From a virus (Duplodnaviria > Caudoviricetes): a DNA stretch of 64,000 bases. This document shows, in pieces, positions 1 to 64,000 of this stretch. The notes beneath the pieces were generated by a model. That model saw only the letters and a program-made list of their open reading frames with translations, was not told the DNA's origin and ran no database searches. The first letter of the stretch is position 1. The number at the start of each line of letters is the position of its first letter. The translations under genes were made by a program, and so were the position numbers. Location: positions 87,713 to 151,712 of the IMG/VR virus record IMGVR_UViG_3300035686_000002; one strand, written 5' to 3'.

Positions 1-2
1 AA

Positions 3-1880
3 GCTGATACCCAAGCTAAAATCGCTGAAATTCGCAAACAGGCTTTTGACAAACGACTGGCGGATATTGAGCAAGACGGACAAGAACAACAGACAATTTT
101 AGAAGGACAGTTGGCACAGGGTCAGACAACAGAAGCCGAGTATGCCCAAAATCGTTATGACCAATCGCTTCAATCTTTAGATAATCAGTTAGTGCTTGTT
201 CGGGAACGCCGATCGCAAATATCGGCAACCGACATTGAGGGACAAGAGGCGCTGGCAACTCAAGAAGCCTCTCTGCAAAAACGCCGACAAGATGCGCTTT
301 CCCAGTTTTTAGAAACTCAATTGAGTTTACTAGATCGGGAAAATAAAAAGGCAACTGAACTGTTGGAACAGTCAGAACTCGATCGCAAGTTGATTGTTAA
401 ACAGGCGGCGCTTTCGGGAAGTGCTGACAAAGATGCTGCCGCAACCGCTGAAATCAAAGCAACACAACGCCGAATCCAACAGGAAATCGCATTAGAAGAA
501 CAGAAAAATGCAACGCTGCGATCGCTCCCGGCATTTTCCGATCCAGCAAAAGAAGCCGAGCGACAATCTAGAATTCGGGCATCGGTTAAACGGACAACTG
601 AACTCAGACTTCAATTACTAGATGAAGAAAAAAGGGCTTTTGATTTGCTGGTTGACCGCCAAATAAAAGCTATCCAGAATCAGGCTCGGGAACAAGAGCT
701 AGCTTCTGATGTGCAAGTGCGGGCGATCGAGCAACAGAGTAAGCAGTATGATTTGCTAAGTCGATCGCTTGAAAACCAAAACAAACTCCTGCAATCCCGT
801 GCCAGCTTAGCAAATGCTTTAAACGGGTACATTCAGGGCGAATATAAAATCTTGCAGGACAGCGCGGGTTCCGAAAGTGAACGCAAGCGACTGATCAAGG
901 AAGCCGCAGATGCCCAACTTGTAGCAATGCAGCAGCAGCAAACCGTCGCTCAAAAAAACCTCGACATCGAAATCAAGCAAGCTGAAATTGCTCAAAAACG
1001 TGCAGAATTTGAAGCAGAAATTGCAGAGATAAAAGCCCGAGCCGGGTCTGCCAAAGCCGATGCCGAAGTTCTTAAAGCTGAAGCAACATTGCAAAAAGTA
1101 CAGCGCGACCCCAACGCTAGCAATGCTGATGTTGAAGCCGCCCGATTGGATGTTGCTGCCGCCCGTGCTGGAGCCGAAGCTGCTGTTGCCGAAATTGCTG
1201 GGGCGATCGCGAACAAAGAAATGGTCGGGCGAAATGCAGAAGTTCTGAAGGCACAGAACGACCTGAAACGGGAAACACAATCGATTGAACAAGTTACTCA
1301 AGGACGAGCAGCACAGGCTCAGGCGATCGAGGCAATCGTAGACGAAAACGAGAAAAAACTGAGGCAGCGCCAACTAGCCGGACGATTGACACCGGAAGAA
1401 TCAGAACGGCTGGCGCGGATTCAACGAGAAAACCAGCAGCGCGAAGCTACTAGGCGGCAGAATGAAATCGAACGGGACACACTGCGGGGAGTCGTTACGC
1501 CTAATGGGGTGCGACGGGGAATTCAAGCTGCTGGTGCGAGATCGAGTTCGCTGTTGCAGGCAATAGAGCAAACAGCGGCAACACCGCCGAAAGTACCGGA
1601 ATTAAAAAACCTGGTGGCTCAAATGAACGCGCAGCGACAACAGATTTCAGCTATCAAGCCGGAGGTTAACCCGCTGATCCGATTACAAGAAGAAAGCACA
1701 AAATACCAGAAAGAGATACTTGGAGTTCTCAAACAACTCAACGGAAAACCGACACCCGCGCCGACAACTCCTGTAACTAATAATTTCAACACCAACGCCC
1801 AAGTCGGTTTGTCCGAATCTCAAATGCTGGGAGTTTTTGGTCAGGTAAGCCAACAGGTGTCGCGGATGGTGGGGCGCTAG
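3..1880 (+). CDS. C-terminal part of a tape-measure-like coiled-coil protein (5' end lies outside the window)
   Basis: The frame is open from position 3 through ORF 111..1880. The protein is a long Ala/Gln/Glu-rich helical sequence ending in a PTPAPTT..VTNNFN tail, typical of tape measure C-termini. Tail genes follow. Confidence 0.6.
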   Translation, partial: ADTQAKIAEIRKQAFDKRLADIEQDGQEQQTILEGQLAQGQTTEAEYAQNRYDQSLQSLDNQLVLVRERRSQISATDIEGQEALATQEASLQKRRQDALSQFLETQLSLLDRENKKATELLEQSELDRKLIVKQAALSGSADKDAAATAEIKATQRRIQQEIALEEQKNATLRSLPAFSDPAKEAERQSRIRASVKRTTELRLQLLDEEKRAFDLLVDRQIKAIQNQAREQELASDVQVRAIEQQSKQYDLLSRSLENQNKLLQSRASLANALNGYIQGEYKILQDSAGSESERKRLIKEAADAQLVAMQQQQTVAQKNLDIEIKQAEIAQKRAEFEAEIAEIKARAGSAKADAEVLKAEATLQKVQRDPNASNADVEAARLDVAAARAGAEAAVAEIAGAIANKEMVGRNAEVLKAQNDLKRETQSIEQVTQGRAAQAQAIEAIVDENEKKLRQRQLAGRLTPEESERLARIQRENQQREATRRQNEIERDTLRGVVTPNGVRRGIQAAGARSSSLLQAIEQTAATPPKVPELKNLVAQMNAQRQQISAIKPEVNPLIRLQEESTKYQKEILGVLKQLNGKPTPAPTTPVTNNFNTNAQVGLSESQMLGVFGQVSQQVSRMVGR

Positions 1881-1882
1881 AA

Positions 1883-2072
1883 GCGAGAGATAATTGGCAT
1901 AGACTATAGATGAGTTTGTTACTCAATTTTTTATGTTTTATAATATTCTTGCGTGACAAACTCATCTATTATATTTCTTGCTCTGCCTGTATCCTGTTTG
2001 TAGAGGTTGCTTTAGTTTTGAAAATAAGAATTAAAACAGCCTCAACAAGTGGAATAGATAAATTGCTCTCGC
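1883..2072 (+). repeat. Dispersed ~190-bp element, copy 1 (complete)
   Basis: GCGAGAG..ATAGATGAGTTTGTTACTCA..TATAAT..GTGACAAACTCATCTAT..TGTAGAGGTTG..CAGCCTCAACA..CTCTCGC; begins 2 bp after the stop of the tape-measure-like gene. Confidence 0.95.
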
Positions 2073-2105
2073 ATCAAAATCGTGTCAACACTCAGAGACA
2101 AGCGG

Positions 2106-2250
2106 GCGAATAAAAACTCTCTGGTGTCTCTATAGTTGAGTCCGTCACGCAGATAAATCTATTACTATAGATCGTTTGATTGACAAACTCCACTATTCTA
2201 ACCTCGTCTCTATAATATTTCTCACTGCTCAGGCTGTTCAAACCGATTAA
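2106..2250 (+). repeat. Dispersed element, copy 2 (degenerate, in tandem with copy 1)
   Basis: ATAGTTGAGTCCGTCACGCA..TGATTGACAAACTCCACTATT..CTGCTCAGGCTG, with the same spacing as the other copies. Confidence 0.75.
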
Positions 2251-2331
2251 CGAACACAACAAGAGAAACAAGCATCCTATTTCTACTTTTGCGCCGATCG
2301 CACCGACGCAACAGCAGCAAAAAATAGGCTG

Positions 2332-2655
2332 TTAGTACCAGTCTCTTCCTCGGCATTCTTTTATTTTTCTTTCTGTTGGGATATAGAAATCAGTAGATTC
2401 CAATTCTTCCGACTCTCCCGGAGTTTGAGATTCAATCGTGTTAAACGTAGGGTGAAATATTGTCAAATAGAGAAACTCTTCTTCTTCACTTGTTATTCTG
2501 AAATTGCAACCTGCTTTAAGGTATGCCCAACAAATTCCAAGTTGCTCTTGAGCAGCAGGGGTATCTCTATCCATCCATTTGTCAACTTGAACAATCCCTT
2601 GCTCGCACAAGGCAATCAATCTTTTTCTAATATTATCCTTTTGTTGATTATCCAT
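2332..2655 (-). CDS. Hypothetical phage protein
   Basis: 107-aa ORF lying 6 bp downstream of 2662..3009. Confidence 0.7.
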   Translation of the reverse strand: MDNQQKDNIRKRLIALCEQGIVQVDKWMDRDTPAAQEQLGICWAYLKAGCNFRITSEEEEFLYLTIFHPTFNTIESQTPGESEELESTDFYIPTERKIKECRGRDWY

Positions 2656-2661
2656 TCTTGC

Positions 2662-3009
2662 CTACCTTTGGTTGAAATGTACTATATCGCGCTTAAGCTG
2701 TTGCAAGCTATCTTCAAAAGTTGCCATTCTCGTTTCAAGTATGGCAACACGCTGGTCTACTTGATTATTAGTTCGATCCTTTATCAAACTTATATCCACT
2801 AAGGCTTTGCCTTGGGTATACGAACGGGACGATATACCATCCCTAGCACATATGCCATCATTAACAGCCAACTCTTGAATAAGCCGCCGGACTACTTGAT
2901 GCGGTGATTCGCCGTCTATAGCTTGTGCCTTGATCCACTCATATAACAATGGATGCACCCGAAAGCCGATTGTAGGTGAATCATTATCTATTGATTTTTT
3001 TTCACTCAT
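2662..3009 (-). CDS. Putative ribbon-helix-helix DNA-binding protein with C-terminal coiled coil
   Basis: TIGFRVHPLLYEWIKAQA..GESPHQVVRRLI has a beta-alpha-alpha pattern; heptad repeats follow. Confidence 0.55.
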   Translation of the reverse strand: MSEKKSIDNDSPTIGFRVHPLLYEWIKAQAIDGESPHQVVRRLIQELAVNDGICARDGISSRSYTQGKALVDISLIKDRTNNQVDQRVAILETRMATFEDSLQQLKRDIVHFNQR

Positions 3010-3164
3010 AAGTTTTGACTGGAGCTAATAACTTTACTTATGCTAACACAAATCGCAAACATTGTTTACGTCAACTTACAATAATGTGCCAGTTTTCTTA
3101 AAGTTATACCCTGACTACGTTTCAGTTGTGTGCCAATTTATTTTAAAATTTGTTTGCAAAATGT

Positions 3165-3193
3165 TGACAAACTGCAAACATACTGCTAACGTA
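3165..3193 (+). promoter_or_regulatory. Sigma70-type promoter overlapped by repeated GCAAAC/GTAAAC boxes
   Basis: TTGACA-N17-TAACGT upstream of the ATG at 3263. Confidence 0.55.
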
Positions 3194-3262
3194 GTAAACA
3201 TAAGGCAAACGGAACCAACGCAAACCGCATTGCCCCTCACTTCACGCAAAAGTAAAAACAAA

Positions 3263-3586
3263 ATGATCGACGCAATGATGATTCAATTGGCTCTTCAAGG
3301 AATGCAAACAGCTAAGACTGCAAATTTCGACACAGCAATCGGTGAACAGCAACGGATGGGCTGGTGGTGGAAAAGCTACATTGCTAACCGTCATTGTATG
3401 GAAGTAATGGTCTACCTCGATAAAACCTCGCCAACCGGATTCATGTTAGAGGTCGATTACATTGATGAGGACGCGGTGACAATCCTCAATAAGCCCCTCG
3501 CTACTTTTGAGGAATTCCAAGAACTCTTTACTAATAAAAAATTCCTTGCAACCGCATTCAGAGCTTGGAAGAAAGAAAAAAAATAA
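3263..3586 (+). CDS. Hypothetical protein (start moved to the ATG at 3263)
   Basis: The ATG follows the promoter and an A-rich leader; the upstream part of ORF 3062 is promoter DNA. Confidence 0.65.
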   Translation: MIDAMMIQLALQGMQTAKTANFDTAIGEQQRMGWWWKSYIANRHCMEVMVYLDKTSPTGFMLEVDYIDEDAVTILNKPLATFEEFQELFTNKKFLATAFRAWKKEKK

Positions 3587-3682
3587 CCACTCTGCCCCTC
3601 GCCTAGGGCGCACCCGCGCCCATCCATCTACTCCACTTGCCTCACTTCAAAGACTCACTTCACTACACCACAGGAAAATACC

Positions 3683-4267
3683 ATGCAATTACTCAACACC
3701 AAATTCAACCAAATCGCTACAGCAATCGAAGCGACTAACGCCCAGATTGCAGCCTTACAAGCCAAGCTTTCGGAACTTCAAGAACATCAACAGCAACTAC
3801 TCTCAGTCGAGCAAGCTTGCCAGTCCGCACTCGCCCAAGTTGGCACTGCACTTTCAATGCTCAACCACGTAGACCCCGCCGAAATCCCTACATTCAAGGC
3901 AGCGGTTGACGCACAATTTGGAACCGACGCGATTGGATTCTTGGAACCCGCCACACCTGCACCAGAGGAAACAGTCGAACCAATCGAACCAGAACCGACA
4001 CCACCGGAATCATCAACCACAGCAGAAATTAAGTCAGCGATTGAAGTAGAAGCGACTGTCACAGATACACCCACCACTGACGAGTTGATTGAGTCAACAC
4101 CCACACCATCGGCAAAAATTGAATTACTACTCGGTAAAATGTCTCTCGCCGACATCCGGAAGCTCGCCAAAAACAAAAAGGTAAACGCACGGGGAAACCT
4201 GCTTACTATCGCAGCGAGGTTAAAAGCAATCGTCACAGAGTCCGATATCTGGGATGCTACGACATAA
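3683..4267 (+). CDS. Coiled-coil, Pro/Thr-linker protein with C-terminal SAP/Rho-N-like domain
   Basis: N-terminal heptads, a PEPEPTP linker, then MSLADIRKLAKNKKVNARGNLLTIAARL. Confidence 0.6.
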   Translation: MQLLNTKFNQIATAIEATNAQIAALQAKLSELQEHQQQLLSVEQACQSALAQVGTALSMLNHVDPAEIPTFKAAVDAQFGTDAIGFLEPATPAPEETVEPIEPEPTPPESSTTAEIKSAIEVEATVTDTPTTDELIESTPTPSAKIELLLGKMSLADIRKLAKNKKVNARGNLLTIAARLKAIVTESDIWDATT

Positions 4268-4365
4268 CTTCTAATTCTATTGCTTCGCTGACTCTCTTAG
4301 GCGAGGCAATAGCAAGTGGTATATCAGTTCTTCCAAGCCTATAAACCTTTATTTAGGACAAAGCA

Positions 4366-4656
4366 ATGACAGAAATACCTAATGTTTATTTTAGTGACAA
4401 TCTATTACAAATGGTCGGCAAAAAGTTTCTTAAAGAAATAAGTACAGACGATGCCACGAGAATCTTAGAAATCTTAAAGAAACACGGAGATGAAAATTTA
4501 ATCGACAAATGGGTCTCTGTCAATATAGTTGCTGGAACAGCAAGAGGACGTGCTGCAATGAATCAATTAGAAAAAGAGTATCGAGAAAAAGTTAACAGGA
4601 AGGGGAAGACGAGCGGCGATTGCCTTGAGCCTCCCGGCGATCATGACACAAACTGA
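4366..4656 (+). CDS. Hypothetical protein (frame continues past the TGA to 4710)
   Basis: AGGA RBS; 96-aa ORF; a hairpin terminator lies at about 4702-4740. Confidence 0.6.
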   Translation: MTEIPNVYFSDNLLQMVGKKFLKEISTDDATRILEILKKHGDENLIDKWVSVNIVAGTARGRAAMNQLEKEYREKVNRKGKTSGDCLEPPGDHDTN

Positions 4657-4818
4657 TATTTGGAAAGCTACGACATAGACTTAGTGACTAAAATGAGAAA
4701 AATACGGTAGAAACACAGCACTTTGTTTCTACCGCATTTTTACAGCAGGTTTAGCAATATTCTCAAACTTCAACTTGCTTAGTGACAAGCCTGAGAAACT
4801 CGGATCTTCAGATTTAAA

Positions 4819-5008
4819 GCGAGAGCTGATCGATATGGGCTTATAGATGAGTCTGTCACTCAGTTTTTTATATTCTATATACTTTTTGATTGACAGACTC
4901 ATCTATTGTTTCTTCGATTATATCTACGTCTTGACTGTAGAGACTGTTTAATTTTTAAAAAAGAAATCTAACCAATCTCAACAACTGGAATGGATAAATT
5001 GCTCTCGC
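4819..5008 (+). repeat. Dispersed element, copy 3 (complete)
   Basis: GCGAGAG..ATAGATGAGTCTGTCACTCA..TGATTGACAGACTCATCTAT..CTCTCGC. Confidence 0.95.
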
Positions 5009-5089
5009 ATCTAAAGCCTGCTGATTGAAAATTTGACATGAATGGTTTATATTTATTAAACTCCAAGAACTCAAAGAAAACAGAAAAAC

Positions 5090-5425
5090 ATGGCTAACAT
5101 AACAACAGGGGAAACTAAATTTCAGAAAAGAACTATCGCCCTTGCCTGCGCTGAACAACGGGTGACAGTAGAATTAACAATAGAACGAAAAGCCCTCAAT
5201 CATGAATATTTGGATTTTGTCGAAGCTTGCAAAGAAAAGTCAAGGGCTAAACCAGGAAAAGTAATTATAGCTGGTGACGACGGTGTTAGTGTCATTACAG
5301 TGAACGGTCAAACTTGGTATATGAGAGTTGATCGAGTTAAAAGACTTTGGTTTGCCTCTAATGGCTTAGTTGAAGCCAAACCGAAAACCACTAGACGCGC
5401 TCTAGTTCAATCTTTACTCATTTAA
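5090..5425 (+). CDS. Hypothetical protein
   Basis: 111-aa ORF with TTGACA at about 5033 upstream and a terminator (CCCC..GGGG-T-run) at about 5457-5480. Confidence 0.7.
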   Translation: MANITTGETKFQKRTIALACAEQRVTVELTIERKALNHEYLDFVEACKEKSRAKPGKVIIAGDDGVSVITVNGQTWYMRVDRVKRLWFASNGLVEAKPKTTRRALVQSLLI

Positions 5426-5621
5426 TTGCTGAAAAACCAACCGATTAACCGAAACTTGCCCCCAAGCCGGGGGTTTTTATTGCAATACTGTTTAGTGGCT
5501 AAAGCATTAGACTGAGAACAAACAAAGCGCCAAGTTTCTGTTCAAAAAGTATTACACAATATTTCGCGATAAAATAACCCAATTGTGTTAATATGTTAGT
5601 ATTGCTTTTCTGACAAAAAAC

Positions 5622-5840
5622 GTGAATTTTTTTTTAAAGCTGTTCCAGCCTAAAACATCTAATCCTGACAAATGCACAAAAGAATCAACAGACCCAACAG
5701 AATCAAAAGAATCAGTTGAAAATAATTCGGATCTCAATGCTGATTCAACTATTTCTCACTATTCTGTCAGCCCTGGTGCAGAATCAATTAGTCAAGTAAC
5801 ACTTGATTACCGAGGTCGCGCTAAATTGCACGGACAATAA
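5622..5840 (+). CDS. Hypothetical protein, possibly nonsense-truncated
   Basis: 72-aa ORF; the same frame stays open for about 60 codons after the TAA. Confidence 0.45.
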   Translation: MNFFLKLFQPKTSNPDKCTKESTDPTESKESVENNSDLNADSTISHYSVSPGAESISQVTLDYRGRAKLHGQ

Positions 5841-5981
5841 AAATCCGTGCCTGTACTTTTTAATGCACCCGCCTCTGGTTTGATACTGAAATCAATCGTA
5901 ACCAAAGTTACGAGCGCGGGTGTATTTCGTCAAGTCAGCCAGCGGGTGACACAAACGGTTAAATACAAACCAAAGGTTATG

Positions 5982-6452
5982 CTATTTTATTTTTCTCTGC
6001 ATTCGTCCAAAAGGAAAACATGAGTCTAGGATTGCTTCTAGTGGCTCGCAATCAGAGACGGGAATATATTTTGGGAAACGACGATGTAAGATAGCTTCAT
6101 TTTCACCTGTTTCATCCCAAGACCTTTGTTCTACAAAAACAATTTTGTCTAGCCGATCAGATTCTAAATTGAAAAACCTAACAGCAGCATTGCTAGCGCA
6201 AAAACCAAGTGCGTCAATAATATCTCCGACATTATATTTTGTCCACGATAAGTCTACTGTGGGTATTTTGTCATACAAGTAAACCACAGGACTTGTATAA
6301 TTCCACATCCGCTGTTCAACAAAAACAATCTTGTATGACTGTTCTATCTCGAAATCGTAAAAATTAACAATGTCAGTACGATTACATTTAATAAGTGTAT
6401 TGATTAATTGTTCGACATTTAAACCTGTAGTATATTGTTTGATTACTGACAT
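5982..6452 (-). CDS. Hypothetical protein with an internal domain duplication
   Basis: Two copies of xNVxxxIxxL..xxVxFxx..KIVFVEQRxW; paralogous to 32287..32604. Confidence 0.75.
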   Translation of the reverse strand: MSVIKQYTTGLNVEQLINTLIKCNRTDIVNFYDFEIEQSYKIVFVEQRMWNYTSPVVYLYDKIPTVDLSWTKYNVGDIIDALGFCASNAAVRFFNLESDRLDKIVFVEQRSWDETGENEAILHRRFPKYIPVSDCEPLEAILDSCFPFGRMQRKIK

Positions 6453-6465
6453 TTATTAATGACTC

Positions 6466-6819
6466 CTAAAATGAAATATGTGCCTTTTGACCTTTTTGTT
6501 GAAGTTGATTAATTTCCCCAAGTTCGATTGGTCGATCTAATACCTTCCCGTAATACCGCAAAATTATAGAAAGCGCAGTATTTGGAACCCAAGTCAGAGA
6601 AAAGGTACTAGGCTCGAATCCCTTGTCTGAGAGCGCTTGGGATAGTCTATTGTCGCTTCTAAATACTTCCGTAAAATAAACACCTGCCAAACGTGATACC
6701 CTTTCAATTGACAAAAACACTTTTCCAGTGCTATCAACTCGAAATTCATTACAGATTTCATCTGGAATGCGTATAACTGGCATCATAGACCTAAAAGTAT
6801 ATTTGTCAATCTCTAACAC
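6466..6819 (-). CDS. Antirepressor-like DNA-binding protein
   Basis: EFRVDSTGKVFLSIERVSRLAGV resembles the N-termini of 29661 and 60280. Confidence 0.5.
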   Translation of the reverse strand: MLEIDKYTFRSMMPVIRIPDEICNEFRVDSTGKVFLSIERVSRLAGVYFTEVFRSDNRLSQALSDKGFEPSTFSLTWVPNTALSIILRYYGKVLDRPIELGEINQLQQKGQKAHISF

Positions 6820-7135
6820 TCTATTGTTGTCCTAAGTTTTTATATTTTTAAGAAGAGTCAGTCAATACCTATTACATTATAACTATTTTAAATTAAAAAT
6901 AATCAAAATCCACTAAATTTATAAATAATAAACCCCTACACTCCTAATTTTGGTCACTAATAGGTTTAATGTCAAGACATCTACGGGCATCTTTAAAGCG
7001 CAAGTGTGGGCGTGCTTAATTGAGTTAGCTAACAAGTTTTGCGGATGACAGAGTGGTGAACCGAGAGTAATTATACATGAAAACTTCAGCTTGCTTGCTA
7101 ACAAGTCTAGACGATTTCGGTTTTTAAATTTAAAA

Positions 7136-7326
7136 GCGAGAAGTATTTGGGCTGTTATAATAGATGAGCTTGTCACTCAGTTTTCTATATTCTATAATCT
7201 TTTTGCGTGACAAACTCATCTATTATACCTTCGACTATATCTACGCTTTGGTTGTAGGGTTTGCTTTAGTTTTGCACAAGAAGATCACACCAGTCTCAGC
7301 AAGTAGAATAACTAATTTGCTCTCGC
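7136..7326 (+). repeat. Dispersed element, copy 4 (complete)
   Basis: GCGAGAA..ATAGATGAGCTTGTCACTCA..TATAAT..GTGACAAACTCATCTAT..CTCTCGC. Confidence 0.95.
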
Positions 7327-7360
7327 CTCAAAACCTGATTGTCACACAAATGTTGAAACG

Positions 7361-7768
7361 TTAAAACTGAGAGCAAGCAAATCGCCAAATTGCTGCTGCT
7401 ACTGTATCCTTTGCGGGAATAGCAGGGGTTCTGTCTGCACGACTCAAGGGAATCTGTCGAGTTGGAGAACCTTGGGCATCCACGACCTCGACTCCCTGCA
7501 ATGCTAGCGTCCCTTTGAAACAGTCGGCTTGGTATCGGACGCCCCTTAGCAGTATTCCATCAGAAGAGACTGTGACAGTGCGAAAGGTGTTTTTCTTGAC
7601 ACCTGTATCGAACAATCGCATCTGAGACGCAAGATCCATGAAGATTTGGTCGCCAGTTTCGATAGTGGTTACTCTTACCCATTGCTGAGGTGCGCTCTGA
7701 GCTTGAATTGTTGCTGCGACAGCGAGGCTCAATACTGAGAGTGCGATTGTTTTGATTAATTTGTTCAT
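7361..7768 (-). CDS. Secreted/periplasmic protein (surface-adhesin-E-like)
   Basis: Signal peptide MNKLIKTIALSVLSLAVAATIQA; WVRV..IFMD..YQADC..C pattern. Confidence 0.6.
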   Translation of the reverse strand: MNKLIKTIALSVLSLAVAATIQAQSAPQQWVRVTTIETGDQIFMDLASQMRLFDTGVKKNTFRTVTVSSDGILLRGVRYQADCFKGTLALQGVEVVDAQGSPTRQIPLSRADRTPAIPAKDTVAAAIWRFACSQF

Positions 7769-7803
7769 TTTATATATTGGTTTAATACGGGATTAATTGA
7801 ATC

Positions 7804-7841
7804 TCTCAACAGTCTGAGAGGAAACTTCCAGACTGTTGAGA
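7804..7841. terminator. 13-bp inverted repeat just past the stop of the KilA-N gene
   Basis: TCTCAACAGTCTG..CAGACTGTTGAGA. Confidence 0.55.
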
Positions 7842-7847
7842 AATTGA

Positions 7848-8309
7848 CTACCTACTGTACAATTCGTCAATATCGTCGCGATTAAATTTTAAGCCACGCT
7901 CAATTTCGTCCTGAGTCCATTTTAAAACGTGAGGGTTGACAGTGCCGATTGTCATCAGTTCGTAAATCCAAACATTGACATCTGCCTGAAACTCAGGATT
8001 ACTCATTGCATAGCTCATTGCTAGCGCTGGGTGTATCCACATTTTCTGTCCACGTCCAGGAATAAAATCGATCAAGGGCGTTTGATTTTGTGTACGGGAA
8101 TCCCCGTAGTCAACTGGAAGCCTTAAGTTCTCAGCAAGCCGAGCGATGAGTCTGGTTGCAAATTTTGTCCTACGCCAATCTGAAAATGTTTGATTTAGGC
8201 AGGCTGTCATGTCTGTGGCACAAAAATATCCGTCTTTACCCCGGATTTCAATTTTTCGCCCGTTGTACTCTGGAAATTGGTCAAACCACGATATCATTAA
8301 TTTAGACAT
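7848..8309 (-). CDS. KilA-N domain DNA-binding protein
   Basis: IEIRGKDGYFCATDM..FSDWRRTK..MWIHPALAMSYA are KilA-N hallmarks. Confidence 0.85.
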   Translation of the reverse strand: MSKLMISWFDQFPEYNGRKIEIRGKDGYFCATDMTACLNQTFSDWRRTKFATRLIARLAENLRLPVDYGDSRTQNQTPLIDFIPGRGQKMWIHPALAMSYAMSNPEFQADVNVWIYELMTIGTVNPHVLKWTQDEIERGLKFNRDDIDELYSR

Positions 8310-8457
8310 TGGCTCTCCGTCTTAGAGTCGAGTGTTTAGTTAGGGTGATCGCGCCAAACGATCTTCCTAACGCTATTTTATCAAAACGCAAAAATATAAT
8401 CTATAAGTTTTACACAAGATCATAAAACAGGGAGATAACTGGCTCAATAGTCTAAAT

Positions 8458-9654
8458 ATGAATGTTCAAACACAGCAACAATTTATCTTTCAATTAACGC
8501 AACTTATCAAAAGCGAAGAAGCCTATGGCTCTGGCGTTGAATTACTCACGTATAAAATTGAAAACAATAACGATATTGAGGGAAAGTTTAGAGATAGCTG
8601 GAATAGTCGAATATTCAGCTTCTTAATCAATCGCGATCGACTTGGCTACAAACCTGCAATCAATCTTGACAGTTCTCACGGCGCAGATTCAGTACAGCTA
8701 GCACGACACTTTGATACATTTGTTGTGGGGTATTTGAAAGGTTTCCGAATAGACGCGAAAAAGACTGGTGCAAAACGCACAGAAAAGTCTAGATGTACTC
8801 ACATTAGTTATAACTGTGGAACCGCGTGTATACCACTGTTGAATAATTGCTGGATTGATGGCACTGAGAAAAGAGTTAAGGCGGCTGGCGATCCGACAAA
8901 AAACATTATTCAAGAAAGAATCGACAAAATTAGAAAGTTAGCCGATTTATTAAAATCACAACCAGAGAATCGAGCTTGGGCAAAAAATAGAACACCAGAA
9001 AAGTTAGAGGCAAAAGCACAGTATTTGGAAGAAGTCAACAATAAAACAGTTGTTAAATCTAACGTGGGGGTGCATGAAATTATCCCTTATTTGGCAAAAC
9101 CAGGAAGAAGTAATTATAGAATTCCTGAAACTATTGAGACTATTAGTAAATTAACGGGAATGACAAATGATGAATCAATGGAATCTGCTAAAGCTGTTTG
9201 GTCTTTCACTGAGTCTAAATACGAAGATATCAGAAAATCTGAGTACGCCGGAATTGTTACTCCTCAAATTGCGGCAATTAATCGATATCTTGATAAAATG
9301 CCGAAATTTCCAGGTAAAATCCTCAGAGGCAAAAAATTCAAGACCCAACAACTTCTTGATGATTTTATAGAAAAAATGCAAAATGGTTATACCTACGATC
9401 TACCAGCTATGTCAAGTTTTAGTTCGTCGGAAAAATCACCAAAGTATTTTGCCACAAACGTCTCTTTTCAACCTTCTGTTATTTTTGAAATAGCGAACAA
9501 CAAGTCTGGTGTCACGGTAAAAAACATTTCAAATTCCCAACACGAAGATGAAGTCTTAGTAAAAAAGGGAACTCAGTATAAACTTGCTGGATCGATTCGA
9601 TACACGGAACATGAAGGGAAGAAAATAACAGTCATTCCGTTGGAAGAATATTAG
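8458..9654 (+). CDS. ADP-ribosyltransferase (VIP2/C3-like, R-S-E class) with Cys-cluster N-terminal region
   Basis: ILRG, SSFSSS and EDEVL catalytic motifs; RIDAKK..RCTHISYNCGTACIPLLNNC upstream. Confidence 0.85.
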   Translation: MNVQTQQQFIFQLTQLIKSEEAYGSGVELLTYKIENNNDIEGKFRDSWNSRIFSFLINRDRLGYKPAINLDSSHGADSVQLARHFDTFVVGYLKGFRIDAKKTGAKRTEKSRCTHISYNCGTACIPLLNNCWIDGTEKRVKAAGDPTKNIIQERIDKIRKLADLLKSQPENRAWAKNRTPEKLEAKAQYLEEVNNKTVVKSNVGVHEIIPYLAKPGRSNYRIPETIETISKLTGMTNDESMESAKAVWSFTESKYEDIRKSEYAGIVTPQIAAINRYLDKMPKFPGKILRGKKFKTQQLLDDFIEKMQNGYTYDLPAMSSFSSSEKSPKYFATNVSFQPSVIFEIANNKSGVTVKNISNSQHEDEVLVKKGTQYKLAGSIRYTEHEGKKITVIPLEEY

Positions 9655-10072
9655 GTACTGATATTCTTTTGTTTAAAACTATTTCTTTTTGCTTTTTAGG
9701 TGGCGTTAAGTTGTCTGGTTCTTCCGCTGAATCCATAAAACGCTCTATCCGAAAACGTTTTAATTGTTCTTTTGGGACTGTTTTGTCCGTCATAAAGCTC
9801 CTATTGGACAATTCGCATATTTATAAAACTTATTATAACATTTACTAATTTTACTTTTGTATCTTATGTGTAATTCACGCAGATATTCTTATTGGTCAGG
9901 CAGCCAATTAGGAGTCTTACTCAATTTCCAAAAGCCTATTTCGGTAGCAAGACCCGATGAAGCGTCAAAAATCATCGGGGCTAAAGCCGCAGTGAGTATG
10001 TCAGAGCGGTGTTTTTATGTCTTAGAAGACTATTATTGATGGGTCTGGTAATCTCGATATTCAGATCGAGAA

Positions 10073-10263
10073 GCGAGACAACACTCAGATATTTTTATTG
10101 TTGAGCTTGTTACTCAGTTTTTTATAATTTATAATCTTTCTGATTGACGAACTCATCTATTGCATTCTCGATTCTATATATCTTGTGACTGTAGAGGTTG
10201 TTTAAATTTTGAAATCAGAAATCAAACCAGTCTCAACAAGTGGAACAGATAAATTACTTTCGA
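10073..10263 (+). repeat. Dispersed element, copy 5 (complete)
   Basis: GCGAGAC..TTGAGCTTGTTACTCA..TATAAT..TGATTGACGAACTCATCTAT..CAGTCTCAACAAG..CTTTCGA. Confidence 0.9.
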
Positions 10264-10300
10264 TTCAAAAGCCGATAACCAGCGACGATCGTTGAGTGGT

Positions 10301-10876
10301 TCACACAATTGTATCCAAATCCTTAGTGACGAACCGAACCGAATAAGGCTGCGTGTAGTAGCGGACGATTGGCGCTGGTGCTTCTACGGGTTGTCCCGTA
10401 CCGCCGACAACCGGGCAAAGTAGCTGACCGTTAGACATCATGCCCGACATTGGCTGCAAATAAAGAACGCCGCGCTTGCGAGTAACGCCCCCTGTGGTAT
10501 AGTCCTTTATTGGGTCAAATCCTACGGCATCATCAACCCAAATTGTTTGCACTTGTCCAACGATCGCCCGCTGACGTAGCGCAATCTCCCACAGGATAAA
10601 TCGAATTTCTGCTCGCTGGTCTTGAATTTCTAAATCAAACCCTTGAGTGCGAACCACAGATGTTTCATACCACACCGAGCTAAAAGCATCTGTGATTTTT
10701 CCCCATTCCTCGTTGATTGGTTTATATTGTTGCGACTGCACTCGTAGACTGAGATTGCCCGTAGAGTCAAACATTGAAGACAAAAGCTGACCTTGTGGGT
10801 TTCGTTCTTCAAGTTGCTGTAGGTATTTGAGCCGAAGATCGGCAGGTGTTTCAAAAGTTATTGCTCGTAAGTACAT
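10301..10876 (-). CDS. Putative tail-associated protein
   Basis: 191 aa; last gene of the minus-strand tail operon. Confidence 0.55.
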   Translation of the reverse strand: MYLRAITFETPADLRLKYLQQLEERNPQGQLLSSMFDSTGNLSLRVQSQQYKPINEEWGKITDAFSSVWYETSVVRTQGFDLEIQDQRAEIRFILWEIALRQRAIVGQVQTIWVDDAVGFDPIKDYTTGGVTRKRGVLYLQPMSGMMSNGQLLCPVVGGTGQPVEAPAPIVRYYTQPYSVRFVTKDLDTIV

Positions 10877-10954
10877 TTAACGTAAGCAAATGACAACTAT
10901 TTTTTAAGAGATATCTTTGGGATTTTCTGTTGACAATCTCAGTTTTAAGTTCTA

Positions 10955-11347
10955 TCAATTAGGTCTGTTTGGAGGGGTTGGAGTAGGAACCGGAGCGGGG
11001 CTAGTAGGAGTAGGAGTAGGAGTAGGAGTAGGAGTAGGAGTAGGAGTAGGAGTAAATGCCATATTAGGGTGATGGCTGCGAATTCTTTGTGTTTCTAACG
11101 CCTCAACTTCTTCTTTGAGCAAACGCATAAATTCTGCAACTCTAGGGGTAGGATTTGCTAAACTGATTATCAATGGTTCGTCAAGCCACTTCCAGTCAGA
11201 AATTACTTTATTGTCAACGAGCATACGTCTGTTAAAATAGACTTCTATCTGCCTTTGGAAAGCTTCTTTTGGTAATCTAATCTCAACTCTTTCTGCATCG
11301 CTAACAACTGTAAACTTTGTTGTTGTATCTATCAATGATGTTTGCAT
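10955..11347 (-). CDS. Small protein with a Pro-Thr tail, downstream of the tail fibre gene (possible fibre chaperone)
   Basis: 130 aa ending in (TP)n; position after the fibre gene. Confidence 0.55.
   Translation of the reverse strand: MQTSLIDTTTKFTVVSDAERVEIRLPKEAFQRQIEVYFNRRMLVDNKVISDWKWLDEPLIISLANPTPRVAEFMRLLKEEVEALETQRIRSHHPNMAFTPTPTPTPTPTPTPTPTSPAPVPTPTPPNRPN
11003..11054 (+). repeat. (AGTAGG)8 microsatellite encoding Thr-Pro repeats
   Basis: Direct reading of the tandem hexamers. Confidence 0.95.
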
Positions 11348-11389
11348 TTTAGTAATAATTCTTTGAACTACAAAATATTTAATTGTATT

Positions 11390-14300
11390 TTAACTTATAT
11401 AATCAATAACTGCGTAAAAACTTTTTGACAATATTGCACTAGAGTTGCCCGTCTCATTAGTCAAGCTAAAGTTTGTTGCGTCAGTAGCCCAATAGCTACC
11501 ACATCCGGGTTGTCTAGATCCAAAAGGTAGATTTCCAGTAGCACTATAATAAATGACTCCAACAACGCTTATTATTTTGGCAACGTTTATACCATGTGCA
11601 ACGTTTACAGCTCCCCCTTGAGCTGCACTTGTCGTTCCGCTAATTAATTTCTTTTTAATGGCTACATTATCGCCTAAGAGAGTAAAACCTCCAGTATATT
11701 GATTTCCTTGAACAGCTTGTCCTCCACTAACTATATGCGCGCCAGTCGTAGTTGAAGTTGATTGAGTTCCATTTGTAATCCGGGTAACACCTGTAAAAGT
11801 TTTTTCGCCTCCAACCGTCTGATTCTCTGTTGTATTTACTTGCAAATGGTTTGTAAGATTTGGTAATCCAATCTGTGCTGCTGTTGTTCCGTGAGGGTTT
11901 CCTGTCTCTTGAGAATGTAAATAAGCTATATTTCCAAAGTCACCGCGATAGGCACTGGCAGAGGTTGTTCCTAAGGCTAAAGATGCTGATATTTCAACAT
12001 ACGCACTTCCTGACCATCGGTAAGTTATATTAGTAGTAGTTGCTACATAAATTTTTCCTGTTTCTCCTGTAGTAGGAAAATTCACAAGTGCCGCAAATTC
12101 AAGAACATCATCAACAAAACCAGGTAATTGCACTGCCGGGACAACGCCATTTACCAATGATGCAAAATTGCTGCTAGCAATTGCTTCTGGCGGCCCTGCT
12201 GTTGCACCTCTTCCCCACAAGGTATTTGCTGGCAACGTACCGGGAAACCCAGCCATAACCCCCCAACTCGTACCGCCTAGCGAAGATAAAATAAAGCTTT
12301 GATGTTGCACCGCCAAAGGTAAAGTTAATGCACCGTTGATAGTGTCACTACCAGACCTGGAAATAGTAACCAAATTTGCCGACGCATCAGACTTGCGAAT
12401 CTCTACCACCCAACCACTGCCAACAGTCGCAGCAGCAGGCAAGGTTATTGTGATTGTCGCCGATGTAGCATTGACATCAATTAATTGGCGTTGATTAGCA
12501 GTCGTGAGCGTTGTGTTCGTCGAAACCCCTAAATACCCAAAAACGGTAATTGGGTCTGTGCCGCCAACGTTGTGAGTGCTAGCGTGAGCGGTGGGAGTTC
12601 GTGCGTTGGAGTAAGCTGAATCTGCTGCGTCTCGAATTTGTCCTGCACTATTCCCTATTGCCCGTAACGCTGCCGCACCTAACCCGAGTGTAGTTCGAGC
12701 TTCAGTTTGAGTCGTATCGTCAAGAAGTGTCCGAATAAAAGCACCTAATTGAACAATGGCAGCGCTGCCACCAGCAGTTCTTTCAATTAATCCAGCCGTT
12801 GACAAAAGTTCGATTGCTTGAATAACAGGTGAAGCATTTGATTCAAATAAAGATTTACGGTAAGCGGGTATGCAGCCATCAGCGGTAGTTTGCCTGATTC
12901 GGGTGCATTGTGTTCCCGACAAAAACGAGTAAGCGATCGCAACTTGATAAGTTCCAATTGGCAAACTCCCACCAATAGCAGATCCCGAAACCGTAGGCGG
13001 ATCGAACAAACAAAAATCAGTAAACGGTGGCGCGGTAGTAGCTGCAACTACGGTAGTATTTGTCAAATCTACAACATTAAATATTTGCGTAGTGTCAATT
13101 ACTACTGGTTGAGGTGAATTAAGCCTGTAAATTGTAGATCCTTGCTTGATATAGATCCGAACTTGCGGAGGATTAAAATGGGCTTTGGTGTTTCCAGCAA
13201 TTTCAGGAATCCCCGATCTTACCATTCCAAAAGCGCCGCTTACCGGATAGGTTGCGGTGATAGAAATTCCACCAACGGAACTCAATACAATATTGTTGCT
13301 CCAACCCGATGCTACCGATTCGCCAGTACCAAAATCAAACAAAGCAAGTAAAGCTTCACCTCCTGAAAGCGCCGTTACCCCGGCAACGCCGCGAACCACA
13401 GCGCGACCGTCTTGAGTGATCGCTAGCTGCTGATTTAAGGTATTTGGGGCGATCTGGGCGATCGTTTGTTTGGGCTGTAATGCCGACTCATGACCCCTAA
13501 CTACAAACAATCCCGGTAGTACATTCAAAGTTCCATCGCCGGGAACCACGCGACCAAAATCAGCAATCGGTGCAACAAAACCTCCCACGCTTGTCTCAAA
13601 AATCGAAGCTAGAGGAACCCGAACGCCACCTTGGGGTAACAAGATTGGAACAATCGAGATGACACTACCTTGCACTAGCGGCGGGTATATCTCGGACGCA
13701 CGGAACCGAGGGAAGATTTTAAAAACCGCTTTCTGATTTCCTGGTAAGGTTTTAGATATTGCCAAAAATCCCGTTTCAGCATTGGTTTGCGTTAAATCAA
13801 CGCCGATTCCTGCCATGTCTGCGCCGTCGTTCAACCCCGAGTCATTGTCAAGAATTCCGGTTGCCGAATTGTAGAAGCCCAAAAATCTAACAACAATTCG
13901 TCGATCAAACAACGTAGTCGCAGGGAACCCGTCAACCTGCACGTTCAAACCAAATCGAGAACCAACGGCGATATCATCCCCGGTGTCCGATCCGAAAAAT
14001 ACGGTTAATCCTTTGGCATTAGTTGCTATTAAATCTGTGTTGTCGGCTGCGTCATAGTTTACGTCGCCAAACAATAGATTTTGTGCGAGAAATTCTTCAT
14101 CAACGGCGACAAGCGGACGGCAAGCGCCTGTGTCTCCAAAAATGTCGCCGCCGATAGGAAACAGCCCAAAATTGGGATTACCAAACCGCACCCAATATTC
14201 ACCGGGCGATCGTTCAATTACTTTGTCGCCGTCAACCGCATGGCGAAAATAGGGAGAATTCGGATCGGTAATCAGCCACGGGTAGTATATATAGTAAGAT

Positions 14301-14776
14301 GCACCGCTGGCAACTCCCCCACTAACTAGCCGCACCATGCCGGGAACCAAGCTAACCCCCGTAGGTAATCCGGCAGGCAAACTGACGGCGGCGGACGGAA
14401 CGACTAATTGCTCATCTCGGCTAAAGACAATTGGCGCCGCTGTAGCGAAAGCATCTGAGTCAGTCTGAAAGATCCGCCAAAAACCCACAACCCAAGCATC
14501 ATCTAGTGTTGTAGTAAGGGATGCGACAATAAAGCAATATTTATACCCCGTAGCAGCATCTCGATTGGCTTCAGGAAAACTGACAGAAATACGTCCTCCG
14601 GCGGGAGCGGTAACAGTTACGGCGGGCGACGGTAGCGACACGCCTGCTTCGTTCAGTAGATAGAGCCAAAAAGTCCGCGTTTGTGGAACCGAGAAAGCCC
14701 CGCCAGTTGTCGCTGTCGTTACGTTGCCACTTGTAAAAACTGGAGCAAATCGCCCGCTGCCGTATTCTGCGGTCAT
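11390..14776 (-). CDS. Tail fibre / receptor-binding protein
   Basis: 1128 aa, Gly/Thr/Ala-rich. Fibre motifs: RTLLDD..ARTTLGLG, PTAHASTH..GTDPI, TITLPAAA..IRKSDAS, FPTTGETGKIYVA..YRWSGSAY, NPHGTTAAQIGL. Confidence 0.85.
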   Translation of the reverse strand: MTAEYGSGRFAPVFTSGNVTTATTGGAFSVPQTRTFWLYLLNEAGVSLPSPAVTVTAPAGGRISVSFPEANRDAATGYKYCFIVASLTTTLDDAWVVGFWRIFQTDSDAFATAAPIVFSRDEQLVVPSAAVSLPAGLPTGVSLVPGMVRLVSGGVASGASYYIYYPWLITDPNSPYFRHAVDGDKVIERSPGEYWVRFGNPNFGLFPIGGDIFGDTGACRPLVAVDEEFLAQNLLFGDVNYDAADNTDLIATNAKGLTVFFGSDTGDDIAVGSRFGLNVQVDGFPATTLFDRRIVVRFLGFYNSATGILDNDSGLNDGADMAGIGVDLTQTNAETGFLAISKTLPGNQKAVFKIFPRFRASEIYPPLVQGSVISIVPILLPQGGVRVPLASIFETSVGGFVAPIADFGRVVPGDGTLNVLPGLFVVRGHESALQPKQTIAQIAPNTLNQQLAITQDGRAVVRGVAGVTALSGGEALLALFDFGTGESVASGWSNNIVLSSVGGISITATYPVSGAFGMVRSGIPEIAGNTKAHFNPPQVRIYIKQGSTIYRLNSPQPVVIDTTQIFNVVDLTNTTVVAATTAPPFTDFCLFDPPTVSGSAIGGSLPIGTYQVAIAYSFLSGTQCTRIRQTTADGCIPAYRKSLFESNASPVIQAIELLSTAGLIERTAGGSAAIVQLGAFIRTLLDDTTQTEARTTLGLGAAALRAIGNSAGQIRDAADSAYSNARTPTAHASTHNVGGTDPITVFGYLGVSTNTTLTTANQRQLIDVNATSATITITLPAAATVGSGWVVEIRKSDASANLVTISRSGSDTINGALTLPLAVQHQSFILSSLGGTSWGVMAGFPGTLPANTLWGRGATAGPPEAIASSNFASLVNGVVPAVQLPGFVDDVLEFAALVNFPTTGETGKIYVATTTNITYRWSGSAYVEISASLALGTTSASAYRGDFGNIAYLHSQETGNPHGTTAAQIGLPNLTNHLQVNTTENQTVGGEKTFTGVTRITNGTQSTSTTTGAHIVSGGQAVQGNQYTGGFTLLGDNVAIKKKLISGTTSAAQGGAVNVAHGINVAKIISVVGVIYYSATGNLPFGSRQPGCGSYWATDATNFSLTNETGNSSAILSKSFYAVIDYIS

Positions 14777-14799
14777 AAAAATTTAGAATAATTTTAAAA

Positions 14800-14970
14800 T
14801 TAAAGACCGCGCCCCGTGCTGGAATCGGTAGAAGATGATGAAAGTCGGATAAAAAACTTGTCTCCGTTTCTCGATCTCACTGTAACCCCTTCTTGATTTT
14901 TAGTAATTGTTTTGAGCGAAGCAGTAAGAGCTTCCGCCAAATCTTTGGCTACTCGACTTGTATTTTGCAT
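14800..14970 (-). CDS. Small hypothetical protein (56 aa, below the ORF-track cutoff)
   Basis: MQNTSRVAKDLAEALTASLK..; fills the gap between two tail genes in the same orientation. Confidence 0.45.
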   Translation of the reverse strand: MQNTSRVAKDLAEALTASLKTITKNQEGVTVRSRNGDKFFIRLSSSSTDSSTGRGL

Positions 14971-15010
14971 TTATTTTTTGATTTTCAATCAAGTATAACC
15001 GTTAATATGA

Positions 15011-17749
15011 TTATTTTGAGTTAACACGGGATTGTTGGCTGCTTTGAGTAATTGTCCCAATATCATTTAAATTTCGCAATTGGAGACGACCAAAATCTTG
15101 TTTAGAATCTGGCTTGTTACTTTCCCTTGGGGGTTCACGTCGAGAAGATCTAATAAAATCTACTGGCAACTCAGCGCCCACTTGCAAAGAAGTGCCAGGG
15201 GTTCGCAAATAAGGTTTCCCATTAACAGAACCCATAATTCCTACAGAATTATTTACTCCAAAAATTCTTCGCTGACGAACTTCACCATTGCAAACATAAG
15301 TTATCCGATCGCCTGACCTCATTTGTGGATTATACCAAACTAACAGCTCTTCCCGCACAGAATTTTGTGCATCTCGAATTCTAAAGTCAGTCTCTGCGGC
15401 TAAATATGCTTCTGTTAATGTTTTTGCGTAAGGATATGATAGTCCGCCACCCACTAACTGCTGCTGAAATTGCTTGTTTCCTTTTGGTGGCAAGTGTGCA
15501 GTTTCAATAAAGTATTGTCTCTTTCCGCGTTCTGGATTCTGCTCTTCCGGATCGACAGAATTGCTGCGCGGTTCAATTCTTTCCCACACCGACGGCAATT
15601 GTGTTGCAGCACCGGGGCGTCCGGTATTGGTTGAGCTTGTTTGCTCCGAAAGTTGACTGTTAAAATTAATGCCACCCGCAACAGCTTTTTTCCCGATTGA
15701 CAAAAACCGATCCTCTTCTCGCGTTGCGCGCGATCGATTAAAATCTGCCATTGTTTCGCCCGGTGGTAGGTTTACAGACCCTAGCCACTTAGGAGTTTTA
15801 ACAGAGGTAATCTTGACTTCTGAAAAATTCAACTCTTCAGAACCCGCAAACAGTGGAGGGTATTCCGGTTTGATGTCGGCTGGGGCGGCTGTTAAATTGT
15901 CGTTTCTGATTTTGATGTTTCGAGGATCTTCGGTTTCGGCAAATGCTGCCGAATATCGCTGCTGCTTACGAACAAAGCGAGGGTCAATCCATTTGCCGTC
16001 CCCAATATTGTCAATTCGCCTATACGTCAATTGTCCAGTTGGCGAGCATATTTCTTCTAACTCAAAATCTGGCAGTTCAACATCGCCGTAGTGAGCGTTA
16101 TAAGGAGAAAGGATATTCTCTTCAATTTCGTAGACCTGAATTTGTTTAGGCAGATAACAAACAAGTGAAGCTTGTTTGAAAGCAATGTCTGTCGGATCGT
16201 CCCCTGTTTCTGGTTGAAACTTGATGGTAGCAAAATCTTCACTCGGATCGGAGTCTTCGTTGGAAACGTCGCTAATACTTTCGGTTTGATGCACTGCTGT
16301 TCGCCAGCCAGTCGTCACCGACCGCAACCGCCAACCTTCTCTGTCGTACTCTACTACCTCAGTCGTGTCCTCAATAATTCCCCAAAATCCTAAAGGGTTA
16401 ACGCCGCTAATTTTTTTTGTAGTTGGATTGTAAAGGTCAATTCCACGGATGCCAGAAAACCCGTATTTTAGCGTCTGTTTTTTAAACGGCATCCCGTCGA
16501 TAGTAGTAATTTTTTCGTTTGTCTTTACATAATTTGACCCGCTTTCGTAAAAATTGATCGATGTGGTTTTGACTACGCCTAACCCAGAAGGAGGGGAAGA
16601 AGCGTTGGGATCTGATTCGGTTTTTTCCTCTTTTCGTGCGCGCCGCCGCCATTGCGCTTGGTTGGAGTTGTTGTTTTGCAGTTGTGTTTGCTCGTCAGGG
16701 TTCACGTAAAATCGGCTAATCTTTGTGGTTTCCGCGATCCGTTTTTTTTCTAATTTATTGTCATCCAAAAATAAACCCGTTATTTCTGCTTTTGGAAAGT
16801 AATGCTCTGAATGTAGGTATTTACTCAAATCTTCTTGCACCAGTGGCATTGTGCCGAATGCCGGGATAAAATCAGGAACTTGTTCGCCCAGTGGCAAGAA
16901 GTGGAAAGGGCGGGACGATAAACTTGTTGATCGGCGCAATTCTCCAGAAAAAGTGCGCGTAACTTCTTTGAGCAAGTCGGTCTCTGGTATGTTCCAATTT
17001 GGTGTTTTGTCCCAGCGTTTAACTGTGATTCGACTTGGTTCTGATAGCACTTTAAAGCAGCCATTTTGCCGCAATAGCGCATCTAGCTCAGACATAAAAT
17101 TGGTGCTAGTGTCGGGCCCCGCATCATTTGGGACGGTAATTTTACCCGCGAACCCTGAGTAACTGCCTCCTGCTCGACTGGCAATTTGCGCCAAGCTTAG
17201 ATATTGCGATCGCATCCGCACGTCTTTAGACCTGCTCGCTGTCGGATCGCAACGCTCGCCCGTTTCTGTATTGTCAAAATTCTTGAGAACCAGCGGCACG
17301 TCATCTGATGCCCAACCATGAGCGCCAGACAGGGACACAGACACAAGGATAATCGGCCCTAACGAGTTGCTCCGAGGGACTTCAATCATCCGCAGGTCAC
17401 TCACTCGAAATCCGATTCCAAACAGTTCAATCGGAACGCCGACGTGCAGTAGTTGACAAACCAAATATCGGTTTTCCCAGCCAGTCTTGAATTCAATTGC
17501 CCCGCTAGGTTCTGATTCAAAAGTTTCTGACCAGGAAATATTACCCGCCAAAATTGGGACTAAGTTGAGAAATTCTGGATAGGGTTCTGGGACGTAGTTC
17601 GTTCGCAAAATCTTTTTGGAACCCAAAACTCTGATACTTGAACCGATCGGCGGCGGTGGGGCGGTAAGGAGATTTCCCGGTGCTGCTATTGGCAAGCCGC
17701 CGGGTGTAGTGGGAGAATATGTATAGTTTTTGCGAACGGCTGAAACCAT
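15011..17749 (-). CDS. Large virion protein, putative tail hub/baseplate
   Basis: About 912 aa; C-terminal NPQMRSGDRITY motif of hub-type proteins; lies upstream of the tail fibre gene. Confidence 0.55.
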   Translation of the reverse strand: MVSAVRKNYTYSPTTPGGLPIAAPGNLLTAPPPPIGSSIRVLGSKKILRTNYVPEPYPEFLNLVPILAGNISWSETFESEPSGAIEFKTGWENRYLVCQLLHVGVPIELFGIGFRVSDLRMIEVPRSNSLGPIILVSVSLSGAHGWASDDVPLVLKNFDNTETGERCDPTASRSKDVRMRSQYLSLAQIASRAGGSYSGFAGKITVPNDAGPDTSTNFMSELDALLRQNGCFKVLSEPSRITVKRWDKTPNWNIPETDLLKEVTRTFSGELRRSTSLSSRPFHFLPLGEQVPDFIPAFGTMPLVQEDLSKYLHSEHYFPKAEITGLFLDDNKLEKKRIAETTKISRFYVNPDEQTQLQNNNSNQAQWRRRARKEEKTESDPNASSPPSGLGVVKTTSINFYESGSNYVKTNEKITTIDGMPFKKQTLKYGFSGIRGIDLYNPTTKKISGVNPLGFWGIIEDTTEVVEYDREGWRLRSVTTGWRTAVHQTESISDVSNEDSDPSEDFATIKFQPETGDDPTDIAFKQASLVCYLPKQIQVYEIEENILSPYNAHYGDVELPDFELEEICSPTGQLTYRRIDNIGDGKWIDPRFVRKQQRYSAAFAETEDPRNIKIRNDNLTAAPADIKPEYPPLFAGSEELNFSEVKITSVKTPKWLGSVNLPPGETMADFNRSRATREEDRFLSIGKKAVAGGINFNSQLSEQTSSTNTGRPGAATQLPSVWERIEPRSNSVDPEEQNPERGKRQYFIETAHLPPKGNKQFQQQLVGGGLSYPYAKTLTEAYLAAETDFRIRDAQNSVREELLVWYNPQMRSGDRITYVCNGEVRQRRIFGVNNSVGIMGSVNGKPYLRTPGTSLQVGAELPVDFIRSSRREPPRESNKPDSKQDFGRLQLRNLNDIGTITQSSQQSRVNSK

Positions 17750-17750
17750 A

Positions 17751-18083
17751 TTGTTTAAAATACACAATCCAAATTTAAGAACAGAGCCGACGCCGTTTCA
17801 ATCTTTGGGGGCGATCGTTTGTCGGGTGTTCAATCCAATTCTGCCACAACACCGAGCGCGGTTGTGTGTTTTAGGTTATGGAGTTGGGCGGGCAATTGAA
17901 TTAAACGCACCGCTGGTTGTTGATAATGGTTTTGCAACAATACCTGTGTCGGAGTTTGCGCGGGTAGATTATGTGGAAATTGGCGGGGATATTTACGCGG
18001 AGGCAGAGGATTATACCGAATTGCTACCGGGTGAGTACGTTTATAATGCTCAGACTGAGATGTTGACAATTAGAATTTACTAA
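17751..18083 (+). CDS. Hypothetical protein, probably virion-related
   Basis: TTG start; ELLPGEYVYNAQTEMLTI; abuts the 17749 gene head to head. Confidence 0.5.
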   Translation: MFKIHNPNLRTEPTPFQSLGAIVCRVFNPILPQHRARLCVLGYGVGRAIELNAPLVVDNGFATIPVSEFARVDYVEIGGDIYAEAEDYTELLPGEYVYNAQTEMLTIRIY

Positions 18084-18149
18084 ACAAAAAATAGCTAAAG
18101 TTCAGTCTACTCCAATTATCAATGCTTCTAAGTTGAACAGTTAACAAAG

Positions 18150-18749
18150 TCAATACTCTTCAAATGAAACACGCTCAATAGTTACATTCTTAACAGGATG
18201 TAAAGGAATGACCTGTGGCGGCTGACTGTCACAAGAAATGGCCAAAAAATGTTGAACGTTTTTTGTGAGAAGATTTTTTGCTACAAATACAATTCTGTCT
18301 ATTTTACCTGATAACGTCACAGAAATATCATCTGATACCTGTGTTAATAATATCCTCAGAAATTCAGAAAGTTCTTCGTTTATCACAATGTCAACAAATA
18401 ATTCTTCAGGCTTATTAAAGTTTCCTAACCAGAGAGTACGATTTGCTGATAAAGCGAAACAAGGCACAGACTCCAAAAGTTTTATCTTGACTACATATTT
18501 AGGAGGCTCATAGAACCGAGCAGGGTGTTGAACTACTGCTCCATACTCGCTAAGAGTCCGAACAGTTTGAAAGGTTTGTACGATTTCATAAGCAGATTCG
18601 TCTAAGCTTTCTAGTGCAACCGCCAATTCAAAAGCTTCTTCATCAAATTCTGAAAAAACAAGACAATTGCCTTCTAGCTGCACATTGTACAAATGCTTGC
18701 AAACATTTTTAGCATTATCTGGTAGTTTAAATTCTATTCTTTGTGCCAC
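18150..18749 (-). CDS. Hypothetical protein
   Basis: 199-aa ORF with a GTG start. Confidence 0.6.
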   Translation of the reverse strand: MAQRIEFKLPDNAKNVCKHLYNVQLEGNCLVFSEFDEEAFELAVALESLDESAYEIVQTFQTVRTLSEYGAVVQHPARFYEPPKYVVKIKLLESVPCFALSANRTLWLGNFNKPEELFVDIVINEELSEFLRILLTQVSDDISVTLSGKIDRIVFVAKNLLTKNVQHFLAISCDSQPPQVIPLHPVKNVTIERVSFEEY

Positions 18750-18868
18750 GACGTAATACCTAATTGAGGGGATAATCCAATAAAATAAAATATTTACTTA
18801 ACTCGAATAGTTCCAAGCTAAGTAGCTTTTACGCAAGAGTTAGAGTTAGCGCAAAAGCTAAAACTAAA

Positions 18869-19669
18869 TTACATCAAACCCCGCAGGACTTTCACAATCG
18901 ATTCCTGCCACTTTGTGTGCTGGTAGCTGGTATTGTCTCGCCCTTTCCCCGTCGCCAGTGTGTTACTAGAGTACCGCTCACCTAGCTCTGTAGGCAGATA
19001 AGCGGGTTCTGTCTTACTTTTGTTGTGATTCTTCACTTGATACCCGTTCTCGGTCAGCAGTGCATTTACAACACGGGCTGACACTCCGAGTCGTTGGCCG
19101 ATTGCGGTCGGAGTGAGTAATACTTCGGGAATGGAGTTGGTAGCAGCTAGTAAGCTGTGTGCCGCCTCAATATCAGCTTTAAGTTCGGGATAATGGTATT
19201 GAATGCGGTTAAGAATAAAGCCATTAACCAACGGCGTGGGGACGGATGACATTGCTGATCAAATCAAGTCAAGTTTAGCTGGGGTTATTTCAGCACTTGG
19301 TGGTCGCGGGGCGGGTGCAGAAGCAGCGACAATCGAAACAGCTCCTTCTGTCATCAATGTCCGAATCTGTTGAGAAACCCAAATCCGAAAGCCAACATTA
19401 CACCACGCAGCAAAGTCAATTGCCACCTCCTCAATTGCCCAAGTCCCTTGATTTTCTGGCGTTCCACCTTACACCGTTTCCGTTACGGGAATTCCCGTAA
19501 CGGACTCAAACTCTGCCAGAAACTCGGTTGCAGACTTTGACCGGGTGTAATCGTTAACCTGCTTACCTGCCGCCTTTGCCATATCGGTCAAGCTTACCCA
19601 AACACGATCACTCCGACGCTCAAACCGAATATTCTTGCCAGCAAAATCTAAAACTGTTAAACTTTTCAT
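18869..19669 (-). pseudogene. KilA-N antirepressor pseudogene with two in-frame stops
   Basis: ORFs 19469..19669 and 18869..19252 share a frame. The sequence between them reads ETV*GGTPENQGTWAIEEVAIDFAAWC..LDLI*SAMSS. The C-terminus has an antirepressor-type HTH (LTPTAIGQRLGVSARVVNALL). Confidence 0.85.
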
Positions 19670-19772
19670 TGTTCGCCTAATCTAGGTAGGTGGACGGCCG
19701 ATGTTAAGCGGGATACTAGCAATATCTCGATCGGCTCAATTAATTATATCACGATCGCCCCTCCAACTAAAC

Positions 19773-22460
19773 ATGACTAACCAGAAGGATATCGCCAAAA
19801 AACAAGCGGAAATTGTGGGTCAGTTGCAACAATTCCCGGTCGGGCGTACTAATTCGGGCGGCAGGGCGGGAGGGATGGTTGAGGTAGTTGTAACTAACCC
19901 GTTACCAGGGCAACCCAGTGTTGTACAAGCAAAGTGTGCCAACGATTGTCCGCCGGGTGAGGTGCAGTTGTTAAAAGCCGATGATGGAAGCTATATTGCG
20001 CTTTCTCCGAATGCGGGAAAAGAGACTTCAACAGCAACAACACGACAAATAACTAAAAAAGATCCAATTGTGCCTAAAAAAGATAAGGAAGTGTGGCCCG
20101 GTACAGTTGTGTTTTTGTATTCACGCATTCAACCAAACACTGTAAATCTTTCAAATACAGGTGCAGCTAAAGACGACGAGACAAGCTACGACTTAGTTAG
20201 AAATGTTTTTTCAAATCCAGGTTTTAACAATAGTAATATTTCTAGTAATAATGCTTATGGAATCAGAAGAAGACTTGACAAATTAGGAGATTATACTACA
20301 TTGGAAAACGCCTTAAATAATATACTAAAAGCTGATAGGTTGGAAACACCTGGTGGTGGCGGTAGTGGCGGCGGTGGTGGTCGTGGTAGAGATGACTCTG
20401 TAATAGGAAGCGGATCGGAAGACGACGTTACTATTTGGTATTATATTGGCGACCCTACCGATGCTCTACCAGATGGAAGAATATTTTCTGTTACTGGTTT
20501 TTCTTTGCATCCTGCTAATGGCAATGTGGTAGGATCTGGGCCTGGCTTTTGCATGGAAGTTGCTAGAGGAAGTTACGCTGTATCTTGTATTTTTCCGCAT
20601 GAGATAATAGGTTCAGGCCCATTGACCTTTGAACTAAGTAAAATGAATCCTGGGTTAGGTGGAAAAATAGGTTATGCAGGAACAATTAACAAGTGGCGCG
20701 CAAAAGATTATTTAGTCAAGACTCCTATTAGTTATTTTAGGAGTATTCCACCCGCTACAGAGCCATATCAAACTCCTGTAAATTTTCCTTCTGGTGAAAC
20801 GCTAAACCCTAATATAGATTATTGGTTTTTTACCAATAATAATTGGTTTCGTTATGGATGGCCAGACCCACAATATATAGGGTGTGCTTCTACATCATGG
20901 ATAAATATTGTAGCCGAAGATTTAAATGCTAGTTATATTTGTGGTGGTTCTATTGATAATGATAAATGGTATTGGGGAGGAGATGCCGATCCAAATCAAG
21001 CGGTACTAAATAAAGATAATCCAAGTGGGTTTATTGGATCGGAAGGAATGTTTCTCTGTTGGCGCGGACACGTAGAACACGCTGGGGGTGCCTTTGCGTT
21101 TATGAACGATTTTAAGACTTATTGGGGTCTTACCGGAAGTGTGACAAGGCTTGGTTCCGTTAATCCTTATGGTTGTGAACTGCCGCCTGAGGATGGAGGA
21201 AGTGGATATCCAGTCGCACCTCCTGGTGACGCTTCTAGATATCCTATTGAAGCTTCTGGAAGGATAGGTGAAATTTGGCTAAAAATTTGCAAAGAAGATA
21301 TGGAGCCAATTGATTTTAAATTACCCTTTGAATTTAATGCAATAGTAGAACGATTAAAAGTAATAGGAGGTGGAAGTCTTCAAAATGGTTCTAACTTTGA
21401 AAATGGCAAAGATATGCTCAAATTTGAAACTTTTGGAATGGCTGGTGGAAGCAATCTTACAGCAGAAGCTTTTGACCTTGAAAATCCGCATGGAACGTTA
21501 GCAATTGACAGTGAATATGCTTATGTTAATATTTCTTACGGAGCCGAAAGAGATTTTGAAGAACCTTTGGCTTTACCCATAAAACCAAGAGTAGCTAATC
21601 TTGGTTTTGGCACTCCTAAAACTGGTAACTATGGTTCAGATAATTTTTATTTACGTATACCAAGCTTAAATCCTACGTTTTCTTCAGGTATAAAAGTATC
21701 AGGCGATCCCCGTGACCCAGTATTGGACACTGACCCTCGGGTAGTCAAAGATTGCTTCAGTTGTTGCCAATCTTATGTAATACTTTTGCCGACAAAAGAA
21801 AATCCAATACCTACAATAGTTGCATCACAAAAATATAAAAGAGGTGAAACTATTGCAATTACCGCTGCCAGCCCAGACACTCAATTTGACAACAAATTTC
21901 TAATTGCAGATTTTAGAACAGAAGTTTACAAAACTGGTACAGCAGAACCTGGATTAAAAACTGAACCAAAACCATATTATGCAACTTTTGGCGGACTACC
22001 CGCTCTAATACAAATCGTTGATTACACACCTATTAATATTAATAGTTTAGCACCATTATACTATAAAAACAAAGATGTCTGGACTTTTATGGATTGGGTA
22101 CATTGGCAATTTCAAGAAGCTCCAAGAGCATATAATCCATTGACAACGATTTTACCTCCGGGTGTAAGGACTAGATCGAATGAAGTTTATGGAATAATTT
22201 TTGATTTAGACAACAAATTTGGCAGACATGGTAGAGCTGAATCTATTATGCCATCAAGTGTATTTAGTTATAGTGGAAGTTTTGCTAACATTAATTCTCC
22301 TACTTATGGTAATTATAGAGGAACAGCACATTATCCATTAGCTATTTCATTTAAAGAGCAACTAATAGGAAATGGATTATTTGAGAATAATCAATTGGTT
22401 AAATGGTTCAGGCTTACTCCTGCCAGTTTTCCTATTTTTGGTCAGTTAAAACGAAATTAA
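19773..22460 (+). CDS. Large Gly/Asn-rich protein, probably a virion/tail component
   Basis: About 895 aa, beta-rich composition, poly-Gly linker; start moved to the ATG at 19773. Confidence 0.6.
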   Translation: MTNQKDIAKKQAEIVGQLQQFPVGRTNSGGRAGGMVEVVVTNPLPGQPSVVQAKCANDCPPGEVQLLKADDGSYIALSPNAGKETSTATTRQITKKDPIVPKKDKEVWPGTVVFLYSRIQPNTVNLSNTGAAKDDETSYDLVRNVFSNPGFNNSNISSNNAYGIRRRLDKLGDYTTLENALNNILKADRLETPGGGGSGGGGGRGRDDSVIGSGSEDDVTIWYYIGDPTDALPDGRIFSVTGFSLHPANGNVVGSGPGFCMEVARGSYAVSCIFPHEIIGSGPLTFELSKMNPGLGGKIGYAGTINKWRAKDYLVKTPISYFRSIPPATEPYQTPVNFPSGETLNPNIDYWFFTNNNWFRYGWPDPQYIGCASTSWINIVAEDLNASYICGGSIDNDKWYWGGDADPNQAVLNKDNPSGFIGSEGMFLCWRGHVEHAGGAFAFMNDFKTYWGLTGSVTRLGSVNPYGCELPPEDGGSGYPVAPPGDASRYPIEASGRIGEIWLKICKEDMEPIDFKLPFEFNAIVERLKVIGGGSLQNGSNFENGKDMLKFETFGMAGGSNLTAEAFDLENPHGTLAIDSEYAYVNISYGAERDFEEPLALPIKPRVANLGFGTPKTGNYGSDNFYLRIPSLNPTFSSGIKVSGDPRDPVLDTDPRVVKDCFSCCQSYVILLPTKENPIPTIVASQKYKRGETIAITAASPDTQFDNKFLIADFRTEVYKTGTAEPGLKTEPKPYYATFGGLPALIQIVDYTPININSLAPLYYKNKDVWTFMDWVHWQFQEAPRAYNPLTTILPPGVRTRSNEVYGIIFDLDNKFGRHGRAESIMPSSVFSYSGSFANINSPTYGNYRGTAHYPLAISFKEQLIGNGLFENNQLVKWFRLTPASFPIFGQLKRN

Positions 22461-22464
22461 TTTT

Positions 22465-23181
22465 ATGGCTTATTATTCAGGTGAACATAAAGTATACAGT
22501 TCGATGGGATGTTTTTCTACAGTTCCTCAAGTGATTGGAAACCCTTTTGACTTAGTAGATTACAACAATTCATCTGGAACTGGTTTTTTACCAGGTCAAT
22601 GTCAGGCGTTCTTAACGACAAATAAGGAATTTATATTGTTTGTTGAACAATATAACCTTAGTCCAGCACCACCTGATAGTCCTGTTGGAACTGCACCATT
22701 AACTTTTAGTAATAAAAAAGTATATCCAGTAAAAGTGACTGGATTAAACCTACCTCTTGTTAAAAATTCTACAAATAATATATCTTCGGTGACTGTTTTT
22801 TGGAGAGATGAGTTAGTGCGTCATGGAAGTGTTAGTCCTAGTATTGATAAAGCAAATAGTTTCCCAGCAGGAGCATATAGACCAGGTTTCGGTGAAACAA
22901 TTGTGAAAGATTTAGATAGACCGTTAGAATCAGCAACTGTACAAACAAATAATCTAGGACTACCAAATGTCCCAAGTCTGCCAAATTTTCAACAACAAAA
23001 CGGTTATTGCGGAATTTTGGGTAGATTAATGTCGGTTGCCAGCTATATCGATCCAGAGCTTGCCAAAAAATACGACGCTAGCAAAGGAAAGAAAAAGAAA
23101 AAATCACTTAACTCACAAACCTATCAAGAGTCTCCGCAATACCCAGCTTATACACCATATCAAAACAATAGTGGTTATTAG
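22465..23181 (+). CDS. Hypothetical protein, coupled to 19773..22460
   Basis: Starts 4 bp after the upstream stop. Confidence 0.65.
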   Translation: MAYYSGEHKVYSSMGCFSTVPQVIGNPFDLVDYNNSSGTGFLPGQCQAFLTTNKEFILFVEQYNLSPAPPDSPVGTAPLTFSNKKVYPVKVTGLNLPLVKNSTNNISSVTVFWRDELVRHGSVSPSIDKANSFPAGAYRPGFGETIVKDLDRPLESATVQTNNLGLPNVPSLPNFQQQNGYCGILGRLMSVASYIDPELAKKYDASKGKKKKKSLNSQTYQESPQYPAYTPYQNNSGY

Positions 23182-23987
23182 GCTTGAGCTGGCGCAATAG
23201 AGTTAATTTGTTCAATTGAGCGCTCAGGATTAAATTTAACTTTAAGCCTGTGAGTTTTGTCCATACCTCGCCGTTTTAACGCTGCTTCAATAGCAGCATT
23301 AGCTAACAACACGATTTGCAACGGATTTTTTTGATGTGTCATATCAGGGTGATTTCTGTAAAAATACAGAAATTCATGGATATGGCTAATGCGAGTAATT
23401 TCAGATATACGAAGGCACAAATCGTAATCCTCCATCCGATCAAACTTCAAGTCAATTCCGCCAACCTGCTCGTAAACTGATCGACGCATCAGCCTAAAGT
23501 GAAATGTCATAAAGACACAGAGCAGTTTTTCTGCTGAGTAGTCATAACTACAGCGCCAGCCCGGTCTTAACTGCGTTCCGTCTTCATCTACTTCGATGTA
23601 ATTGCTGTAGACCATTCCGCAGCCAGCGTCATCATCTAATACTGCTACCATGCGCTCGATCGCCTGCATATCAAGCCAGTCGTCGGAATCAACCTGCCCA
23701 ATGTATTCACCCCGCGCTAATCCATATCCCGCCTTGAGCGCTTGGGCTGCACCTCTTTCGGTTTCTTGGGTTCTATCCACCTTCAAAGCAAGCAGTCGCA
23801 CCCGATCGTCCTCCATCGCAAACTGCTCGGCGATTGCCAGTGTTCCGTCAGTCGAACCATCGTCTACAATAATCAGTTCAAGATTGCGGTAAGTTTGGTC
23901 AAGAACCGATTTGACAGCGATGCCGACGTATTGTTCTCGGTTGTAGACTGGAATAATAATAGAAACCCTAGGCGCATTTTCTTTCAT
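23178..23987 (-). CDS. Glycosyltransferase family 2
   Basis: VSIIIPVYNRE, IIVDDGSTDGT, VDSDD and EDYDLCLR motifs. Confidence 0.92.
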   Translation of the reverse strand: MKENAPRVSIIIPVYNREQYVGIAVKSVLDQTYRNLELIIVDDGSTDGTLAIAEQFAMEDDRVRLLALKVDRTQETERGAAQALKAGYGLARGEYIGQVDSDDWLDMQAIERMVAVLDDDAGCGMVYSNYIEVDEDGTQLRPGWRCSYDYSAEKLLCVFMTFHFRLMRRSVYEQVGGIDLKFDRMEDYDLCLRISEITRISHIHEFLYFYRNHPDMTHQKNPLQIVLLANAAIEAALKRRGMDKTHRLKVKFNPERSIEQINSIAPAQA

Positions 23988-23991
23988 ATTG

Positions 23992-24213
23992 TCAACAATC
24001 TTGTAAAATATCCATTAATTTTTCTGCAAGCTCGTAAATTAAGTTCTCAATTTCATCTAAAGCTTCTTTGCCAGCAAAGTCTGAACGATGATTAATTTTC
24101 GTTGCGTATCTAACATAACGAGCTTCACGTCGCAATTCGTTTATACAACATTGTATAATGTTTGCGTCTGCACTTCCATCTAATAAAAGTTTCCGAGCCA
24201 CATCTATAGTCAT
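23992..24213 (-). CDS. Small hypothetical protein
   Basis: 73 aa, ends 4 bp before the GT2 start. Confidence 0.5.
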   Translation of the reverse strand: MTIDVARKLLLDGSADANIIQCCINELRREARYVRYATKINHRSDFAGKEALDEIENLIYELAEKLMDILQDC

Positions 24214-24553
24214 TTAATTGGATTGATTTATTGGCGTCGTTTTTTACGTCAACAGGTTAACGTCTCGCTGTTGTAGCAAAAAACGACGCCATTGATTATT
24301 ACATTTTGCTCCTACTGTTTACAAAGTGTTATCGTTTTGTTCTAGGAATTTTATTCGGATCTACAACGATTTCATCTTCCTCTGTTGGAAAATCTTTTCG
24401 ATTAGGTTTTTCCTTGGGAGTTTCTTCAGGTTTTTTCTCTGTCATGATATTTGCACCCTAATTTCCTGTAAAGTTAAGACCTGCTTGTGCTTGCATTTTT
24501 GCATTACACAGCAGATCAAATAAGCTTACTATATAATTTTAAGCGCAAATCAC

Positions 24554-25396
24554 ATGAAACGCATATTTTTAGTCGGCGCGCCCCGCAGTGGGACTACAAT
24601 TTTGCAAAGTCTGCTTGCGGCACACCCGCTAATCACCAGTTTCCCGGAAACTAAGTTTTTTCACTACTTGCTCACGGATGGGCTTTCCCAGAAACTACCC
24701 GATCGTCTCTACAAATTCTTTCACAAAGAAATTAACCGCCCCGATTTTTTAGAAAACGCCCCAGACCTACACCCTCCGTTAATGAGCAACAGGGTCAGGT
24801 GGTTCGTTGAAGTGCTTGATAAGCTGGCGATCGAACAGAAAAATGACATTTGGCTAGAAAAAACCCCAGAACACGTCGGTTTTATTCCAGACATTCTTCA
24901 ATACCTGCCAGAAGCAAAATTTATCCATATCGTGCGACACCCGCTGGACGTTGTAGCTTCCATGCGAGCGGCAACTAAAAACCCACTGTCAAACATTCTG
25001 TGGGGCGGAGAATGGACGCTGGAGTTCTGTGTCCAACGTTGGAACGACGCAGCACTCATCAATCATGCGTACTCGCACCAGCCAGAGCAGCACTTAGTTG
25101 TCCGATATGAAGGTTTGTTGCGGGACAAAACTGTGTTTCTGTCAAAATGCTGCCATTTTATTGGCGTCGAGTTCGATCACGAAATGTTGTCGAACTATAA
25201 AGCAGAGGGGCTGCGGTTGGGGTTGCGGTTGCCGTGGCACGAAGGGATTGATCGGGCGATCCAACCTCCAGCGGTTGCGAAATGGAGGCAAAGTCTCAGC
25301 AAGCAGGAAATCAAGTATATCCTCAGAGCAACAGAAGATTTGCGATCGCGCTTTGGCTATATGTATCCAAGCCCAGAAAATCCTGAGCTAGAGTAA
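24554..25396 (+). CDS. PAPS-dependent sulfotransferase (Sulfotransfer_3-like)
   Basis: IFLVGAPRSGTT (5'-PSB), EKTPEH, IHIVRHPLDVVAS (3'-PB) and VRYE motifs. Confidence 0.92.
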   Translation: MKRIFLVGAPRSGTTILQSLLAAHPLITSFPETKFFHYLLTDGLSQKLPDRLYKFFHKEINRPDFLENAPDLHPPLMSNRVRWFVEVLDKLAIEQKNDIWLEKTPEHVGFIPDILQYLPEAKFIHIVRHPLDVVASMRAATKNPLSNILWGGEWTLEFCVQRWNDAALINHAYSHQPEQHLVVRYEGLLRDKTVFLSKCCHFIGVEFDHEMLSNYKAEGLRLGLRLPWHEGIDRAIQPPAVAKWRQSLSKQEIKYILRATEDLRSRFGYMYPSPENPELE

Positions 25397-25397
25397 C

Positions 25398-25640
25398 TTA
25401 GTTCTTCCAAAACAACCAAGCAGAGCAAATATGGGCAATACTCATCCCTATAGCTGCCCCAGGAATCATAGCTAATACTGTTCCTAACATAATTTCATCT
25501 TCGCTAAGAAACCGTGCCTGAGAAGCCATGAAATAAATAATCGCACACTGAAATGCAATAAATATCAGGTTAACAATCGTTGTCTTGACTTGGAGTTTAT
25601 GGATATTGTGATCAATTTCTTATAGTCTTTTGTTAGTCAT
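25398..25640 (-). pseudogene. Two-TM small membrane protein (holin-like) with an early in-frame TAA
   Basis: MTNKRL*EIDHNIHKLQVKTTIVNLIFIAFQCAIIYFMA..GTVLAMIPGAAIGMSIAHICSAWLFWKN; about 0.7 kb from the lysozyme. Confidence 0.5.
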
Positions 25641-25787
25641 TAAGATTTTCCTATTTTATTTTAATTTCAATTTACATATTTATTGTAAGTGTTTATCATA
25701 TAAGTGTCAACACTTGTTGGAATAGGTTTTGTTTAATTTTTTAGTAGAATAGTAGATACACCAAACTGTTAAACAAAAATTTAAATA

Positions 25788-26285
25788 ATGAAAAACACTA
25801 TTGTAGCCTACGAATATTGGGACGCAGAATTAAAGAACCAATCTAAGAAACGGCTAGCAGGATTAGAAAAAGCGATAACTGCAACAGGGGCTATTGTCAC
25901 AGATAGGCACGAAGAGAAATATTTTGAAGGCAAACTGCAATGGCGAAACCCATTACTGTTGAAAGTTCGATTACCCAAAGGAAAACGCTGGGAATTCATT
26001 CTCGTCTCTGGATGTACGGTATGGCTAGCTCAACCGCCACGGGTTCAGATAGGGTTGCGAGATACGGCGGGCAGATTTAACGGCACAAGATACTGGGATT
26101 CTCCAGCTATTCCGCTACGAGGAAACCACGACGACGCAAAGATTCGGCGGCGGTATCGGTTACACCCAGAACACGCGGCGTATATTGCCGATTATAAACC
26201 TGAATTAAACGGAGGATATGAGGTGATCAAAGGTGCTGATATTGTATCGACGGTGCTGGGAGGAGATTTAGGCTTGTTGCTCTAA
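25788..26285 (+). CDS. Hypothetical protein
   Basis: 165-aa ORF. Confidence 0.7.
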   Translation: MKNTIVAYEYWDAELKNQSKKRLAGLEKAITATGAIVTDRHEEKYFEGKLQWRNPLLLKVRLPKGKRWEFILVSGCTVWLAQPPRVQIGLRDTAGRFNGTRYWDSPAIPLRGNHDDAKIRRRYRLHPEHAAYIADYKPELNGGYEVIKGADIVSTVLGGDLGLLL

Positions 26286-26353
26286 TTTGCCGATTGCACA
26301 AACGAAATCTGTGATTGTGATACTATTGCCCTAAAGTTCTCACAGAAAAGACT

Positions 26354-26821
26354 ATGAGTAATATTAAGGAACGACGCCAAATTAACCAGAGAGGGCTGGC
26401 ACTCATCAAAGAATTTGAAGGTTGCCAACTAGAAGCTTACCTGTGTCCCGCCGGAGTCTGGACGATTGGGTACGGACACACTCTATCGGCGGCTCACGGG
26501 ATGTCGATTGACGAGACTAAAGCAGAAGCGCTGCTGCGGGAAGATTTGCAGGAGGCGGAAGAAGCGGTAGATCGGTTGGTCACAGTCCCGATCAATGAGA
26601 ATCAGTTCTCGGCGTTGGTATCGTTTGCCTTCAATGTTGGCGCGGGCGCGTTGCAAGAATCAACTCTGCTGTCTTTGCTCAACGCTGGTGCAGAAGTTGA
26701 GACGATCGCCGCTCAATTTTTGCGATGGAATAAAGCAGGTGACGAGGAATTAGCCGGATTAACCCGTCGCCGTCATGCCGAGCGAGCATTGTTTTTAGAA
26801 CCTGTAGATCCAATTCTATAA
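26354..26821 (+). CDS. Phage lysozyme / endolysin (GH24)
   Basis: GLALIKEFEG..YLCPAGVWTIGYGHT, QFSALVSFAFNVG and GLTRRRHAERALF motifs. Confidence 0.95.
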   Translation: MSNIKERRQINQRGLALIKEFEGCQLEAYLCPAGVWTIGYGHTLSAAHGMSIDETKAEALLREDLQEAEEAVDRLVTVPINENQFSALVSFAFNVGAGALQESTLLSLLNAGAEVETIAAQFLRWNKAGDEELAGLTRRRHAERALFLEPVDPIL

Positions 26822-26839
26822 AACTTACCTAAAACTACT

Positions 26840-26890
26840 TTACAGTTTGAAGCGTCGTTAACTTAAAGTTAGCGGCGCTTCAAACTGTAA
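26840..26890. terminator. 24-bp-arm hairpin between convergent genes (bidirectional terminator)
   Basis: TTACAGTTTGAAGCGTCGTTAACT-TAA-AGTTAGCGGCGCTTCAAACTGTAA. Confidence 0.75.
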
Positions 26891-26911
26891 TATTAATTAA
26901 TATTACGATAC

Positions 26912-27430
26912 TTAAACGCGATTAAACCACTCTGGATTTTCTGCCATACGTTTTTCCGTATCTTTCCGACAGAATTCTTCAACACGATCGGCTGAAACTC
27001 CACTTAAGTGCCACCCCTTTAAACCTTCTTCGCTAAGCAAATATGTTTCATTCTGCGCGATATCCAAAAAAGAGTCACTTTTTAAGACAAGATACTCAAT
27101 CTTTCCACCAGAAAAAGCTCGCACTTTGTTTTGTAGCTCAGTTGCCGATAATTCTTCATTTGTCATTTGAACACTCCTTGATTTATTCGTCTCTTCTACT
27201 CTTTCAGTATGTATCATACAACATACTCTGTCAAGATGTTTCTGAAAGATTTTTCTAACGTACTCTGATCGGCTTACCCCGTCCGGGATTGAAGCTTCCA
27301 ACGCGTCTGACATTTCTGCGTCCAACCAAACTTCCCACTTAACCCGCTTATTTCTGTATGTTGCGATCGCCTGCTGCCGCGCTTGTCTGCCTTTCGAAGT
27401 TAGTTCGTATCGCTTTTGTTTTGTCGTCAC
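26912..27430 (-). CDS. RHH-like regulator in frame with a second small gene (internal start at 27166)
   Basis: WEVWLDAEMSDALE..VSRSEYVRKI; an internal TTGACA-N17-CATACT and an AGGAG RBS precede MTNEEL. Confidence 0.55.
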   Translation of the reverse strand: MTTKQKRYELTSKGRQARQQAIATYRNKRVKWEVWLDAEMSDALEASIPDGVSRSEYVRKIFQKHLDRVCCMIHTERVEETNKSRSVQMTNEELSATELQNKVRAFSGGKIEYLVLKSDSFLDIAQNETYLLSEEGLKGWHLSGVSADRVEEFCRKDTEKRMAENPEWFNRV

Positions 27431-27521
27431 AATGTCACCTTAATCCAAATCTTGATACATACTAGACGAAATCCGAGTTGTTTTCGGACAGACAGGGTAG
27501 TCTCGCTCATCCAATTAAGGA

Positions 27522-27690
27522 GCGAGGGTTATTTTGTTTTTTCTTATAGATGAGTCTGTCAATCAGTTTTTTATATTGTATAATCTTTTTGATTGGCAGA
27601 CTCATCTATTGTATTTTCTATTCTGTAAAGCTCTTGACTGTTTAGACTGGTTAGATTTTCTGTTTAAGAAGTTCAGCTAAATTTTTAGTA
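27522..27690 (+). repeat. Dispersed element, copy 6 (3' part decayed)
   Basis: GCGAGGG..ATAGATGAGTCTGTCAATCA..TATAAT..TGATTGGCAGACTCATCTAT..CTGTTTAGACTG. Confidence 0.9.
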
Positions 27691-27754
27691 ATCCTGTCTT
27701 GACGACATAAACACTTTATGTTAAACTGCTATCAAAGTTTAAAAAAGTAAAAAC

Positions 27755-28777
27755 ATGACTTGGAACAATGAGACAGCTATCAACGACTTACTAGCGCTAC
27801 CTTCTGACACTGTAAAGGTTGTTGCCTTTAGTGGAGGGAAAGACTCTACAGCGTTGCTCGGTTTAATGCTTGCTGCTGATCGCCAAGGCTTGAAAAACTG
27901 GAGAGTGATCAACTCAGATACTTTAATGGAAATCCCTTTTTTGGAGGAACACGTTAAAGCTTGTGGTTCTATCCTTGAAGAAAAAGGTATTCAATTTGAG
28001 AGAGTAACAGCACCGATGCAAAGACGGTTTTTTTACAGTTTGATAGGCAAAGGGATACCCTCTCCCAGTCGTAATTTTCGATGGTGTACGCAAGCTCTAA
28101 AGATAGACCCATTAGAAAAAGCACTAAAAAATATTCCATCCTATTTATTATTGAACGGAGAAAGGTTGGGAGAATCAATCAAGAGGGACACAAAGCTTGC
28201 CAGTAAAACTTGCGATGGCACAAATGAATGTGGCACGGTAGAGATTAAAAAAAAGATGAAAAATACTGAAATAGTCCGACCTCTATTAAACGCAACAGCT
28301 TGCAATATCTGGGATACCATTGCAGAGAACGATATAGAGAAAGAACTGCTACCGGGAAGCTTCAACAGATTAAACAACGTTTATTCTATCAATGATGATG
28401 ATAACTCTAAAAGTTTGAGGACGGGCTGCATAGGTTGCCCGCTGATAAGCAAAGATAAAAGTTTAGAAAAGTTAATATCAGTGTATGAAGACTATTCGCC
28501 ACTGGGTCAGTTAAGAGCGTTGTATGACTCGACTAGAAGCGAGAGCAACCGGATCATGCGTCCTGACATGAAAAGCAAAGGAGCAGTGAAACTTGAAGTT
28601 AGGAAAAAAATTTGGGCTGAAATTCTAGAGATCGAGTCTAAAGTCTGTACCGCCTTCCCAGGGTTCATCCTTGTCCAGCAGGACGAGAAAGACGCGATAG
28701 AGAAAGCTCTCTCAGAAGGGCAATACCCTAAAGGCTACACCCGACAGCACATCCAAGAGCAAGAATCACTCATTTAA
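27755..28777 (+). CDS. PAPS-reductase family, DndC-like Fe-S protein
   Basis: PP-loop AFSGGKDS, DTLME, FRWCTQALKIDP, GERLGES and RTGCIGCP motifs. It has its own promoter (TTGACG-N17-TAAACT at 27699) and terminator (about 28796-28818). Confidence 0.85.
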   Translation: MTWNNETAINDLLALPSDTVKVVAFSGGKDSTALLGLMLAADRQGLKNWRVINSDTLMEIPFLEEHVKACGSILEEKGIQFERVTAPMQRRFFYSLIGKGIPSPSRNFRWCTQALKIDPLEKALKNIPSYLLLNGERLGESIKRDTKLASKTCDGTNECGTVEIKKKMKNTEIVRPLLNATACNIWDTIAENDIEKELLPGSFNRLNNVYSINDDDNSKSLRTGCIGCPLISKDKSLEKLISVYEDYSPLGQLRALYDSTRSESNRIMRPDMKSKGAVKLEVRKKIWAEILEIESKVCTAFPGFILVQQDEKDAIEKALSEGQYPKGYTRQHIQEQESLI

Positions 28778-28831
28778 CCCACAACACCTCCTGTCGCCCC
28801 TTTTAACGGGGCTTTTTGTTGAATATCTGAG

Positions 28832-29022
28832 GCGAGAGATAATTTAATCCTTGTAATAGATGAGTTTGTCACTCAGTTTTTTATATTCTATAATCTTTTT
28901 GTGTGACAAACTCATCTATTATAACCTCGACTCTAACTATACTTTACCTGTAGAGGTTGCTTTGATTTTGAAAGCAGGAATTTAAGCAGTCTTAACAAGT
29001 AGAAGTGGCAAATATTTCTTAT
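28832..29022 (+). repeat. Dispersed element, copy 7
   Basis: GCGAGAG..ATAGATGAGTTTGTCACTCA..TATAAT..GTGACAAACTCATCTAT..CAGTCTTAACAAG. Confidence 0.95.
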
Positions 29023-29034
29023 TTTTTGAAAAAT

Positions 29035-29247
29035 TTAATTACTTAGCCTCAAGCAGTGTCCTGTTCTCATAGCACATTCAAACGTGTATTTATGTTCAAC
29101 TGCGTACAGGCTAGCATGGGGGCTTGCAGCTTTCAGTGTTTTGATAGCAACACGATCGTCAAACAAAGCTTTTATTTCAACAGTCCTGTTGTTGATGTTG
29201 CCATCACCATAATTGAATTCAAAAACATCGCCAATATTTAATTTCAT
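29035..29247 (-). CDS. Small SH3/KOW-like protein between copies 7 and 8
   Basis: MKLNIGDVFEFNYGDG..TVEIKALFDDRV; start moved out of the repeat to the ATG at 29247. Confidence 0.5.
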   Translation of the reverse strand: MKLNIGDVFEFNYGDGNINNRTVEIKALFDDRVAIKTLKAASPHASLYAVEHKYTFECAMRTGHCLRLSN

Positions 29248-29318
29248 TAGATTTAATCTTGATAATTTATTTGACACAATACTAACAAACAAGGCGGTTC
29301 CAGTCTTCGGAGTAAAAA

Positions 29319-29510
29319 GCGAGAGATCGATCAGCGTTTCGTTATGGATGAGTCTGTCACTCAGTTTTTTATATTCTATAATCTTTCTAATTGACAAACT
29401 CATCTATTCTGTTCTCGATTGTATATACCGTCTACCTGTAGAGCTTGATCGATTTTTGAAAACACGAATTAAAGCAATCTCAACAACTGGAATGAACAAA
29501 TGACTCTCGC
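29319..29510 (+). repeat. Dispersed element, copy 8 (complete)
   Basis: GCGAGAG..ATGGATGAGTCTGTCACTCA..TATAAT..TTGACAAACTCATCTAT..CTCTCGC. Confidence 0.95.
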
Positions 29511-29660
29511 ATCAAAACCTGATCGCCGCCGCTAATTTGCCAGAGACTCGTTAAGTCCTGACAAAAACCTTTGATATTGTGTTATGATGGGAAAATTAAG
29601 CCACAAGGACGCTAGCACGTCCTTTTATCAGTGGCAGTCCACCTACACAACAGGCGAACA

Positions 29661-30716
29661 ATGAGTAGTATAGCAGTTTTGCGCACAGAACGCGACGGCG
29701 TTGAGTTTTTCACCGTTGTAGCCACGGGGGAGTCGGGAATGAGTCAAAGTGGTCTAGCTCGCGCCTGTGGTATCAGCAAACAATCTATGTCAGAGTTTGT
29801 GACAAAGCTTAATCCGTCAGGCAGATCGTTTCAAAAAGCGCTAAAACCTTCTACTAGCAAAGATTTAGCACCGTCAGGCAAGTCGTCTCAAAAAACGCTG
29901 AAACCTTCTACTGGTAAAGGCTTTACACCGTCAGGCAAAGCACCCTCAAAATGGTTAGAACCTTTTAGAGGGAAGGACTTGACACTCATAACTAACTACT
30001 CCAGCCCCGATGCTAATACTCGCAATGTCACGATCTACACGGCTGAGTTCTGTGGTGCAGTAATCAAGCATTATGCTTACAGCGGTTCTGAGACGGCTCA
30101 AGACTTTGATTTTTCACTTGGTGTCATCGGCTTGACTTCCTACATTCAGAGTCAAACAGGATGGTTGCCGGAACAGTTCAAGGCAGCGCCAGAAGAACAC
30201 GACAAGCTGGATCAATTTCTCGGTTTAGCGATGGAATGGGATCGAGGGCCAATGATGGTAGTTGATTGGGAAGGTGAAGTCGATATGTCCGATAGTTGGA
30301 CATTTTTTGACGCTGTTGTTTTCTCTGGTTTTACCCCTGAAGAATTCATCGTATTTGAAGATGAGACAAGAGAACTAGGACTGCAAAAACTCAGTAAAAG
30401 CGAACAAGTCAAGTTATTCTTTAAGCGAAACCCTGAGATTCAAGAAAGGCAAAAACCTTACACAGAACGCATTGAAAGAATTTTGAGACTGCCAAAAAAC
30501 TCGCAATTGTTTCAGATGACTTTTTTTGAGGAGTATGGATGTAATTTGGACAGTCTTTATCTTAAGGTAGAAACTTCTGCTAGTGCTTTACGATTGTACA
30601 GACTAGGATACGCAGATCGAACACAGTACGCCGACCCCCGATATCCATACTCCCGTGACCCTGATTGTATGGAAGGGTGGAACGCTAACACCAGCGCAAA
30701 CCTTATTAATCAATAA
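29661..30716 (+). CDS. Antirepressor-like DNA-binding protein with three 19-aa repeats
   Basis: DGVEFFTVVATGESGMSQSGLARACGIS (HTH-like); PSGxxxxKxLxPxxxKxxx repeated three times. Confidence 0.7.
   Translation: MSSIAVLRTERDGVEFFTVVATGESGMSQSGLARACGISKQSMSEFVTKLNPSGRSFQKALKPSTSKDLAPSGKSSQKTLKPSTGKGFTPSGKAPSKWLEPFRGKDLTLITNYSSPDANTRNVTIYTAEFCGAVIKHYAYSGSETAQDFDFSLGVIGLTSYIQSQTGWLPEQFKAAPEEHDKLDQFLGLAMEWDRGPMMVVDWEGEVDMSDSWTFFDAVVFSGFTPEEFIVFEDETRELGLQKLSKSEQVKLFFKRNPEIQERQKPYTERIERILRLPKNSQLFQMTFFEEYGCNLDSLYLKVETSASALRLYRLGYADRTQYADPRYPYSRDPDCMEGWNANTSANLINQ
29814..29984 (+). repeat. Three tandem 57-bp in-frame repeats
   Basis: CCGTCAGGCA recurs at 29814, 29871 and 29928. Confidence 0.9.
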
Positions 30717-30914
30717 AGCCTAAGATCGAATGTGATTTTGCTGCCCCGTTACAATATATGCCGGGGCAGTGTTTTCACCAAAAGCAACAGTTTAGCATTT
30801 TGTTTCTATGCTTTTATATTTTCAAGCATTAGCCCACTCTAGTCCAAAATCCTAATTTTTGCAAATCGTTGACATAAAAGGTTTATTTATGTTAGTTTTA
30901 AGTGAGTAAAGAAA

Positions 30915-31418
30915 GTGAGAAGATTAGTGAATATTTACAGCGATTGCAATTATAAGGGATTTGTATTATCGATCAGAGATAATGAAGGCAAATTGCTACC
31001 ATTGAAAGAAACAGAGTTAAATACTCAAGGAGCTTTTAATAACTATTATTCTGATTATAAGGAAATGTTAGATAAGTTTAAGCAGATTGTTGATACTTAC
31101 CTATTGCAAAAAGAAACAAAAAAGAAACAAATTCTTTCGTTAACTTTTGAAGAAGAGACTTTTGATCTAGAAGTATATAGCCGTAAAGTAACTTGGGTGG
31201 AAACAATATATAATATTGTCTATACCTCTGAAACAGTAAGACTTCAAAATTATTTAAGCTCTAAATCTAATGATTGGTTAGGATTGCGTTGGTCTACAAA
31301 TCCAATAATCTGGTCTACTTTGGACGATAGATGGTTTGTAACTCTTTCTTCTAGCGTTCATTTTCAATTATGTCCTACTAAGACTGAATTTAAAGAAATA
31401 GTAGATGAAGATGAATAG
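30915..31418 (+). CDS. Hypothetical protein
   Basis: 167 aa behind a TTGACA promoter at 30869. Confidence 0.65.
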   Translation: MRRLVNIYSDCNYKGFVLSIRDNEGKLLPLKETELNTQGAFNNYYSDYKEMLDKFKQIVDTYLLQKETKKKQILSLTFEEETFDLEVYSRKVTWVETIYNIVYTSETVRLQNYLSSKSNDWLGLRWSTNPIIWSTLDDRWFVTLSSSVHFQLCPTKTEFKEIVDEDE

Positions 31419-31573
31419 ATAAGCTATAACACCAGCGCCAGCCTAGTCAACCAATAAACCTGACGCGCTGATCGCTCTCACTTCAAAAAAATAACGATTT
31501 TGGCACATTTTTGTAAGAGTGCGGGCGATTGGTTTAATTTAGTCACGAGGTAACAAAAAGCCAAGGAGAGCAA

Positions 31574-32209
31574 ATGGAAATTCTAATACGGACAGATATG
31601 CTGGAATTTCTTACTAACGATAAAGGATTTAGCAGCCAATGTGCTAGCTACTTTTACGGCAAGCAGATTGACGGCCTAGGTTCATTTAGCGACCAATTTA
31701 GGGGTGAAGATGGTAAGGTTGATTTTCACAATTATTGGGGTTTCAAGGATAAGGCAAAGGCTGCTGTAGGGCAATTAGATTTGCAGTATCTGTACAACTC
31801 ACGCATTCTGTCTTCATGGATAGGCGGGCCACATGGATGGTGTGATTGGAACGGCTATATACGTTGCAGCAACTACAACATAGAAAAACATCCTAGCGTA
31901 GAAGAAATATGCAAAGAATGGCAGGTTATAGCGACAGCCTTTCCATATCTAAATCTCAAATCTCAGCTCATAACAGAGGAGGGTGAGGGGAATATAGCTG
32001 TAGAGTTTGAGGTGAAGGATGGCACAGCCATTATGAAGACACCCGGCGCTTTACTAGAGGCTGTAAAGGATTTAGACATAGATGAGATAGTAATAAGCTT
32101 CCACAATCACGAAAGAGGACGAGGTTGTACTTATGAAAAATTTGTAGAAGCCGTAGACTATACCCGAAAACAGATACAACAAAGGGTCACAGCCGAAGTA
32201 ACAGACTAG
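31574..32209 (+). CDS. Phage hypothetical protein
   Basis: AAGGAG RBS; YLYN..SSWIGGPHGWCDWNG..IATAFPYL motif. Confidence 0.75.
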   Translation: MEILIRTDMLEFLTNDKGFSSQCASYFYGKQIDGLGSFSDQFRGEDGKVDFHNYWGFKDKAKAAVGQLDLQYLYNSRILSSWIGGPHGWCDWNGYIRCSNYNIEKHPSVEEICKEWQVIATAFPYLNLKSQLITEEGEGNIAVEFEVKDGTAIMKTPGALLEAVKDLDIDEIVISFHNHERGRGCTYEKFVEAVDYTRKQIQQRVTAEVTD

Positions 32210-32286
32210 AATAGAACTATCCTTTTTGTCCCACAAGGGGCTTTTATTTCAAAATTACCTATCATTGAAAAACAACCAACTTAACA

Positions 32287-32604
32287 ATGATTAACAGCGA
32301 CAACCCCAAGCAATTAACAGTCGGTCAACTAATGGATGCACTCGGTTATTATGATCGGGCTGACTTGGTTAAATTTTATGATTGTAATCACTCCAAAGAG
32401 TTTGATATTGTTTACGTTGAGAAATCATCTACTGATAAAGTAGCGTATTTGCGTAACATACCATTTGATCCTAAAGGCAACGAGCTACCGAATGAAATAC
32501 TGGAAGAAATTGGTATTTCTGTCAAAGTAGTTAGAGAGGGTGTAAATTTTGCCGAAACAATAACAATATACGAAGAAATATCTGAGAAAACTAACGCAAA
32601 GTGA
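32287..32604 (+). CDS. Hypothetical protein, paralogue of the domain in 5982..6452
   Basis: LTVGQLMDALGYYDRADLVKFYD..DIVYVE. Confidence 0.7.
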   Translation: MINSDNPKQLTVGQLMDALGYYDRADLVKFYDCNHSKEFDIVYVEKSSTDKVAYLRNIPFDPKGNELPNEILEEIGISVKVVREGVNFAETITIYEEISEKTNAK

Positions 32605-32613
32605 GACTTAACA

Positions 32614-33012
32614 ATGACTGAAAATCTATTTCGACGAATCAACGACGAAAGTGCAATCCAAATCGTACCGTCAGAGGACTCCTGCCAACCCGGATATTGT
32701 TGGAAGTGGGAAGACGCAACGTCTGGTGTGTTTGAATCTCAAGAAGCAGCATTAATAAGTGCCATTAACTGCTTGAATGATAGCTACAAAACAGTAGTAA
32801 CGATGAACGATGAAGCAACGATCTCTAATCGAAAACTTCGTTTAGAGGTAACAAACCGAAAAATCCGTTCTTCTTTATGTTTGTGGTTAGAAGAGTTGGA
32901 CAAAGAATTTGTTGTTATGATGTTTCTTGCGGCAGTAACACTTGTTGGGCTATTTGGCTTGGCTTTTTTAGAATTGTTTTTGGCTAGCCGAGGTATCTCC
33001 ATAAAAAGATGA
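32614..33012 (+). CDS. Hypothetical protein with a C-terminal TM helix
   Basis: FVVMMFLAAVTLVGLFGLAFLELFL. Confidence 0.65.
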   Translation: MTENLFRRINDESAIQIVPSEDSCQPGYCWKWEDATSGVFESQEAALISAINCLNDSYKTVVTMNDEATISNRKLRLEVTNRKIRSSLCLWLEELDKEFVVMMFLAAVTLVGLFGLAFLELFLASRGISIKR

Positions 33013-33103
33013 ACATGATATGAGGGCTTACTTACGGGCGCACGAACACACAGCTTGGGTAGAAGCAGCAATCAACGGAGACGCAGTAGATAAGGACTAA
33101 CAC

Positions 33104-33175
33104 TGTCGTCAGTCCGAAATTCTTAAAACCTCTCTTGCAACTCTTGACATAAAGGGTTTTTATTGTTAGACTTAG
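33104..33175 (+). promoter_or_regulatory. Promoter-containing ~70-bp repeat (second copy at 33761..33835)
   Basis: TGTCGTCAGTCCRAAATTCTTRAAAC..TT(G/T)ACATAAAG..TGTTA is shared; this copy has TTGACA-N17-TAGACT. Confidence 0.7.
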
Positions 33176-33200
33176 ACAGTCAACAAAAAGAGATTGTCAA

Positions 33201-33443
33201 ATGCCTAGTATTGTGACTCAAGAGTTTCTAGCTAAACATCCTACGTGGGCTGAACTTCGCACTCAAGTCGAGCCTTCTTTACTAGAGGAATGGGAAAATG
33301 ATTTTTCTCACATAACTGTTTTTTCGATAGAAATCACAGATTCCAAAATAATTGTCAATAACTCACTATACATTGATTGCTTGGGCGATCGCGAAGAAGC
33401 TGAAAAATTTGTTTTGTATCTAATTACAAAGCCAAAGGAGTAA
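33201..33443 (+). CDS. Hypothetical protein
   Basis: 80 aa directly after the promoter. Confidence 0.6.
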   Translation: MPSIVTQEFLAKHPTWAELRTQVEPSLLEEWENDFSHITVFSIEITDSKIIVNNSLYIDCLGDREEAEKFVLYLITKPKE

Positions 33444-33446
33444 TTA

Positions 33447-33752
33447 ATGATTATGCAAACTGAATACAGTGCATTAATAGAAGTTGTCAAAGGAGCAAGA
33501 AGTGTAGATGTAACTTTTTCTCAACCTTTAAGCCCAGAGACAGCAACAAAGATTAAAAATCTTTCAGAGCGATATGTAGACGTGCAAGTCTATGACATCC
33601 CGCCAGCGTTAGGTAAATCAGGTTTTTGGGTAATGTATTCTCCTGATCTGCGAAGTGGCGAATCGATTGCACGAGAATGCTTAAAGATTTTGAAAGCCGA
33701 AAGCTTTATCGAAAGTAGAATTCGGCTAGTTAATTTCACGGCAAATGAATAG
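33447..33752 (+). CDS. Hypothetical protein
   Basis: AAGGAG RBS; coupled to the upstream gene. Confidence 0.65.
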   Translation: MIMQTEYSALIEVVKGARSVDVTFSQPLSPETATKIKNLSERYVDVQVYDIPPALGKSGFWVMYSPDLRSGESIARECLKILKAESFIESRIRLVNFTANE

Positions 33753-33866
33753 ACAATCAATGTCGTCAGTCCAAAATTCTTGAAACTTTACCTTACAGTT
33801 TCTTTACATAAAGTATTGATGTGTGTTAACCTTAAAATACAAATAGAGACAAAGGAAAGATTAACC

Positions 33867-34394
33867 GTGTTACAAAATAACGATTGTCAAGAAGTAAAGC
33901 GCCGAATTGCGCTAGCGCTGGAACAGAAAGGTGAAAGACTTAACCTTAGCGGGATGAGTTTAACTAATTTGCCAGAAACGATAGGTAATCTAACTTGGCT
34001 AAAACACTTAAACCTTAGTGATAATCAATTTGCAAAGTTGCCTAAAGCAATAGGTTGTCTTACTAGCTTAGAAACTCTCGATCTTTACAATAATCGATTA
34101 ACTGAAACAGCAGAGTCACTGGCAGCTCTTGCGTTTCTCGGAAATTTAAAAACGCTTGACCTTAACTACAATCGATTAAAAGCACTACCAGAGGTAATTC
34201 TGTCTCTTAGTGAGTTACAAATGCTTGACCTTAAGAACAATCAACTCAAAGAGTTACCACAATCACTTGCATCCCTTGTTAAGTTGAACCAGATTTACTT
34301 AGACTTCAACCCTTTAAATCCAGATATTGCTGCTGCTTATAAGGGTTCTGCTTGTCAGCACGATACAAAAATACATATCTCAGTTCCCGACTGA
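33867..34394 (+). CDS. Leucine-rich repeat protein
   Basis: About six LxxLxLxxNxLxxLP repeats ending in NPL; GTG start with an AAGGA RBS. Confidence 0.9.
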   Translation: MLQNNDCQEVKRRIALALEQKGERLNLSGMSLTNLPETIGNLTWLKHLNLSDNQFAKLPKAIGCLTSLETLDLYNNRLTETAESLAALAFLGNLKTLDLNYNRLKALPEVILSLSELQMLDLKNNQLKELPQSLASLVKLNQIYLDFNPLNPDIAAAYKGSACQHDTKIHISVPD

Positions 34395-34566
34395 TGATTC
34401 TATCTGGGAGCCAGCTTTTGATTTTTCTGAAGTGGCATAGATAGCTGACAGAATCCATAAAATCGACTTGCCGTTGTTACCGCGAGTCGATTTTTGTTTT
34501 CTGCCTAGATCTTGAACAATAGCTATAACTGACATTAGAGTTACTTAATTGTACTGATTGAGAACT

Positions 34567-35082
34567 TTATTTTAACAGGTTGAAGTATTTAGAAGTCACC
34601 ATAATTGCCACTTTGCATCCCAAATATACACGATTACCTTCGGTATAATGTTCAAACATTCCTTCTGAGGGAAACAAGACTTTAATAAAGCTTTGAAATG
34701 GGCTTGCTTTCTCAATCTCGTCTAAAATACTTTGTGCTAATTCAGATAACATAGTGTCTGAATCTTGATCTACCCAGTTAATAAAACCTAACCAATGTAT
34801 ATGGTTTATCTCTGTCAAAGAACGGACTTTCTGGTTTTGAAATTTAGTCCACCAAAATACTAGGTCAGGAAGCAAAGGTTTTGGCTGGCTTATTATCTCC
34901 AAACATTGCTGTTTTGGTAAAGCTATGATTTCAACGTGATACTGAGGGTATAGTAATTCTTTCCCCGTGTCTCTTGACCGTGTTTCGCACTCTCTTGATA
35001 GATTCAGCATACTCACTAAAAATTGTTTATAAAGCAAATTAGACTGAACGACACTAGAATTATAAATTTTGCTATTATTCAT
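34567..35082 (-). CDS. Hypothetical protein
   Basis: 171-aa ORF. Confidence 0.6.
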   Translation of the reverse strand: MNNSKIYNSSVVQSNLLYKQFLVSMLNLSRECETRSRDTGKELLYPQYHVEIIALPKQQCLEIISQPKPLLPDLVFWWTKFQNQKVRSLTEINHIHWLGFINWVDQDSDTMLSELAQSILDEIEKASPFQSFIKVLFPSEGMFEHYTEGNRVYLGCKVAIMVTSKYFNLLK

Positions 35083-35394
35083 TTGCCTTTTTAAATTTTT
35101 AACTATCGATATTTTACCACAAATCGAATCTTCACTTGAGATTTGGCGTTCTCACTGTCGCTCCGCTTTATATGGTTGAACTGGTGGGTTAGAGCGGTCA
35201 AGTATTCGCAGCCAACAAAAGATGATTTAGAAGTCGCCACCAACTACCCCGCTTATGCGCTGCACAACTGCCCAGATTTTAAGCAGAAGCCACAACCAGA
35301 ATCCCGGACGATACAGTTGCACTGATTGCGGCTGCGGTTTTCTGTTGCGAGGTATGGGTTTGAGAGATTGAGAAAAAGAATTTTGGTTTAGGGG

Positions 35395-35428
35395 TTGACA
35401 TATCAGTGTAGATATACGATGATAAATA
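35395..35428 (+). promoter_or_regulatory. Early-type promoter, copy A
   Basis: TTGACA-N8-TAGATATAC-GATGAT-AAATA (17-bp spacer). Confidence 0.8.
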
Positions 35429-35458
35429 TAAGAGCAACAAACACAAAGACTAAATCAA

Positions 35459-35746
35459 ATGCAAAGATTAGCAGCAGCAGTAAGCGATAAAGTTGAGCAA
35501 ATGAAAGAAGGAAAAAGACAGCTAGTAAAAAAAGCTCTTAAAGAGGGCGCGCAGGTTATTGTACTTGGACATCATGACGCTAATCTACCCGTTTTAATGC
35601 GAGTAACAGTCCCTACCCACTGGCACAGTAACAACAACGAGCAATATCTGGAATGTTCTTTGCCAGAAGGGACGCTATGGAAAACTTTTCTTTGGGTTAA
35701 GCGCAACCATCCCGAGGCTGCAATCGAGATAAAAAGTAACAACTAA
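35459..35746 (+). CDS. Hypothetical early protein
   Basis: Follows promoter A; AATCAAATG start context. Confidence 0.7.
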   Translation: MQRLAAAVSDKVEQMKEGKRQLVKKALKEGAQVIVLGHHDANLPVLMRVTVPTHWHSNNNEQYLECSLPEGTLWKTFLWVKRNHPEAAIEIKSNN

Positions 35747-35919
35747 ATACCTAGCTAACACAACCGGGGTGTTATTCACCCCACCTCCCCAGCTCAGTCA
35801 AATAAAACTATTTTTGAATAGACGGTGTAAAAACCGCCTTAATTTTTGTATTTACCCGTTAATAGTCTATAATAGGTATATGATGACAAATACAAATCTA
35901 AAACACAAAAACAAGTCAA

Positions 35920-36165
35920 ATGCAAGAATTAGTAACGACAGCAAACTACAATATCGACATGAAAGGATTTCGTATTGGTGATTTAGTAGTCCATCGAAAT
36001 AATTTGAATCAGTTACTAGGTTCAATTTCCAAAATTGATAATAGTGTCGGTCTTATAACTGTCGGCGAAGGTTGTTTTTGCGGACAGTTTTCACCTGACG
36101 ATTTATTTCCAGTAGTAAAGAAAACTTCACTAGAGCAATTCTGCTATTTTTCTTACTATTTTTAG
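35920..36165 (+). CDS. Small SH3/KOW-like protein
   Basis: FRIGDLVVH..GSISKID. Confidence 0.6.
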   Translation: MQELVTTANYNIDMKGFRIGDLVVHRNNLNQLLGSISKIDNSVGLITVGEGCFCGQFSPDDLFPVVKKTSLEQFCYFSYYF

Positions 36166-36239
36166 GAAAAAGGATAACTCGGAACAATCGGTAAGACATT
36201 AGAGAAAGTTCAGTCAAGAAAACTAAAGGAAAAAATCAA

Positions 36240-36749
36240 ATGCAAAAACCAATTTCGTATTTATACAGAGAAATAATCTTGGCTGTCGTTCAAGCAATTT
36301 CTGAAGAAGATTTTGACACAATGGCAGAACAAGATTGCGCCACTGAACTAACAACTTGGTCAAAACAATTAGAAGATCCGTTAAATTTTGATGAAGTTGA
36401 GTGCAAACGCATTTATGATTATCTCAAGGAATCTCCGTTAGAAGAGTGGTATTACGACATCAAAGAAGAGATAAGAAGCGGTAAAGTACGAACTGGATTG
36501 CCTAGTAATGGTGGCGGGATGTATAGCGCTGAGGCGGTAGCTATCCCTACAGGGATTCCCAGTTTGTATATTGGCTGGGACTATTATTTTGGAGGATCCG
36601 ATCAGTTAGAGCCAGAAAAAGCTGAATGGATGGAATATTGCTATCTTTTGCAAGCCAAAGACCGAGTGCAAACTGTAAGGTTCTACGACAAGTTAGTCAG
36701 TGCCGTTGATATAAAGTTTGCCATTGACTATAGAGGGTGCAACCTGTAA
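36240..36749 (+). CDS. Phage hypothetical protein
   Basis: TGLP..YSAEAVA..YIGWDYYFGG..EPE..WME motif. Confidence 0.7.
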   Translation: MQKPISYLYREIILAVVQAISEEDFDTMAEQDCATELTTWSKQLEDPLNFDEVECKRIYDYLKESPLEEWYYDIKEEIRSGKVRTGLPSNGGGMYSAEAVAIPTGIPSLYIGWDYYFGGSDQLEPEKAEWMEYCYLLQAKDRVQTVRFYDKLVSAVDIKFAIDYRGCNL

Positions 36750-36828
36750 ATTTTACAACAAGCTAATTACCTGAGAACGAAAAACGAGGCGGCGTTTATG
36801 TCGCCTTAAAAAATTTTTCTCTTACCCC

Positions 36829-36857
36829 TTGACAATCTAAGATAGATATACGATGAT
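36829..36857 (+). promoter_or_regulatory. Early-type promoter, copy B
   Basis: TTGACA-N8-TAGATATAC-GATGAT. Confidence 0.8.
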
Positions 36858-36891
36858 GATATCTATTCACAAAAACAAAGGGCAGAATCAA

Positions 36892-37152
36892 ATGAAAGCA
36901 ATCCAGTCACGCGCAACCTTTATCGATTTACCTGAAGCCAAATCTCATTTTGACGTTATGGCATCACAAGATGGATTTTTAGGCGGAAGAGTCGTAATAT
37001 ACCACAAGCTTATATTTGTTCAAACTTTTTTTGAGTGCAACCGGGCTATGGTGTGCAGAGGAAATTATAAAAGTCCTAGCGAGATCGTTACCTTGATTCC
37101 AGCAGATAAAATTTCAAAAAGTTTTACTTTGCCCCTTGACATATCAAAGTAG
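36892..37152 (+). CDS. Hypothetical early protein
   Basis: AATCAAATG start context after promoter B. Confidence 0.65.
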   Translation: MKAIQSRATFIDLPEAKSHFDVMASQDGFLGGRVVIYHKLIFVQTFFECNRAMVCRGNYKSPSEIVTLIPADKISKSFTLPLDISK

Positions 37153-37169
37153 ATATACTATGATAAATA
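37136..37169 (+). promoter_or_regulatory. Early-type promoter, copy C
   Basis: TTGACA-N8-TAGATATAC-TATGAT-AAATA. Confidence 0.8.
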
Positions 37170-37199
37170 CATACCAAGAAAAACACAGGAGATAAGCCA

Positions 37200-38342
37200 A
37201 TGACCGTATCACCTTTATATAAAGCGAAAGAAAGAATGATGACCCCTGTAAGTATTCACACAGTCCAAAATGTTGTTTACATTGAGTGTCGAGAGCTTGG
37301 GTTTCAAAAAGAAGACTCACTTGAACACTATTTAGACAAGAAAACAAGTAAGAAGATAAAATCTCAAGTCAGAGAGATAGTTCAATTGACGAACGAAGAC
37401 TATCAGTTATTTACGATCAATCTTCTTGATTATTATGAATGGCTAAGCGACAGAGGTGGCAGAGACTGCCACTACAAGACTAAAGATGGGGAAGACTGGA
37501 CTGCGACTCTAGATAACAAGCAAGAGATGGCGCAATGGGCGAAAGAAAGCTACACAAAATGTATCTTAGTTACGAACGGTAGCGATTACATCTTGGTTGA
37601 TCCACAGGGACAAAGATACGCCCTATATGTTGGGTTCAGTAAAACAAGTTTAAGAGACATTTTAGAACTTGTACAACTTCAACCATTAAACCTTCCTGTT
37701 ATTGAACCTACAGCCAAAACTCAACCGACAATCTGGCAAAATGCCACCCCAGCAGCCGAAGTCAACGACATCATCCGCAAGCCGTTTTGCCCGATCGCTC
37801 GTGTTATCAGCAAAGAATTCTTGGCAAACGGTCGTATCTGCTTGATCGTTGATTTCCCCGGCTGTCTTGATCTTGAAAAAGAAGAATGGGTACTGCCAGC
37901 AACCGAAGTCATCGCACCCGCTACACCACCTGTACCAGCAGTCACTCGCGCACTTTCAACCTTCGCAACAGCAAACTACCCAGCCACAGCAGTCGAAATT
38001 ATCCCCGCACCTGCTGTGATCAAGAAAACGACCAACCCCCAAACCAACAGCACAGGAAGAACCATGCAAGCTATATCACAAAAGGGCTGGGATAAGTATC
38101 TCGATCGCAAAGCAGCCGAGTTTCTCGCAACTAAGCAAATCATCAAGTCGCACCTCGTCCCCGGCGACGGCGCTCAAGCTCCCGGTTTCGTGACCCTCCG
38201 ACAATGGGGCGAACAGTACGCAACACACTTCTATAACTCACAAGACGGTGGCTTTCACTACGGGCGTTATTTCTCAAAGTTTAATGATGCTGAAACTGAC
38301 TTTAGTCGCCGAGTAGCTGACTACGCACCCGCCACCAACTAG
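37200..38342 (+). CDS. Multidomain early protein with Pro/Thr/Ala linkers
   Basis: N-domain ending ILVDPQGQRYALYVG; C-domain THFYNSQDGGFHYGRYF; terminator at about 38365-38390. Confidence 0.75.
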   Translation: MTVSPLYKAKERMMTPVSIHTVQNVVYIECRELGFQKEDSLEHYLDKKTSKKIKSQVREIVQLTNEDYQLFTINLLDYYEWLSDRGGRDCHYKTKDGEDWTATLDNKQEMAQWAKESYTKCILVTNGSDYILVDPQGQRYALYVGFSKTSLRDILELVQLQPLNLPVIEPTAKTQPTIWQNATPAAEVNDIIRKPFCPIARVISKEFLANGRICLIVDFPGCLDLEKEEWVLPATEVIAPATPPVPAVTRALSTFATANYPATAVEIIPAPAVIKKTTNPQTNSTGRTMQAISQKGWDKYLDRKAAEFLATKQIIKSHLVPGDGAQAPGFVTLRQWGEQYATHFYNSQDGGFHYGRYFSKFNDAETDFSRRVADYAPATN

Positions 38343-38412
38343 CACCCTACACCCTGCACCCTTACCCCAGTTATTTTAAGACTGGGGTCTATTTATTTCA
38401 AGAAATAAACTA

Positions 38413-38712
38413 ATGGAAGAAACACGAAGACAAGCACAGCGCAAATACTCAGCAACAGAGAAGGGGCGGTCGAGCCGTAACAAAGCGCAGCGCAAATACT
38501 CAACAACAGAAAAAGGGAAAGAGGTTCAGCGAAAGTATGAAAAATCGGAGAAAGCACGGGAGCGCAAGCGGCGATATCTCGAAAGCTTGACGCCAGAACA
38601 GCGGGAAAGGTTGCAGGAGAGACAGCGCGAGTCTAAACGAGTGAGCGCTCAGCGGCGACGGGAGAAAGAAAAGCAAAAGAATTTGGCGTCAGGGGTTGAC
38701 AGATTAGAATAG
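38413..38712 (+). CDS. Highly basic protein with QRKYxxxEK repeats
   Basis: Three QRKY..EK(G/A) repeats. Confidence 0.7.
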   Translation: MEETRRQAQRKYSATEKGRSSRNKAQRKYSTTEKGKEVQRKYEKSEKARERKRRYLESLTPEQRERLQERQRESKRVSAQRRREKEKQKNLASGVDRLE

Positions 38713-38729
38713 ATAGACGATGATAAATA
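38696..38729 (+). promoter_or_regulatory. Early-type promoter, copy D
   Basis: TTGACA-N8-TAGATAGAC-GATGAT-AAATA. Confidence 0.8.
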
Positions 38730-38759
38730 GAAAGACAACAACACACAGAAAACAAATCA

Positions 38760-39206
38760 ATGACTACCTCACAAAAAGAATTTGAGCCAAAAATTGAAGC
38801 TTTATCTCTCAATTCAATCGTGACGACTGACAGGTGTTGCATAAGAGTGACTGATATTCGCCCTGAAACCGTCACAGGTCAACTGCTAGACGATCAAAGT
38901 AACTTGGTTATTAAATACGGACACCCCGTTTATGTTGGCGTCCGCAAATCAGAAATTCTCTCTTTATCAGAACCCAAACCAGAACCAGAAAGTACAACAC
39001 TCTCCACAGTCGAAACCAATCTAATCCCCTTTCCCTCGCCCAAAAACTCCGAACCCCAGCCCGCAACACTACCACAGAGCAACAACGGCGACAGCTTCTA
39101 CTTGCAAAGTTACCGGGCATGGGTTAACAAGCTCGTGGCGCGGGGCGAGTACGGAAAGATTAAGAGCTATGAGGAATGGTATGCGATCGCCGTTGAGGTA
39201 ATGTAG
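38760..39206 (+). CDS. Hypothetical early protein
   Basis: 148 aa after promoter D. Confidence 0.7.
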   Translation: MTTSQKEFEPKIEALSLNSIVTTDRCCIRVTDIRPETVTGQLLDDQSNLVIKYGHPVYVGVRKSEILSLSEPKPEPESTTLSTVETNLIPFPSPKNSEPQPATLPQSNNGDSFYLQSYRAWVNKLVARGEYGKIKSYEEWYAIAVEVM

Positions 39207-39299
39207 CTAGAACTGCGGATCGCCTGCTAAAAGTCTAGTAAAATTAAGTCAGAATCCGATATCAATACCGGGGTTGTCGCTGAACCCCGGTTTTTCTGT

Positions 39300-39803
39300 T
39301 TTTTAAAAAGTTTAAAGCAGATACAGACGAGCATACTCGCACAGTTAGCCCCGGTCAAAAATTTGTTGCATTTTGATGCGGTATTGGTACCGGAATTGCT
39401 AGATGAAGCCTCTCGAATGCTGCCACCCTTGATGTACACTGAGACATCTCCTGCGTCTTTCTGAGCCATTCGAGAGGTGGAGATTGAGGTTGACGTGCTA
39501 CTACCTACCTGCATTAAATCGTCTACAGAGTGCTATCCAGTAGTCGAGCAAGTATGGGGACTGCTACATACTTTTTTACCTGATAGCGCCACCGGAGTGC
39601 TAGCAAACATGAGTTGGGAGTTGATGAATCAGGACACCCGATGGCTGGCAAAGTCTAACTATACGGTGGCGATATCTCCCTATGTGTTTGAGTTTCCCGA
39701 TCCGGATGACAAACTGGGTATTGAAGAGATTGTTATAACGCCGATCGCTTCCTCATTCTCAGTTTCAGATTCAAGTATTTCTCTCTCTTGTGATAAACTT
39801 TGA
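39300..39803 (+). pseudogene. Interrupted gene, possibly tail-terminator-like
   Basis: The frame is open from about 39300 (LKQIQTSILAQL..) with an in-frame TGA at 39462, then continues into ORF 39477..39803. Confidence 0.4.
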
Positions 39804-39904
39804 AAAGAAATAGTCAGGACGGTAAAAACGTCAGAACAAAACCCCTGACCGCGATATCAGGGGTTATTTTTTTATTTTCACAGTCAAATCTAGTATATCT
39901 TAAA

Positions 39905-40480
39905 ATGTTCTCAGCACAAACAAAACAGATTGTAGAAGCCTTTCAACTGCTGGAAGAAACAGATCCAAAATGGTTGCAGGCGATCGTAAACCGACCAACT
40001 GGTAGCCAGTGGGGACAAACGTTGAAAGACTGGACAGATATCGCTAATTTGCCGTGGCAACCTTTGCTGATTACTGATCGGATAAACGGATTGCATCTCC
40101 CGCAATGCGTCTACTATCACTATTTGAAGAATCATGATATTGAGCAACAACAGGGATTGACAGGGCTGCACCCCGACGCAACTGAAAATATTAAGCTTTT
40201 GTCAGAATTTGATGACTTTAGCTCAATCAGGATTGAGGAAGGGGCGCACGGATTAGAATTAGTGTCAGAAGAAGTGCAGTCGCACAAGACTGAGGAAGCT
40301 TGGTTAATCATCGGGCCGCAGCGCGGGAAAGACTACCCGCCAGAGATTGTGTGGACGGCTTATCCTGGAAGATTTGCTATTTGCGCCCCAGCCCATAAAC
40401 TGTGGGACGGTACGTTGAATTGTTTAAGTGCGATCGTAAGTACCAAAATTCCGGTTGCTGTCAAAGGAATCAACAACTAA
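39905..40480 (+). CDS. Hypothetical protein
   Basis: WLIIGP..VWTAYPG motif; start moved to the ATG at 39905. Confidence 0.7.
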   Translation: MFSAQTKQIVEAFQLLEETDPKWLQAIVNRPTGSQWGQTLKDWTDIANLPWQPLLITDRINGLHLPQCVYYHYLKNHDIEQQQGLTGLHPDATENIKLLSEFDDFSSIRIEEGAHGLELVSEEVQSHKTEEAWLIIGPQRGKDYPPEIVWTAYPGRFAICAPAHKLWDGTLNCLSAIVSTKIPVAVKGINN

Positions 40481-40589
40481 AATTGCAACAAAGAATCTAA
40501 GATTTTATTGGATAAGCACTGAAAAATTCTTGAGCAGAGTTAGTTTTTAATAGACTTTTTTGAGAATTCTCTAGCTATTCTCTAAAACA

Positions 40590-43500
40590 CTACCGCCAAC
40601 CAAAAATATCTTTTATTCTACCCAAAGGTTCTAGCAAACCATTTCCTAGTTTTTGGTAAACAACCCAATCTCCGTACAGGTCAACCATTGACCAATAACC
40701 ACTGATACTTTCTTTTTCTATAAAATCATCAAATGCTTCTTTCAATTTGCTGTAAAAAGCATAAGATCTACTGAATCCCGAAGAAACAAATACTAGCTTC
40801 TTACTCTCTTCCATATTGTTCTCAACTATAAACCTATTCAAATCTTCTACTGTTTTATTGTTCAAATCTTCCCAATTTATCTTGGTCATTATTTTTACCA
40901 GTTAATTTTATTTCAAACTATCTTTCTTTAGCCTTGTAACAAGCTGTATGATAAGCTGCTTCACACCTTTAGACCTGTACTTTGGATTATAGCTGGTTTT
41001 AGAGGAAGTAAGACTGCACAAAACTTAGGAAACTTGGTTGATTATCAGACCACACCGCAGGAACAACTATTCGTTGAGGCTTGCGTGGACTGCTTATTTT
41101 TAGAGAATTATTAGCACTGTTATTAAGTATCCAATCTCTTTGGTACGACTCTAAAACGGTACTTTGGTTCGACCAATCACCGCTCCTATTGTGTTTATTA
41201 ATGTGTTGCTGCTTTTTAAGAAATCGGAATTCAGATTTTGTTAGTTTCATTTTGTTTTTTACTTATCGTAATAATTGTCATATTCGCACAGAAAAATGAA
41301 CTGTAATTTTTCAGAGTGTTATAGTTCAAGGTAATCAATGCTTACTCCCAAAAAAGTCAGCTTCCAAGCTGTTTTGTAAACTCGTTCAGGATCGCACTCA
41401 TTAGAACCCTCAATTTTAAAAATAAAAATCCATTCAGAAAGTCTGTAAAAATGTATCGCTAAATTAAAAATGTCATTATTAAGGTAATGTCCTGTAGCGA
41501 CAAAAGAGCTAACATATTTACCCTGGGTTAAACGAGGTAGATATAAATCAATAATTGTGTATTGCAACATGATTTTACTACGCAAAAAATTGGTCTCTGA
41601 GCAATCTGTCATAAGTTCTTTATTTGTCGTCATCTTCATACAGGAAGATAGACTCTAACTTTTGCCTTTGCTCCTCAATGCTAGAATTAGTATCATTGCC
41701 AGAATCAACAGGTCTATCGACATCTTTTATCGTTTCCTTATTATTTTCAGTCTCTACATTCTCAAATCCTGTTAGTTTAACTTTCTTCTTGTTTCTGGCG
41801 TCTTGAATTTTAGCTATTTCTTCCCTTTTTAGTCGTCGCTTCTCTGCTTCGTCTTTCTTCTGTTTCGCCAGTTGGGCTAATTCTTCTGCGGTTGTTTTCT
41901 TATGCTTCAACCACAGAGGAAGATCGATAAAACACTCATCGCACCAACTGTCAAAAATAGAAGGGATTAAACCAAGCTCAGACTTCCTCTCTTGATAGCA
42001 AACGACACAAAGATAGTTTAAATTTATGGACTGTTTATGCGGCTGACTACGCCATCTGTTAAACCGCATTCTAGCTCGGATTTCTCTCAGTTTTTGTTTT
42101 GTTTTTAGCATGACTTTTAACGCTCAATTAGAGCGCCAATTGCTCTAATCGGTTAGCTTCAAAATATGCCAATAGGTCTTAATTAATTTTCTATGATTTC
42201 TTAACACCTCTTCCCAATATATCTGACGGGTTCCTTTTCTGTATTTGAGGAATTCCCGTGCGCCAGAAAGTTTCTTGAAATTAGAAAGTAGAATACATTC
42301 TAACTCTTTCTTATCTTGTATTTCCATCCAATTTCCAACTTGATTAACAATGTAGAGGTTGACAGCCTCTTTCATTTTATCTATCGCTTCTGTAGTGATA
42401 TCGACTGGCTCAGGAGTTGATATCTTTAACCAGTGGCATAGCGATACTAGAAAGTCTATTTCTCGATTGTCTTGTTGACGTATAAACTTAGTAGGAATCG
42501 TTAAAAAGATCGGTTCGGGCGTGTCATAGTCAAAATTTAACGGCTCCCAAAGAGCGTTAGTGTCTAACCCCAGTAAATCAAATGTGCTGTTGCTCATATT
42601 GCCTCGCTTTTGCTTCTAAACTTTCTATATGTTTGTACACGTCAACCATTAATGTCAAAAAGAGACTAATCCTTCCTTTATTCTTTAGCAGCAGACTGAC
42701 TTTCTACAGGTACAAGCTTTGATTGATAAACAGCCCCACCGAAAATACCGTTAGGGTATTGAGCTTCGATAACCAAAAAACTATCTTCTAATTGGTCATC
42801 GGTATAGAACACTCGATAATACCTGTTCAACAGATTCCCGGAACCAAAAGCCCATTTACGGATTTTAATTTTCACAGAAGTATAGTGTCTCTGGTGTTGG
42901 TAAATCGCACCTACAACTAAAGGATTTCCATTTGCATCCAAAACCGGACAAACTTCGTCGCGCATGATTGAACCCAACTCAATCGCCCTATCGAATGCTT
43001 CTGCTGTCGCTGCATCGGGATTCGTTAAAAATAAACGCGCCCGTATTTCGTTAAAGTCTTCCATTTTAACCTCCGTTACAAATTTTCTCAACATACTCCC
43101 AAGTAATTGGTTGAGGAATTCGTATCTATTTTTTTCGAGATAACGATCGCCCTCAATCTCTCTAACAATTTCCGCTCGATAGCGACCTAAAAATTTTTCG
43201 CATTCTCCATTAGGAAAATCCCACCAAGCTTGACCGCCAGCCTCGCGACACTGAACTAATCCGCAATCAATAATTCGCCGCCAGCAATTTGTGTACACGT
43301 ATCGGGACGGGTGGCAAAAGTGATCGTCTAAAACAAATTTCCCTAAATCTGATTGTTTTTTTGTTGGAAATATTTGATTTCAACCAGACATTCTCTTGAC
43401 ATTTTGCTGTTTTTATCTTTCATGTTGACTTGTCTCCGACGCAATTAGTATTACCTTTTGTTAGCAAGTAGTGCTATTTAAAAGCGGCTCGAATTCTACC

Positions 43501-44212
43501 TTGCAGCGTAAGCACAACCGTTTGCAACCATTGCTCGGTTTGTTCTTCAGTCGGATCGGAAATCTTTTTGAATGTTTTGTGGTAGGCATCTTGCAATTCT
43601 TCCGACGTAATTAAAATTACTTCTTGCTCGAATCCGTCAGCGGGTTCCCTCGGGTGCAAAACATCAACAAATGCCTCAGACTCAAGAGTGATAGTAGTGT
43701 CACCTTGTTTGACAATAACTACAACACCCCATATTTCGCAACACCTTAGCGCGTGAAACATAGCCTCTCTAAGTGTCTGCGGCTTTAGATTTTCTGGCTT
43801 GTCGGGCGTTTCTCTGTCTGGCGTTTTTGGCAAGCTTGTTGTGTCGTTCATATCTAACATTTTCCTTTTTTCGTATTATTTGTTGAACTGAGATGCACCC
43901 GACAAATTAAGAACCGAAAAGACTCGTTATCACCGCCTCGACAAAATCGCCGACAACCTCAGCAATCGAGTTTGTGTTGCTGTTTTTCGGGTTTTCTAGG
44001 GGGTTGTATTGAGGGTTGTTGCTGTCTTGATTTGGGTTTACTCTGATCGCGATATTGCGACGGGAGCCATGAGGATTGCTAGGTTGCTCAAATTTCGGAT
44101 TGGCAACTTGTCGCTCAGGCACAGACTGAGAGTTTCCGCGACGGCAGTCGCTTTTATTGATTCTGAACTGGGAGTCTTTACGTGACATTTGATTATTTAT
44201 CCTTTTTGGCAT
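40590..44212 (-). other. Run of small minus-strand hypothetical genes (40590-40889, 40999-41250, 41319-41570, 41620-42111, 42145-42597, 42678-43298, 43474-43860, 43907-44212)
   Basis: Closely spaced, co-oriented ORFs with TTGACA promoters. 41620..42111 has CxxC..CxxC. The 42678 gene has an in-frame TGA near its probable start at 43391. Confidence 0.6.
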
Positions 44213-44301
44213 CAGTTTAGTTGATAGGAATGCAGCTTTTTCTGATCAAGCATTTTGCCGAGAGGCTGCACCCTTATACGGTAGCGACTCTAGTTAATTC
44301 A

Positions 44302-45003
44302 TTAAACCAATAATTGCAACCTGCTAAAAGATTTTCCTGTTATTTTTTCTTTGCCTTTTGAGTCTACAATTTTTGTGTTCCACGTATCCTTAATTAAACT
44401 CCATCCATTAGGAAGACGGTACAAGACAAACTCTTCACGCTCGCCTTCGGCTATAAAGCCCCATGACTTAAGTGTTTCTAGATTGCAAGACGCAGGAATA
44501 GGAACAAGGTTTTTGTCTATTCCAAATAATTTCCATTCTGACTCAAGTACACAGTATCTAAAATCGTATTTTTCGACAAGCTCTTGACTGTTTAAAACAC
44601 GAATTCCGACAATATAACCCAAATCATTTCTGAGATGCCTAGTATTGAGTACACTCCTATATTCCGTGTCACAAGGAGTGTTGTATTTGACAAAGCATTC
44701 TACTATTATCTCTCCCCTATAATAAGAAAAGTTGCCATTAGGAGTAGAGATGATTTCTGATGTTGGCAACAAATCTTGTAGTTGTAATTCAAATTTTTTA
44801 GAAATATATTTTTCCCAAAAATTTGATACAAGACTGATGCCCCTGTAAAGTTCTCCACAAGAAGACAAAACGTAATAACTATTCCAGTAGCGATCTCCTT
44901 CTGCTATACAGGGATTTCCTACTATTTTGCGATCGCTTTTATCAAAAAAGAAATCTTCTGGATATAGTTTGCTATTGTACTCCCACATGAAAGATGCAGT
45001 CAT
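44302..45003 (-). CDS. Phage hypothetical protein
   Basis: AAGGAG RBS; C-terminal LPNGW..IVDSKG motif. Confidence 0.7.
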   Translation of the reverse strand: MTASFMWEYNSKLYPEDFFFDKSDRKIVGNPCIAEGDRYWNSYYVLSSCGELYRGISLVSNFWEKYISKKFELQLQDLLPTSEIISTPNGNFSYYRGEIIVECFVKYNTPCDTEYRSVLNTRHLRNDLGYIVGIRVLNSQELVEKYDFRYCVLESEWKLFGIDKNLVPIPASCNLETLKSWGFIAEGEREEFVLYRLPNGWSLIKDTWNTKIVDSKGKEKITGKSFSRLQLLV

Positions 45004-45060
45004 GTTAACTCCTTATTTGCTCGATCCTTTTTATAGTTTGACATACATCAAGCATTGATG

Positions 45061-45702
45061 TCAATAGGAAGCCAAGATTTTCTTTGTAGTTGTCTTGCAC
45101 GTCTTACGGGTAGAAGATTCTGGCGCTTTTGGTATTAGTTCAACAGGCAAAGAATAAATCTTGAGTTCAGTGCGGATGACCTGCGGGTTCTTTTTTGTTG
45201 ACTTGGGCAGAGCATGGAACCGCGCATATATGAGGGGGACGCGCTGCACGTTGTCATCTTGCAGGCACCAACCTTTAAAGGCGAGAACGTCAAGAATACT
45301 CCCGATCGCGTTATCGAGGTCGCTGTTCCCCCGAAGGCTGCCGTAAAAAATTACAAAGATGGCGATTGGATGATCTTTGTCGAACGGCAATAAATCGGCT
45401 GGAACTTTTCCTGCTGCACGCAATTTTAATCGGATCGCTTCCGTGATTTCTCTACTTGCCACCTCCCTCCACTGGGTATAAGTTGGCGGAAAGAAAGTGG
45501 CATTTTTTGTCACTCTCGGGCGGGACTTAGGTACTACCTTGTCAGACAGAATACAATCAAATATAGCTTTTGTTTTTTCTGATTGAGTCAAGTTGCACTC
45601 ACAACAGAGAAAATTCTCATAGGGTATCAACTGAGCGGCTAGATATCCTTTTGAAATTAAGCTATTTTCTCGAAGGCGTCCGCAATTTACGCAATAGTTC
45701 AT
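45061..45702 (-). CDS. RusA-like Holliday junction resolvase with N-terminal Zn finger
   Basis: PKSRPRV, SDLDNAIGSILDVL and LQDD motifs; CxxC..CxxC at the N-terminus. Confidence 0.8.
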   Translation of the reverse strand: MNYCVNCGRLRENSLISKGYLAAQLIPYENFLCCECNLTQSEKTKAIFDCILSDKVVPKSRPRVTKNATFFPPTYTQWREVASREITEAIRLKLRAAGKVPADLLPFDKDHPIAIFVIFYGSLRGNSDLDNAIGSILDVLAFKGWCLQDDNVQRVPLIYARFHALPKSTKKNPQVIRTELKIYSLPVELIPKAPESSTRKTCKTTTKKILASY

Positions 45703-45895
45703 TTTATTCACTCCATATTTACAAGTTTTTACATCAAAATTGCATTTGAGCATCCAAACGCATTTTACAAATGGCGCTCCCATCAGTACAACCGGAGCGC
45801 TAAAAGTTTTATTATCTTATGGATAATTACACCGGGTGTAAATTTGGCACAAGCTGAGGGATATTTCCGTATTCTTGCCCCCTCAACAAGAGTTG

Positions 45896-46180
45896 TCAAA
45901 TGTCTTGTTCCCAATAAGCCAAGCTTTTCCTTCGTTGTTCAGCGTCTAGCTCAACTTGGTCAAGACCTGCCTGAATTGTTCCGGCAATTTTAAGCAAAGT
46001 TTCTAGGTCACAGCCCCCTGTTTGAGCTTCTAGATACCGCTTAATCTGTTTGTAATCCTCGGATAAAGACAAGTCCAAAAGAAAGTCTTTGATATATTCA
46101 AACTGACTCTTGACCTGCTCAGATGCCTCCTGTTCTCGTTCAGCTACTTGATATTCATCGATAAAATTCTCAGTTGTCAT
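45896..46180 (-). CDS. Hypothetical protein
   Basis: AGGAG RBS before MTTENF. Confidence 0.6.
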   Translation of the reverse strand: MTTENFIDEYQVAEREQEASEQVKSQFEYIKDFLLDLSLSEDYKQIKRYLEAQTGGCDLETLLKIAGTIQAGLDQVELDAEQRRKSLAYWEQDI

Positions 46181-46244
46181 TTTTGGTTCTCCTATAGGTC
46201 TAAATTTTGCTCCGTAAAGGCGTAGCATGACAATTAAACCACAG

Positions 46245-46469
46245 CTAAATAGACTGAGCGATTTGATAGGCTTCTTGATAAAGCGGATCATTACTGTTTG
46301 GCTGCTGACTTTCTTTTTGATCGCTGACAGCTAAAACTACCTTGACATACTGAATCTCAATTTCAGAAGGTAGTTCGTCATTTTGACGGTAATAGTTGGA
46401 AAGAGTCTGGAAAAAGGTAGGGAGATCAGCTTCATATTTGAGAAACCGAACTAATTCTTGTAAGCTCAT
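46245..46469 (-). CDS. Hypothetical protein
   Basis: 74 aa behind a minus-strand TTGACA at about 46524. Confidence 0.55.
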   Translation of the reverse strand: MSLQELVRFLKYEADLPTFFQTLSNYYRQNDELPSEIEIQYVKVVLAVSDQKESQQPNSNDPLYQEAYQIAQSI

Positions 46470-46742
46470 AGCACAAAAAACAACAACTTTCCATATAGTC
46501 GCACGTATAAACCTTTTATGTCAAGCTAGTTAAAAAAATTTTTAGAGGCGGAAGGGCAGGCAGCAAAAGCCAACAGAAAAGCAATGGGCGCTAACTGTCT
46601 GAGAGCCATCGAGCTAGAAATGAGGCAAGCAATGGTAAGGCTCTTTCTAGTCGTTGAGTCAGCATAGGTTGCCAAGCTGAGTGTTCTATCATCCCGGCAA
46701 AAATCTAACCGCCCGTGAGACCGGTTTTCCTGGGGATGCAAA

Positions 46743-46900
46743 GCGAAACAGAATTAGCGTCTTCTTACTGCTGAGTTTGTCACTCAGATTTTTATATTCT
46801 ATAATCCTTTTGCGTAACAAACTCATCTATTATGACTTCGCATCTATAATTGTTTTGTCTGTTGAGACTGCTTAAATTTTACTAATAAAATTTATTCAAT
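46743..46900 (+). repeat. Dispersed element, copy 9 (3' part decayed)
   Basis: GCGAAAC..CTGAGTTTGTCACTCA..TATAAT..GTAACAAACTCATCTAT..CTGTTGAGACTG. Confidence 0.9.
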
Positions 46901-46992
46901 AAAAATTAAAGACTTTTTCTTTACCGCTTCCCTTGACACCTCCCTGACGACCGCTTAAACTGTAGAGGCAGATATAAACGGTTTGCGTAAAT

Positions 46993-48165
46993 ATGATAAA
47001 AATATCAGAAATAAGAGCGGATTTAGACTCGCTCTTGGCAAGTCAGGTGAAAAAGGCGGGTACTACAGATCCGCTGTTGATGGGCGTAATGGTGAACAGA
47101 CAGGGGGAACTCTGCACTCTAACAACGTTTGACGGCATATCGTCAACTACTATCACGGAGAGAGACTGGGGGCAGTCAATCCCGGAAGGAGGGTTTGTAC
47201 TCCCAGCAGCTTTTGCCAATCTGATCCGGACATTGGACAAAGAGGCAGAGGTAACAATTGAAAAAGTTAAAACGGGACAGGTACAGGTCAAACAAGGATC
47301 GTCAAAATGGCGGTTTCCGATGTCTCTACAGACAGAAAGCTTCTATCCGATGGGTGAGGAAATTCTCTCGAATCGGGTTGCTTGTACCTCGATTCAGTTT
47401 GAAAGCGATCTGTTGAGAGAGGCAATTCTCAACGTCTTTCCCTCGATCGGCAAAGAATACACGGCGCTTTGTTGCGCTCAGTTCATCATCAAACCAAAGG
47501 TGGGGGAATTGATAGCCATAGCAAACGACGGAAAACGTTCGACAGCTTGGAAGGCTGTAGCTGTAAACGTCAAATATCCCGATCTACCCCTCCCGGAATA
47601 TCAATTCATTTTACCGGGTACGAAACTACTAGCTCTTGCCAAATTTCTCAAGGATACCGAAAAAGTTGAAGTTCATTTTACCGATTCCCTCGCTATTTTT
47701 GAGAATGTCGAAACAAAAACCTCAGTCACAATTCGATTGTTGGACGGGAAAGAGTATCCTCAGGTTTTAAAGTTGTTTACCATCCCTTTTGTAACAGGGT
47801 ATAGTCTAGCGCCGAAAGAGTTCCTAACCTGCCTAAAACGAATCAAGATTCTTTTACCTGAGAATAAATTGGGCGCAATTAATCCTGTCGATCTAAGATT
47901 TGAGAATGACAGGGTTAAAATTACGAACAAATCTGATTTGTTCACTGAAATTTTGACTTGCAAAAATCTAGAGATTGAAGGGGTAGAAAATCCATCGGTG
48001 TTTGAGAGTAGGCTAAACTTTGAGTACATTAACGGAGCATTGTCTATCCTAACAGGGAAAGAATGCGACATGAAACTACACTCAAACATAGTTTCAGTTG
48101 CTTCGACTACATTGATGGGGTCTGTGACTCATTTTATTGCCACAGTTGCAAGGGAAGAAAACTAA
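46993..48165 (+). CDS. dnaN: DNA polymerase III beta sliding clamp homologue (divergent)
   Basis: 390 aa; AIANDGKRST (cf. ATDGHRL), RLLDGKEYP and LNFEYINGAL; own promoter TTGACA-N17-TAAACT at 46933. Confidence 0.8.
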   Translation: MIKISEIRADLDSLLASQVKKAGTTDPLLMGVMVNRQGELCTLTTFDGISSTTITERDWGQSIPEGGFVLPAAFANLIRTLDKEAEVTIEKVKTGQVQVKQGSSKWRFPMSLQTESFYPMGEEILSNRVACTSIQFESDLLREAILNVFPSIGKEYTALCCAQFIIKPKVGELIAIANDGKRSTAWKAVAVNVKYPDLPLPEYQFILPGTKLLALAKFLKDTEKVEVHFTDSLAIFENVETKTSVTIRLLDGKEYPQVLKLFTIPFVTGYSLAPKEFLTCLKRIKILLPENKLGAINPVDLRFENDRVKITNKSDLFTEILTCKNLEIEGVENPSVFESRLNFEYINGALSILTGKECDMKLHSNIVSVASTTLMGSVTHFIATVAREEN

Positions 48166-48175
48166 GAAAAGCAAA

Positions 48176-48751
48176 ATGAGCAAAGATAAGTATGATTCAG
48201 AAATTGAATTCAATCGATTAATGGCAAGGAATAAACATCTAGAAAAGATGGTTAGATGGTATAAGCCAGCGGAAGAATGGGAAGACCTAAAAGAAGGGGA
48301 CGCGGTAATAATTGACAACAGCGACAGCCTGCACGACGGAATGAGGGGCAAGTTTTTAGCACACGACTGGGCTATATCGGGTTATGTTCGTTTAGTCGTG
48401 GCATTTCCAGACGGCAAACACTGCTATTACTTGCCGACTCAGGTTGTAAAGGTTTATGAAGAGGAACAGATTGAACCAACACCCCTCCCTGTACCAGAAC
48501 CGCCTGCACCGAAAGAACCATCTGTACCAGAACCGCAGCCTGAACCAGAAAGAAAAGGCATTGACTTCTCAAAATACACTCCCGAGAAATTAGAAACAGC
48601 GAATGAAAGAATTATTGAGGCAAAACTGCAACAGGTTGCGAAGATACCTAAGATTGCCGCCAGAAAGAAAGTCCTGTCTAGTACCCTAGACGCGGGTTTA
48701 GTGCCTAGGGCGCTCGAACTCGCCAAAGAGAGGGGCATTATCCCAACTTAA
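48176..48751 (+). CDS. KOW-like domain protein with a Pro-rich linker
   Basis: LKEGDAVII..HDGMRGK; terminator at 48777-48805. Confidence 0.6.
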   Translation: MSKDKYDSEIEFNRLMARNKHLEKMVRWYKPAEEWEDLKEGDAVIIDNSDSLHDGMRGKFLAHDWAISGYVRLVVAFPDGKHCYYLPTQVVKVYEEEQIEPTPLPVPEPPAPKEPSVPEPQPEPERKGIDFSKYTPEKLETANERIIEAKLQQVAKIPKIAARKKVLSSTLDAGLVPRALELAKERGIIPT

Positions 48752-48812
48752 CCGCTAAATTTCTCAAGATACGTTCGGACGGGTTTTAAACTCGTCCTTT
48801 TTTTTGTCTGAA

Positions 48813-49000
48813 GCGAAACATCGTTTTGATTGTCTTTATAGATGAGTCTGTCACTCAGTTTTTTATATTCTATATACTTTTTAATTGACAAACTCATCCA
48901 TTACGTTCTCGATCCTATATACCTTCTGACTGTAGAGTTTGCTTAGGTTTTGTTTTTAGAATTTTCTCGAGGAAAATCTGACAAATGGATAGATATCAGG
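48813..49000 (+). repeat. Dispersed element, copy 10
   Basis: GCGAAAC..ATAGATGAGTCTGTCACTCA..TTGACAAACTCATCCAT..CTGTAGAGTTTG. Confidence 0.9.
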
Positions 49001-49406
49001 CAAACAGCCTGCGAACTCAAGTATAAAAAGAGTCGGTAAAACAAACAATCGCTCGCCTTTCCGCTCAACCGCCCAAGATTCGGCAAAATAAAATATATAA
49101 CGGGTTGACATCAACTGTTTAGCGTGTTATTTTGTAAAAAGTTCGTCAAAAAGAAGGAATTTGAAAGAGTCAAAAGACTTTTGATGACCCAGTAATGGGT
49201 TCTGAGAGGTGTAAAATCACAAACCAGAAAGAAGTGCTTTGATTCTGGCAAATGCCAGATAAGCGATAGAACTAAAAATTCAAGAACTATTTTTGTCAAA
49301 CACCAACATCGATTAAACACGATGCGAGAGGTACTCACAGTACAAACCGGGGCAAAAAGAACTCTTACAAGCAACCAAAATCACCAGCAGAGGCGTATGG
49401 GCTTAA

Positions 49407-49922
49407 ATGGCTAGTGCAACAAAAGAAAAGAAAACAGTTAAGCGAGGTAGAAAAAAAACAACCGAAAAACGGAAATTAGTTGACGAAATCATAGGATTGG
49501 AACCCAAAAAACGGGGTAGAAAGCCCAAAGCGGAACTAGACGTTAAACCCATCAACCGAGGGGTAAAAAAGGTCAATTTGGGACACAGAGCCGCTTTGGC
49601 TCGACAACTAAATATCTCGACTCAAACCTTATACAACAGGGAAGCAGTTTTTGACAAGTGCTTGCCCGAATATTTTTCGGGGCTTTCATACTTGCCGAGG
49701 AGGGGGGGTGCGTTGAAAGTCATTCCCGATCTGACCCCTTACCAGCAATTTTGTCATTACCAGCTTGAAGCCTTAAAACAGGGTTTGGGAGTGAAAGACT
49801 GCACTCCGACAGAGATGGTAATAAAAAACAACTTAGACCATTTTGACATCGACCTGTTCAATAGGCAGCGGCAGTTAACTGTCGATGTTGACGTTGAATC
49901 AAGCTCAATCGAAACGGCCTAA
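49407..49922 (+). CDS. AT-hook-like plus HTH DNA-binding protein
   Basis: KRGRKK and KKRGRKPK; RAALARQLNISTQTLYNRE. Confidence 0.7.
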   Translation: MASATKEKKTVKRGRKKTTEKRKLVDEIIGLEPKKRGRKPKAELDVKPINRGVKKVNLGHRAALARQLNISTQTLYNREAVFDKCLPEYFSGLSYLPRRGGALKVIPDLTPYQQFCHYQLEALKQGLGVKDCTPTEMVIKNNLDHFDIDLFNRQRQLTVDVDVESSSIETA

Positions 49923-49957
49923 TCAGATAATCAACCTAAAAAAGAGAGAGTTTTGCA

Positions 49958-50443
49958 ATGTACGAAAATTTAAAATCCCTGTCTGGGACTGAAAACGGCA
50001 GCAGCGAGCCGACAGAGCAGCGAGCAACAAGTTCAGAAACTAAGCCAAAAAGAGGGCGCAGGAAAGCCAATCCTGATACAGCTATCGCAAAAAGCGAGGG
50101 GCATAAGCTCGCAAACGAGCAAAAAATCGAAGCAGCAGAATTTGTCTCGGACTTGGAGAAGCAAGAGCAAATTCTGACGGCTGCTAGAGGCTATCAAAAA
50201 GGTCAAAATTTAGCCCAGATTGAAGACGCGGCGAGAGTTGCCGGAATTGTTGACACGTTGACAGAGCAAAGTCTGACTCGGATTGCAGCTTTGAGACTTT
50301 CTCTTCAGGATGGACTAACAAATCACGATCCGCTTGCTGTTTTGGACGAACTCGGTTTACGGAGAACGGGACAAGAAACGGCAGATTTGAGAGAAAAGAT
50401 TGCTCAGTACAAACAGGAAGATCCAACAGTTTTTTTGCTCTAG
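49958..50443 (+). CDS. Helical protein with a KRGRRK motif; possible -1 frameshift extension to 50622
   Basis: Ends GTT TTT TTG CTC TAG. Confidence 0.7.
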   Translation: MYENLKSLSGTENGSSEPTEQRATSSETKPKRGRRKANPDTAIAKSEGHKLANEQKIEAAEFVSDLEKQEQILTAARGYQKGQNLAQIEDAARVAGIVDTLTEQSLTRIAALRLSLQDGLTNHDPLAVLDELGLRRTGQETADLREKIAQYKQEDPTVFLL

Positions 50444-50749
50444 AAACGATCGCGCTAATACAAAAGGCGATCGCTCTAATCGAAAAACTGGAAACAGAAT
50501 TTAAAACTAAGGAAAGGAAAGAAACAGTGAAATTTTGGAATAAAGTTAAGGCAATTCTTAAAGCGGAATTAGACAGACATCGGGGCATAGATGCCTTCAT
50601 TATTGTCGCCGCCCCTTGGTAATGCCGATCAACTTCTTGTAAAACGCAACGCAATAATAATCGACGGGACACTCTGGACAAGCAACCCGCCGACCGTGTA
50701 AATCTTTTCTTAGCTTTCGCTGAGAAACTCATCTAAGGACAATTGTACT

Positions 50750-51472
50750 ATGGACTTTGGACGCAACAACACATCAGCGGTAATCCTCAACCCCGCAGCC
50801 GGACACAGCCCCCATATTGACGAAAAAACATCAAGCTGGGGCAACACAGAAACTGATATCCTTTCTTACTTGTCGGATGTCAACCAGCTTGAAGCTTTTG
50901 CAGACAAAGCAGCGAATGCAGAACAGCTCGCATTAGTTTTAGAGCCATTTCTAGACAATGCTCGGACGTATTTTGAAGCGATGACAAAGCTTGCCGACGG
51001 TCAAGCAACCTGGACTGAGCTTAGAAAGCAGTTTGGTTCCAAGGTTGCCAGCGCGATCGCAAAAATTCGCAAACTCAACGCTGAATTTGGCTCAGAGATG
51101 GAGTTATTGGATGCCCGTGACCGATCGACAATGCTCAAGGTTGAAAACAACAGGCAGCAAAAATTAGCCGAAATCGCTCATGAGTTGACTCAAGACTTGC
51201 AGGCTCAGCTCTGGCAGCATGAAAACAAAATGGCTGCAATTAACAGCAAAGGCGAAGTCGCCCAAAAGCGCCAATCAATTCAACAAGGGCTTCAAACTAA
51301 GCGCCAAGAACTGCTGATGCGAGCACGCAGCGGTACAAACCAAGGTGTGCAAGACAAAGTTCCAGTTTTGGTCAGTGGAATCTCTCAGTCCGGCATTTCT
51401 AGCGGTGTATCAGCAACCGGAAAAGTTAGGGATTTTAGCTGGTTTTCAAATTTAATCAACTTCAACCGCTAA
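50750..51472 (+). CDS. Coiled-coil protein
   Basis: AAGGA RBS; long heptad region. Confidence 0.75.
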   Translation: MDFGRNNTSAVILNPAAGHSPHIDEKTSSWGNTETDILSYLSDVNQLEAFADKAANAEQLALVLEPFLDNARTYFEAMTKLADGQATWTELRKQFGSKVASAIAKIRKLNAEFGSEMELLDARDRSTMLKVENNRQQKLAEIAHELTQDLQAQLWQHENKMAAINSKGEVAQKRQSIQQGLQTKRQELLMRARSGTNQGVQDKVPVLVSGISQSGISSGVSATGKVRDFSWFSNLINFNR

Positions 51473-51487
51473 GGAGTATGGGGGCAA

Positions 51488-52024
51488 ATGCACGAATTTA
51501 TAGGTTCTAGTCCCCTCTCATTTTTGGGAGAGGGATTGCAAACACAACAGCAACATCAACAGCGACAATATACTGCGCCAGAGATCGAGCCATTGACAGA
51601 ATCGAACGCAGAGCGTAATTACCGGGATGCTGCAAATCTCTGTGAAGTCGTCGCGCCCGCAGCGTTAGGGTCGGCGGTAGTATTTGCTTTTCACTCAATG
51701 CAGGTTGCGGGCGGATCGATCGCCGCAATCGGGATTTACCAAATTTATCTAGCAGCTAAACTGACGGGGCAATCAAGCGGACGCTGGACTTCTGCAATTG
51801 TTGGTGTTGGTGTCACTGGATCTATGGTTTTTGCTTTTAGCGAAGCAATAGGAGAATCACAGCAAGCATCTGACGTCAAATTTCGCATAGAAACCGCAAT
51901 TAAAGAGTTACAGATAACCCAAAAATTTGATGCTGGATATTTTGACTATTTGCCGTCAATCGCGCTTGTAATCATCGTTGTTTGCCTACTTCTTAAATTC
52001 AAAGGAGTGAAACAATGCCGTTGA
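51488..52024 (+). CDS. Multi-pass membrane protein
   Basis: Three to four hydrophobic segments; overlaps the ATPase start. Confidence 0.75.
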   Translation: MHEFIGSSPLSFLGEGLQTQQQHQQRQYTAPEIEPLTESNAERNYRDAANLCEVVAPAALGSAVVFAFHSMQVAGGSIAAIGIYQIYLAAKLTGQSSGRWTSAIVGVGVTGSMVFAFSEAIGESQQASDVKFRIETAIKELQITQKFDAGYFDYLPSIALVIIVVCLLLKFKGVKQCR

Positions 52025-53790
52025 CGACAAGACACGCTCAACTGTTGAAGTCCAACCGGACGCTAATGATTTGGCTTGAAGGGTTCCCGCTCACTGCTAA
52101 ATTATCCGTTGTTGGGTTGGCGCTGATGATCGGAGTTTACAGCGGCATCAATGCGCTCAAAGGTACAACCAGTGACATGGTGCAAGCCTGCATCCGCAAT
52201 AAGCAATCGTTGCAATGTGCTGACAAAGCAGGCAGGCCCTACATCATGACCGAATACCACGCAGAGCAGTGGAAGGCAAACGGCATTCCGGGTGAGGTGG
52301 TATTTAATAAAACTATCCCCGCAACTAATTCGCACAAAGCGCTGTGGATGGTTTTAGTTGCGGGTAGTTTTGGAGTTGCGGGAGTCGTTCTGAGAAGCTT
52401 GCAAAACTCTGAGCGCCAACTAGCTACCTATGAAGCTATTGCAGAGAAACGAGATTCAGCCAAGGCACAAATCAGCGCCCGCGCAGAACTGATAGAAGAC
52501 TATCGCAATGTGGCGATCGCAGAAGTTTATCTACAAGCGGACTTAGAAGTGGCAGCGAATGATCGGGCGGTAGTTCTCAAGCAGTGCGAATTGTTAGGAG
52601 AAGCTGATATTAAGATTGCTCAGCTAGAAGCTGAAGAGGCTTTATTCGAGGCAGAGACTGCTGGATTGTCTGACGAGAAGAAGCAGGAATATCTAGACTT
52701 TTTGCGAAATCAAAAAACTCCATTTGAGTTTCAATTGACGGGAACGCAAACATTTAACAGCATCAATAACCCTAGTGACAAAATTGAATCGCAATCAACA
52801 GACGGGGCTAAAATCCCCAAGCTCATCTGGTATCCATCTGTTCTCGTTTATGGCGCTCCCGGTTCCGGCAAAACCTTCTTCTCTGAGCAAGAAGTCGGCA
52901 AGCGTCTGGCTGCGGGTCATCGGGTTGTGGTGCTTGATCCACACGCCGCTTACGGCGCTTGGCAAGGGTGCGAGGTCATTGGTGGCGGGATGGATTACCC
53001 AGCTATTGATGCAAAGCTTGCCTGGTTTTCCGATGAAGTAGCCAAGCGTTATAAGGTTGTGCAAAGCACACCTAACCCGAAGTTTCAACCATTGACTTTT
53101 GTGTGTGACGAGTTCACGCGGTGGGGTGGAAAATGCCCAAACTCAACAGATTTTTTTGAGCAACTGGTAACTGATATTCGCAAGGTTGAGATGTTCGGCT
53201 TAATCATCTCGCATACCCGTACTTTAGCAGGATTAGCCAATGCCAAAGGATTTGCATCTCTGCGGGATGAAGCCTTGCTAGAGGTGGAAATATTGGGAAA
53301 TAAAGATGAAGAAACAGGCAGGGCTACACCCCGTTTTGAGGCAAAAATAAAGCTACCGGGACAACCTTTATCCGATCGCACCTTGGTCAAACTGACAAAG
53401 CACTCGACACCGAATAAACCAGAACCAACCTTACAAAATACTTCGGCAGAATCTACAACTGACTATCTCGACCGCGTTTTTAAGCTTGAGTTCGATTTAG
53501 GCAAACCTGAAACCGAATCCGAAACCGTTTCAGACGAATTTCAAAACGTGAAACAACGGCACAGCAGCAATTCTAGCGATTCTGACGCCGTTTATTTCAC
53601 AGCCCTGAAACTTGATCGAGCAAGAGCAATCGAGTTAATCCTGAAGCTAAAAAATGAAATGAAACACACGCAGACAGAGATTATCTGGATGCTGTGGAAC
53701 GCTCGACCGGGCAAAACTAAAGCCTACGAAACAGCGGTTTCAGAGTATAAAGAATTACTCAAAAAGATTGTGGGAGAAGGCAGTGAATGA
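52015..53790 (+). CDS. Membrane-anchored P-loop ATPase (FtsK/HerA/VirB4-VirD4 superfamily-like)
   Basis: Two TM helices, a coiled coil, Walker A GAPGSGKT, VVLDPH, Walker B FVCDEF, and a small C-terminal helical (wHTH-like) domain. Confidence 0.8.
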   Translation: MPLTTRHAQLLKSNRTLMIWLEGFPLTAKLSVVGLALMIGVYSGINALKGTTSDMVQACIRNKQSLQCADKAGRPYIMTEYHAEQWKANGIPGEVVFNKTIPATNSHKALWMVLVAGSFGVAGVVLRSLQNSERQLATYEAIAEKRDSAKAQISARAELIEDYRNVAIAEVYLQADLEVAANDRAVVLKQCELLGEADIKIAQLEAEEALFEAETAGLSDEKKQEYLDFLRNQKTPFEFQLTGTQTFNSINNPSDKIESQSTDGAKIPKLIWYPSVLVYGAPGSGKTFFSEQEVGKRLAAGHRVVVLDPHAAYGAWQGCEVIGGGMDYPAIDAKLAWFSDEVAKRYKVVQSTPNPKFQPLTFVCDEFTRWGGKCPNSTDFFEQLVTDIRKVEMFGLIISHTRTLAGLANAKGFASLRDEALLEVEILGNKDEETGRATPRFEAKIKLPGQPLSDRTLVKLTKHSTPNKPEPTLQNTSAESTTDYLDRVFKLEFDLGKPETESETVSDEFQNVKQRHSSNSSDSDAVYFTALKLDRARAIELILKLKNEMKHTQTEIIWMLWNARPGKTKAYETAVSEYKELLKKIVGEGSE

Positions 53791-53985
53791 AAAGCAAACC
53801 AGTGCTTCGTGTCGCAGGAATACCGCAACCCGGCTATATGTAAAGATCAATAGTTAGTAGGAGGCTAAAATTGGAAATAGAGTTTAGAAGGATGGACACA
53901 GCACAAGGAATTAAAGAAATCAAAGTTGAGTTAAAGTTTTTTCAACCCAAAACAAACAAATCAATTATTACCCGGAGCTAAAACA

Positions 53986-54210
53986 ATGTCAAATAACAAC
54001 TATCGCGTCATTGACACAGATCCAAATTCTGAGCCTGTTCTTACTATCAGTCAAATTGAGCACGCCGGACAATCTTACGTCAAATACGAGATTACTGGAT
54101 GGGGAGGTAGTGCAGTACCTGTTGAAGGAGGTGAGGATTTTTCTAAATCCTTGGGTAGTTCAATCAAATACGTTAAAACTTTTTCTGAAAAAGGAGGTGA
54201 TTTAGGGTGA
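53986..54210 (+). CDS. Hypothetical protein
   Basis: GGAG RBS; 74 aa. Confidence 0.5.
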   Translation: MSNNNYRVIDTDPNSEPVLTISQIEHAGQSYVKYEITGWGGSAVPVEGGEDFSKSLGSSIKYVKTFSEKGGDLG

Positions 54211-54353
54211 GTTATACATACCTAATCTCAATGAATAGGGCAACAACCCCAACTACGATTTAGCTCGCGAAGTGTTCCAGCAAATCAGCAAGTCAATTAA
54301 TTAGATTGGTCAAACCATCTAATTAAAGAAAATTTCACTCAACATACAAAATT

Positions 54354-54731
54354 ATGCAACTAACAGATGTTTCTATTTCGACATTCACTTTTGAGGTTAA
54401 GTTTTCTGAAGATATGGAGGAATACCTAATGGAATCCTTTACGGATTTTTTAGAAAATCGAAACCTAATATCTAAAAGTGTCCTGAATAAAACTTTGGGA
54501 ATTTGGGTTGATTCTGTTCCATATCATGAATTTTCTGAATTGTTTGATATTTTCTGGAAACAAATGCGTGACGAAATGCCTGGAGGGAAAGCTGTTGAAA
54601 TAATTGCGGGCATTGGCATACAAATATTTAGTATATTCCAACGAAAGAAACCTCCAGAACGTTCTCTAGTTCGTGAAACAGTAAAAACGAGAGTTGCGTT
54701 AAAACTTTTAGATTTGGTCGTCCAAGTTTGA
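54354..54731 (+). CDS. Hypothetical protein
   Basis: 125-aa ORF. Confidence 0.6.
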   Translation: MQLTDVSISTFTFEVKFSEDMEEYLMESFTDFLENRNLISKSVLNKTLGIWVDSVPYHEFSELFDIFWKQMRDEMPGGKAVEIIAGIGIQIFSIFQRKKPPERSLVRETVKTRVALKLLDLVVQV

Positions 54732-54800
54732 TTGATTTTCTATCCGCTAATTACTGGATAACAGTGAACAAGATAGCCAATCTAAACCTTCTGACAAAAA

Positions 54801-54829
54801 CAAAGACCTCGGAGCCACCGAGGTCTTTT
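54801..54829. terminator. Bidirectional terminator hairpin
   Basis: AAAGACCTCGG-AGCCA-CCGAGGTCTTT between convergent genes. Confidence 0.75.
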
Positions 54830-54840
54830 GTTGTATAGTC

Positions 54841-56361
54841 TTAGCGCTTACTGTCTTGTCGATAGGCGTCCTTCTGCTCCAGACATTTCTGAATCTCTAA
54901 AGCAAGATACCCTGCATGATCGCCTCGGATAGCCGGGTTGGTTTGGAATATCTCTCGAATCAACTTAAGAGCGTCGCTGCTGCGATACTCACGGGCTGCT
55001 ATCCCTTGCGGGTATTCTTGCGCGACATAGCACTGTGCATTCTGCACATCCCAACAGATCAAAAAATTACCAACATTGTCAAAATAGCTTTGTCTCAAAT
55101 TGCGTTTAGAGACAAGAGCATCAGCAGCGTCGAACGAATGTTCGTAGATATGCGCTGAAAACGAGTTAGTGACTAAAGCCCCAAGTTCTAAATCTTCCAG
55201 CCCCTCATCAATCAGAGTTTCGCACACCTGTTTTTGCAGGTGTCTCAACCCCATCGCGTTTGCAACCCACGCGCTGTACATATCGTTAGACCGGAACGTA
55301 GCGATGAGAACTAATTTGTCGTTGGAGATGCGGAACCATAAATGGTTAAGGCAAGGACTGCCACCGTGCTGATGATCGGAGGATTTGTCTGATCGAATAC
55401 CTCCGGCATCCCACAAATTAACGACAGCCGAACAAGCATCAGGTTCTTTGACGAGTTTGTCAATCACCTCAACGATTTGGTCATGCCCAAAATATTCTCG
55501 CATCCGAGAGCCGTAGGTGTACTTAACGCTGGATTCTTGTCCCTTTAAGCCCTCGCACATCTGGGGAAGATAGGATTTGATGTATTCGGCATCGACAGGC
55601 AGATACGGTTCAAATCTAAAGCCGTCGGGTTCGTTGTTGATAATAACGGTTAAGTTTGCAAGTTCTTGCCAATATCCGCCGTAACCAGTCGTAAGAATCC
55701 GCCCTGTAGTTCTGATGCGGTAGAGAATTTCGGGAAAGGCTTCGGCGATCGTGTCTGCCTCAATTCGGTGTCCGATGTACGCCCCCGGCAGTCGGTTCGA
55801 GTCTATCGACTGAATCGGGAAAACCTGACGGTTTCCGGCTTCATACTTAGAAATGGTCGGTATATATTCTGGCACGTCCGACAATTTAGCAGGCAACCCT
55901 GCGAGATATTCCGGCAGTGTAGAAACCTCAATCCGCGCTCTGAGAGCTTCTAAGGCTTCAAGAGGTATTTCTTTTTCAATTTCACCGCGTCCCCTGATCG
56001 TCCTCCAACACGGGCGCTCTGCCGAACTCATCGCCTCTTCTACCCCATTCTCAAAAAATGCCCTGAGCGATGCCATAGATCCGGCGTTCAAATCGTATGA
56101 GGTCGGCATCGTGTGAACAACCTGCGTTATTTGCGGATTGTATAGCAGGTTACGGATCAAAATGGACAAGCCACCCGTCGGGTTGTATAACTGCCCTAAT
56201 GCAGCATAAGTAGCCGATGGGAGCTTTTTGGCGATTGATGCGGCATCACTCCAACCTGTGACTACTATCACCGGGCTATACCGATCACCATAGATCAATT
56301 GTTCCGATTTGTAAAGCGCCTCATACTGGTAGAACTCGCTTGCTGTTTCTTGCTCTTGCAT
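54841..56361 (-). CDS. thyA: Thymidylate synthase with MtrA-like N-terminal and DUF4346-like C-terminal domains
   Basis: YTYGSR, SPCL, FRSNDMYSAWVAN and SAHIY; N-terminal GQLY..GLSILIRNLLYNPQI; C-terminal DNVGNFLI..HAGYLALE. Start moved to the ATG at 56361. Confidence 0.82.
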   Translation of the reverse strand: MQEQETASEFYQYEALYKSEQLIYGDRYSPVIVVTGWSDAASIAKKLPSATYAALGQLYNPTGGLSILIRNLLYNPQITQVVHTMPTSYDLNAGSMASLRAFFENGVEEAMSSAERPCWRTIRGRGEIEKEIPLEALEALRARIEVSTLPEYLAGLPAKLSDVPEYIPTISKYEAGNRQVFPIQSIDSNRLPGAYIGHRIEADTIAEAFPEILYRIRTTGRILTTGYGGYWQELANLTVIINNEPDGFRFEPYLPVDAEYIKSYLPQMCEGLKGQESSVKYTYGSRMREYFGHDQIVEVIDKLVKEPDACSAVVNLWDAGGIRSDKSSDHQHGGSPCLNHLWFRISNDKLVLIATFRSNDMYSAWVANAMGLRHLQKQVCETLIDEGLEDLELGALVTNSFSAHIYEHSFDAADALVSKRNLRQSYFDNVGNFLICWDVQNAQCYVAQEYPQGIAAREYRSSDALKLIREIFQTNPAIRGDHAGYLALEIQKCLEQKDAYRQDSKR

Positions 56362-56577
56362 CTTATTTGTTTTTTGTAAAAACTCTTTATATAAACTATC
56401 ACAACAAATTCTTAATGTAAATAAGCACCTAAGCTTAAGATGAAGAGGTAAAAGAGAAAATCTATCAGGATAACAGGTGTAACTGTCGCTCTTGATGTAG
56501 AAAGTTAAATAAAAATGGAGTAGAATCAATTGTTTTGACTCTACTCCATTTTGTTAAACTGGCGTTAGGCTGAAAGC

Positions 56578-56808
56578 TTAAAGATCAATGTTTATCCGCT
56601 GTCCTTGAATGTAATCGCCCTCGATCCGTTCGTTGTAGTTGCCGCCTTCGATGTTGATCGTGATTGTTCTGCTTGATCCATTGGCATCGGTACGCTCTAC
56701 AATTATTTTCGGCTGTGTAGTAGAAGTTGGGTTATTTGTTTGACTGCCACCGGGTACAGTGTCAACTGTTGGCTCACTATCACTAAATAGAATGCTCCAA
56801 AGTTTCAT
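56578..56808 (-). CDS. Small protein with a GGNYNERIEGDYIQG motif
   Basis: GGAG RBS; intact member of a local paralogue family. Confidence 0.7.
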   Translation of the reverse strand: MKLWSILFSDSEPTVDTVPGGSQTNNPTSTTQPKIIVERTDANGSSRTITINIEGGNYNERIEGDYIQGQRINIDL

Positions 56809-56858
56809 TGTTTTAGTCTCCGTTGTTTGTTTTGTAGCTGTGGGCTGTTTTCAATTGT

Positions 56859-57056
56859 TCAGGTTGTGGGCTTTTCTTGCTTAGTGCTGCCTTCATGATG
56901 ATTACCCTGCCCCACGTCGCTTTCAACATGATTGCCAATGTAATTGCCGTTGATTGAAAAACTTTCGTGAGTGTTAAGGTCAGATACTATCTTTCCATAT
57001 TTATCACTCTCTTCGGACGGAGGAGCTTTTACGTTGTCGCCGATTCCTGGTGGCAT
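56859..57056 (-). CDS. Small protein with a related GNYIG motif
   Basis: 65 aa; promoter TTGACA-N17-TACAAT at 57128 on the minus strand. Confidence 0.5.
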   Translation of the reverse strand: MPPGIGDNVKAPPSEESDKYGKIVSDLNTHESFSINGNYIGNHVESDVGQGNHHEGSTKQEKPTT

Positions 57057-57201
57057 TATTTAAAAGAGTCCTAAGCATACAAATAGGACAGATTCCCTCA
57101 TTGTACTTTATCTTCTCTTTGATGTCAACTGTTTATGTAGTATGATTTAATAGAGTTAAAATTTTCGATTAGCTCTTGTAGTCCTAGATCAATCTGAAAG
57201 A

Positions 57202-57457
57202 TTAAAGATCAATGTCGATCCGCTACCCTTGAATGCGATCGCCATTTCTGGTGTTGATGGTGAGTTGCCGTCTCTGGGATTGATAGCGATGGTTTTGGCT
57301 TAGCCATTGACCTTGGTGCGCTTGACAATAACAATCGGTTTTTTGGTTGATTTCGGGGTGTCTCTACAAAAATGTACCACCTCGTGTCACCTTCTCCGAC
57401 CGTCCCTGCCGTTTTTGGCTGTTGCCTGATAGTAGGATCGTCATCAGCTAAGTTCAT
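57202..57457 (-). pseudogene. Decayed paralogue of 56578..56808
   Basis: Alternate frames give PIVIVKRTKVNG*AKTIAIN and GDRIQG*RIDIDL, matching PKIIVERTDANGSSRTITIN and GDYIQGQRINIDL. Confidence 0.7.
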
Positions 57458-57493
57458 GTTTTATTCCCTTGTTTTTATCGACTTCCTCTAGAT

Positions 57494-58059
57494 TTAATCA
57501 TTCTCTCTAGGTTTCCGGCAAAAGTCGCTAATTAGAACTTTAAACTTTTCATCTCCGATGCCATAACTTTGTTTGACCGCGCTTACCAAGCTTAACTGTT
57601 GTAGTTTCGGAGTGAGATTATGAGAGAAACTGCGGGCAATTTCATCGCACCTGTCGTTGTAGAAGTCGCCAGAGTGACCGCGGACGTGTTCCCAGTTGAC
57701 TTGTGGCGAATTCAGCTTGTCTAGCAAGTGCCAGAGGTCTTTGTTAAGGACATCTTTGCCCGCGCGGGTTTTCCAGCCTTTGTTTTTCCAGCTTTGAATC
57801 CATTTGGTGATGCCGCTTTTAACGTATAGGCTGTCAGTGTAAAGGGTGACTGGTTCGGTTTGACCGGAATTAGCAAAAAATTCGAGGGCAGCGATAGCAG
57901 CTTGCATTTCCATGCGGTTTTTGGTGGTTTGGGGTCTCCACCTCCGAGTTTGTGACAGTTACCGTCGGCGAAGCAAACTACTGCACCCCAGCCGCTTGGG
58001 CCCGGGTTGCCGGAACAAGCGCTGTCTGTGTACAAGCTTTTTATTTTAGCAGTAGTCAT
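57494..58059 (-). pseudogene. rnhA: Ribonuclease HI, frameshifted
   Basis: YTDSACSGNPGPSGWG is in one frame; MEMQAAI..YTDSLYV..NKDLW..HVRGHSG..NDRCD is in another. A 1-bp shift lies near 57930. Confidence 0.85.
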
Positions 58060-58313
58060 ATCGCCCTCAATCTGTTTGTTATAGTTGCCACCTCCTGTCT
58101 TTACAATAATTTGATTGCCATCGTCATCAAACTCAATATCTTCGATGTATTGTCCGTTATTTTCTTCTGGTATTTCGATGCCGTTAACAATTGAAGTCAT
58201 TATCTGTTCTATCCTCTTACTTGATTTCCGTAATACCAGTTTGAGAGTACTAGACACGGATCATTACGATCACTTACTTTTTTTTAGATCGTTATTCATT
58301 CGAAAAATTATTA

Positions 58314-58751
58314 TCATTCCTTCTTCTGACGGTGGTTAATGCAGTCTTGTACAAAGATTAAATCGCGCATAACTTCGCTAGGAACTTGTACTCCAGCAGG
58401 CAAACTGAGAATGAACTCACTTAAGCGATAACAAATTGCACGAATTTTGGCGTCTTCACTTTTGTCAAGTTTTGCTAGATAACTTCGCAGATATTCAATT
58501 TGTTTGTTTTTTACGCGTGCAGCCTTAAGCGCAGAGATTCGCCACTTTTCATATTCAGATTTGTCGGCGTATTCTTTAGACGCTGAAGCCTCAATAAGTA
58601 ACTGCAAATTAATATCTTTCAACTCCGACTTAAGAGAACGTAATACATCTTCGACCTCTTCTTCAGTTTGGAGGTTTAAAGATTTAAGGTATTGAATCGA
58701 TAAATCATAATCCTGCCAATCTTTATCGGTTAACGTAGGTTTGTCATTTAC
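58314..58751 (-). CDS. Hypothetical coiled-coil protein (start uncertain)
   Basis: The frame of ORF 58314..58622 stays open upstream to about 58780. Confidence 0.5.
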   Translation of the reverse strand, partial: VNDKPTLTDKDWQDYDLSIQYLKSLNLQTEEEVEDVLRSLKSELKDINLQLLIEASASKEYADKSEYEKWRISALKAARVKNKQIEYLRSYLAKLDKSEDAKIRAICYRLSEFILSLPAGVQVPSEVMRDLIFVQDCINHRQKKE

Positions 58752-58881
58752 GACTCCTTGGGTAGATAAATAGTTTTTAGAGTGTCAATTTCTCCCTTTG
58801 TGAAAAGAAAACCTAACGAGTTAAGAACACTCATTAATACTTTCAAGTCCTTAGGCTGTTTAATGCGTAATTTACGGCGCG

Positions 58882-59641
58882 TTATACTCCATTTTTGATC
58901 AGAGTAGGTTTGCCCCTCTCAGCTATCAAATCGTTAAACGCTCGAACCGCTGCCCTCATAAAAGGGTTTTCAACAGTCGAGAGCCAATTCGACATAATCA
59001 CCATACCGCTGTTGGTAGCAAGATTGACAACCGGGTTTTGGTAGGGTTCCGTCACCCAGAACTCTCTGACCTCTTTACCAATTGTTACCTCTCCCATAAA
59101 ATCGCTCTCCCATTTCACCTCAGCAGGCAGTCGGTTCAGCAGCATCTGTCTCTGAAGATTTAACTCTGCCTTTGTAATTTTTTTTGCTGTTGCTTGCACA
59201 GTTTTGATTGCGCTGTCTACCGCGTTGATCGTCTGCTGAACTTTTGCATCGCTCTGGGCTTTTTCCAGGGCATCAAGAATTGCTTGCTCGTCTTCCTCTA
59301 GCGATCCGTTTTGTATCCCTAAAGCATAGCTAAGCGTGTCAACCGCTTTGTCAATGTGGGGAAAGAAAAGGAAAGAAAAAGAAAGACGATCAATTGCCAT
59401 CTTGACCCATGTTGATTTTTTGTGCTTATTCCCCCAAGCTTTGACACCTTCCTCATCAAACTCCAAATAATCAAACGCTTTCTTTATCTCAACCAAAGTA
59501 AACTTAAACATTTCTCTCACATTTCGACGCGAGGCATGAGCTAAAAGCTGTTTTAGTTGGCAATCATCTAAAGCCAAAAGCTCTGCTTTTTTTTTCAAAT
59601 GGTGTGTAAGCAAGAAAAGCAGCGTTGTTTATGGTTGTCAT
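58882..59641 (-). CDS. Hypothetical protein with an apparent frameshift in an A9 run
   Basis: The ATG at 59641 with an AAGGA-like RBS gives MTTINNAAFLAYTPFEKK, which joins AELLALDD.. only if the run is A8. Confidence 0.55.
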
Positions 59642-59954
59642 GTCTTTTTGTCCTAATATATGGCAGAGATTCTGTATAGAACTAGGAAGTGCTATGCTTA
59701 AATAAGCAAAATCTCTCTTTTTTTGCAGGTTGTGGGGAAGAGAAACCAAACATTAGGTTTGTTTTCCCCTTTTCTTCTACCACTTTAAACGATCATTTTC
59801 TCGATGTCAAGGGTTTATATGAGCATTTTTGATTTAGTAGTGTCTTGCCTGAACCGTCCGGGCAGTTAGCCGTCGAACAAAATCTTCAGTCTAAAAATTC
59901 ACTACAGACTTGAATCCACCCCAAGCTTTTTGTGTCACTGCTACTCGGTTAGAG

Positions 59955-60110
59955 GCGAGAGTAATTGGTTCTACTTTACAGTTGAGTCTGTTACTCAGTT
60001 TTTTATAATTTATAATCTTTCTGATTGACAAACTCATCTATTATGTCTTTGATTCTGTCTGTAGTCTATTGGCAGGGTTCGCTTAAACTTTACTTTTAAA
60101 ATTTTGCCAA
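59955..60110 (+). repeat. Dispersed element, copy 11
   Basis: GCGAGAG..GTTGAGTCTGTTACTCA..TATAAT..TGATTGACAAACTCATCTAT. Confidence 0.9.
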
Positions 60111-60279
60111 AAAAACTTAGCAAAAGACTTAAGCAGAAACAAATGCCAAGCAGACTTGATAGATTTTTGCTTGTATTATACACAAATGGTTGTTGTCCGT
60201 AGTATACTTAGAAAGTTAAGCCATAAGAACGCTACAAAGCCTTTTTGTCAGTGACAATCATCTAAGAGGACTAAGAAAC

Positions 60280-60672
60280 ATGACCAATTTTACAGCGAAC
60301 GCAAAAAAGACTACGGATTTGAAGCAGTTTGATTCCGCAGATGGCATTGAATTTGTACTAGATAAGTCAGGAGAAGTTTTTTACCTCGGCTGGAAGGCGT
60401 TAGCGCAAGTATGCTCAATAGGACTAGAAGAGCCAATATTTGACATTCAAGTAAAACGAACAATTGAATCCCACCTTTCCAAAGGCACAAAAGTTCAGAC
60501 ACCTTTTGAAGCTGAAGTCGAGACACCAAGAGGGTTACAATTAGTAACACTTATTCCTCGACAACTGGCAATTCAAGCAATCAAACAGCACAATCCCGAT
60601 CTGAGCGAAGAGATGGCAGATGCCGGACAACTTGTCTATCTTAACCAGTTACTCGGTCGCAGTTATCTTTAG
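60280..60672 (+). CDS. Antirepressor-like DNA-binding protein
   Basis: DGIEFVLDKSGE..WKALAQVC; AEVETPRGLQLVTLI (Bro-N-like TxxGxQ turn). Confidence 0.6.
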   Translation: MTNFTANAKKTTDLKQFDSADGIEFVLDKSGEVFYLGWKALAQVCSIGLEEPIFDIQVKRTIESHLSKGTKVQTPFEAEVETPRGLQLVTLIPRQLAIQAIKQHNPDLSEEMADAGQLVYLNQLLGRSYL

Positions 60673-60901
60673 AGAAGCCTGTAATCGAGTCGCATCGGAG
60701 AAGTCTAGTTAAAGGAGCGATCGCCTTTCTTTCGTTTTAGTCTAAAATATAGGTTCCCATATTAAACTCCAGCTCCCCATCGCTAACCGTGGGAGTTTTT
60801 TTTAACCAAAACTCCCAAACTGTAGATTCCAAAAGGTTGACGTAAACTATTCAAGATGTTAAATTAGTAATAATTAAAACCAGAAAGAAGAGAGTAAAAT
60901 T

Positions 60902-62161
60902 ATGCCGACATACAGAACAGTTGAACCCCGAACAGACAGAATCTTAAAAGACTGGATTTTGAAAGAGCGGTTAGCATTTGATTTAGAGGCATCGCTCTCA
61001 GTATCAGAATTGCAGGCAATATTACCACCCCAGTGCAAAGAGCAACTGGGCGAGTTTAAGCCTACTGATAATGTGTTTCGCAAGATGTCTCAGGGATTCA
61101 ACAGAGTTTCCGACGTTTGGATTGAATTGATGAGGTTCATCGGGGTCAGCGACTTCTCACCAGAACAAGCCATTCTAGGAACGGTTAGCACCTTTCTTGA
61201 CTCTGAAAACGTCAGAGTTAAGTTGAATGCTTCTTACGATGCGCCCCATAGGAAAAACTCAATTGAGGTACTGTGTCTCAATGAGCCAACCCATCAAGGT
61301 TTGATTCGGTATGAGGGCGATCGGCTTTCGTTCCCTCCTAGCATCTTTGAAGCAGTAATAGACCGCCGTCTCAACGTTTACGAATTATATTGTGAGAACC
61401 TTTCAGACCTGTTGTTGATTCCCGGTGTTAGCGACCCGCAGTCGCTGCTGATTGCCGAAAATAATGCACGGTTAGCCGAGGAACATCACAGACTTGACGA
61501 GCAAGCTGAACAAAATAAACTCGACAGGGTATCGGCTGAGATTTTGCTATCTGCCGAAGATCCTTGGATGAATTCACCAGAAGGAACGACTGATGGGATT
61601 AGATCGCTGAGGGAGTTTATTTACAACCCTGATGGTTCGGCAGTTTATGAGGTAGAACTCGGTCAAAATGATGTTCAAGAACATAACGAACTAATCGGAT
61701 CGCTGATGACCGATGATAGTGTAGTTTCCGACGATGAAGTCGCCTTAACGCCAACTGAAGCTGAAACCGATCCTGATGCTGAATATGATGCGGCTGAACT
61801 AGAAGCAGCACAAAGTGAGGAAGCCGTACGGGATGCAGATATTGAGGAAACGGCAGACGATTACGATTACGATCACGATCAATATATAAATCGATTACGG
61901 GATGAAGAAATTTCAGGTAATCCGGTCGTTCTGACCCCTGAAGGATGGCCAATGTTATTGGATGAAATGATTGCCGAACAAAAGGCAGACGTTCGTAATC
62001 GCAATCAATTGATAGCTAGTTCGGAGGATGAAGAAATTTCAGATGATGCGATCGCTCTCACTCCCTATGATAGTGATGCTGCTGCGGCTGAAGTTGAATC
62101 GGTTGATGATACTGATGAGGATGCAGAGATTGAGACTGCTGTTGATGTTGACACTCCTTAA
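60902..62161 (+). CDS. Hypothetical protein with a very acidic C-terminal half; its 3' end is supplied by the IS right end
   Basis: Promoter TTGACG-N17-TAAATT at 60837; Asp/Glu-rich repeats (SDDxxALTP twice). Confidence 0.7.
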   Translation: MPTYRTVEPRTDRILKDWILKERLAFDLEASLSVSELQAILPPQCKEQLGEFKPTDNVFRKMSQGFNRVSDVWIELMRFIGVSDFSPEQAILGTVSTFLDSENVRVKLNASYDAPHRKNSIEVLCLNEPTHQGLIRYEGDRLSFPPSIFEAVIDRRLNVYELYCENLSDLLLIPGVSDPQSLLIAENNARLAEEHHRLDEQAEQNKLDRVSAEILLSAEDPWMNSPEGTTDGIRSLREFIYNPDGSAVYEVELGQNDVQEHNELIGSLMTDDSVVSDDEVALTPTEAETDPDAEYDAAELEAAQSEEAVRDADIEETADDYDYDHDQYINRLRDEEISGNPVVLTPEGWPMLLDEMIAEQKADVRNRNQLIASSEDEEISDDAIALTPYDSDAAAAEVESVDDTDEDAEIETAVDVDTP

Positions 62162-63490
62162 CCTAAAGGCGTAAGGATTCTTTCTTCACAGGGATTCCAA
62201 CGAATTTACCCTCCAAAAGCATCTTGACCGTATGCCCTACGGCTGCAAGTCCTCTAATAAGAACTACTTGGGCTGCTGCAATATCTCTATCGGTTGTGTA
62301 CCCACAGCTTGAACACGAATGTACGCGCTCCGACAATTCTTTTGTGCCTGTTTCTACGCCACAGCTAGGGCAAATCTGACTTGTTTTGTGAGCGCTTACT
62401 TTTTGGAAATACACCCCATGCTTAAAACAATCTTGCTCCAATATCGTAAAGAACTGACCCCAAGAGGCATCTAAGCAATGTTTTCCCAGCATCGCCTTAG
62501 CTAAGCCAACGAGATTCAAGTCCTCAACAAAAATCATCCCCGCATCTTTACAGAGCTGGTGAGCTAACTTCCAATGCCAATCTTTACGGCAGTTAGCGAT
62601 GTACTCATGCAGTTTGGCAACTTTCTTCTGAGCCTTCTTCCAGTTATGGGAGCCTAGTTTTTTCCGACTGACACGTTGTTGCAGCAATTTAAGCTTGCGT
62701 TCTGCATCAAGGAAAAACTTTTGGCGTTTGACTAGAAGACCATTGGAGGTTGCGATGAAATTAGTTAGTCCGACATCAATTCCTACGCCTTCGCCGTGCG
62801 GCATAACTGACGGTACTGAAACATCCCATTGCAGGGTTAGCATAACGTACCAGCCACTAGCTCTGCGAACTATTCTCGCCTGTTTAATTGTTGCGCCATC
62901 TGGGATAGGACGCGATTGGTGAAACCTTACTAACCCAATTTTGGGTAGTTTCAGTGTTCCATTTTTGACAGGATTGACACCCAGTTGTGGGAACACAAAA
63001 GACCGCATTGCTCCTACTTTTTTAAAGCGAGGAAATCCGTGTTTCTGTTCCCACATATTGACAAATGCTTTTTCAAGCCGTCTCAGCGTTTGCTGCAAGA
63101 CGTGTACTTGAACAGTCCCTAAAGCGGGTATGCTTGCCCTTGCTGTTGTTAAGTTTTTACACTGACTGGCATAAGTTGGTCGTTTCGTTTCGGCTGGGAT
63201 GATGAACTCGGAACGGATAGAACAAGCGTTAACCTGACAACTACGAGACTGAAACCAATGCTTGCGCTCTGCCAATGCGTAGTTGTAAACACGGCGACAT
63301 TGTTCCAACCAGTCTTCAAAGATAACTGTCTGTGCTGTCGTTGGTTTCAGTTTGAACTCGTAGGTTAAGTTAAACACTTGTTTTGTCCTCCTAACCTTAA
63401 TTATAGGGCTGCGACCAAAGGTTAAAGCGATTATTCACGATTCTTAATTAAAGTCGCCCTGGAAGGGCGGGGCTTGTACCCACGTTTTTG
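62148..63490 (-). mobile_element. IS200/IS605-family element carrying tnpB only (IS1341-like)
   Basis: Left end CAAAAACGTGGGTACAAGCCCCGCCCTTCCAGGGCGAC hairpin follows GTGAC; right end GAATCCTTACGCCTTTAGGTTAAGGAGTGTCAA; no tnpA. Confidence 0.85.
62163..63377 (-). CDS. tnpB: RNA-guided endonuclease TnpB
   Basis: N-terminal HTH (YEFKLKPT..CRRVYNYAL); RuvC motifs GIDVG / VEDL / DRD; Zn ribbon CPSC..CSSC. Confidence 0.95.
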   Translation of the reverse strand: MFNLTYEFKLKPTTAQTVIFEDWLEQCRRVYNYALAERKHWFQSRSCQVNACSIRSEFIIPAETKRPTYASQCKNLTTARASIPALGTVQVHVLQQTLRRLEKAFVNMWEQKHGFPRFKKVGAMRSFVFPQLGVNPVKNGTLKLPKIGLVRFHQSRPIPDGATIKQARIVRRASGWYVMLTLQWDVSVPSVMPHGEGVGIDVGLTNFIATSNGLLVKRQKFFLDAERKLKLLQQRVSRKKLGSHNWKKAQKKVAKLHEYIANCRKDWHWKLAHQLCKDAGMIFVEDLNLVGLAKAMLGKHCLDASWGQFFTILEQDCFKHGVYFQKVSAHKTSQICPSCGVETGTKELSERVHSCSSCGYTTDRDIAAAQVVLIRGLAAVGHTVKMLLEGKFVGIPVKKESLRL

Positions 63491-63524
63491 GTCACTACCT
63501 AAAACCCGAAGCTCGGAGCCTACA

Positions 63525-63812
63525 ATGGTTTCAATTCTCTACAAACCCTCCTCGTTAATCCATGAGATTTGCATTGAAAAAGTCGATCGGGGGAAGTTGT
63601 TCAAATTTAGTGAATCGCTGCAACAGCGCATGGAAAATTTGTTAGAGAAGAAGAAGGCCGACCAGCTAATGGCAGAAGAGGCAGCCGAACTCGATGCCAT
63701 TGGGGAATTAGATCGCATCTTTACCCATATCAATGCAATGATGGCGGCTCAAGATGTCAATCAGCGATCCGACGAGACAGGCGGTTCGAGAAAGAGCGAG
63801 CTATTTTTGTGA
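63525..63812 (+). CDS. Small antitoxin-like protein of the type that precedes cyanobacterial HNH genes
   Basis: FKFSESLQQRMENLLEKKKADQL..EAAELD. Confidence 0.6.
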   Translation: MVSILYKPSSLIHEICIEKVDRGKLFKFSESLQQRMENLLEKKKADQLMAEEAAELDAIGELDRIFTHINAMMAAQDVNQRSDETGGSRKSELFL

Positions 63813-63843
63813 ATACTGTCATTCCCCAGAACTTCTAAAGTAG
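63754..63843 (+). pseudogene. Truncated HNH endonuclease N-terminus
   Basis: MSISDPTRQAVRERASYFCEYCHSPE followed by an abrupt stop. Confidence 0.65.
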
Positions 63844-64000
63844 AATAGGGATAGAAGGCCATTGCAAATAACTTTTGGTACTCATCGATTCACTTTCCTT
63901 TTTTCAGTATTACACACTACCACACACTATAACGATATGACTGATTCTCAATCCTTTGAAACTGAAAGCATCGTCCCAAATCCATCAGAAGCAATCACAT

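Follow-up and report, generated by a model that had tools for sequence, protein, structure and literature searches.

The locus and its repeated element

A PAPS-reductase/DndC-like gene (27755..28777, +; PF01507, E = 2.9e-12) lies between two copies of a repeated element in the window, the stretch of 64,000 nt that was analysed. The window is part of G000, the whole 151.7-kb virus record, which is 93% complete. G000 was compared with G001, a 110-kb relative of about 77% nucleotide identity, and with G002, a distant 64-kb relative whose proteins are 40%–55% identical. Upstream of the DndC-like gene, copy 6 (27503..27720, +; nhmmer) has its 3′ part substituted by other sequence and carries the promoter-like CTGTCA-17-TATAAT at 27556–27584. 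The gene has a promoter-like site of its own, TTGACG-17-TAAACT (27699..27727, +). It is followed by an intrinsic terminator-like hairpin (28796–28812) with a T-run (together 28796..28822, +), and some 10 nt separate its end from the box of copy 7 (28817..29042, +). Copy 7 has its box at 28829–28838, a palindrome at 28856–28919 (+) with arms at 28856–28871 and 28904–28919, a promoter-like TTGTCA-17-TATAAT at 28866–28894 (+; 11 of 12 matches) and a degenerate 3′ box. Between copies 7 and 8 lies a small, putatively coding ORF on the opposite strand (29035..29247, −; 70 aa from ATG), for which neither a Pfam family nor a G001 orthologue was found. Copy 8 (29301..29532, +; E = 2.3e-61) is a long form. 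Within 27300–29700 of the window, the three best promoter-like sites are those inside copies 6–8.

A second unit starts with copy 9 (46727..46954, +; nhmmer), located upstream of a dnaN-like gene (46993..48165, +; PF00712). Another gene (48137..48751, +) and a terminator follow, and the box of copy 10 (48801..49020, +; nhmmer) is about 12 nt past that terminator. A phrog_947 match was recorded for the gene pair (46993..48751). In each of G000, G001 and G002, elements stand on both sides of the pair of dnaN and the next gene, one of them upstream of dnaN. Both layouts, of promoter, gene and terminator between copies, hold as described in a first-pass annotation of the sequence, and its label 'KOW' for 48137–48751 is without Pfam support. 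The replication protein has some 18 relatives among the matches (P0122–P0140), with 53%–90% identity. Homologues of the DndC-like protein with 73%–93% identity are encoded on other metagenome contigs (P0001–P0004). In IMG/VR, loci that encode DndC-like proteins reach no more than 33% identity and lack the element.

Five copies precede these units. Copy 1 (1869..2095, +; E = 2e-56), a long form with the 3′ inverted box CTCTCGCATC, begins at the stop codon of a 2177-aa gene, as had been noticed before. The degenerate, partial copy 2 (2119..2241, +; E = 1.7e-13) stands in tandem with it. Copies 3 (4801..5027, +), 4 (7118..7349, +) and 5 (10054..10287, +) are long forms, and copy 5 adjoins the tail block. 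No copy was detected at 10288–27502, in agreement with the earlier description of a copy-free 17-kb tail/lysis block. Copy 11 (59936..60167, +; nhmmer) is the last one. An equal spacing of 2937 bp in two copy pairs is a coincidence, as the blocks share no homology.

Distribution of the element

The dispersed element is real: repeat finding and an nhmmer profile identified 11 copies in the window, every one on the plus strand, with E-values from 1e-13 to 1e-61. The profile revealed 24 copies in G000, of which six are reversed. All six belong to the 13 copies outside the window. G001 has 20 copies and G002 has 22 copies of a shorter homologous form. The element is non-coding and 150–230 bases long, and all copies are intergenic in the three genomes. 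Copies sit among accessory genes; the head and tail blocks are free of copies in all three, in G000 at 58.7–89.5 kb and 98.0–115.2 kb.

Host-type genomes, other metagenome contigs and plasmids did not yield the core of the element, and a search of 50,697 phage records gave no match. Exact-pattern scans of metagenome and genome collections produced chance matches that lack the element, and IMG/VR produced G001 alone. In Rfam, the window had no match at the gathering score, and the E-value search returned only a chance-level match to a miRNA hairpin. Genes for tRNA and tmRNA were not found. The contigs of the single DNA run, perhaps of the source sample, break at the repeats, and copies cross-map, an outcome that does not bear on circles.

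Architecture of the element

In a copy, about 25 nt of spacer separate the box GAAGCGAGAG from a palindrome of about 64 bp, and about 75 conserved nt and a variable 3′ module follow. The palindrome has arms of 16–20 bp. Its left arm holds the −35-like TTGTCA and its loop the TATAAT, at a spacing of 17 nt. The right arm TGACAAACTCATCTATT is nearly invariant and is followed by the roughly 75 conserved nt, which include one half of an RNA hairpin. The 3′ module is interchangeable; its place is taken by the box in inverted orientation, by a terminator or by a different repeat. The inverted boxes GAAGCGAGAG...CTCTCGCTTC are 10–11 bp long; the 3′ box is missing from half of the copies, in which the rest is kept. 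Conservation is highest, with at least 95%, in box, palindrome and right arm. Across the 43 full copies, the conservation of the box is at least 85%–95%. That copies lacking the inverted partner are no exception hints at a protein-binding role, for which a PeSL-like model (see below) has no explanation. Within the palindrome, conservation is much stronger in the right arm than in the left, where changes have no counterpart opposite.

A sigma70-like site with at least 9 of 12 matches is present at a fixed position on the top strand of 31 of the 44 copies of G000 and G001, and on the bottom strand of none. Helices are paired in 83%–92% of cells compared to about 41% with partners slid; the palindrome alone reaches 85.5%, again against about 41%. 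In the downstream hairpin, about 81 G.U cells compare to 14 C.A cells, and this excess suggests a plus-strand RNA. Covariation in the helices of the element was not above shuffles. One palindrome pair, 80–124, has a symmetric change (UA in eight, CG in six).

The surroundings of the copies are less uniform. Terminators ahead of copies had been pointed out for copies 7 and 10, where they stand; in the family, only about 9 of 44 copies have a canonical terminator that ends 9–16 nt upstream of the box. A strong terminator is located about 95 nt downstream of the predicted start in about six copies; with distances of about 95–125 nt, terminators number about six to seven. The next gene begins 35–270 nt from the element, often with its own promoter. 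It is co-directional in 15 of 23 copies and convergent in 8–9 of 23 copies in G000. Convergence and the promoters of the downstream genes argue against the element as a mere promoter for the gene next to it, in contrast to classic PeSLs.

In the G002 form, the loop lacks a sigma70-like site. This excludes promoter activity as an ancestral or universal function of the element family. The loop contains instead an invariant, perfect palindrome of 15 bp, CTTACTA-T-TAGTAAG, with a 1-nt centre. The inverted boxes of G002 are a perfect 11-bp pair, conservation continues beyond them and the copies are 85%–95% alike.

Rearrangements at the copies

Comparison of G000 with G001 supports the copies as sites of genome rearrangement. 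A 31.5-kb inversion has both endpoints within the inverted copies E19707(−) and E52209(+), and the flanks are switched reciprocally inside the core. The series of three elements and two blocks at 4801–10287 corresponds to a single G001 copy, B37183, whose upstream flank is that of copy 3 and whose downstream flank is that of copy 5. A simple single crossover in this hybrid copy could not be resolved, as the informative sites form a mosaic. The unit of copy 4 and the gene at 7361–7768(−) was relocated and adjoins the orthologue of copy 1 in G001. There, copies B39862 and B39504 stand in tandem; the 3′ part of copy 4 is 93% identical to B39504. G001 lacks both the DndC-like gene and the small ORF and has one copy in their place. 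Homology to G001 resumes inside copy 8, at the start of the palindrome (blastn boundary, G000 117054), and two cases of homology resuming at the palindrome base were observed.

Interval length confounds the breakpoint statistics. Gene content differs in 17 of 18 intervals between orthologous anchor genes with an element versus 31 of 62 without (p = 4e-4). An intergenic test gave an odds ratio of 4.2 (p = 0.008) from the G001 side and a weak 1.9 (p = 0.10) from the G000 side. Limited to accessory regions, the breakpoint test yielded p = 0.13 and p = 0.037. Most gene-content breakpoints, 75 of 88, are without an element.

G000 and G001 share about 17 orthologous positions of the element, and at six positions or more, all three genomes have it next to orthologous genes. 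At the 17 or so orthologous positions, core variants are specific to the genome: TGAT occurs in 12 of 22 copies versus 0 of 20, and TACG in 3 versus 13.

Recombinases and nucleases

Tyrosine and serine recombinases and Y1 HUH enzymes were looked for in the 93%-complete G000 with profiles for Phage_integrase, Resolvase and Y1_Tnp, and none was found. PF00589 was not found in G000, G001 or G002, while all control genomes were positive. RecA, RecT and YqaJ families were not detected in G000. The window, in which the first-pass annotation saw no recombinase gene, encodes a TnpB-like protein (62163..63377, −; OrfB_IS605 and Cas12f1-like TNB). It is the sole transposon-type gene found, adjoins no copy and lies in a stretch missing from G001. 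Nucleases common to all three genomes are HNH_3 and a T5orf172/GIY-YIG-like protein. A sub-threshold CI-like HTH was located at 49407–49922.

Function of the element

We consider the element a composite regulatory module of transcription-unit boundaries, PeSL-like with an architecture of its own, that serves as a substrate for homologous recombination and is not integron-like; the probability of this reading is about one half. Judged from sequence, host RNA polymerase would start rightward inside the palindrome, and the right arm TGACAAACTCATCTATT would be the transcript start. In read-through RNA, the palindrome may act as an attenuator or a processing hairpin. The homology of about 170 bp is repeated 20–24 times, so copies recombine with one another. 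The genome comparison reveals three kinds of outcome: gene conversion, evident as concerted evolution; inversion, where the two copies are inverted; and, where they are direct, blocks that were lost, gained or moved. General homologous-recombination machinery, from the host or an unrecognised one of the phage, is the most likely agent, rather than a dedicated site-specific recombinase.

Several other readings have to be weighed against this one. An operator array, in which a phage-encoded protein binds box and palindrome and controls or insulates about 20 boundaries, with recombination as a side effect, overlaps with the preferred reading and is unlikely. The conservation of the box even without its inverted partner argues for it, and the 15-bp palindrome in G002, with its 1-nt centre, looks more like a dimer site on duplex DNA than like an RNA hairpin. 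Core variants specific to each genome are compatible with co-evolution with a trans factor, and the symmetric change at pair 80–124 points in the same direction. No candidate protein was found apart from the sub-threshold HTH, and the much stronger conservation of the right arm, with unmatched changes in the left, is unexpected for a symmetric dimer site. A family of small-RNA genes is rather unlikely. Each copy would be an ORF-less unit for an RNA of about 110–150 nt, whose invariant 5′ 17-mer would serve as a trans-acting seed or as a sponge for protein. The directional promoter in 31 of 44 copies, an invariant stretch from about +3 to +27 ahead of the hairpin with its plus-strand G.U bias, the terminators downstream of the predicted start and an orientation independent of the neighbours are in line with this. 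Most copies lack a terminator, however, the G002 form lacks the promoter, no Rfam family was matched and covariation was not significant. The invariant 16-mer and its complement, with up to three mismatches, had only two weak, chance-level matches in G000 outside the element.

Mobility offers three further readings. That an unrecognised system for targeted exchange reads the box-palindrome-box module, retained throughout the existence of the phage clade, with cassette exchange as an evolved function instead of a side effect of homology, is speculative and improbable; an extruded cruciform might be cut by the conserved HNH_3 or T5orf172/GIY-YIG-like nuclease, for instance. A MITE-like non-autonomous transposon, spread by transposition with the 10–11-bp inverted boxes as terminal repeats and regulatory features as secondary, is quite improbable. 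The boxes themselves, perfect in G002, the likeness of the G002 copies and the tandem copies (copies 1 and 2; B39862 and B39504) would fit such an origin. The flanks have no visible target-site duplication, conservation passes the boxes and half of the copies are without a 3′ box. The orthologous positions, kept in G002 despite the low protein identity, TnpB as the sole transposase and the negative searches for the core in plasmids, other metagenome contigs and host-type genomes also speak against transposition. A dedicated site-specific cassette system, integron/attC-like or HUH-type, whose recombinase reads the folded nested palindrome and moves cassettes as circles, is highly improbable. 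Nested inverted repeats do recall attC, rearrangement junctions fall inside elements and homology twice resumes at the palindrome base. This is countered by the results of the recombinase search, by units with promoters of their own and in either orientation, by the many gene-content breakpoints without an element and by box sequences that, as read, differ from attC core sites; concerted evolution of the whole core fits homology-driven exchange. Of the original cassette idea, the copies as rearrangement sites relative to G001 are supported, and the dedicated integron-like system with its attC analogy is not.

Comparison with known systems

PeSL (promoter-early stem-loop) cassettes are known from the T4-type phage pairs RB49/phi1, PST/T4 and nt-1/KVP40 (Arbiol et al. 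2010, PMC2839356; Comeau et al. 2014, PMC4122927). They combine a sigma70-consensus promoter with a stable stem-loop in about 100 bp, and the 3′ end abuts the Shine–Dalgarno sequence and start codon of the driven gene (PMC2839356). PeSLs are intergenic in variable (hyperplastic) regions, where they bound indels and replacements of close relatives, and exchange between neighbouring copies gives mini-circles. The analogy drawn to them before agrees with this published description. Shared features are a repeated intergenic sigma70-like promoter with an overlapping stem-loop, the promoter being present in 31 of 44 copies of G000 and G001 and not in the G002 form, and dozens of copies among accessory genes that are rare in core modules. 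Relatives differ as 'motif-gene-motif' versus 'motif', and homologous exchange is the proposed mechanism. The present lineage is a different, uncultured group of cyanobacterial phages. Its unit is larger, with 150–230 bp versus about 100 bp, and includes an upstream box, the palindrome with 16–20-bp arms, a predicted transcribed leader with a hairpin and swappable 3′ modules. It is also unfused to the start of the next gene, which is 35–270 nt away and in many cases convergent.

Correia elements (CREE) of Neisseria are, like other MITEs with promoters or terminators, structured intergenic repeats that can supply neighbouring genes with promoters, terminators and RNA-processing hairpins. The size range of 100–230 bp, the intergenic location and the inverted ends are similar. 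Unlike CREE, the element shows neither target duplication nor signs of recent insertion polymorphism, has kept positions over deep divergence and resides in a phage instead of a cellular chromosome. Integron attC sites share the imperfect nested palindrome between single-gene units, and direct copies could release circles. They differ by the IntI tyrosine recombinase, which goes with an attI site and of which no counterpart was found in G000, G001 or G002, and by unrelated core sequences. Integron cassettes are promoterless, co-oriented and served by one common promoter, whereas the present units have promoter-like sites of their own (DndC-like, dnaN) and mixed orientation, with neighbouring genes on both strands. 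Stoperators of cluster A mycobacteriophages are asymmetric 13-bp sites oriented with transcription, in about 20–30 dispersed intergenic copies for a single factor. One conserved site in a similar number of dispersed intergenic copies per phage genome is common to both, whereas the unit described here exceeds 150 bp, is palindromic and is independent of gene direction.

Implications

'Mobile regulatory cassettes' of the PeSL type are known in T4-like phages. The same logic is met here in an unrelated, uncultured lineage of soil-crust cyanobacterial phages. Its architecture differs and is richer, and the comparative proof, the reciprocal inversion with both crossovers inside copies, is clean. 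Three traits that are seldom shown together coincide: positions kept across deep divergence, homogenisation within a genome and copies as rearrangement junctions. The defined sequence of 170 bp is available for promoter, attenuator and protein-binding tests. The element provides a model for the exchange of accessory genes in large phages, such as those for the DndC-like enzyme, the ADP-ribosyltransferase and methylases, with transcription units left intact.

Genome and distribution of the element

The 151,712-bp virus genome G000 (GC 41.6%, 93% complete by CheckV), whose last 64 kb form the window, contains the HIP1 octamer GCGATCGC 28 times versus 1 expected occurrence. The octamer is similarly enriched in both relatives. 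This enrichment and the origin of the sole sequencing run, a biocrust, fit a cyanobacterial host. G001 was the only relative from a 17-mer scan of IMG/VR (109,786 bp, ~75–80% nucleotide identity, 20 copies of the element). The third genome, G002 (63,906 bp), came from a profile search with the replication protein (1147 aa; 54% amino acid identity).

Within the window, a repeat search and an nhmmer profile located 11 copies, every one of them on the + strand. Beyond the window, the profile located 13 further copies in G000, 6 of them reversed. Every copy is intergenic on the G000 gene map. The profile detected no copy in the head block (G000 58.7–89.5 kb) and none in window 10.3–27.5 kb, confirming the first-pass annotation that the 17-kb tail/lysis block is free of copies. 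The proposed gene units were also recovered in order: copy 6 (27503–27720), the DndC-like gene's own promoter, the gene (27755–28777, +), a terminator, copy 7 (28817–29042), a small ORF (29035–29247, −) and copy 8 (29301–29532); and copy 9 (46727–46954), dnaN (46993–48165, +), the next gene (48137–48751), a terminator and copy 10 (48801–49020). The label 'KOW' for the gene after dnaN was unsupported. An equal start-to-start spacing of 2937 bp in two copy pairs (1892 to 4829, 7146 to 10083) is a coincidence, since the two intervening blocks are not homologous to each other.

Anatomy, predicted promoter and predicted RNA structure

The anatomy was read from an alignment of the 44 copies of G000 and G001. 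The box AGAAGCGAGAG (conservation at least 85–95%) is followed by a variable spacer of ~25 nt, a palindrome of ~64 bp (ATAGATGAGTYTGTCAC-TCAGTTTTTTATATTYTATAATCTTTYT-...TGACAAACTCATCTAT), a conserved stretch of ~75 nt terminating in CTGTAGAGGTTGCTTTAGTTTTG, and interchangeable 3′ modules. Roughly half the copies are of a 'long form', which runs on into the second half of a hairpin and terminates in CTCTCGCTTC, the inverted box. Some ~6–7 copies end in an A-run/GC-hairpin/T-run terminator, ~95–125 nt past the predicted start. Others run into more repeated modules or directly into the TTGACA-type promoter of the next gene. A canonical terminator ends 9–16 nt upstream of the box in ~9/44 copies. 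The orientation is independent of adjoining genes, being co-directional with the next gene in 15/23 cases and with the previous gene in 12/23. Rfam has no family matching the element.

Left arm and loop form a promoter-like site, TTGTCA/CTGTCA-17-TATAAT, at a fixed position in 31/44 copies (threshold at least 9/12 matches); the bottom strand of the 44 copies never reached this score. The top three promoter-like sites of window 27300–29700 are those within copies 6, 7 and 8. The right arm, the most conserved part of the element, corresponds to ~+3 to +27 of the predicted transcript. In the proposed helices 83–92% of cells are paired, versus ~41% with slid partners. Covariation in these helices was not in excess over shuffles, so the structure is unproven by compensatory change, and left-arm changes have no compensating changes in the alignment. 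The downstream hairpin has ~81 G.U cells versus 14 C.A cells, an asymmetry to be expected only of a + strand that is transcribed or that folds in single-stranded form. Protein binding, RNA function or both may be the role of the box and of the invariant right arm.

Several repeat families are combined, mosaic-like, in the intergenic regions. Many long-form copies have one further family, TTGACAnnnAAGGGTTTATGT, on their 3′ side. A shared module, ...GGTTTGATATTTTC...GGAGTTGGA.CGAG...TTAAGCGCCGATCGCCTGCGCTTCAAG...CCCTTGACA, is located 3′ of three copies (G000 7.0–7.3 and 36.5–36.7 kb; G001 91.5–91.7 kb). Family D5, containing GGGGTTGACATATCAGTGTAGATATACGATGATAAAT, is a promoter-like unit ahead of three small-gene blocks (35371–35440, 37112–37181, 38672–38741). 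In each genome, at least three genes have a conserved leader with nested hairpins, TTAAGCCACnAGGACG...CGTCCTTTTATCAGTGGCAGTCCACCTA, between their start codon and a −10-like box (window 29581–29665 and ~60190–60280, G000 ~13,940–14,010, and G001 orthologues). These genes may have a translational operator or 5′-UTR element in common. Gene 29631–30716 contains three tandem repeats of 57 nt (19 codons) at 29814–29984.

The form in the distant relative

G002 has 22 copies of a 130-bp form on both strands, 85–95% alike: CAGAAGCGAGgt - ~22 nt - ACTGTAGAGTCTGTCGTTT - loop - AAACGACAGAC... - ACTCGCTTCTAG. This form is homologous to the G000 element, as box and GAGTCTGTC arm are identical, GACAAACTCATC is present even in some G002 copies and reciprocal profile matches are confined to annotated copies. 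Its loop contains an invariant perfect 15-bp palindrome but lacks a sigma70-like site; the promoter thus belongs to the G000/G001 branch rather than to the family as a whole.

At least six positions beside orthologous genes are kept in all three genomes: both sides of the dnaN unit (which in G002 includes c75 as an additional gene), behind the C5-methylase, and upstream of the a63-like gene, the T5orf172 gene (a86-like) and the replication gene. Genes common to the three genomes and adjoining copies encode a C5 cytosine methylase (G000 817–1872), a Dam-like N6-adenine methylase (52498–53355), an HNH_3 endonuclease (5912–6178) and a GIY-YIG-like T5orf172 protein (50182–50673). In addition to the 22 copies, G002 contains tandem repeats of ~120 bp (e.g., 55719–56362), and the element flanks comprise a few recurring module types, upstream and downstream.

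Rearrangements at element copies

Genome comparison shows that copies recombine with one another. G000 20.86–52.34 kb is inverted relative to G001, with E19707(−) and E52209(+) as endpoints. The flanks are exchanged reciprocally: in each of these G000 copies the upstream flank corresponds to one G001 copy and the downstream flank to the other, and the switch is located inside the ~120-bp core. Window 4801–10287, comprising copies 3, 4 and 5 and two blocks, corresponds to the single G001 copy B37183, which has the upstream flank of copy 3 and the downstream flank of copy 5. The unit of copy 4 and gene 7361–7768 adjoins the copy-1 orthologue in G001. Between the orthologues of the lysozyme gene (26354–26821) and gene 29631, G001 has one copy, B21463, with neither ORF 26912–27430 nor the DndC-like gene nor the small ORF. 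Homology restarts within copy 8 where the palindrome begins; the left junction has no element.

About 17 copies are positional orthologues between G000 and G001. Despite this, the tetranucleotide preceding TGAC is genome-specific (TGAT in 12/22 G000 versus 0/20 G001 copies; TACG in 3 versus 13), and palindromes of orthologues are no closer than those of paralogues (0.754 versus 0.756), which indicates gene conversion among copies.

The expectation that gene-content breakpoints fall in the element held in part. On the G001 side, they were enriched in copy-bearing intergenic regions (16/20 versus 58/119 without a copy; OR 4.2, p = 0.008), but the G000 side gave 13/23 versus 75/187 (OR 1.9, p = 0.10), and most breakpoints have no copy. 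Within accessory regions only, p was 0.037 (G001) and 0.13 (G000). Anchor intervals differed in 17/18 cases with an element versus 31/62 without (p = 4e-4), a comparison confounded by interval length.

Mechanism and relation to PeSLs

The cassette shuffling proposed earlier is supported in the form of recombination at copies (inversion, block loss or gain, relocation), but its integron analogy is unsupported: Phage_integrase is absent from all three genomes. The absence of a visible recombinase extends from the window to the whole of G000 (93% complete), without Phage_integrase, Resolvase or Y1_Tnp families. RecA, RecT and YqaJ were also not found in G000. The sole transposon-type gene, TnpB-like (62163–63377, −; OrfB_IS605, Cas12f1-like TNB), is distant from any copy. 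Its stretch (G000 149.25–151.7 kb plus 1–0.73 kb) is missing from G001 and looks like a G000-specific insertion. The flanking a221-like and C5-methylase genes directly adjoin in G001, which shows that the G000 contig ends join in a circular map.

In the simplest reading, copies of a regulatory module would exchange through shared homology. Homology-driven exchange between copies is the mechanism proposed for PeSLs, the promoter-early stem-loop cassettes of T4-type phages, defined by a sigma70 promoter with overlapping stem-loop, variable regions and 'motif-gene-motif' versus 'motif' arrangements (PMC2839356). This definition fits most features of the G000/G001 element. Unlike PeSLs, it has the box, a different unit size and a conserved leader with hairpin, is independent of the next gene, and has a promoter-less form in a distant relative. 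The element has a new architecture among PeSL-type elements, and the phage lineage that carries it is also new.

Follow-up and report, generated by a model that had tools for sequence, protein, structure and literature searches.

The operon at positions 49407–53790 of a 64,000-nucleotide stretch of viral DNA (hereafter, the window) raises the question of whether a tailed phage encodes a membrane machine that moves its own DNA. The original prediction described five co-oriented genes and likened them to the TraB/Spd DNA spreading system of Streptomyces, acting between the cells of a cyanobacterial filament. All five open reading frames are present and lie on the plus strand (Table 1).

Genomic context of the operon

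The window covers the right arm of a tailed phage genome of ~152 kb (151.7-kb record) from a biocrust metagenome. The phage encodes its own terminase (TerL) and, hence, no terminase role is needed for the ATPase of the operon. The absence of relaxase and T4SS genes, first noted for the window, also applies to the full 151.7-kb record of the phage, in which PF03432, PF01076, PF12846, and PF01580, the families searched, found no match. The closest homologues of the module are found in Microcoleus, a filamentous genus, and the presumed host of the phage is a filament-forming cyanobacterium.

The operon is delimited by terminator-like hairpins on both sides (Table 1). The dispersed repeat upstream of it was proposed to be a loading site for the translocase. 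A copy does lie there; however, the element occurs in ~25–30 copies over the whole phage genome, precedes many operons, and does not occur in the plasmid loci with the last three genes, so this role is unsupported.

Table 1. Features of the operon and its borders, in window positions
Feature	Position	Strand	Remarks
Intrinsic-terminator-like hairpin	48777..48797	+	Left boundary; ends the dnaN/204-aa unit upstream of the operon
Copy of dispersed ~190-bp repeat	48811..49017	+	~390 bp upstream of the operon; context only, not operon-specific
Promoter-like site, TTGACA-17-TATTTT with extended TG	49105..49133	+	Consensus match only
171-aa basic protein (33 K+R)	49407..49922	+	Weak CI-repressor/Fis-type HTH
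161-aa protein with KPKRGRRK patch	49958..50443	+	No family match
31-aa micro-ORF, GTG start, hydrophobic C terminus	50527..50622	+	Inside a 306-bp "gap"; missed in the original prediction
240-aa all-helical protein (c2)	50750..51472	+	Best-conserved member of the trio
178-aa integral membrane protein	51488..52024	+	3–4 TM/hydrophobic segments; stop overlaps the ATPase start by 10 nt
591-aa membrane-anchored P-loop ATPase	52015..53790	+	Database gene call begins 17 codons later
ATPase aa 23–129: TM1, ~55-aa extracytoplasmic loop, TM2	52081..52401	+	Two conserved Cys in the loop
ATPase aa 130–233: long cytoplasmic stalk helix	52402..52713	+	~100 residues
ATPase aa 262–466: RecA-like core	52798..53412	+	FtsK-HerA superfamily
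ATPase aa 533–585: three-helix C-terminal domain	53611..53769	+	Helices aa 535–583, pLDDT ~80
74-aa ORF downstream of the ATPase	53986..54210	+	Also directly behind the ATPase in plasmid-like locus L013 (one locus)
125-aa ORF	54354..54731	+	Final gene ahead of the terminator; matches no family
Bidirectional terminator-like hairpin, 11 bp, 6 GC	54802..54828	.	Right boundary; common to the convergent thymidylate-synthase gene

A conserved core of three genes

The conserved core of the operon consists of its last three genes only: the 240-aa protein, the 178-aa membrane protein, and the ATPase. This trio is syntenic in more than 40 loci, with the genes closely packed or overlapping, and the phage and plasmid-like contigs are homologous at the DNA level from 50698 to 53760. 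Three types of partner proteins track the type of the ATPase N terminus strictly (22, 10, and 6 loci), and the ATPase core recombines freely, being swapped as a cassette independently of the protein ends.

The 171-aa AT-hook/HTH gene and the 161-aa KRGRRK gene are confined to this phage lineage. In related phage contigs, homologues of the former precede the module, whereas the plasmid loci lack them; the HTH of the 171-aa protein (aa 49–79) scores an E value of 0.002, below the Pfam cut-off. In the related phage contigs L074 and L075, the micro-ORF begins with ATG and its protein sequence is conserved. Accordingly, the view of the five genes as one system holds for the last three, which are widely conserved, but not for the first two, which are lineage-specific.

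The 240-aa protein shares 53% identity with the copies of pCC7120epsilon and pNPUN05 and reaches a mean column identity of 72% over 20 homologues. No family or fold could be assigned to it; its predicted model is all-helical, at a confidence too low for use (pLDDT 44).

Architecture of the ATPase

The ATPase features two TM segments (aa 23–48 and aa 108–129), which together with the stalk make up the N-terminal domain, the part that co-varies with both partner proteins. The core carries the Walker A motif GAPGSGKT, the Walker B motif CDEFT, an invariant R389-K390 pair, and H400/T403. In the family alignment, Walker B is followed by R-K-x-x-M ... S-H-T-R-T, which we take to be arranged like the arginine and the T-Q-R-P region of FtsK. 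With ~200 residues, the core is compact and lacks the FtsK alpha-domain. The order of two TM helices, a small outside loop, stalk, core, and C-terminal helical domain resembles the build of T4CPs, TcpA, and TraB. In the present family, the C-terminal domain occurs in several alternative types and its model features no wing; it is a candidate substrate-recognition domain.

By sequence profiles, only matches at the level of Walker A were obtained to solved proteins and to the FtsK_SpoIIIE, T4CP, or VirB4 families. Among 50 ATPase representatives, family profiles matched DUF87 in 40, AAA_10 in 19, and FtsK_SpoIIIE in three. In structure comparison, the top match of the core is TcpA of pCW3 (Z 16.3, rmsd 3.1 Å over 185 residues; Foldseek E 8.6e-7), followed by EccC (Z 14.7), the FtsK motor (Z 14.4), and then EssC, DndH-C, HerA, TrwB, and VirB4. 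As predicted, the core thus groups structurally with the FtsK-HerA membrane translocases and not with non-translocase families. The fold does not by itself identify DNA as the substrate because EccC and EssC, which are protein-export ATPases, score nearly as high as TcpA and FtsK.

Distribution on plasmids

The trio is a standard but unstudied part of plasmids in filamentous cyanobacteria, including those of the model strains Nostoc PCC 7120 and N. punctiforme. It belongs to the backbone of at least 25–49 complete plasmids, all from filamentous cyanobacteria: PLSDB holds 49 plasmids with the ATPase and 25 with the 240-aa protein, and 57 genome loci add to these. All named hosts in these collections are cyanobacteria and nearly all are filamentous, the sole exception being a "Chroococcales" MAG; this agrees with the predicted restriction to filamentous taxa, although phylogeny and the reach of the searches confound the host-range signal.

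The module is foremost a plasmid backbone module that stands behind a ParM-like gene. On pCC7120epsilon and pNPUN05, the trio closes an operon led by ParM/StbA, divergent from a ParG-like gene and a DUF5906 replication gene and close to MobV or MOBP relaxases. On Microcoleus elements, it adjoins DUF3854 or DnaG-DUF3987 replication genes. By typing, 33 of the 49 ATPase plasmids are mobilizable (relaxase, no MPF genes), four conjugative, and 12 non-mobilizable; a survey of 424 cyanobacterial plasmids, which used a different method, gave ~6% mobilizable and ~6% conjugative (PMC8600333). The ParM-like leader gene and the relaxases on most plasmids make segregation and coupling-protein roles live rivals to DNA spreading.

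A putative membrane DNA translocase

We tentatively read the trio as a membrane DNA translocase, serving to transfer or segregate the DNA of its element within filaments. Starting from the gene order, topology, fold class, conservation, co-variation of the parts, and host range observed here, we infer how ring formation, complex formation, the DNA substrate, and the direction and purpose of transport might fit together. The ATPase would be anchored by its two TM helices and place an FtsK/TcpA-like P-loop ring on the ~100-residue stalk beneath the cytoplasmic membrane, with the N-terminal membrane-and-stalk domain docking the 3–4-TM protein and the 240-aa helical protein. The substrate may be chosen by the small variable C-terminal helical domain or by accessory DNA-binding proteins, for which the phage lineage would use its 171-aa HTH and 161-aa basic proteins and plasmids the ParM-led genes or the relaxosome. 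ATP hydrolysis would then drive the element DNA through or to the membrane or septum, resulting either in transfer into the neighbouring cell or in pumping and positioning at the division septum such that both daughters retain the element. In the phage, the module might keep or spread a non-integrated genome along the filament. Isolated Nodularia phages carry an ATPase of similar build, which favours this reading, but there it stands alone without both partners, which counts against it.

Alternative functions

A dedicated T4CP with two helpers could pass relaxase-bound plasmid ssDNA to a T4SS encoded elsewhere, for instance the MPF-C system of large Nostoc plasmids; the copy in the phage would then be a hitch-hiking or hijacking device. 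The best structural match, TcpA, is a T4CP, TrwB matches as well, the two N-terminal TM helices give a T4CP-like topology, and several homologues are annotated by the NCBI pipeline as [quoted passage not shown] Moreover, the 33 mobilizable plasmids have a relaxase without MPF genes, pNPUN05 encodes a relaxase and MobC at a distance of 3 kb from the module, and an MPF-C system is known on pCC7120alpha (PMC8600333). We nevertheless consider this role unlikely: the two relaxase families searched are unmatched in the phage record, yet the phage lineage conserves the module; the 12 non-mobilizable plasmids carry it too; the ~200-residue core matches no VirD4/TraG or TrwB family and lacks the all-alpha insertion; and two strictly co-varying membrane-associated partners exceed the needs of a T4CP. 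Similarly doubtful is a stability device, in which the ATPase and the ParM-like filament of the plasmid tether or pump copies at the septum for inheritance, with the phage module as the partition system of a presumed extrachromosomal prophage. FtsK and SpoIIIE act at septa, the plasmid operon is led by a ParM/StbA-family or ALP_N gene next to ParG-like and replication genes, an ALP_N N terminus is fused to the ATPase core in two samples, and integrase, ParA, and ParM were looked for in the phage record with none found. However, the same plasmids carry ParA or ParA/ParB as well, the phage and many Microcoleus elements keep the trio without a ParM gene, and we know of no partition system with a TM-anchored FtsK-like ATPase.

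Protein export or inter-element conflict, that is, a T7SS-like secretion ATPase, entry exclusion, or an abortive or defence function, is improbable. Each ATPase carries one ATPase domain versus three in EccC/EssC, even if the domains of the latter score less than two Z units from the top match; WXG100 and other T7SS families were not detected, and PADLOC yielded no credible match. The cassette swapping of ATPase cores and C-terminal domains between close relatives is common in conflict systems, and several 58–95-aa proteins of uncharacterised role occur in the plasmid operons, but the 240-aa partner is unusually conserved, unlike arms-race proteins. Very improbable is a mere passenger, acquired from a Microcoleus plasmid with no role in phage life. 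The nearest relatives of the trio do lie on plasmid-like contigs (74% DNA identity and 81% ATPase protein identity over the whole trio), which have other accessory genes in common with the phage. Against this, related phage contigs, down to 45–70% protein identity, carry the same six-gene operon at the same location, with its frames intact in several diverged ones, including a 111-kb contig, at 70–80% DNA identity of the flanks.

Comparison with known systems

Proteins of the same build, all unannotated, occur in the Nodularia phages vB_NpeS-2AV2 (gp129) and vB_NspS-kac65/68, which have filamentous hosts; the kac65v161 protein is among the BFVD structural matches. In gp129, two hydrophobic segments are followed by a stalk and a P-loop core, and the C-terminal part is helical. 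Its core has no detectable homology to that of the window but is homologous to the alternative "core B" of close relatives of the window phage (E 2e-7), and no genes for a 240-aa or TM partner adjoin it.

VirD4/TrwB proteins likewise have a P-loop domain behind two N-terminal TM helices (TrwB, Z 13.2), and the automatic NCBI name of some ATPase homologues points to this group; however, T4SS-DNA_transf, TraG-D_C, and TrwB_AAD_bind are unmatched, and the core lacks the inserted all-alpha domain. FtsK/SpoIIIE resembles the ATPase in the RecA-like beta-domain fold and the membrane anchoring. In contrast, the ATPase has no PF01580 match, two TM helices instead of four, neither an alpha-domain nor a winged-helix gamma domain in its model, and is encoded only by mobile elements.

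The TraB/Spd system of Streptomyces uses a single FtsK-like ATPase that is associated with the membrane and ends in a small helical domain; small membrane proteins encoded in the same tight operon assist it, no relaxase is needed, and the hosts are multicellular and filamentous. The module resembles this system in build, shows no detectable sequence relation to it, and has no identified clt-like repeat. The predicted analogy is partly supported by the two TM helices, FtsK-like core, C-terminal helices, multi-TM partner, and host range of the module, whereas its core is of ~200 residues without the FtsK alpha-domain, and it is a plasmid backbone module behind a ParM-like gene, with relaxases on most carrier plasmids.

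The closest structural match of the core is TcpA of Clostridium perfringens pCW3 (PDB 6o1x), which is likewise plasmid-borne and has two N-terminal TM helices. The two proteins share 17% identity, the ATPase has no Pfam FtsK_SpoIIIE match, and the Tcp-type T4SS genes (VirB4/TcpF, TcpH, and TcpC) are not found near the module. Unlike TcpA, the ATPase features a ~100-residue stalk, a C-terminal helical domain, and two co-varying partners, and its module resides in cyanobacteria and is also carried by a phage.

Gene organization of the operon

The original prediction of five co-oriented open reading frames on the plus strand is borne out at every position. Inside the supposed 306-bp gap between the second and third of them lies an additional 31-aa frame with a GTG start and a hydrophobic C-terminus ending in AAPW. 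Its protein sequence is conserved in the related phage contigs L074 and L075, where it has ATG starts, and this conservation makes it a likely micro-protein gene; with it, the operon comprises six genes, in addition to two small open reading frames downstream. A minus-strand frame was judged spurious because it overlaps conserved plus-strand genes. The unit is framed by two terminator-like hairpins and a promoter-like site, which are consensus matches only.

The 171-aa protein is strongly basic, with 33 Lys and Arg residues, and has a CI-repressor/Fis-type HTH match under threshold, and its homologue in a related phage gives the same weak match. No family match was obtained for the 161-aa protein, which carries the motif KPKRGRRK. 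For the 240-aa protein, a low-confidence model (pLDDT 44) shows helices throughout, and the ESM Atlas returns unnamed cyanobacterial clusters only, all below 0.9. The 178-aa protein features three to four hydrophobic segments.

Features of the window and of related sequences
Sequence	Position	Strand	Feature
Window	1883–60110		Span holding the window copies of the ~190-bp repeat
Window	3645–4268; 7361–7771; 37730–38040		Segments shared with Microcoleus plasmid-like contigs
Window	46993–48165		Diverged sliding clamp (dnaN)
Window	48777–48797		Terminator-like hairpin
Window	49105–49133		Promoter-like site
Window	49407–49922	+	171-aa basic protein with weak HTH match
Window	49958–50443	+	161-aa protein
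Window	50184–50732	−	Rejected open reading frame
Window	50527–50622	+	31-aa micro-ORF
Window	50750–51472	+	240-aa helical protein
Window	51488–52024	+	178-aa transmembrane protein
Window	52015–53790	+	591-aa ATPase
Window	54802–54828		Terminator-like hairpin
Window	54841–56529	−	562-aa thymidylate synthase
Window	62163–63377	−	TnpB/IS605 OrfB-type gene
Phage record	64039–65502		Large terminase (TerL)
L074 (phage contig)	12628–14586		Positional orthologue of the ATPase, core B
L075 (phage contig)	8599–9675		TnpB/IS605 OrfB-type gene
L077 (Nodularia phage vB_NpeS-2AV2)	6149–8287		gp129, 712 aa
L079 (plasmid-like backbone)	2537–4225		P0130, 562 aa, ALP_N–ATPase

A three-gene module with a fixed scaffold

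Homologues of the ATPase are plentiful in Microcoleus, Tychonema, Nostoc, and relatives, and at every locus examined the gene is preceded by those of a helical protein of ~200 to 250 aa and a transmembrane protein of ~155 to 190 aa. The identity to two Microcoleus-type loci amounts to 64 to 69% for the 240-aa protein, 58 to 68% for the 178-aa protein, and 68 to 77% for the ATPase; neither locus has a gene corresponding to the 171- or 161-aa protein. Between the phage and plasmid-like contigs, DNA similarity starts at 50698–50750 and stops at ~53760. The copies on pCC7120epsilon are more distant, with 53% identity for the 240-aa protein and 33% for the ATPase. The 240-aa protein is the best conserved of the trio, having a mean column identity of 72% over 20 homologues.

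The N-terminal type of the ATPase co-varies strictly with three types of partner proteins: the Walker A motif is located at residue 279 to 297 with the first (22 loci), 201 to 211 with the second (10 loci), and 283 to 288 with the third (six loci). The core, in contrast, crosses partner types, and that of the window ATPase has ~79% DNA identity to the core of loci with another partner type. Since the partners follow the N-terminus while the core does not, we take this as indirect evidence that the two partner proteins bind the N-terminal membrane-and-stalk domain. Relative to the window ATPase, close phage relatives are ~90% identical in the N-terminal 260 residues and ~75% identical in the C-terminal domain. 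These positional orthologues, such as that in L074, nevertheless carry a different P-loop core—here called core B—with the Walker A motif APTRCGKT. Profile–profile comparison of core B with the window core reveals no homology beyond the P-loop; by language-model features, core B groups with FtsK_SpoIIIE/DUF87 clusters at 0.93 to 0.94, which is no more than a lead. In these relatives, the motor has been exchanged like a cassette while the scaffold is kept. The family also has several alternative C-terminal domains, and the combination of a fixed membrane scaffold, exchangeable motors, and exchangeable recognition ends is its most unusual feature.

Architecture and classification of the ATPase

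The ATPase features two transmembrane segments (aa 23–48 and 108–129, by hydropathy and model) connected by a loop of ~55 aa with two conserved Cys residues. The second segment is followed by a helix of ~100 residues, the P-loop core, a low-complexity linker, and three C-terminal helices. The motifs Walker A (GAPGSGKT) and Walker B (CDEFT) are invariant, as are R389/K390 and H400. The AlphaFold model has a pLDDT of 64 overall and ~85 in the core. The best 15 rows obtained for the core with VIA-align, at Z-scores of 12.5 to 16.3, consist of TcpA, EccC, FtsK, EssC, DndH-C, HerA, TrwB, and VirB4. TcpA of pCW3 is at the top (16.3), and EccC (14.7), FtsK (14.4), TrwB (13.2), and VirB4 (12.8) score lower; generic RecA-like proteins appear only from a Z-score of ~12 down. 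Foldseek returns the same set of structures as this Foldseek-independent aligner. By fold and motifs, the core thus belongs to the FtsK–HerA superfamily of P-loop translocases. The top structural rows are less than two Z units apart, too close to single out a subfamily.

Among 50 diverse relatives searched against Pfam, DUF87 is matched by 40, AAA_10 by 19, and FtsK_SpoIIIE by three, the latter weakly. The window ATPase has no match to PF01580 (FtsK/SpoIIIE) at the curated cut-off. FtsK/SpoIIIE proteins have an α-domain before the β-domain and a C-terminal winged-helix γ-domain, whereas neither is visible in the moderate-confidence model (pLDDT 64): the core of ~200 residues directly follows an unstructured linker, and the three C-terminal helices lack a β-wing. 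With VirD4/TraG/TrwB, the ATPase shares two N-terminal transmembrane helices and a short periplasmic loop, but it has no Pfam or NCBIfam family match to them and its modeled core is without the large helical insertion. The NCBIfam rows are P-loop-only matches to VirB4/TraC models, far under the cut-offs, and searches of NCBIfam and PADLOC yielded nothing usable. For HerA, the DUF87 score is 18.8 bits against a cut-off of 23.2, and the N-terminus consists of transmembrane helices and a long helix in place of a HAS-barrel. Unlike EccC/EssC of T7SS with three tandem FtsK-like domains, the ATPase has one P-loop core (aa 262–466). Sequence searches of the PDB with the single sequence and two profiles gave Walker-A-level matches only. 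The family comprises 1840 clusters at 50% identity (E ≤ 0.001), and all named members seen are cyanobacterial.

The phage genome and its relatives

The IMG/VR record is linear, has a length of 151,712 bp and a CheckV completeness of 93%, and ends with the 64 kb of the window. Only one of the listed sequencing runs covers nearly the whole region, a biocrust metagenome and possibly the source sample; none of the runs listed for the region is from RNA. By PHROGs, the left arm encodes a large terminase, portal, major head protein, head protease, and tape-measure protein; the virus is hence a tailed phage that brings its own motor for packaging. A packaging role of the window ATPase was rejected on account of this separate TerL (phrog_2, E 2.9e-26); the ATPase itself matches phrog_2666 alone (E 0.0099), and its membrane anchoring argues against a terminase role. 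In the whole record, no match was found to integrase, ParA, ALP_N, the relaxase families PF03432 and PF01076, or PF01580 FtsK_SpoIIIE, and there is no homologue of the pCC7120epsilon MobV. The sole AAA_10 match is the window ATPase. A StbA_N search of the record was empty, but carries little weight since the controls were silent as well.

The operon lies among genes of replication and nucleotide metabolism. Upstream of it are RusA, a 204-aa gene, and a diverged dnaN, and downstream is a convergent thymidylate synthase. The sliding clamp matches the N-domain of Pfam DNA_pol3_beta with 26.2 bits (cut-off 24.4) and phrog_947 with an E-value of 2e-20, and TIGR00663 far under cut-off. The thymidylate-synthase protein has a long N-terminal extension and a C-terminal PterinBD-DUF4346 domain, and is kept in related phages at ~506 aa. 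Three further segments of the window have 66 to 78% DNA identity to genes on trio-carrying Microcoleus plasmid-like contigs; accessory genes are evidently exchanged between the phage and these elements.

A nested-palindrome element of ~190 bp precedes the operon and was suggested as a possible loading site. It occurs in roughly 25 to 30 copies genome-wide, several of those in the left arm being in reverse orientation, and related phage contigs have copies at corresponding intergenic positions. The trio-carrying plasmid loci contain none. With so many units preceded by the element, there is no specific tie to the ATPase, and the suggestion was rejected for that reason. In two related contigs, L075 and L076, a TnpB gene lies between the dnaN unit and the operon—the interval that holds a repeat copy in the window.

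The 171-aa protein has 21 homologues and the 161-aa protein has 10, and several of the contigs with these homologues equal in length contigs that carry ATPase homologues. Related phage contigs of 28.7, 111, and 30.6 kb, and the gene list of one further contig, feature one common gene order: dnaN, a gene of ~180 aa, and an optional TnpB come before homologues of the 171- and 161-aa proteins, which are followed by the micro-ORF, the trio, and the convergent thymidylate synthase. The flanks have a DNA identity of 70 to 80%. This common order identifies the operon as a stable feature of the phage lineage and not a one-off capture, which argues for its relaxase-independent use. Isolated phages of the filamentous genus Nodularia (139–147 kb) have a 712-aa protein in which two hydrophobic segments precede a stalk, a P-loop of the core-B type, and a C-terminal helical part. 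It stands alone, with neither partner gene alongside; in vB_NpeS-2AV2, the protein is gp129 and unannotated. A tblastn search of INPHARED with the window ATPase, a Nostoc-type ATPase, and the 240-aa protein gave no match. An IMG/VR pattern scan with an alignment of this analysis, A1, found no relative, a weak result as the scan needs exact short patterns.

Plasmid carriers and host range

By tblastn, the ATPase is found on 49 complete PLSDB plasmids and the 240-aa protein on 25, all from filamentous hosts. The ATPase plasmids are from Nostoc (29), Tolypothrix (seven), Aulosira and Microchaete (four each), Oscillatoria (two), and Calothrix, Scytonema, and Kovacikia (one each). A phylum-wide search matched 27 of 401 genomes. 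The genome scan gave 57 loci. Apart from one "Chroococcales" MAG and a few unnamed MAGs, the genomes concerned are from filamentous genera. A genome frequently has several of the loci, located on short contigs, and some of the contig names indicate high read coverage.

On pCC7120epsilon, a MobV relaxase, a DUF5906 replication gene, and a ParG-like gene are followed by the divergent operon, consisting of a 350-aa gene, four small genes, and the genes of the 238-aa protein, the 179-aa protein, and the 588-aa ATPase. Next come a response regulator and a pentapeptide protein; ParA/ParB are encoded elsewhere on the plasmid. Directly after the ATPase, two Nostoc plasmids (L070 and L024) carry a response regulator with receiver and LuxR HTH domains and a pentapeptide-repeat protein of ~700 aa, both absent from the phage. 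pNPUN05 has the same operon, with its first gene annotated as ParM/StbA, a MOBP relaxase and MobC 3 kb off, and a separate ParA. Pfam searches with the small partner proteins of the plasmid operons found nothing. In Microcoleus/Oscillatoria elements, the module is surrounded by DUF3854 or DnaG-DUF3987 replication genes, Uma2, RHH proteins, and tyrosine recombinases. A protein seen in two samples, and encoded in the plasmid-like backbone of L079, has an actin-like ALP_N N-terminus joined to the ATPase core; it may be a true fusion or a deletion fusing the first and last operon genes.

MOB-suite typed 33 of the 49 plasmids as mobilizable, four as conjugative, and 12 as non-mobilizable. In a survey of 424 cyanobacterial plasmids by another method, ~6% were conjugative and ~6% mobilizable (PMC8600333); the same work describes the MPF-C system of pCC7120alpha. 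Set against these proportions, in a comparison mixing methods and taxa, the module shows a strong association with plasmids carrying a relaxase without a secretion system.

Possible functions and comparison with known systems

In our reading, the trio forms a membrane translocase complex that belongs to mobile elements of filamentous cyanobacteria. Several features make DNA its most likely substrate: the folds closest to the core, a build resembling T4CP/TraB, the helical C-terminal domain, and the backbone position beside replication, partition, and relaxase genes. That the complex transfers DNA between cells, septal pumping included, is plausible if not quite probable. It is rather unlikely that it instead couples relaxosomes to a foreign T4SS, a role to be read alongside the many relaxase-bearing carriers on the one hand and the stable phage copy on the other. 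A role solely in the stabilization of inheritance is likewise rather unlikely. ParM-like genes head the module operon on plasmids; the phage record lacks an ALP_N match to the actin-like ParM of type II (ParMRC) partition loci. Protein export or a conflict function seems improbable; the scores of EccC/EssC, nearly as high as those of the best structural matches, speak for it, and the three tandem domains of these proteins against it. DNA transfer in the specific form of a relaxase-independent TraB-like pump, passing the dsDNA of phage or plasmid from cell to cell through the filament septa, is improbable. It would allow the phage genome to colonize a whole filament without particles, and would mean that "mycelial" DNA spreading arose a second time, independently, outside actinomycetes.

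The module constitutes a large uncharacterized family, and literature searches found no paper on it; the three genes deserve a family name whatever their function. In the principal filamentous-cyanobacterial model strains, it belongs to the backbone of small plasmids—pCC7120epsilon and delta, and pNPUN05—which are currently typed merely as "mobilizable" or immobile. If it moves DNA, this would explain how such plasmids travel or persist and, via the existing model strains, offer a tractable entry to DNA passage between filament cells. For tailed phages, it is unusual to conserve such a module, whose motor cores are interchangeable on a fixed membrane scaffold; its presence in phages of filamentous cyanobacteria points to a lifestyle feature tied to multicellular hosts.

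Streptomyces TraB is an FtsK-like ATPase that alone transfers dsDNA and reads the clt repeat via a C-terminal wHTH. The comparison of the module with TraB/Spd covers architecture; no clt-like site was found. As to relaxase independence, the phage record is without a PF03432 or PF01076 match, yet among the 49 carrier plasmids, 37 are typed with a relaxase. Membership in FtsK/SpoIIIE, VirD4, HerA, or EccC fails at the profile level. The TraB/Spd analogy of the original prediction fits the possible working of the system.
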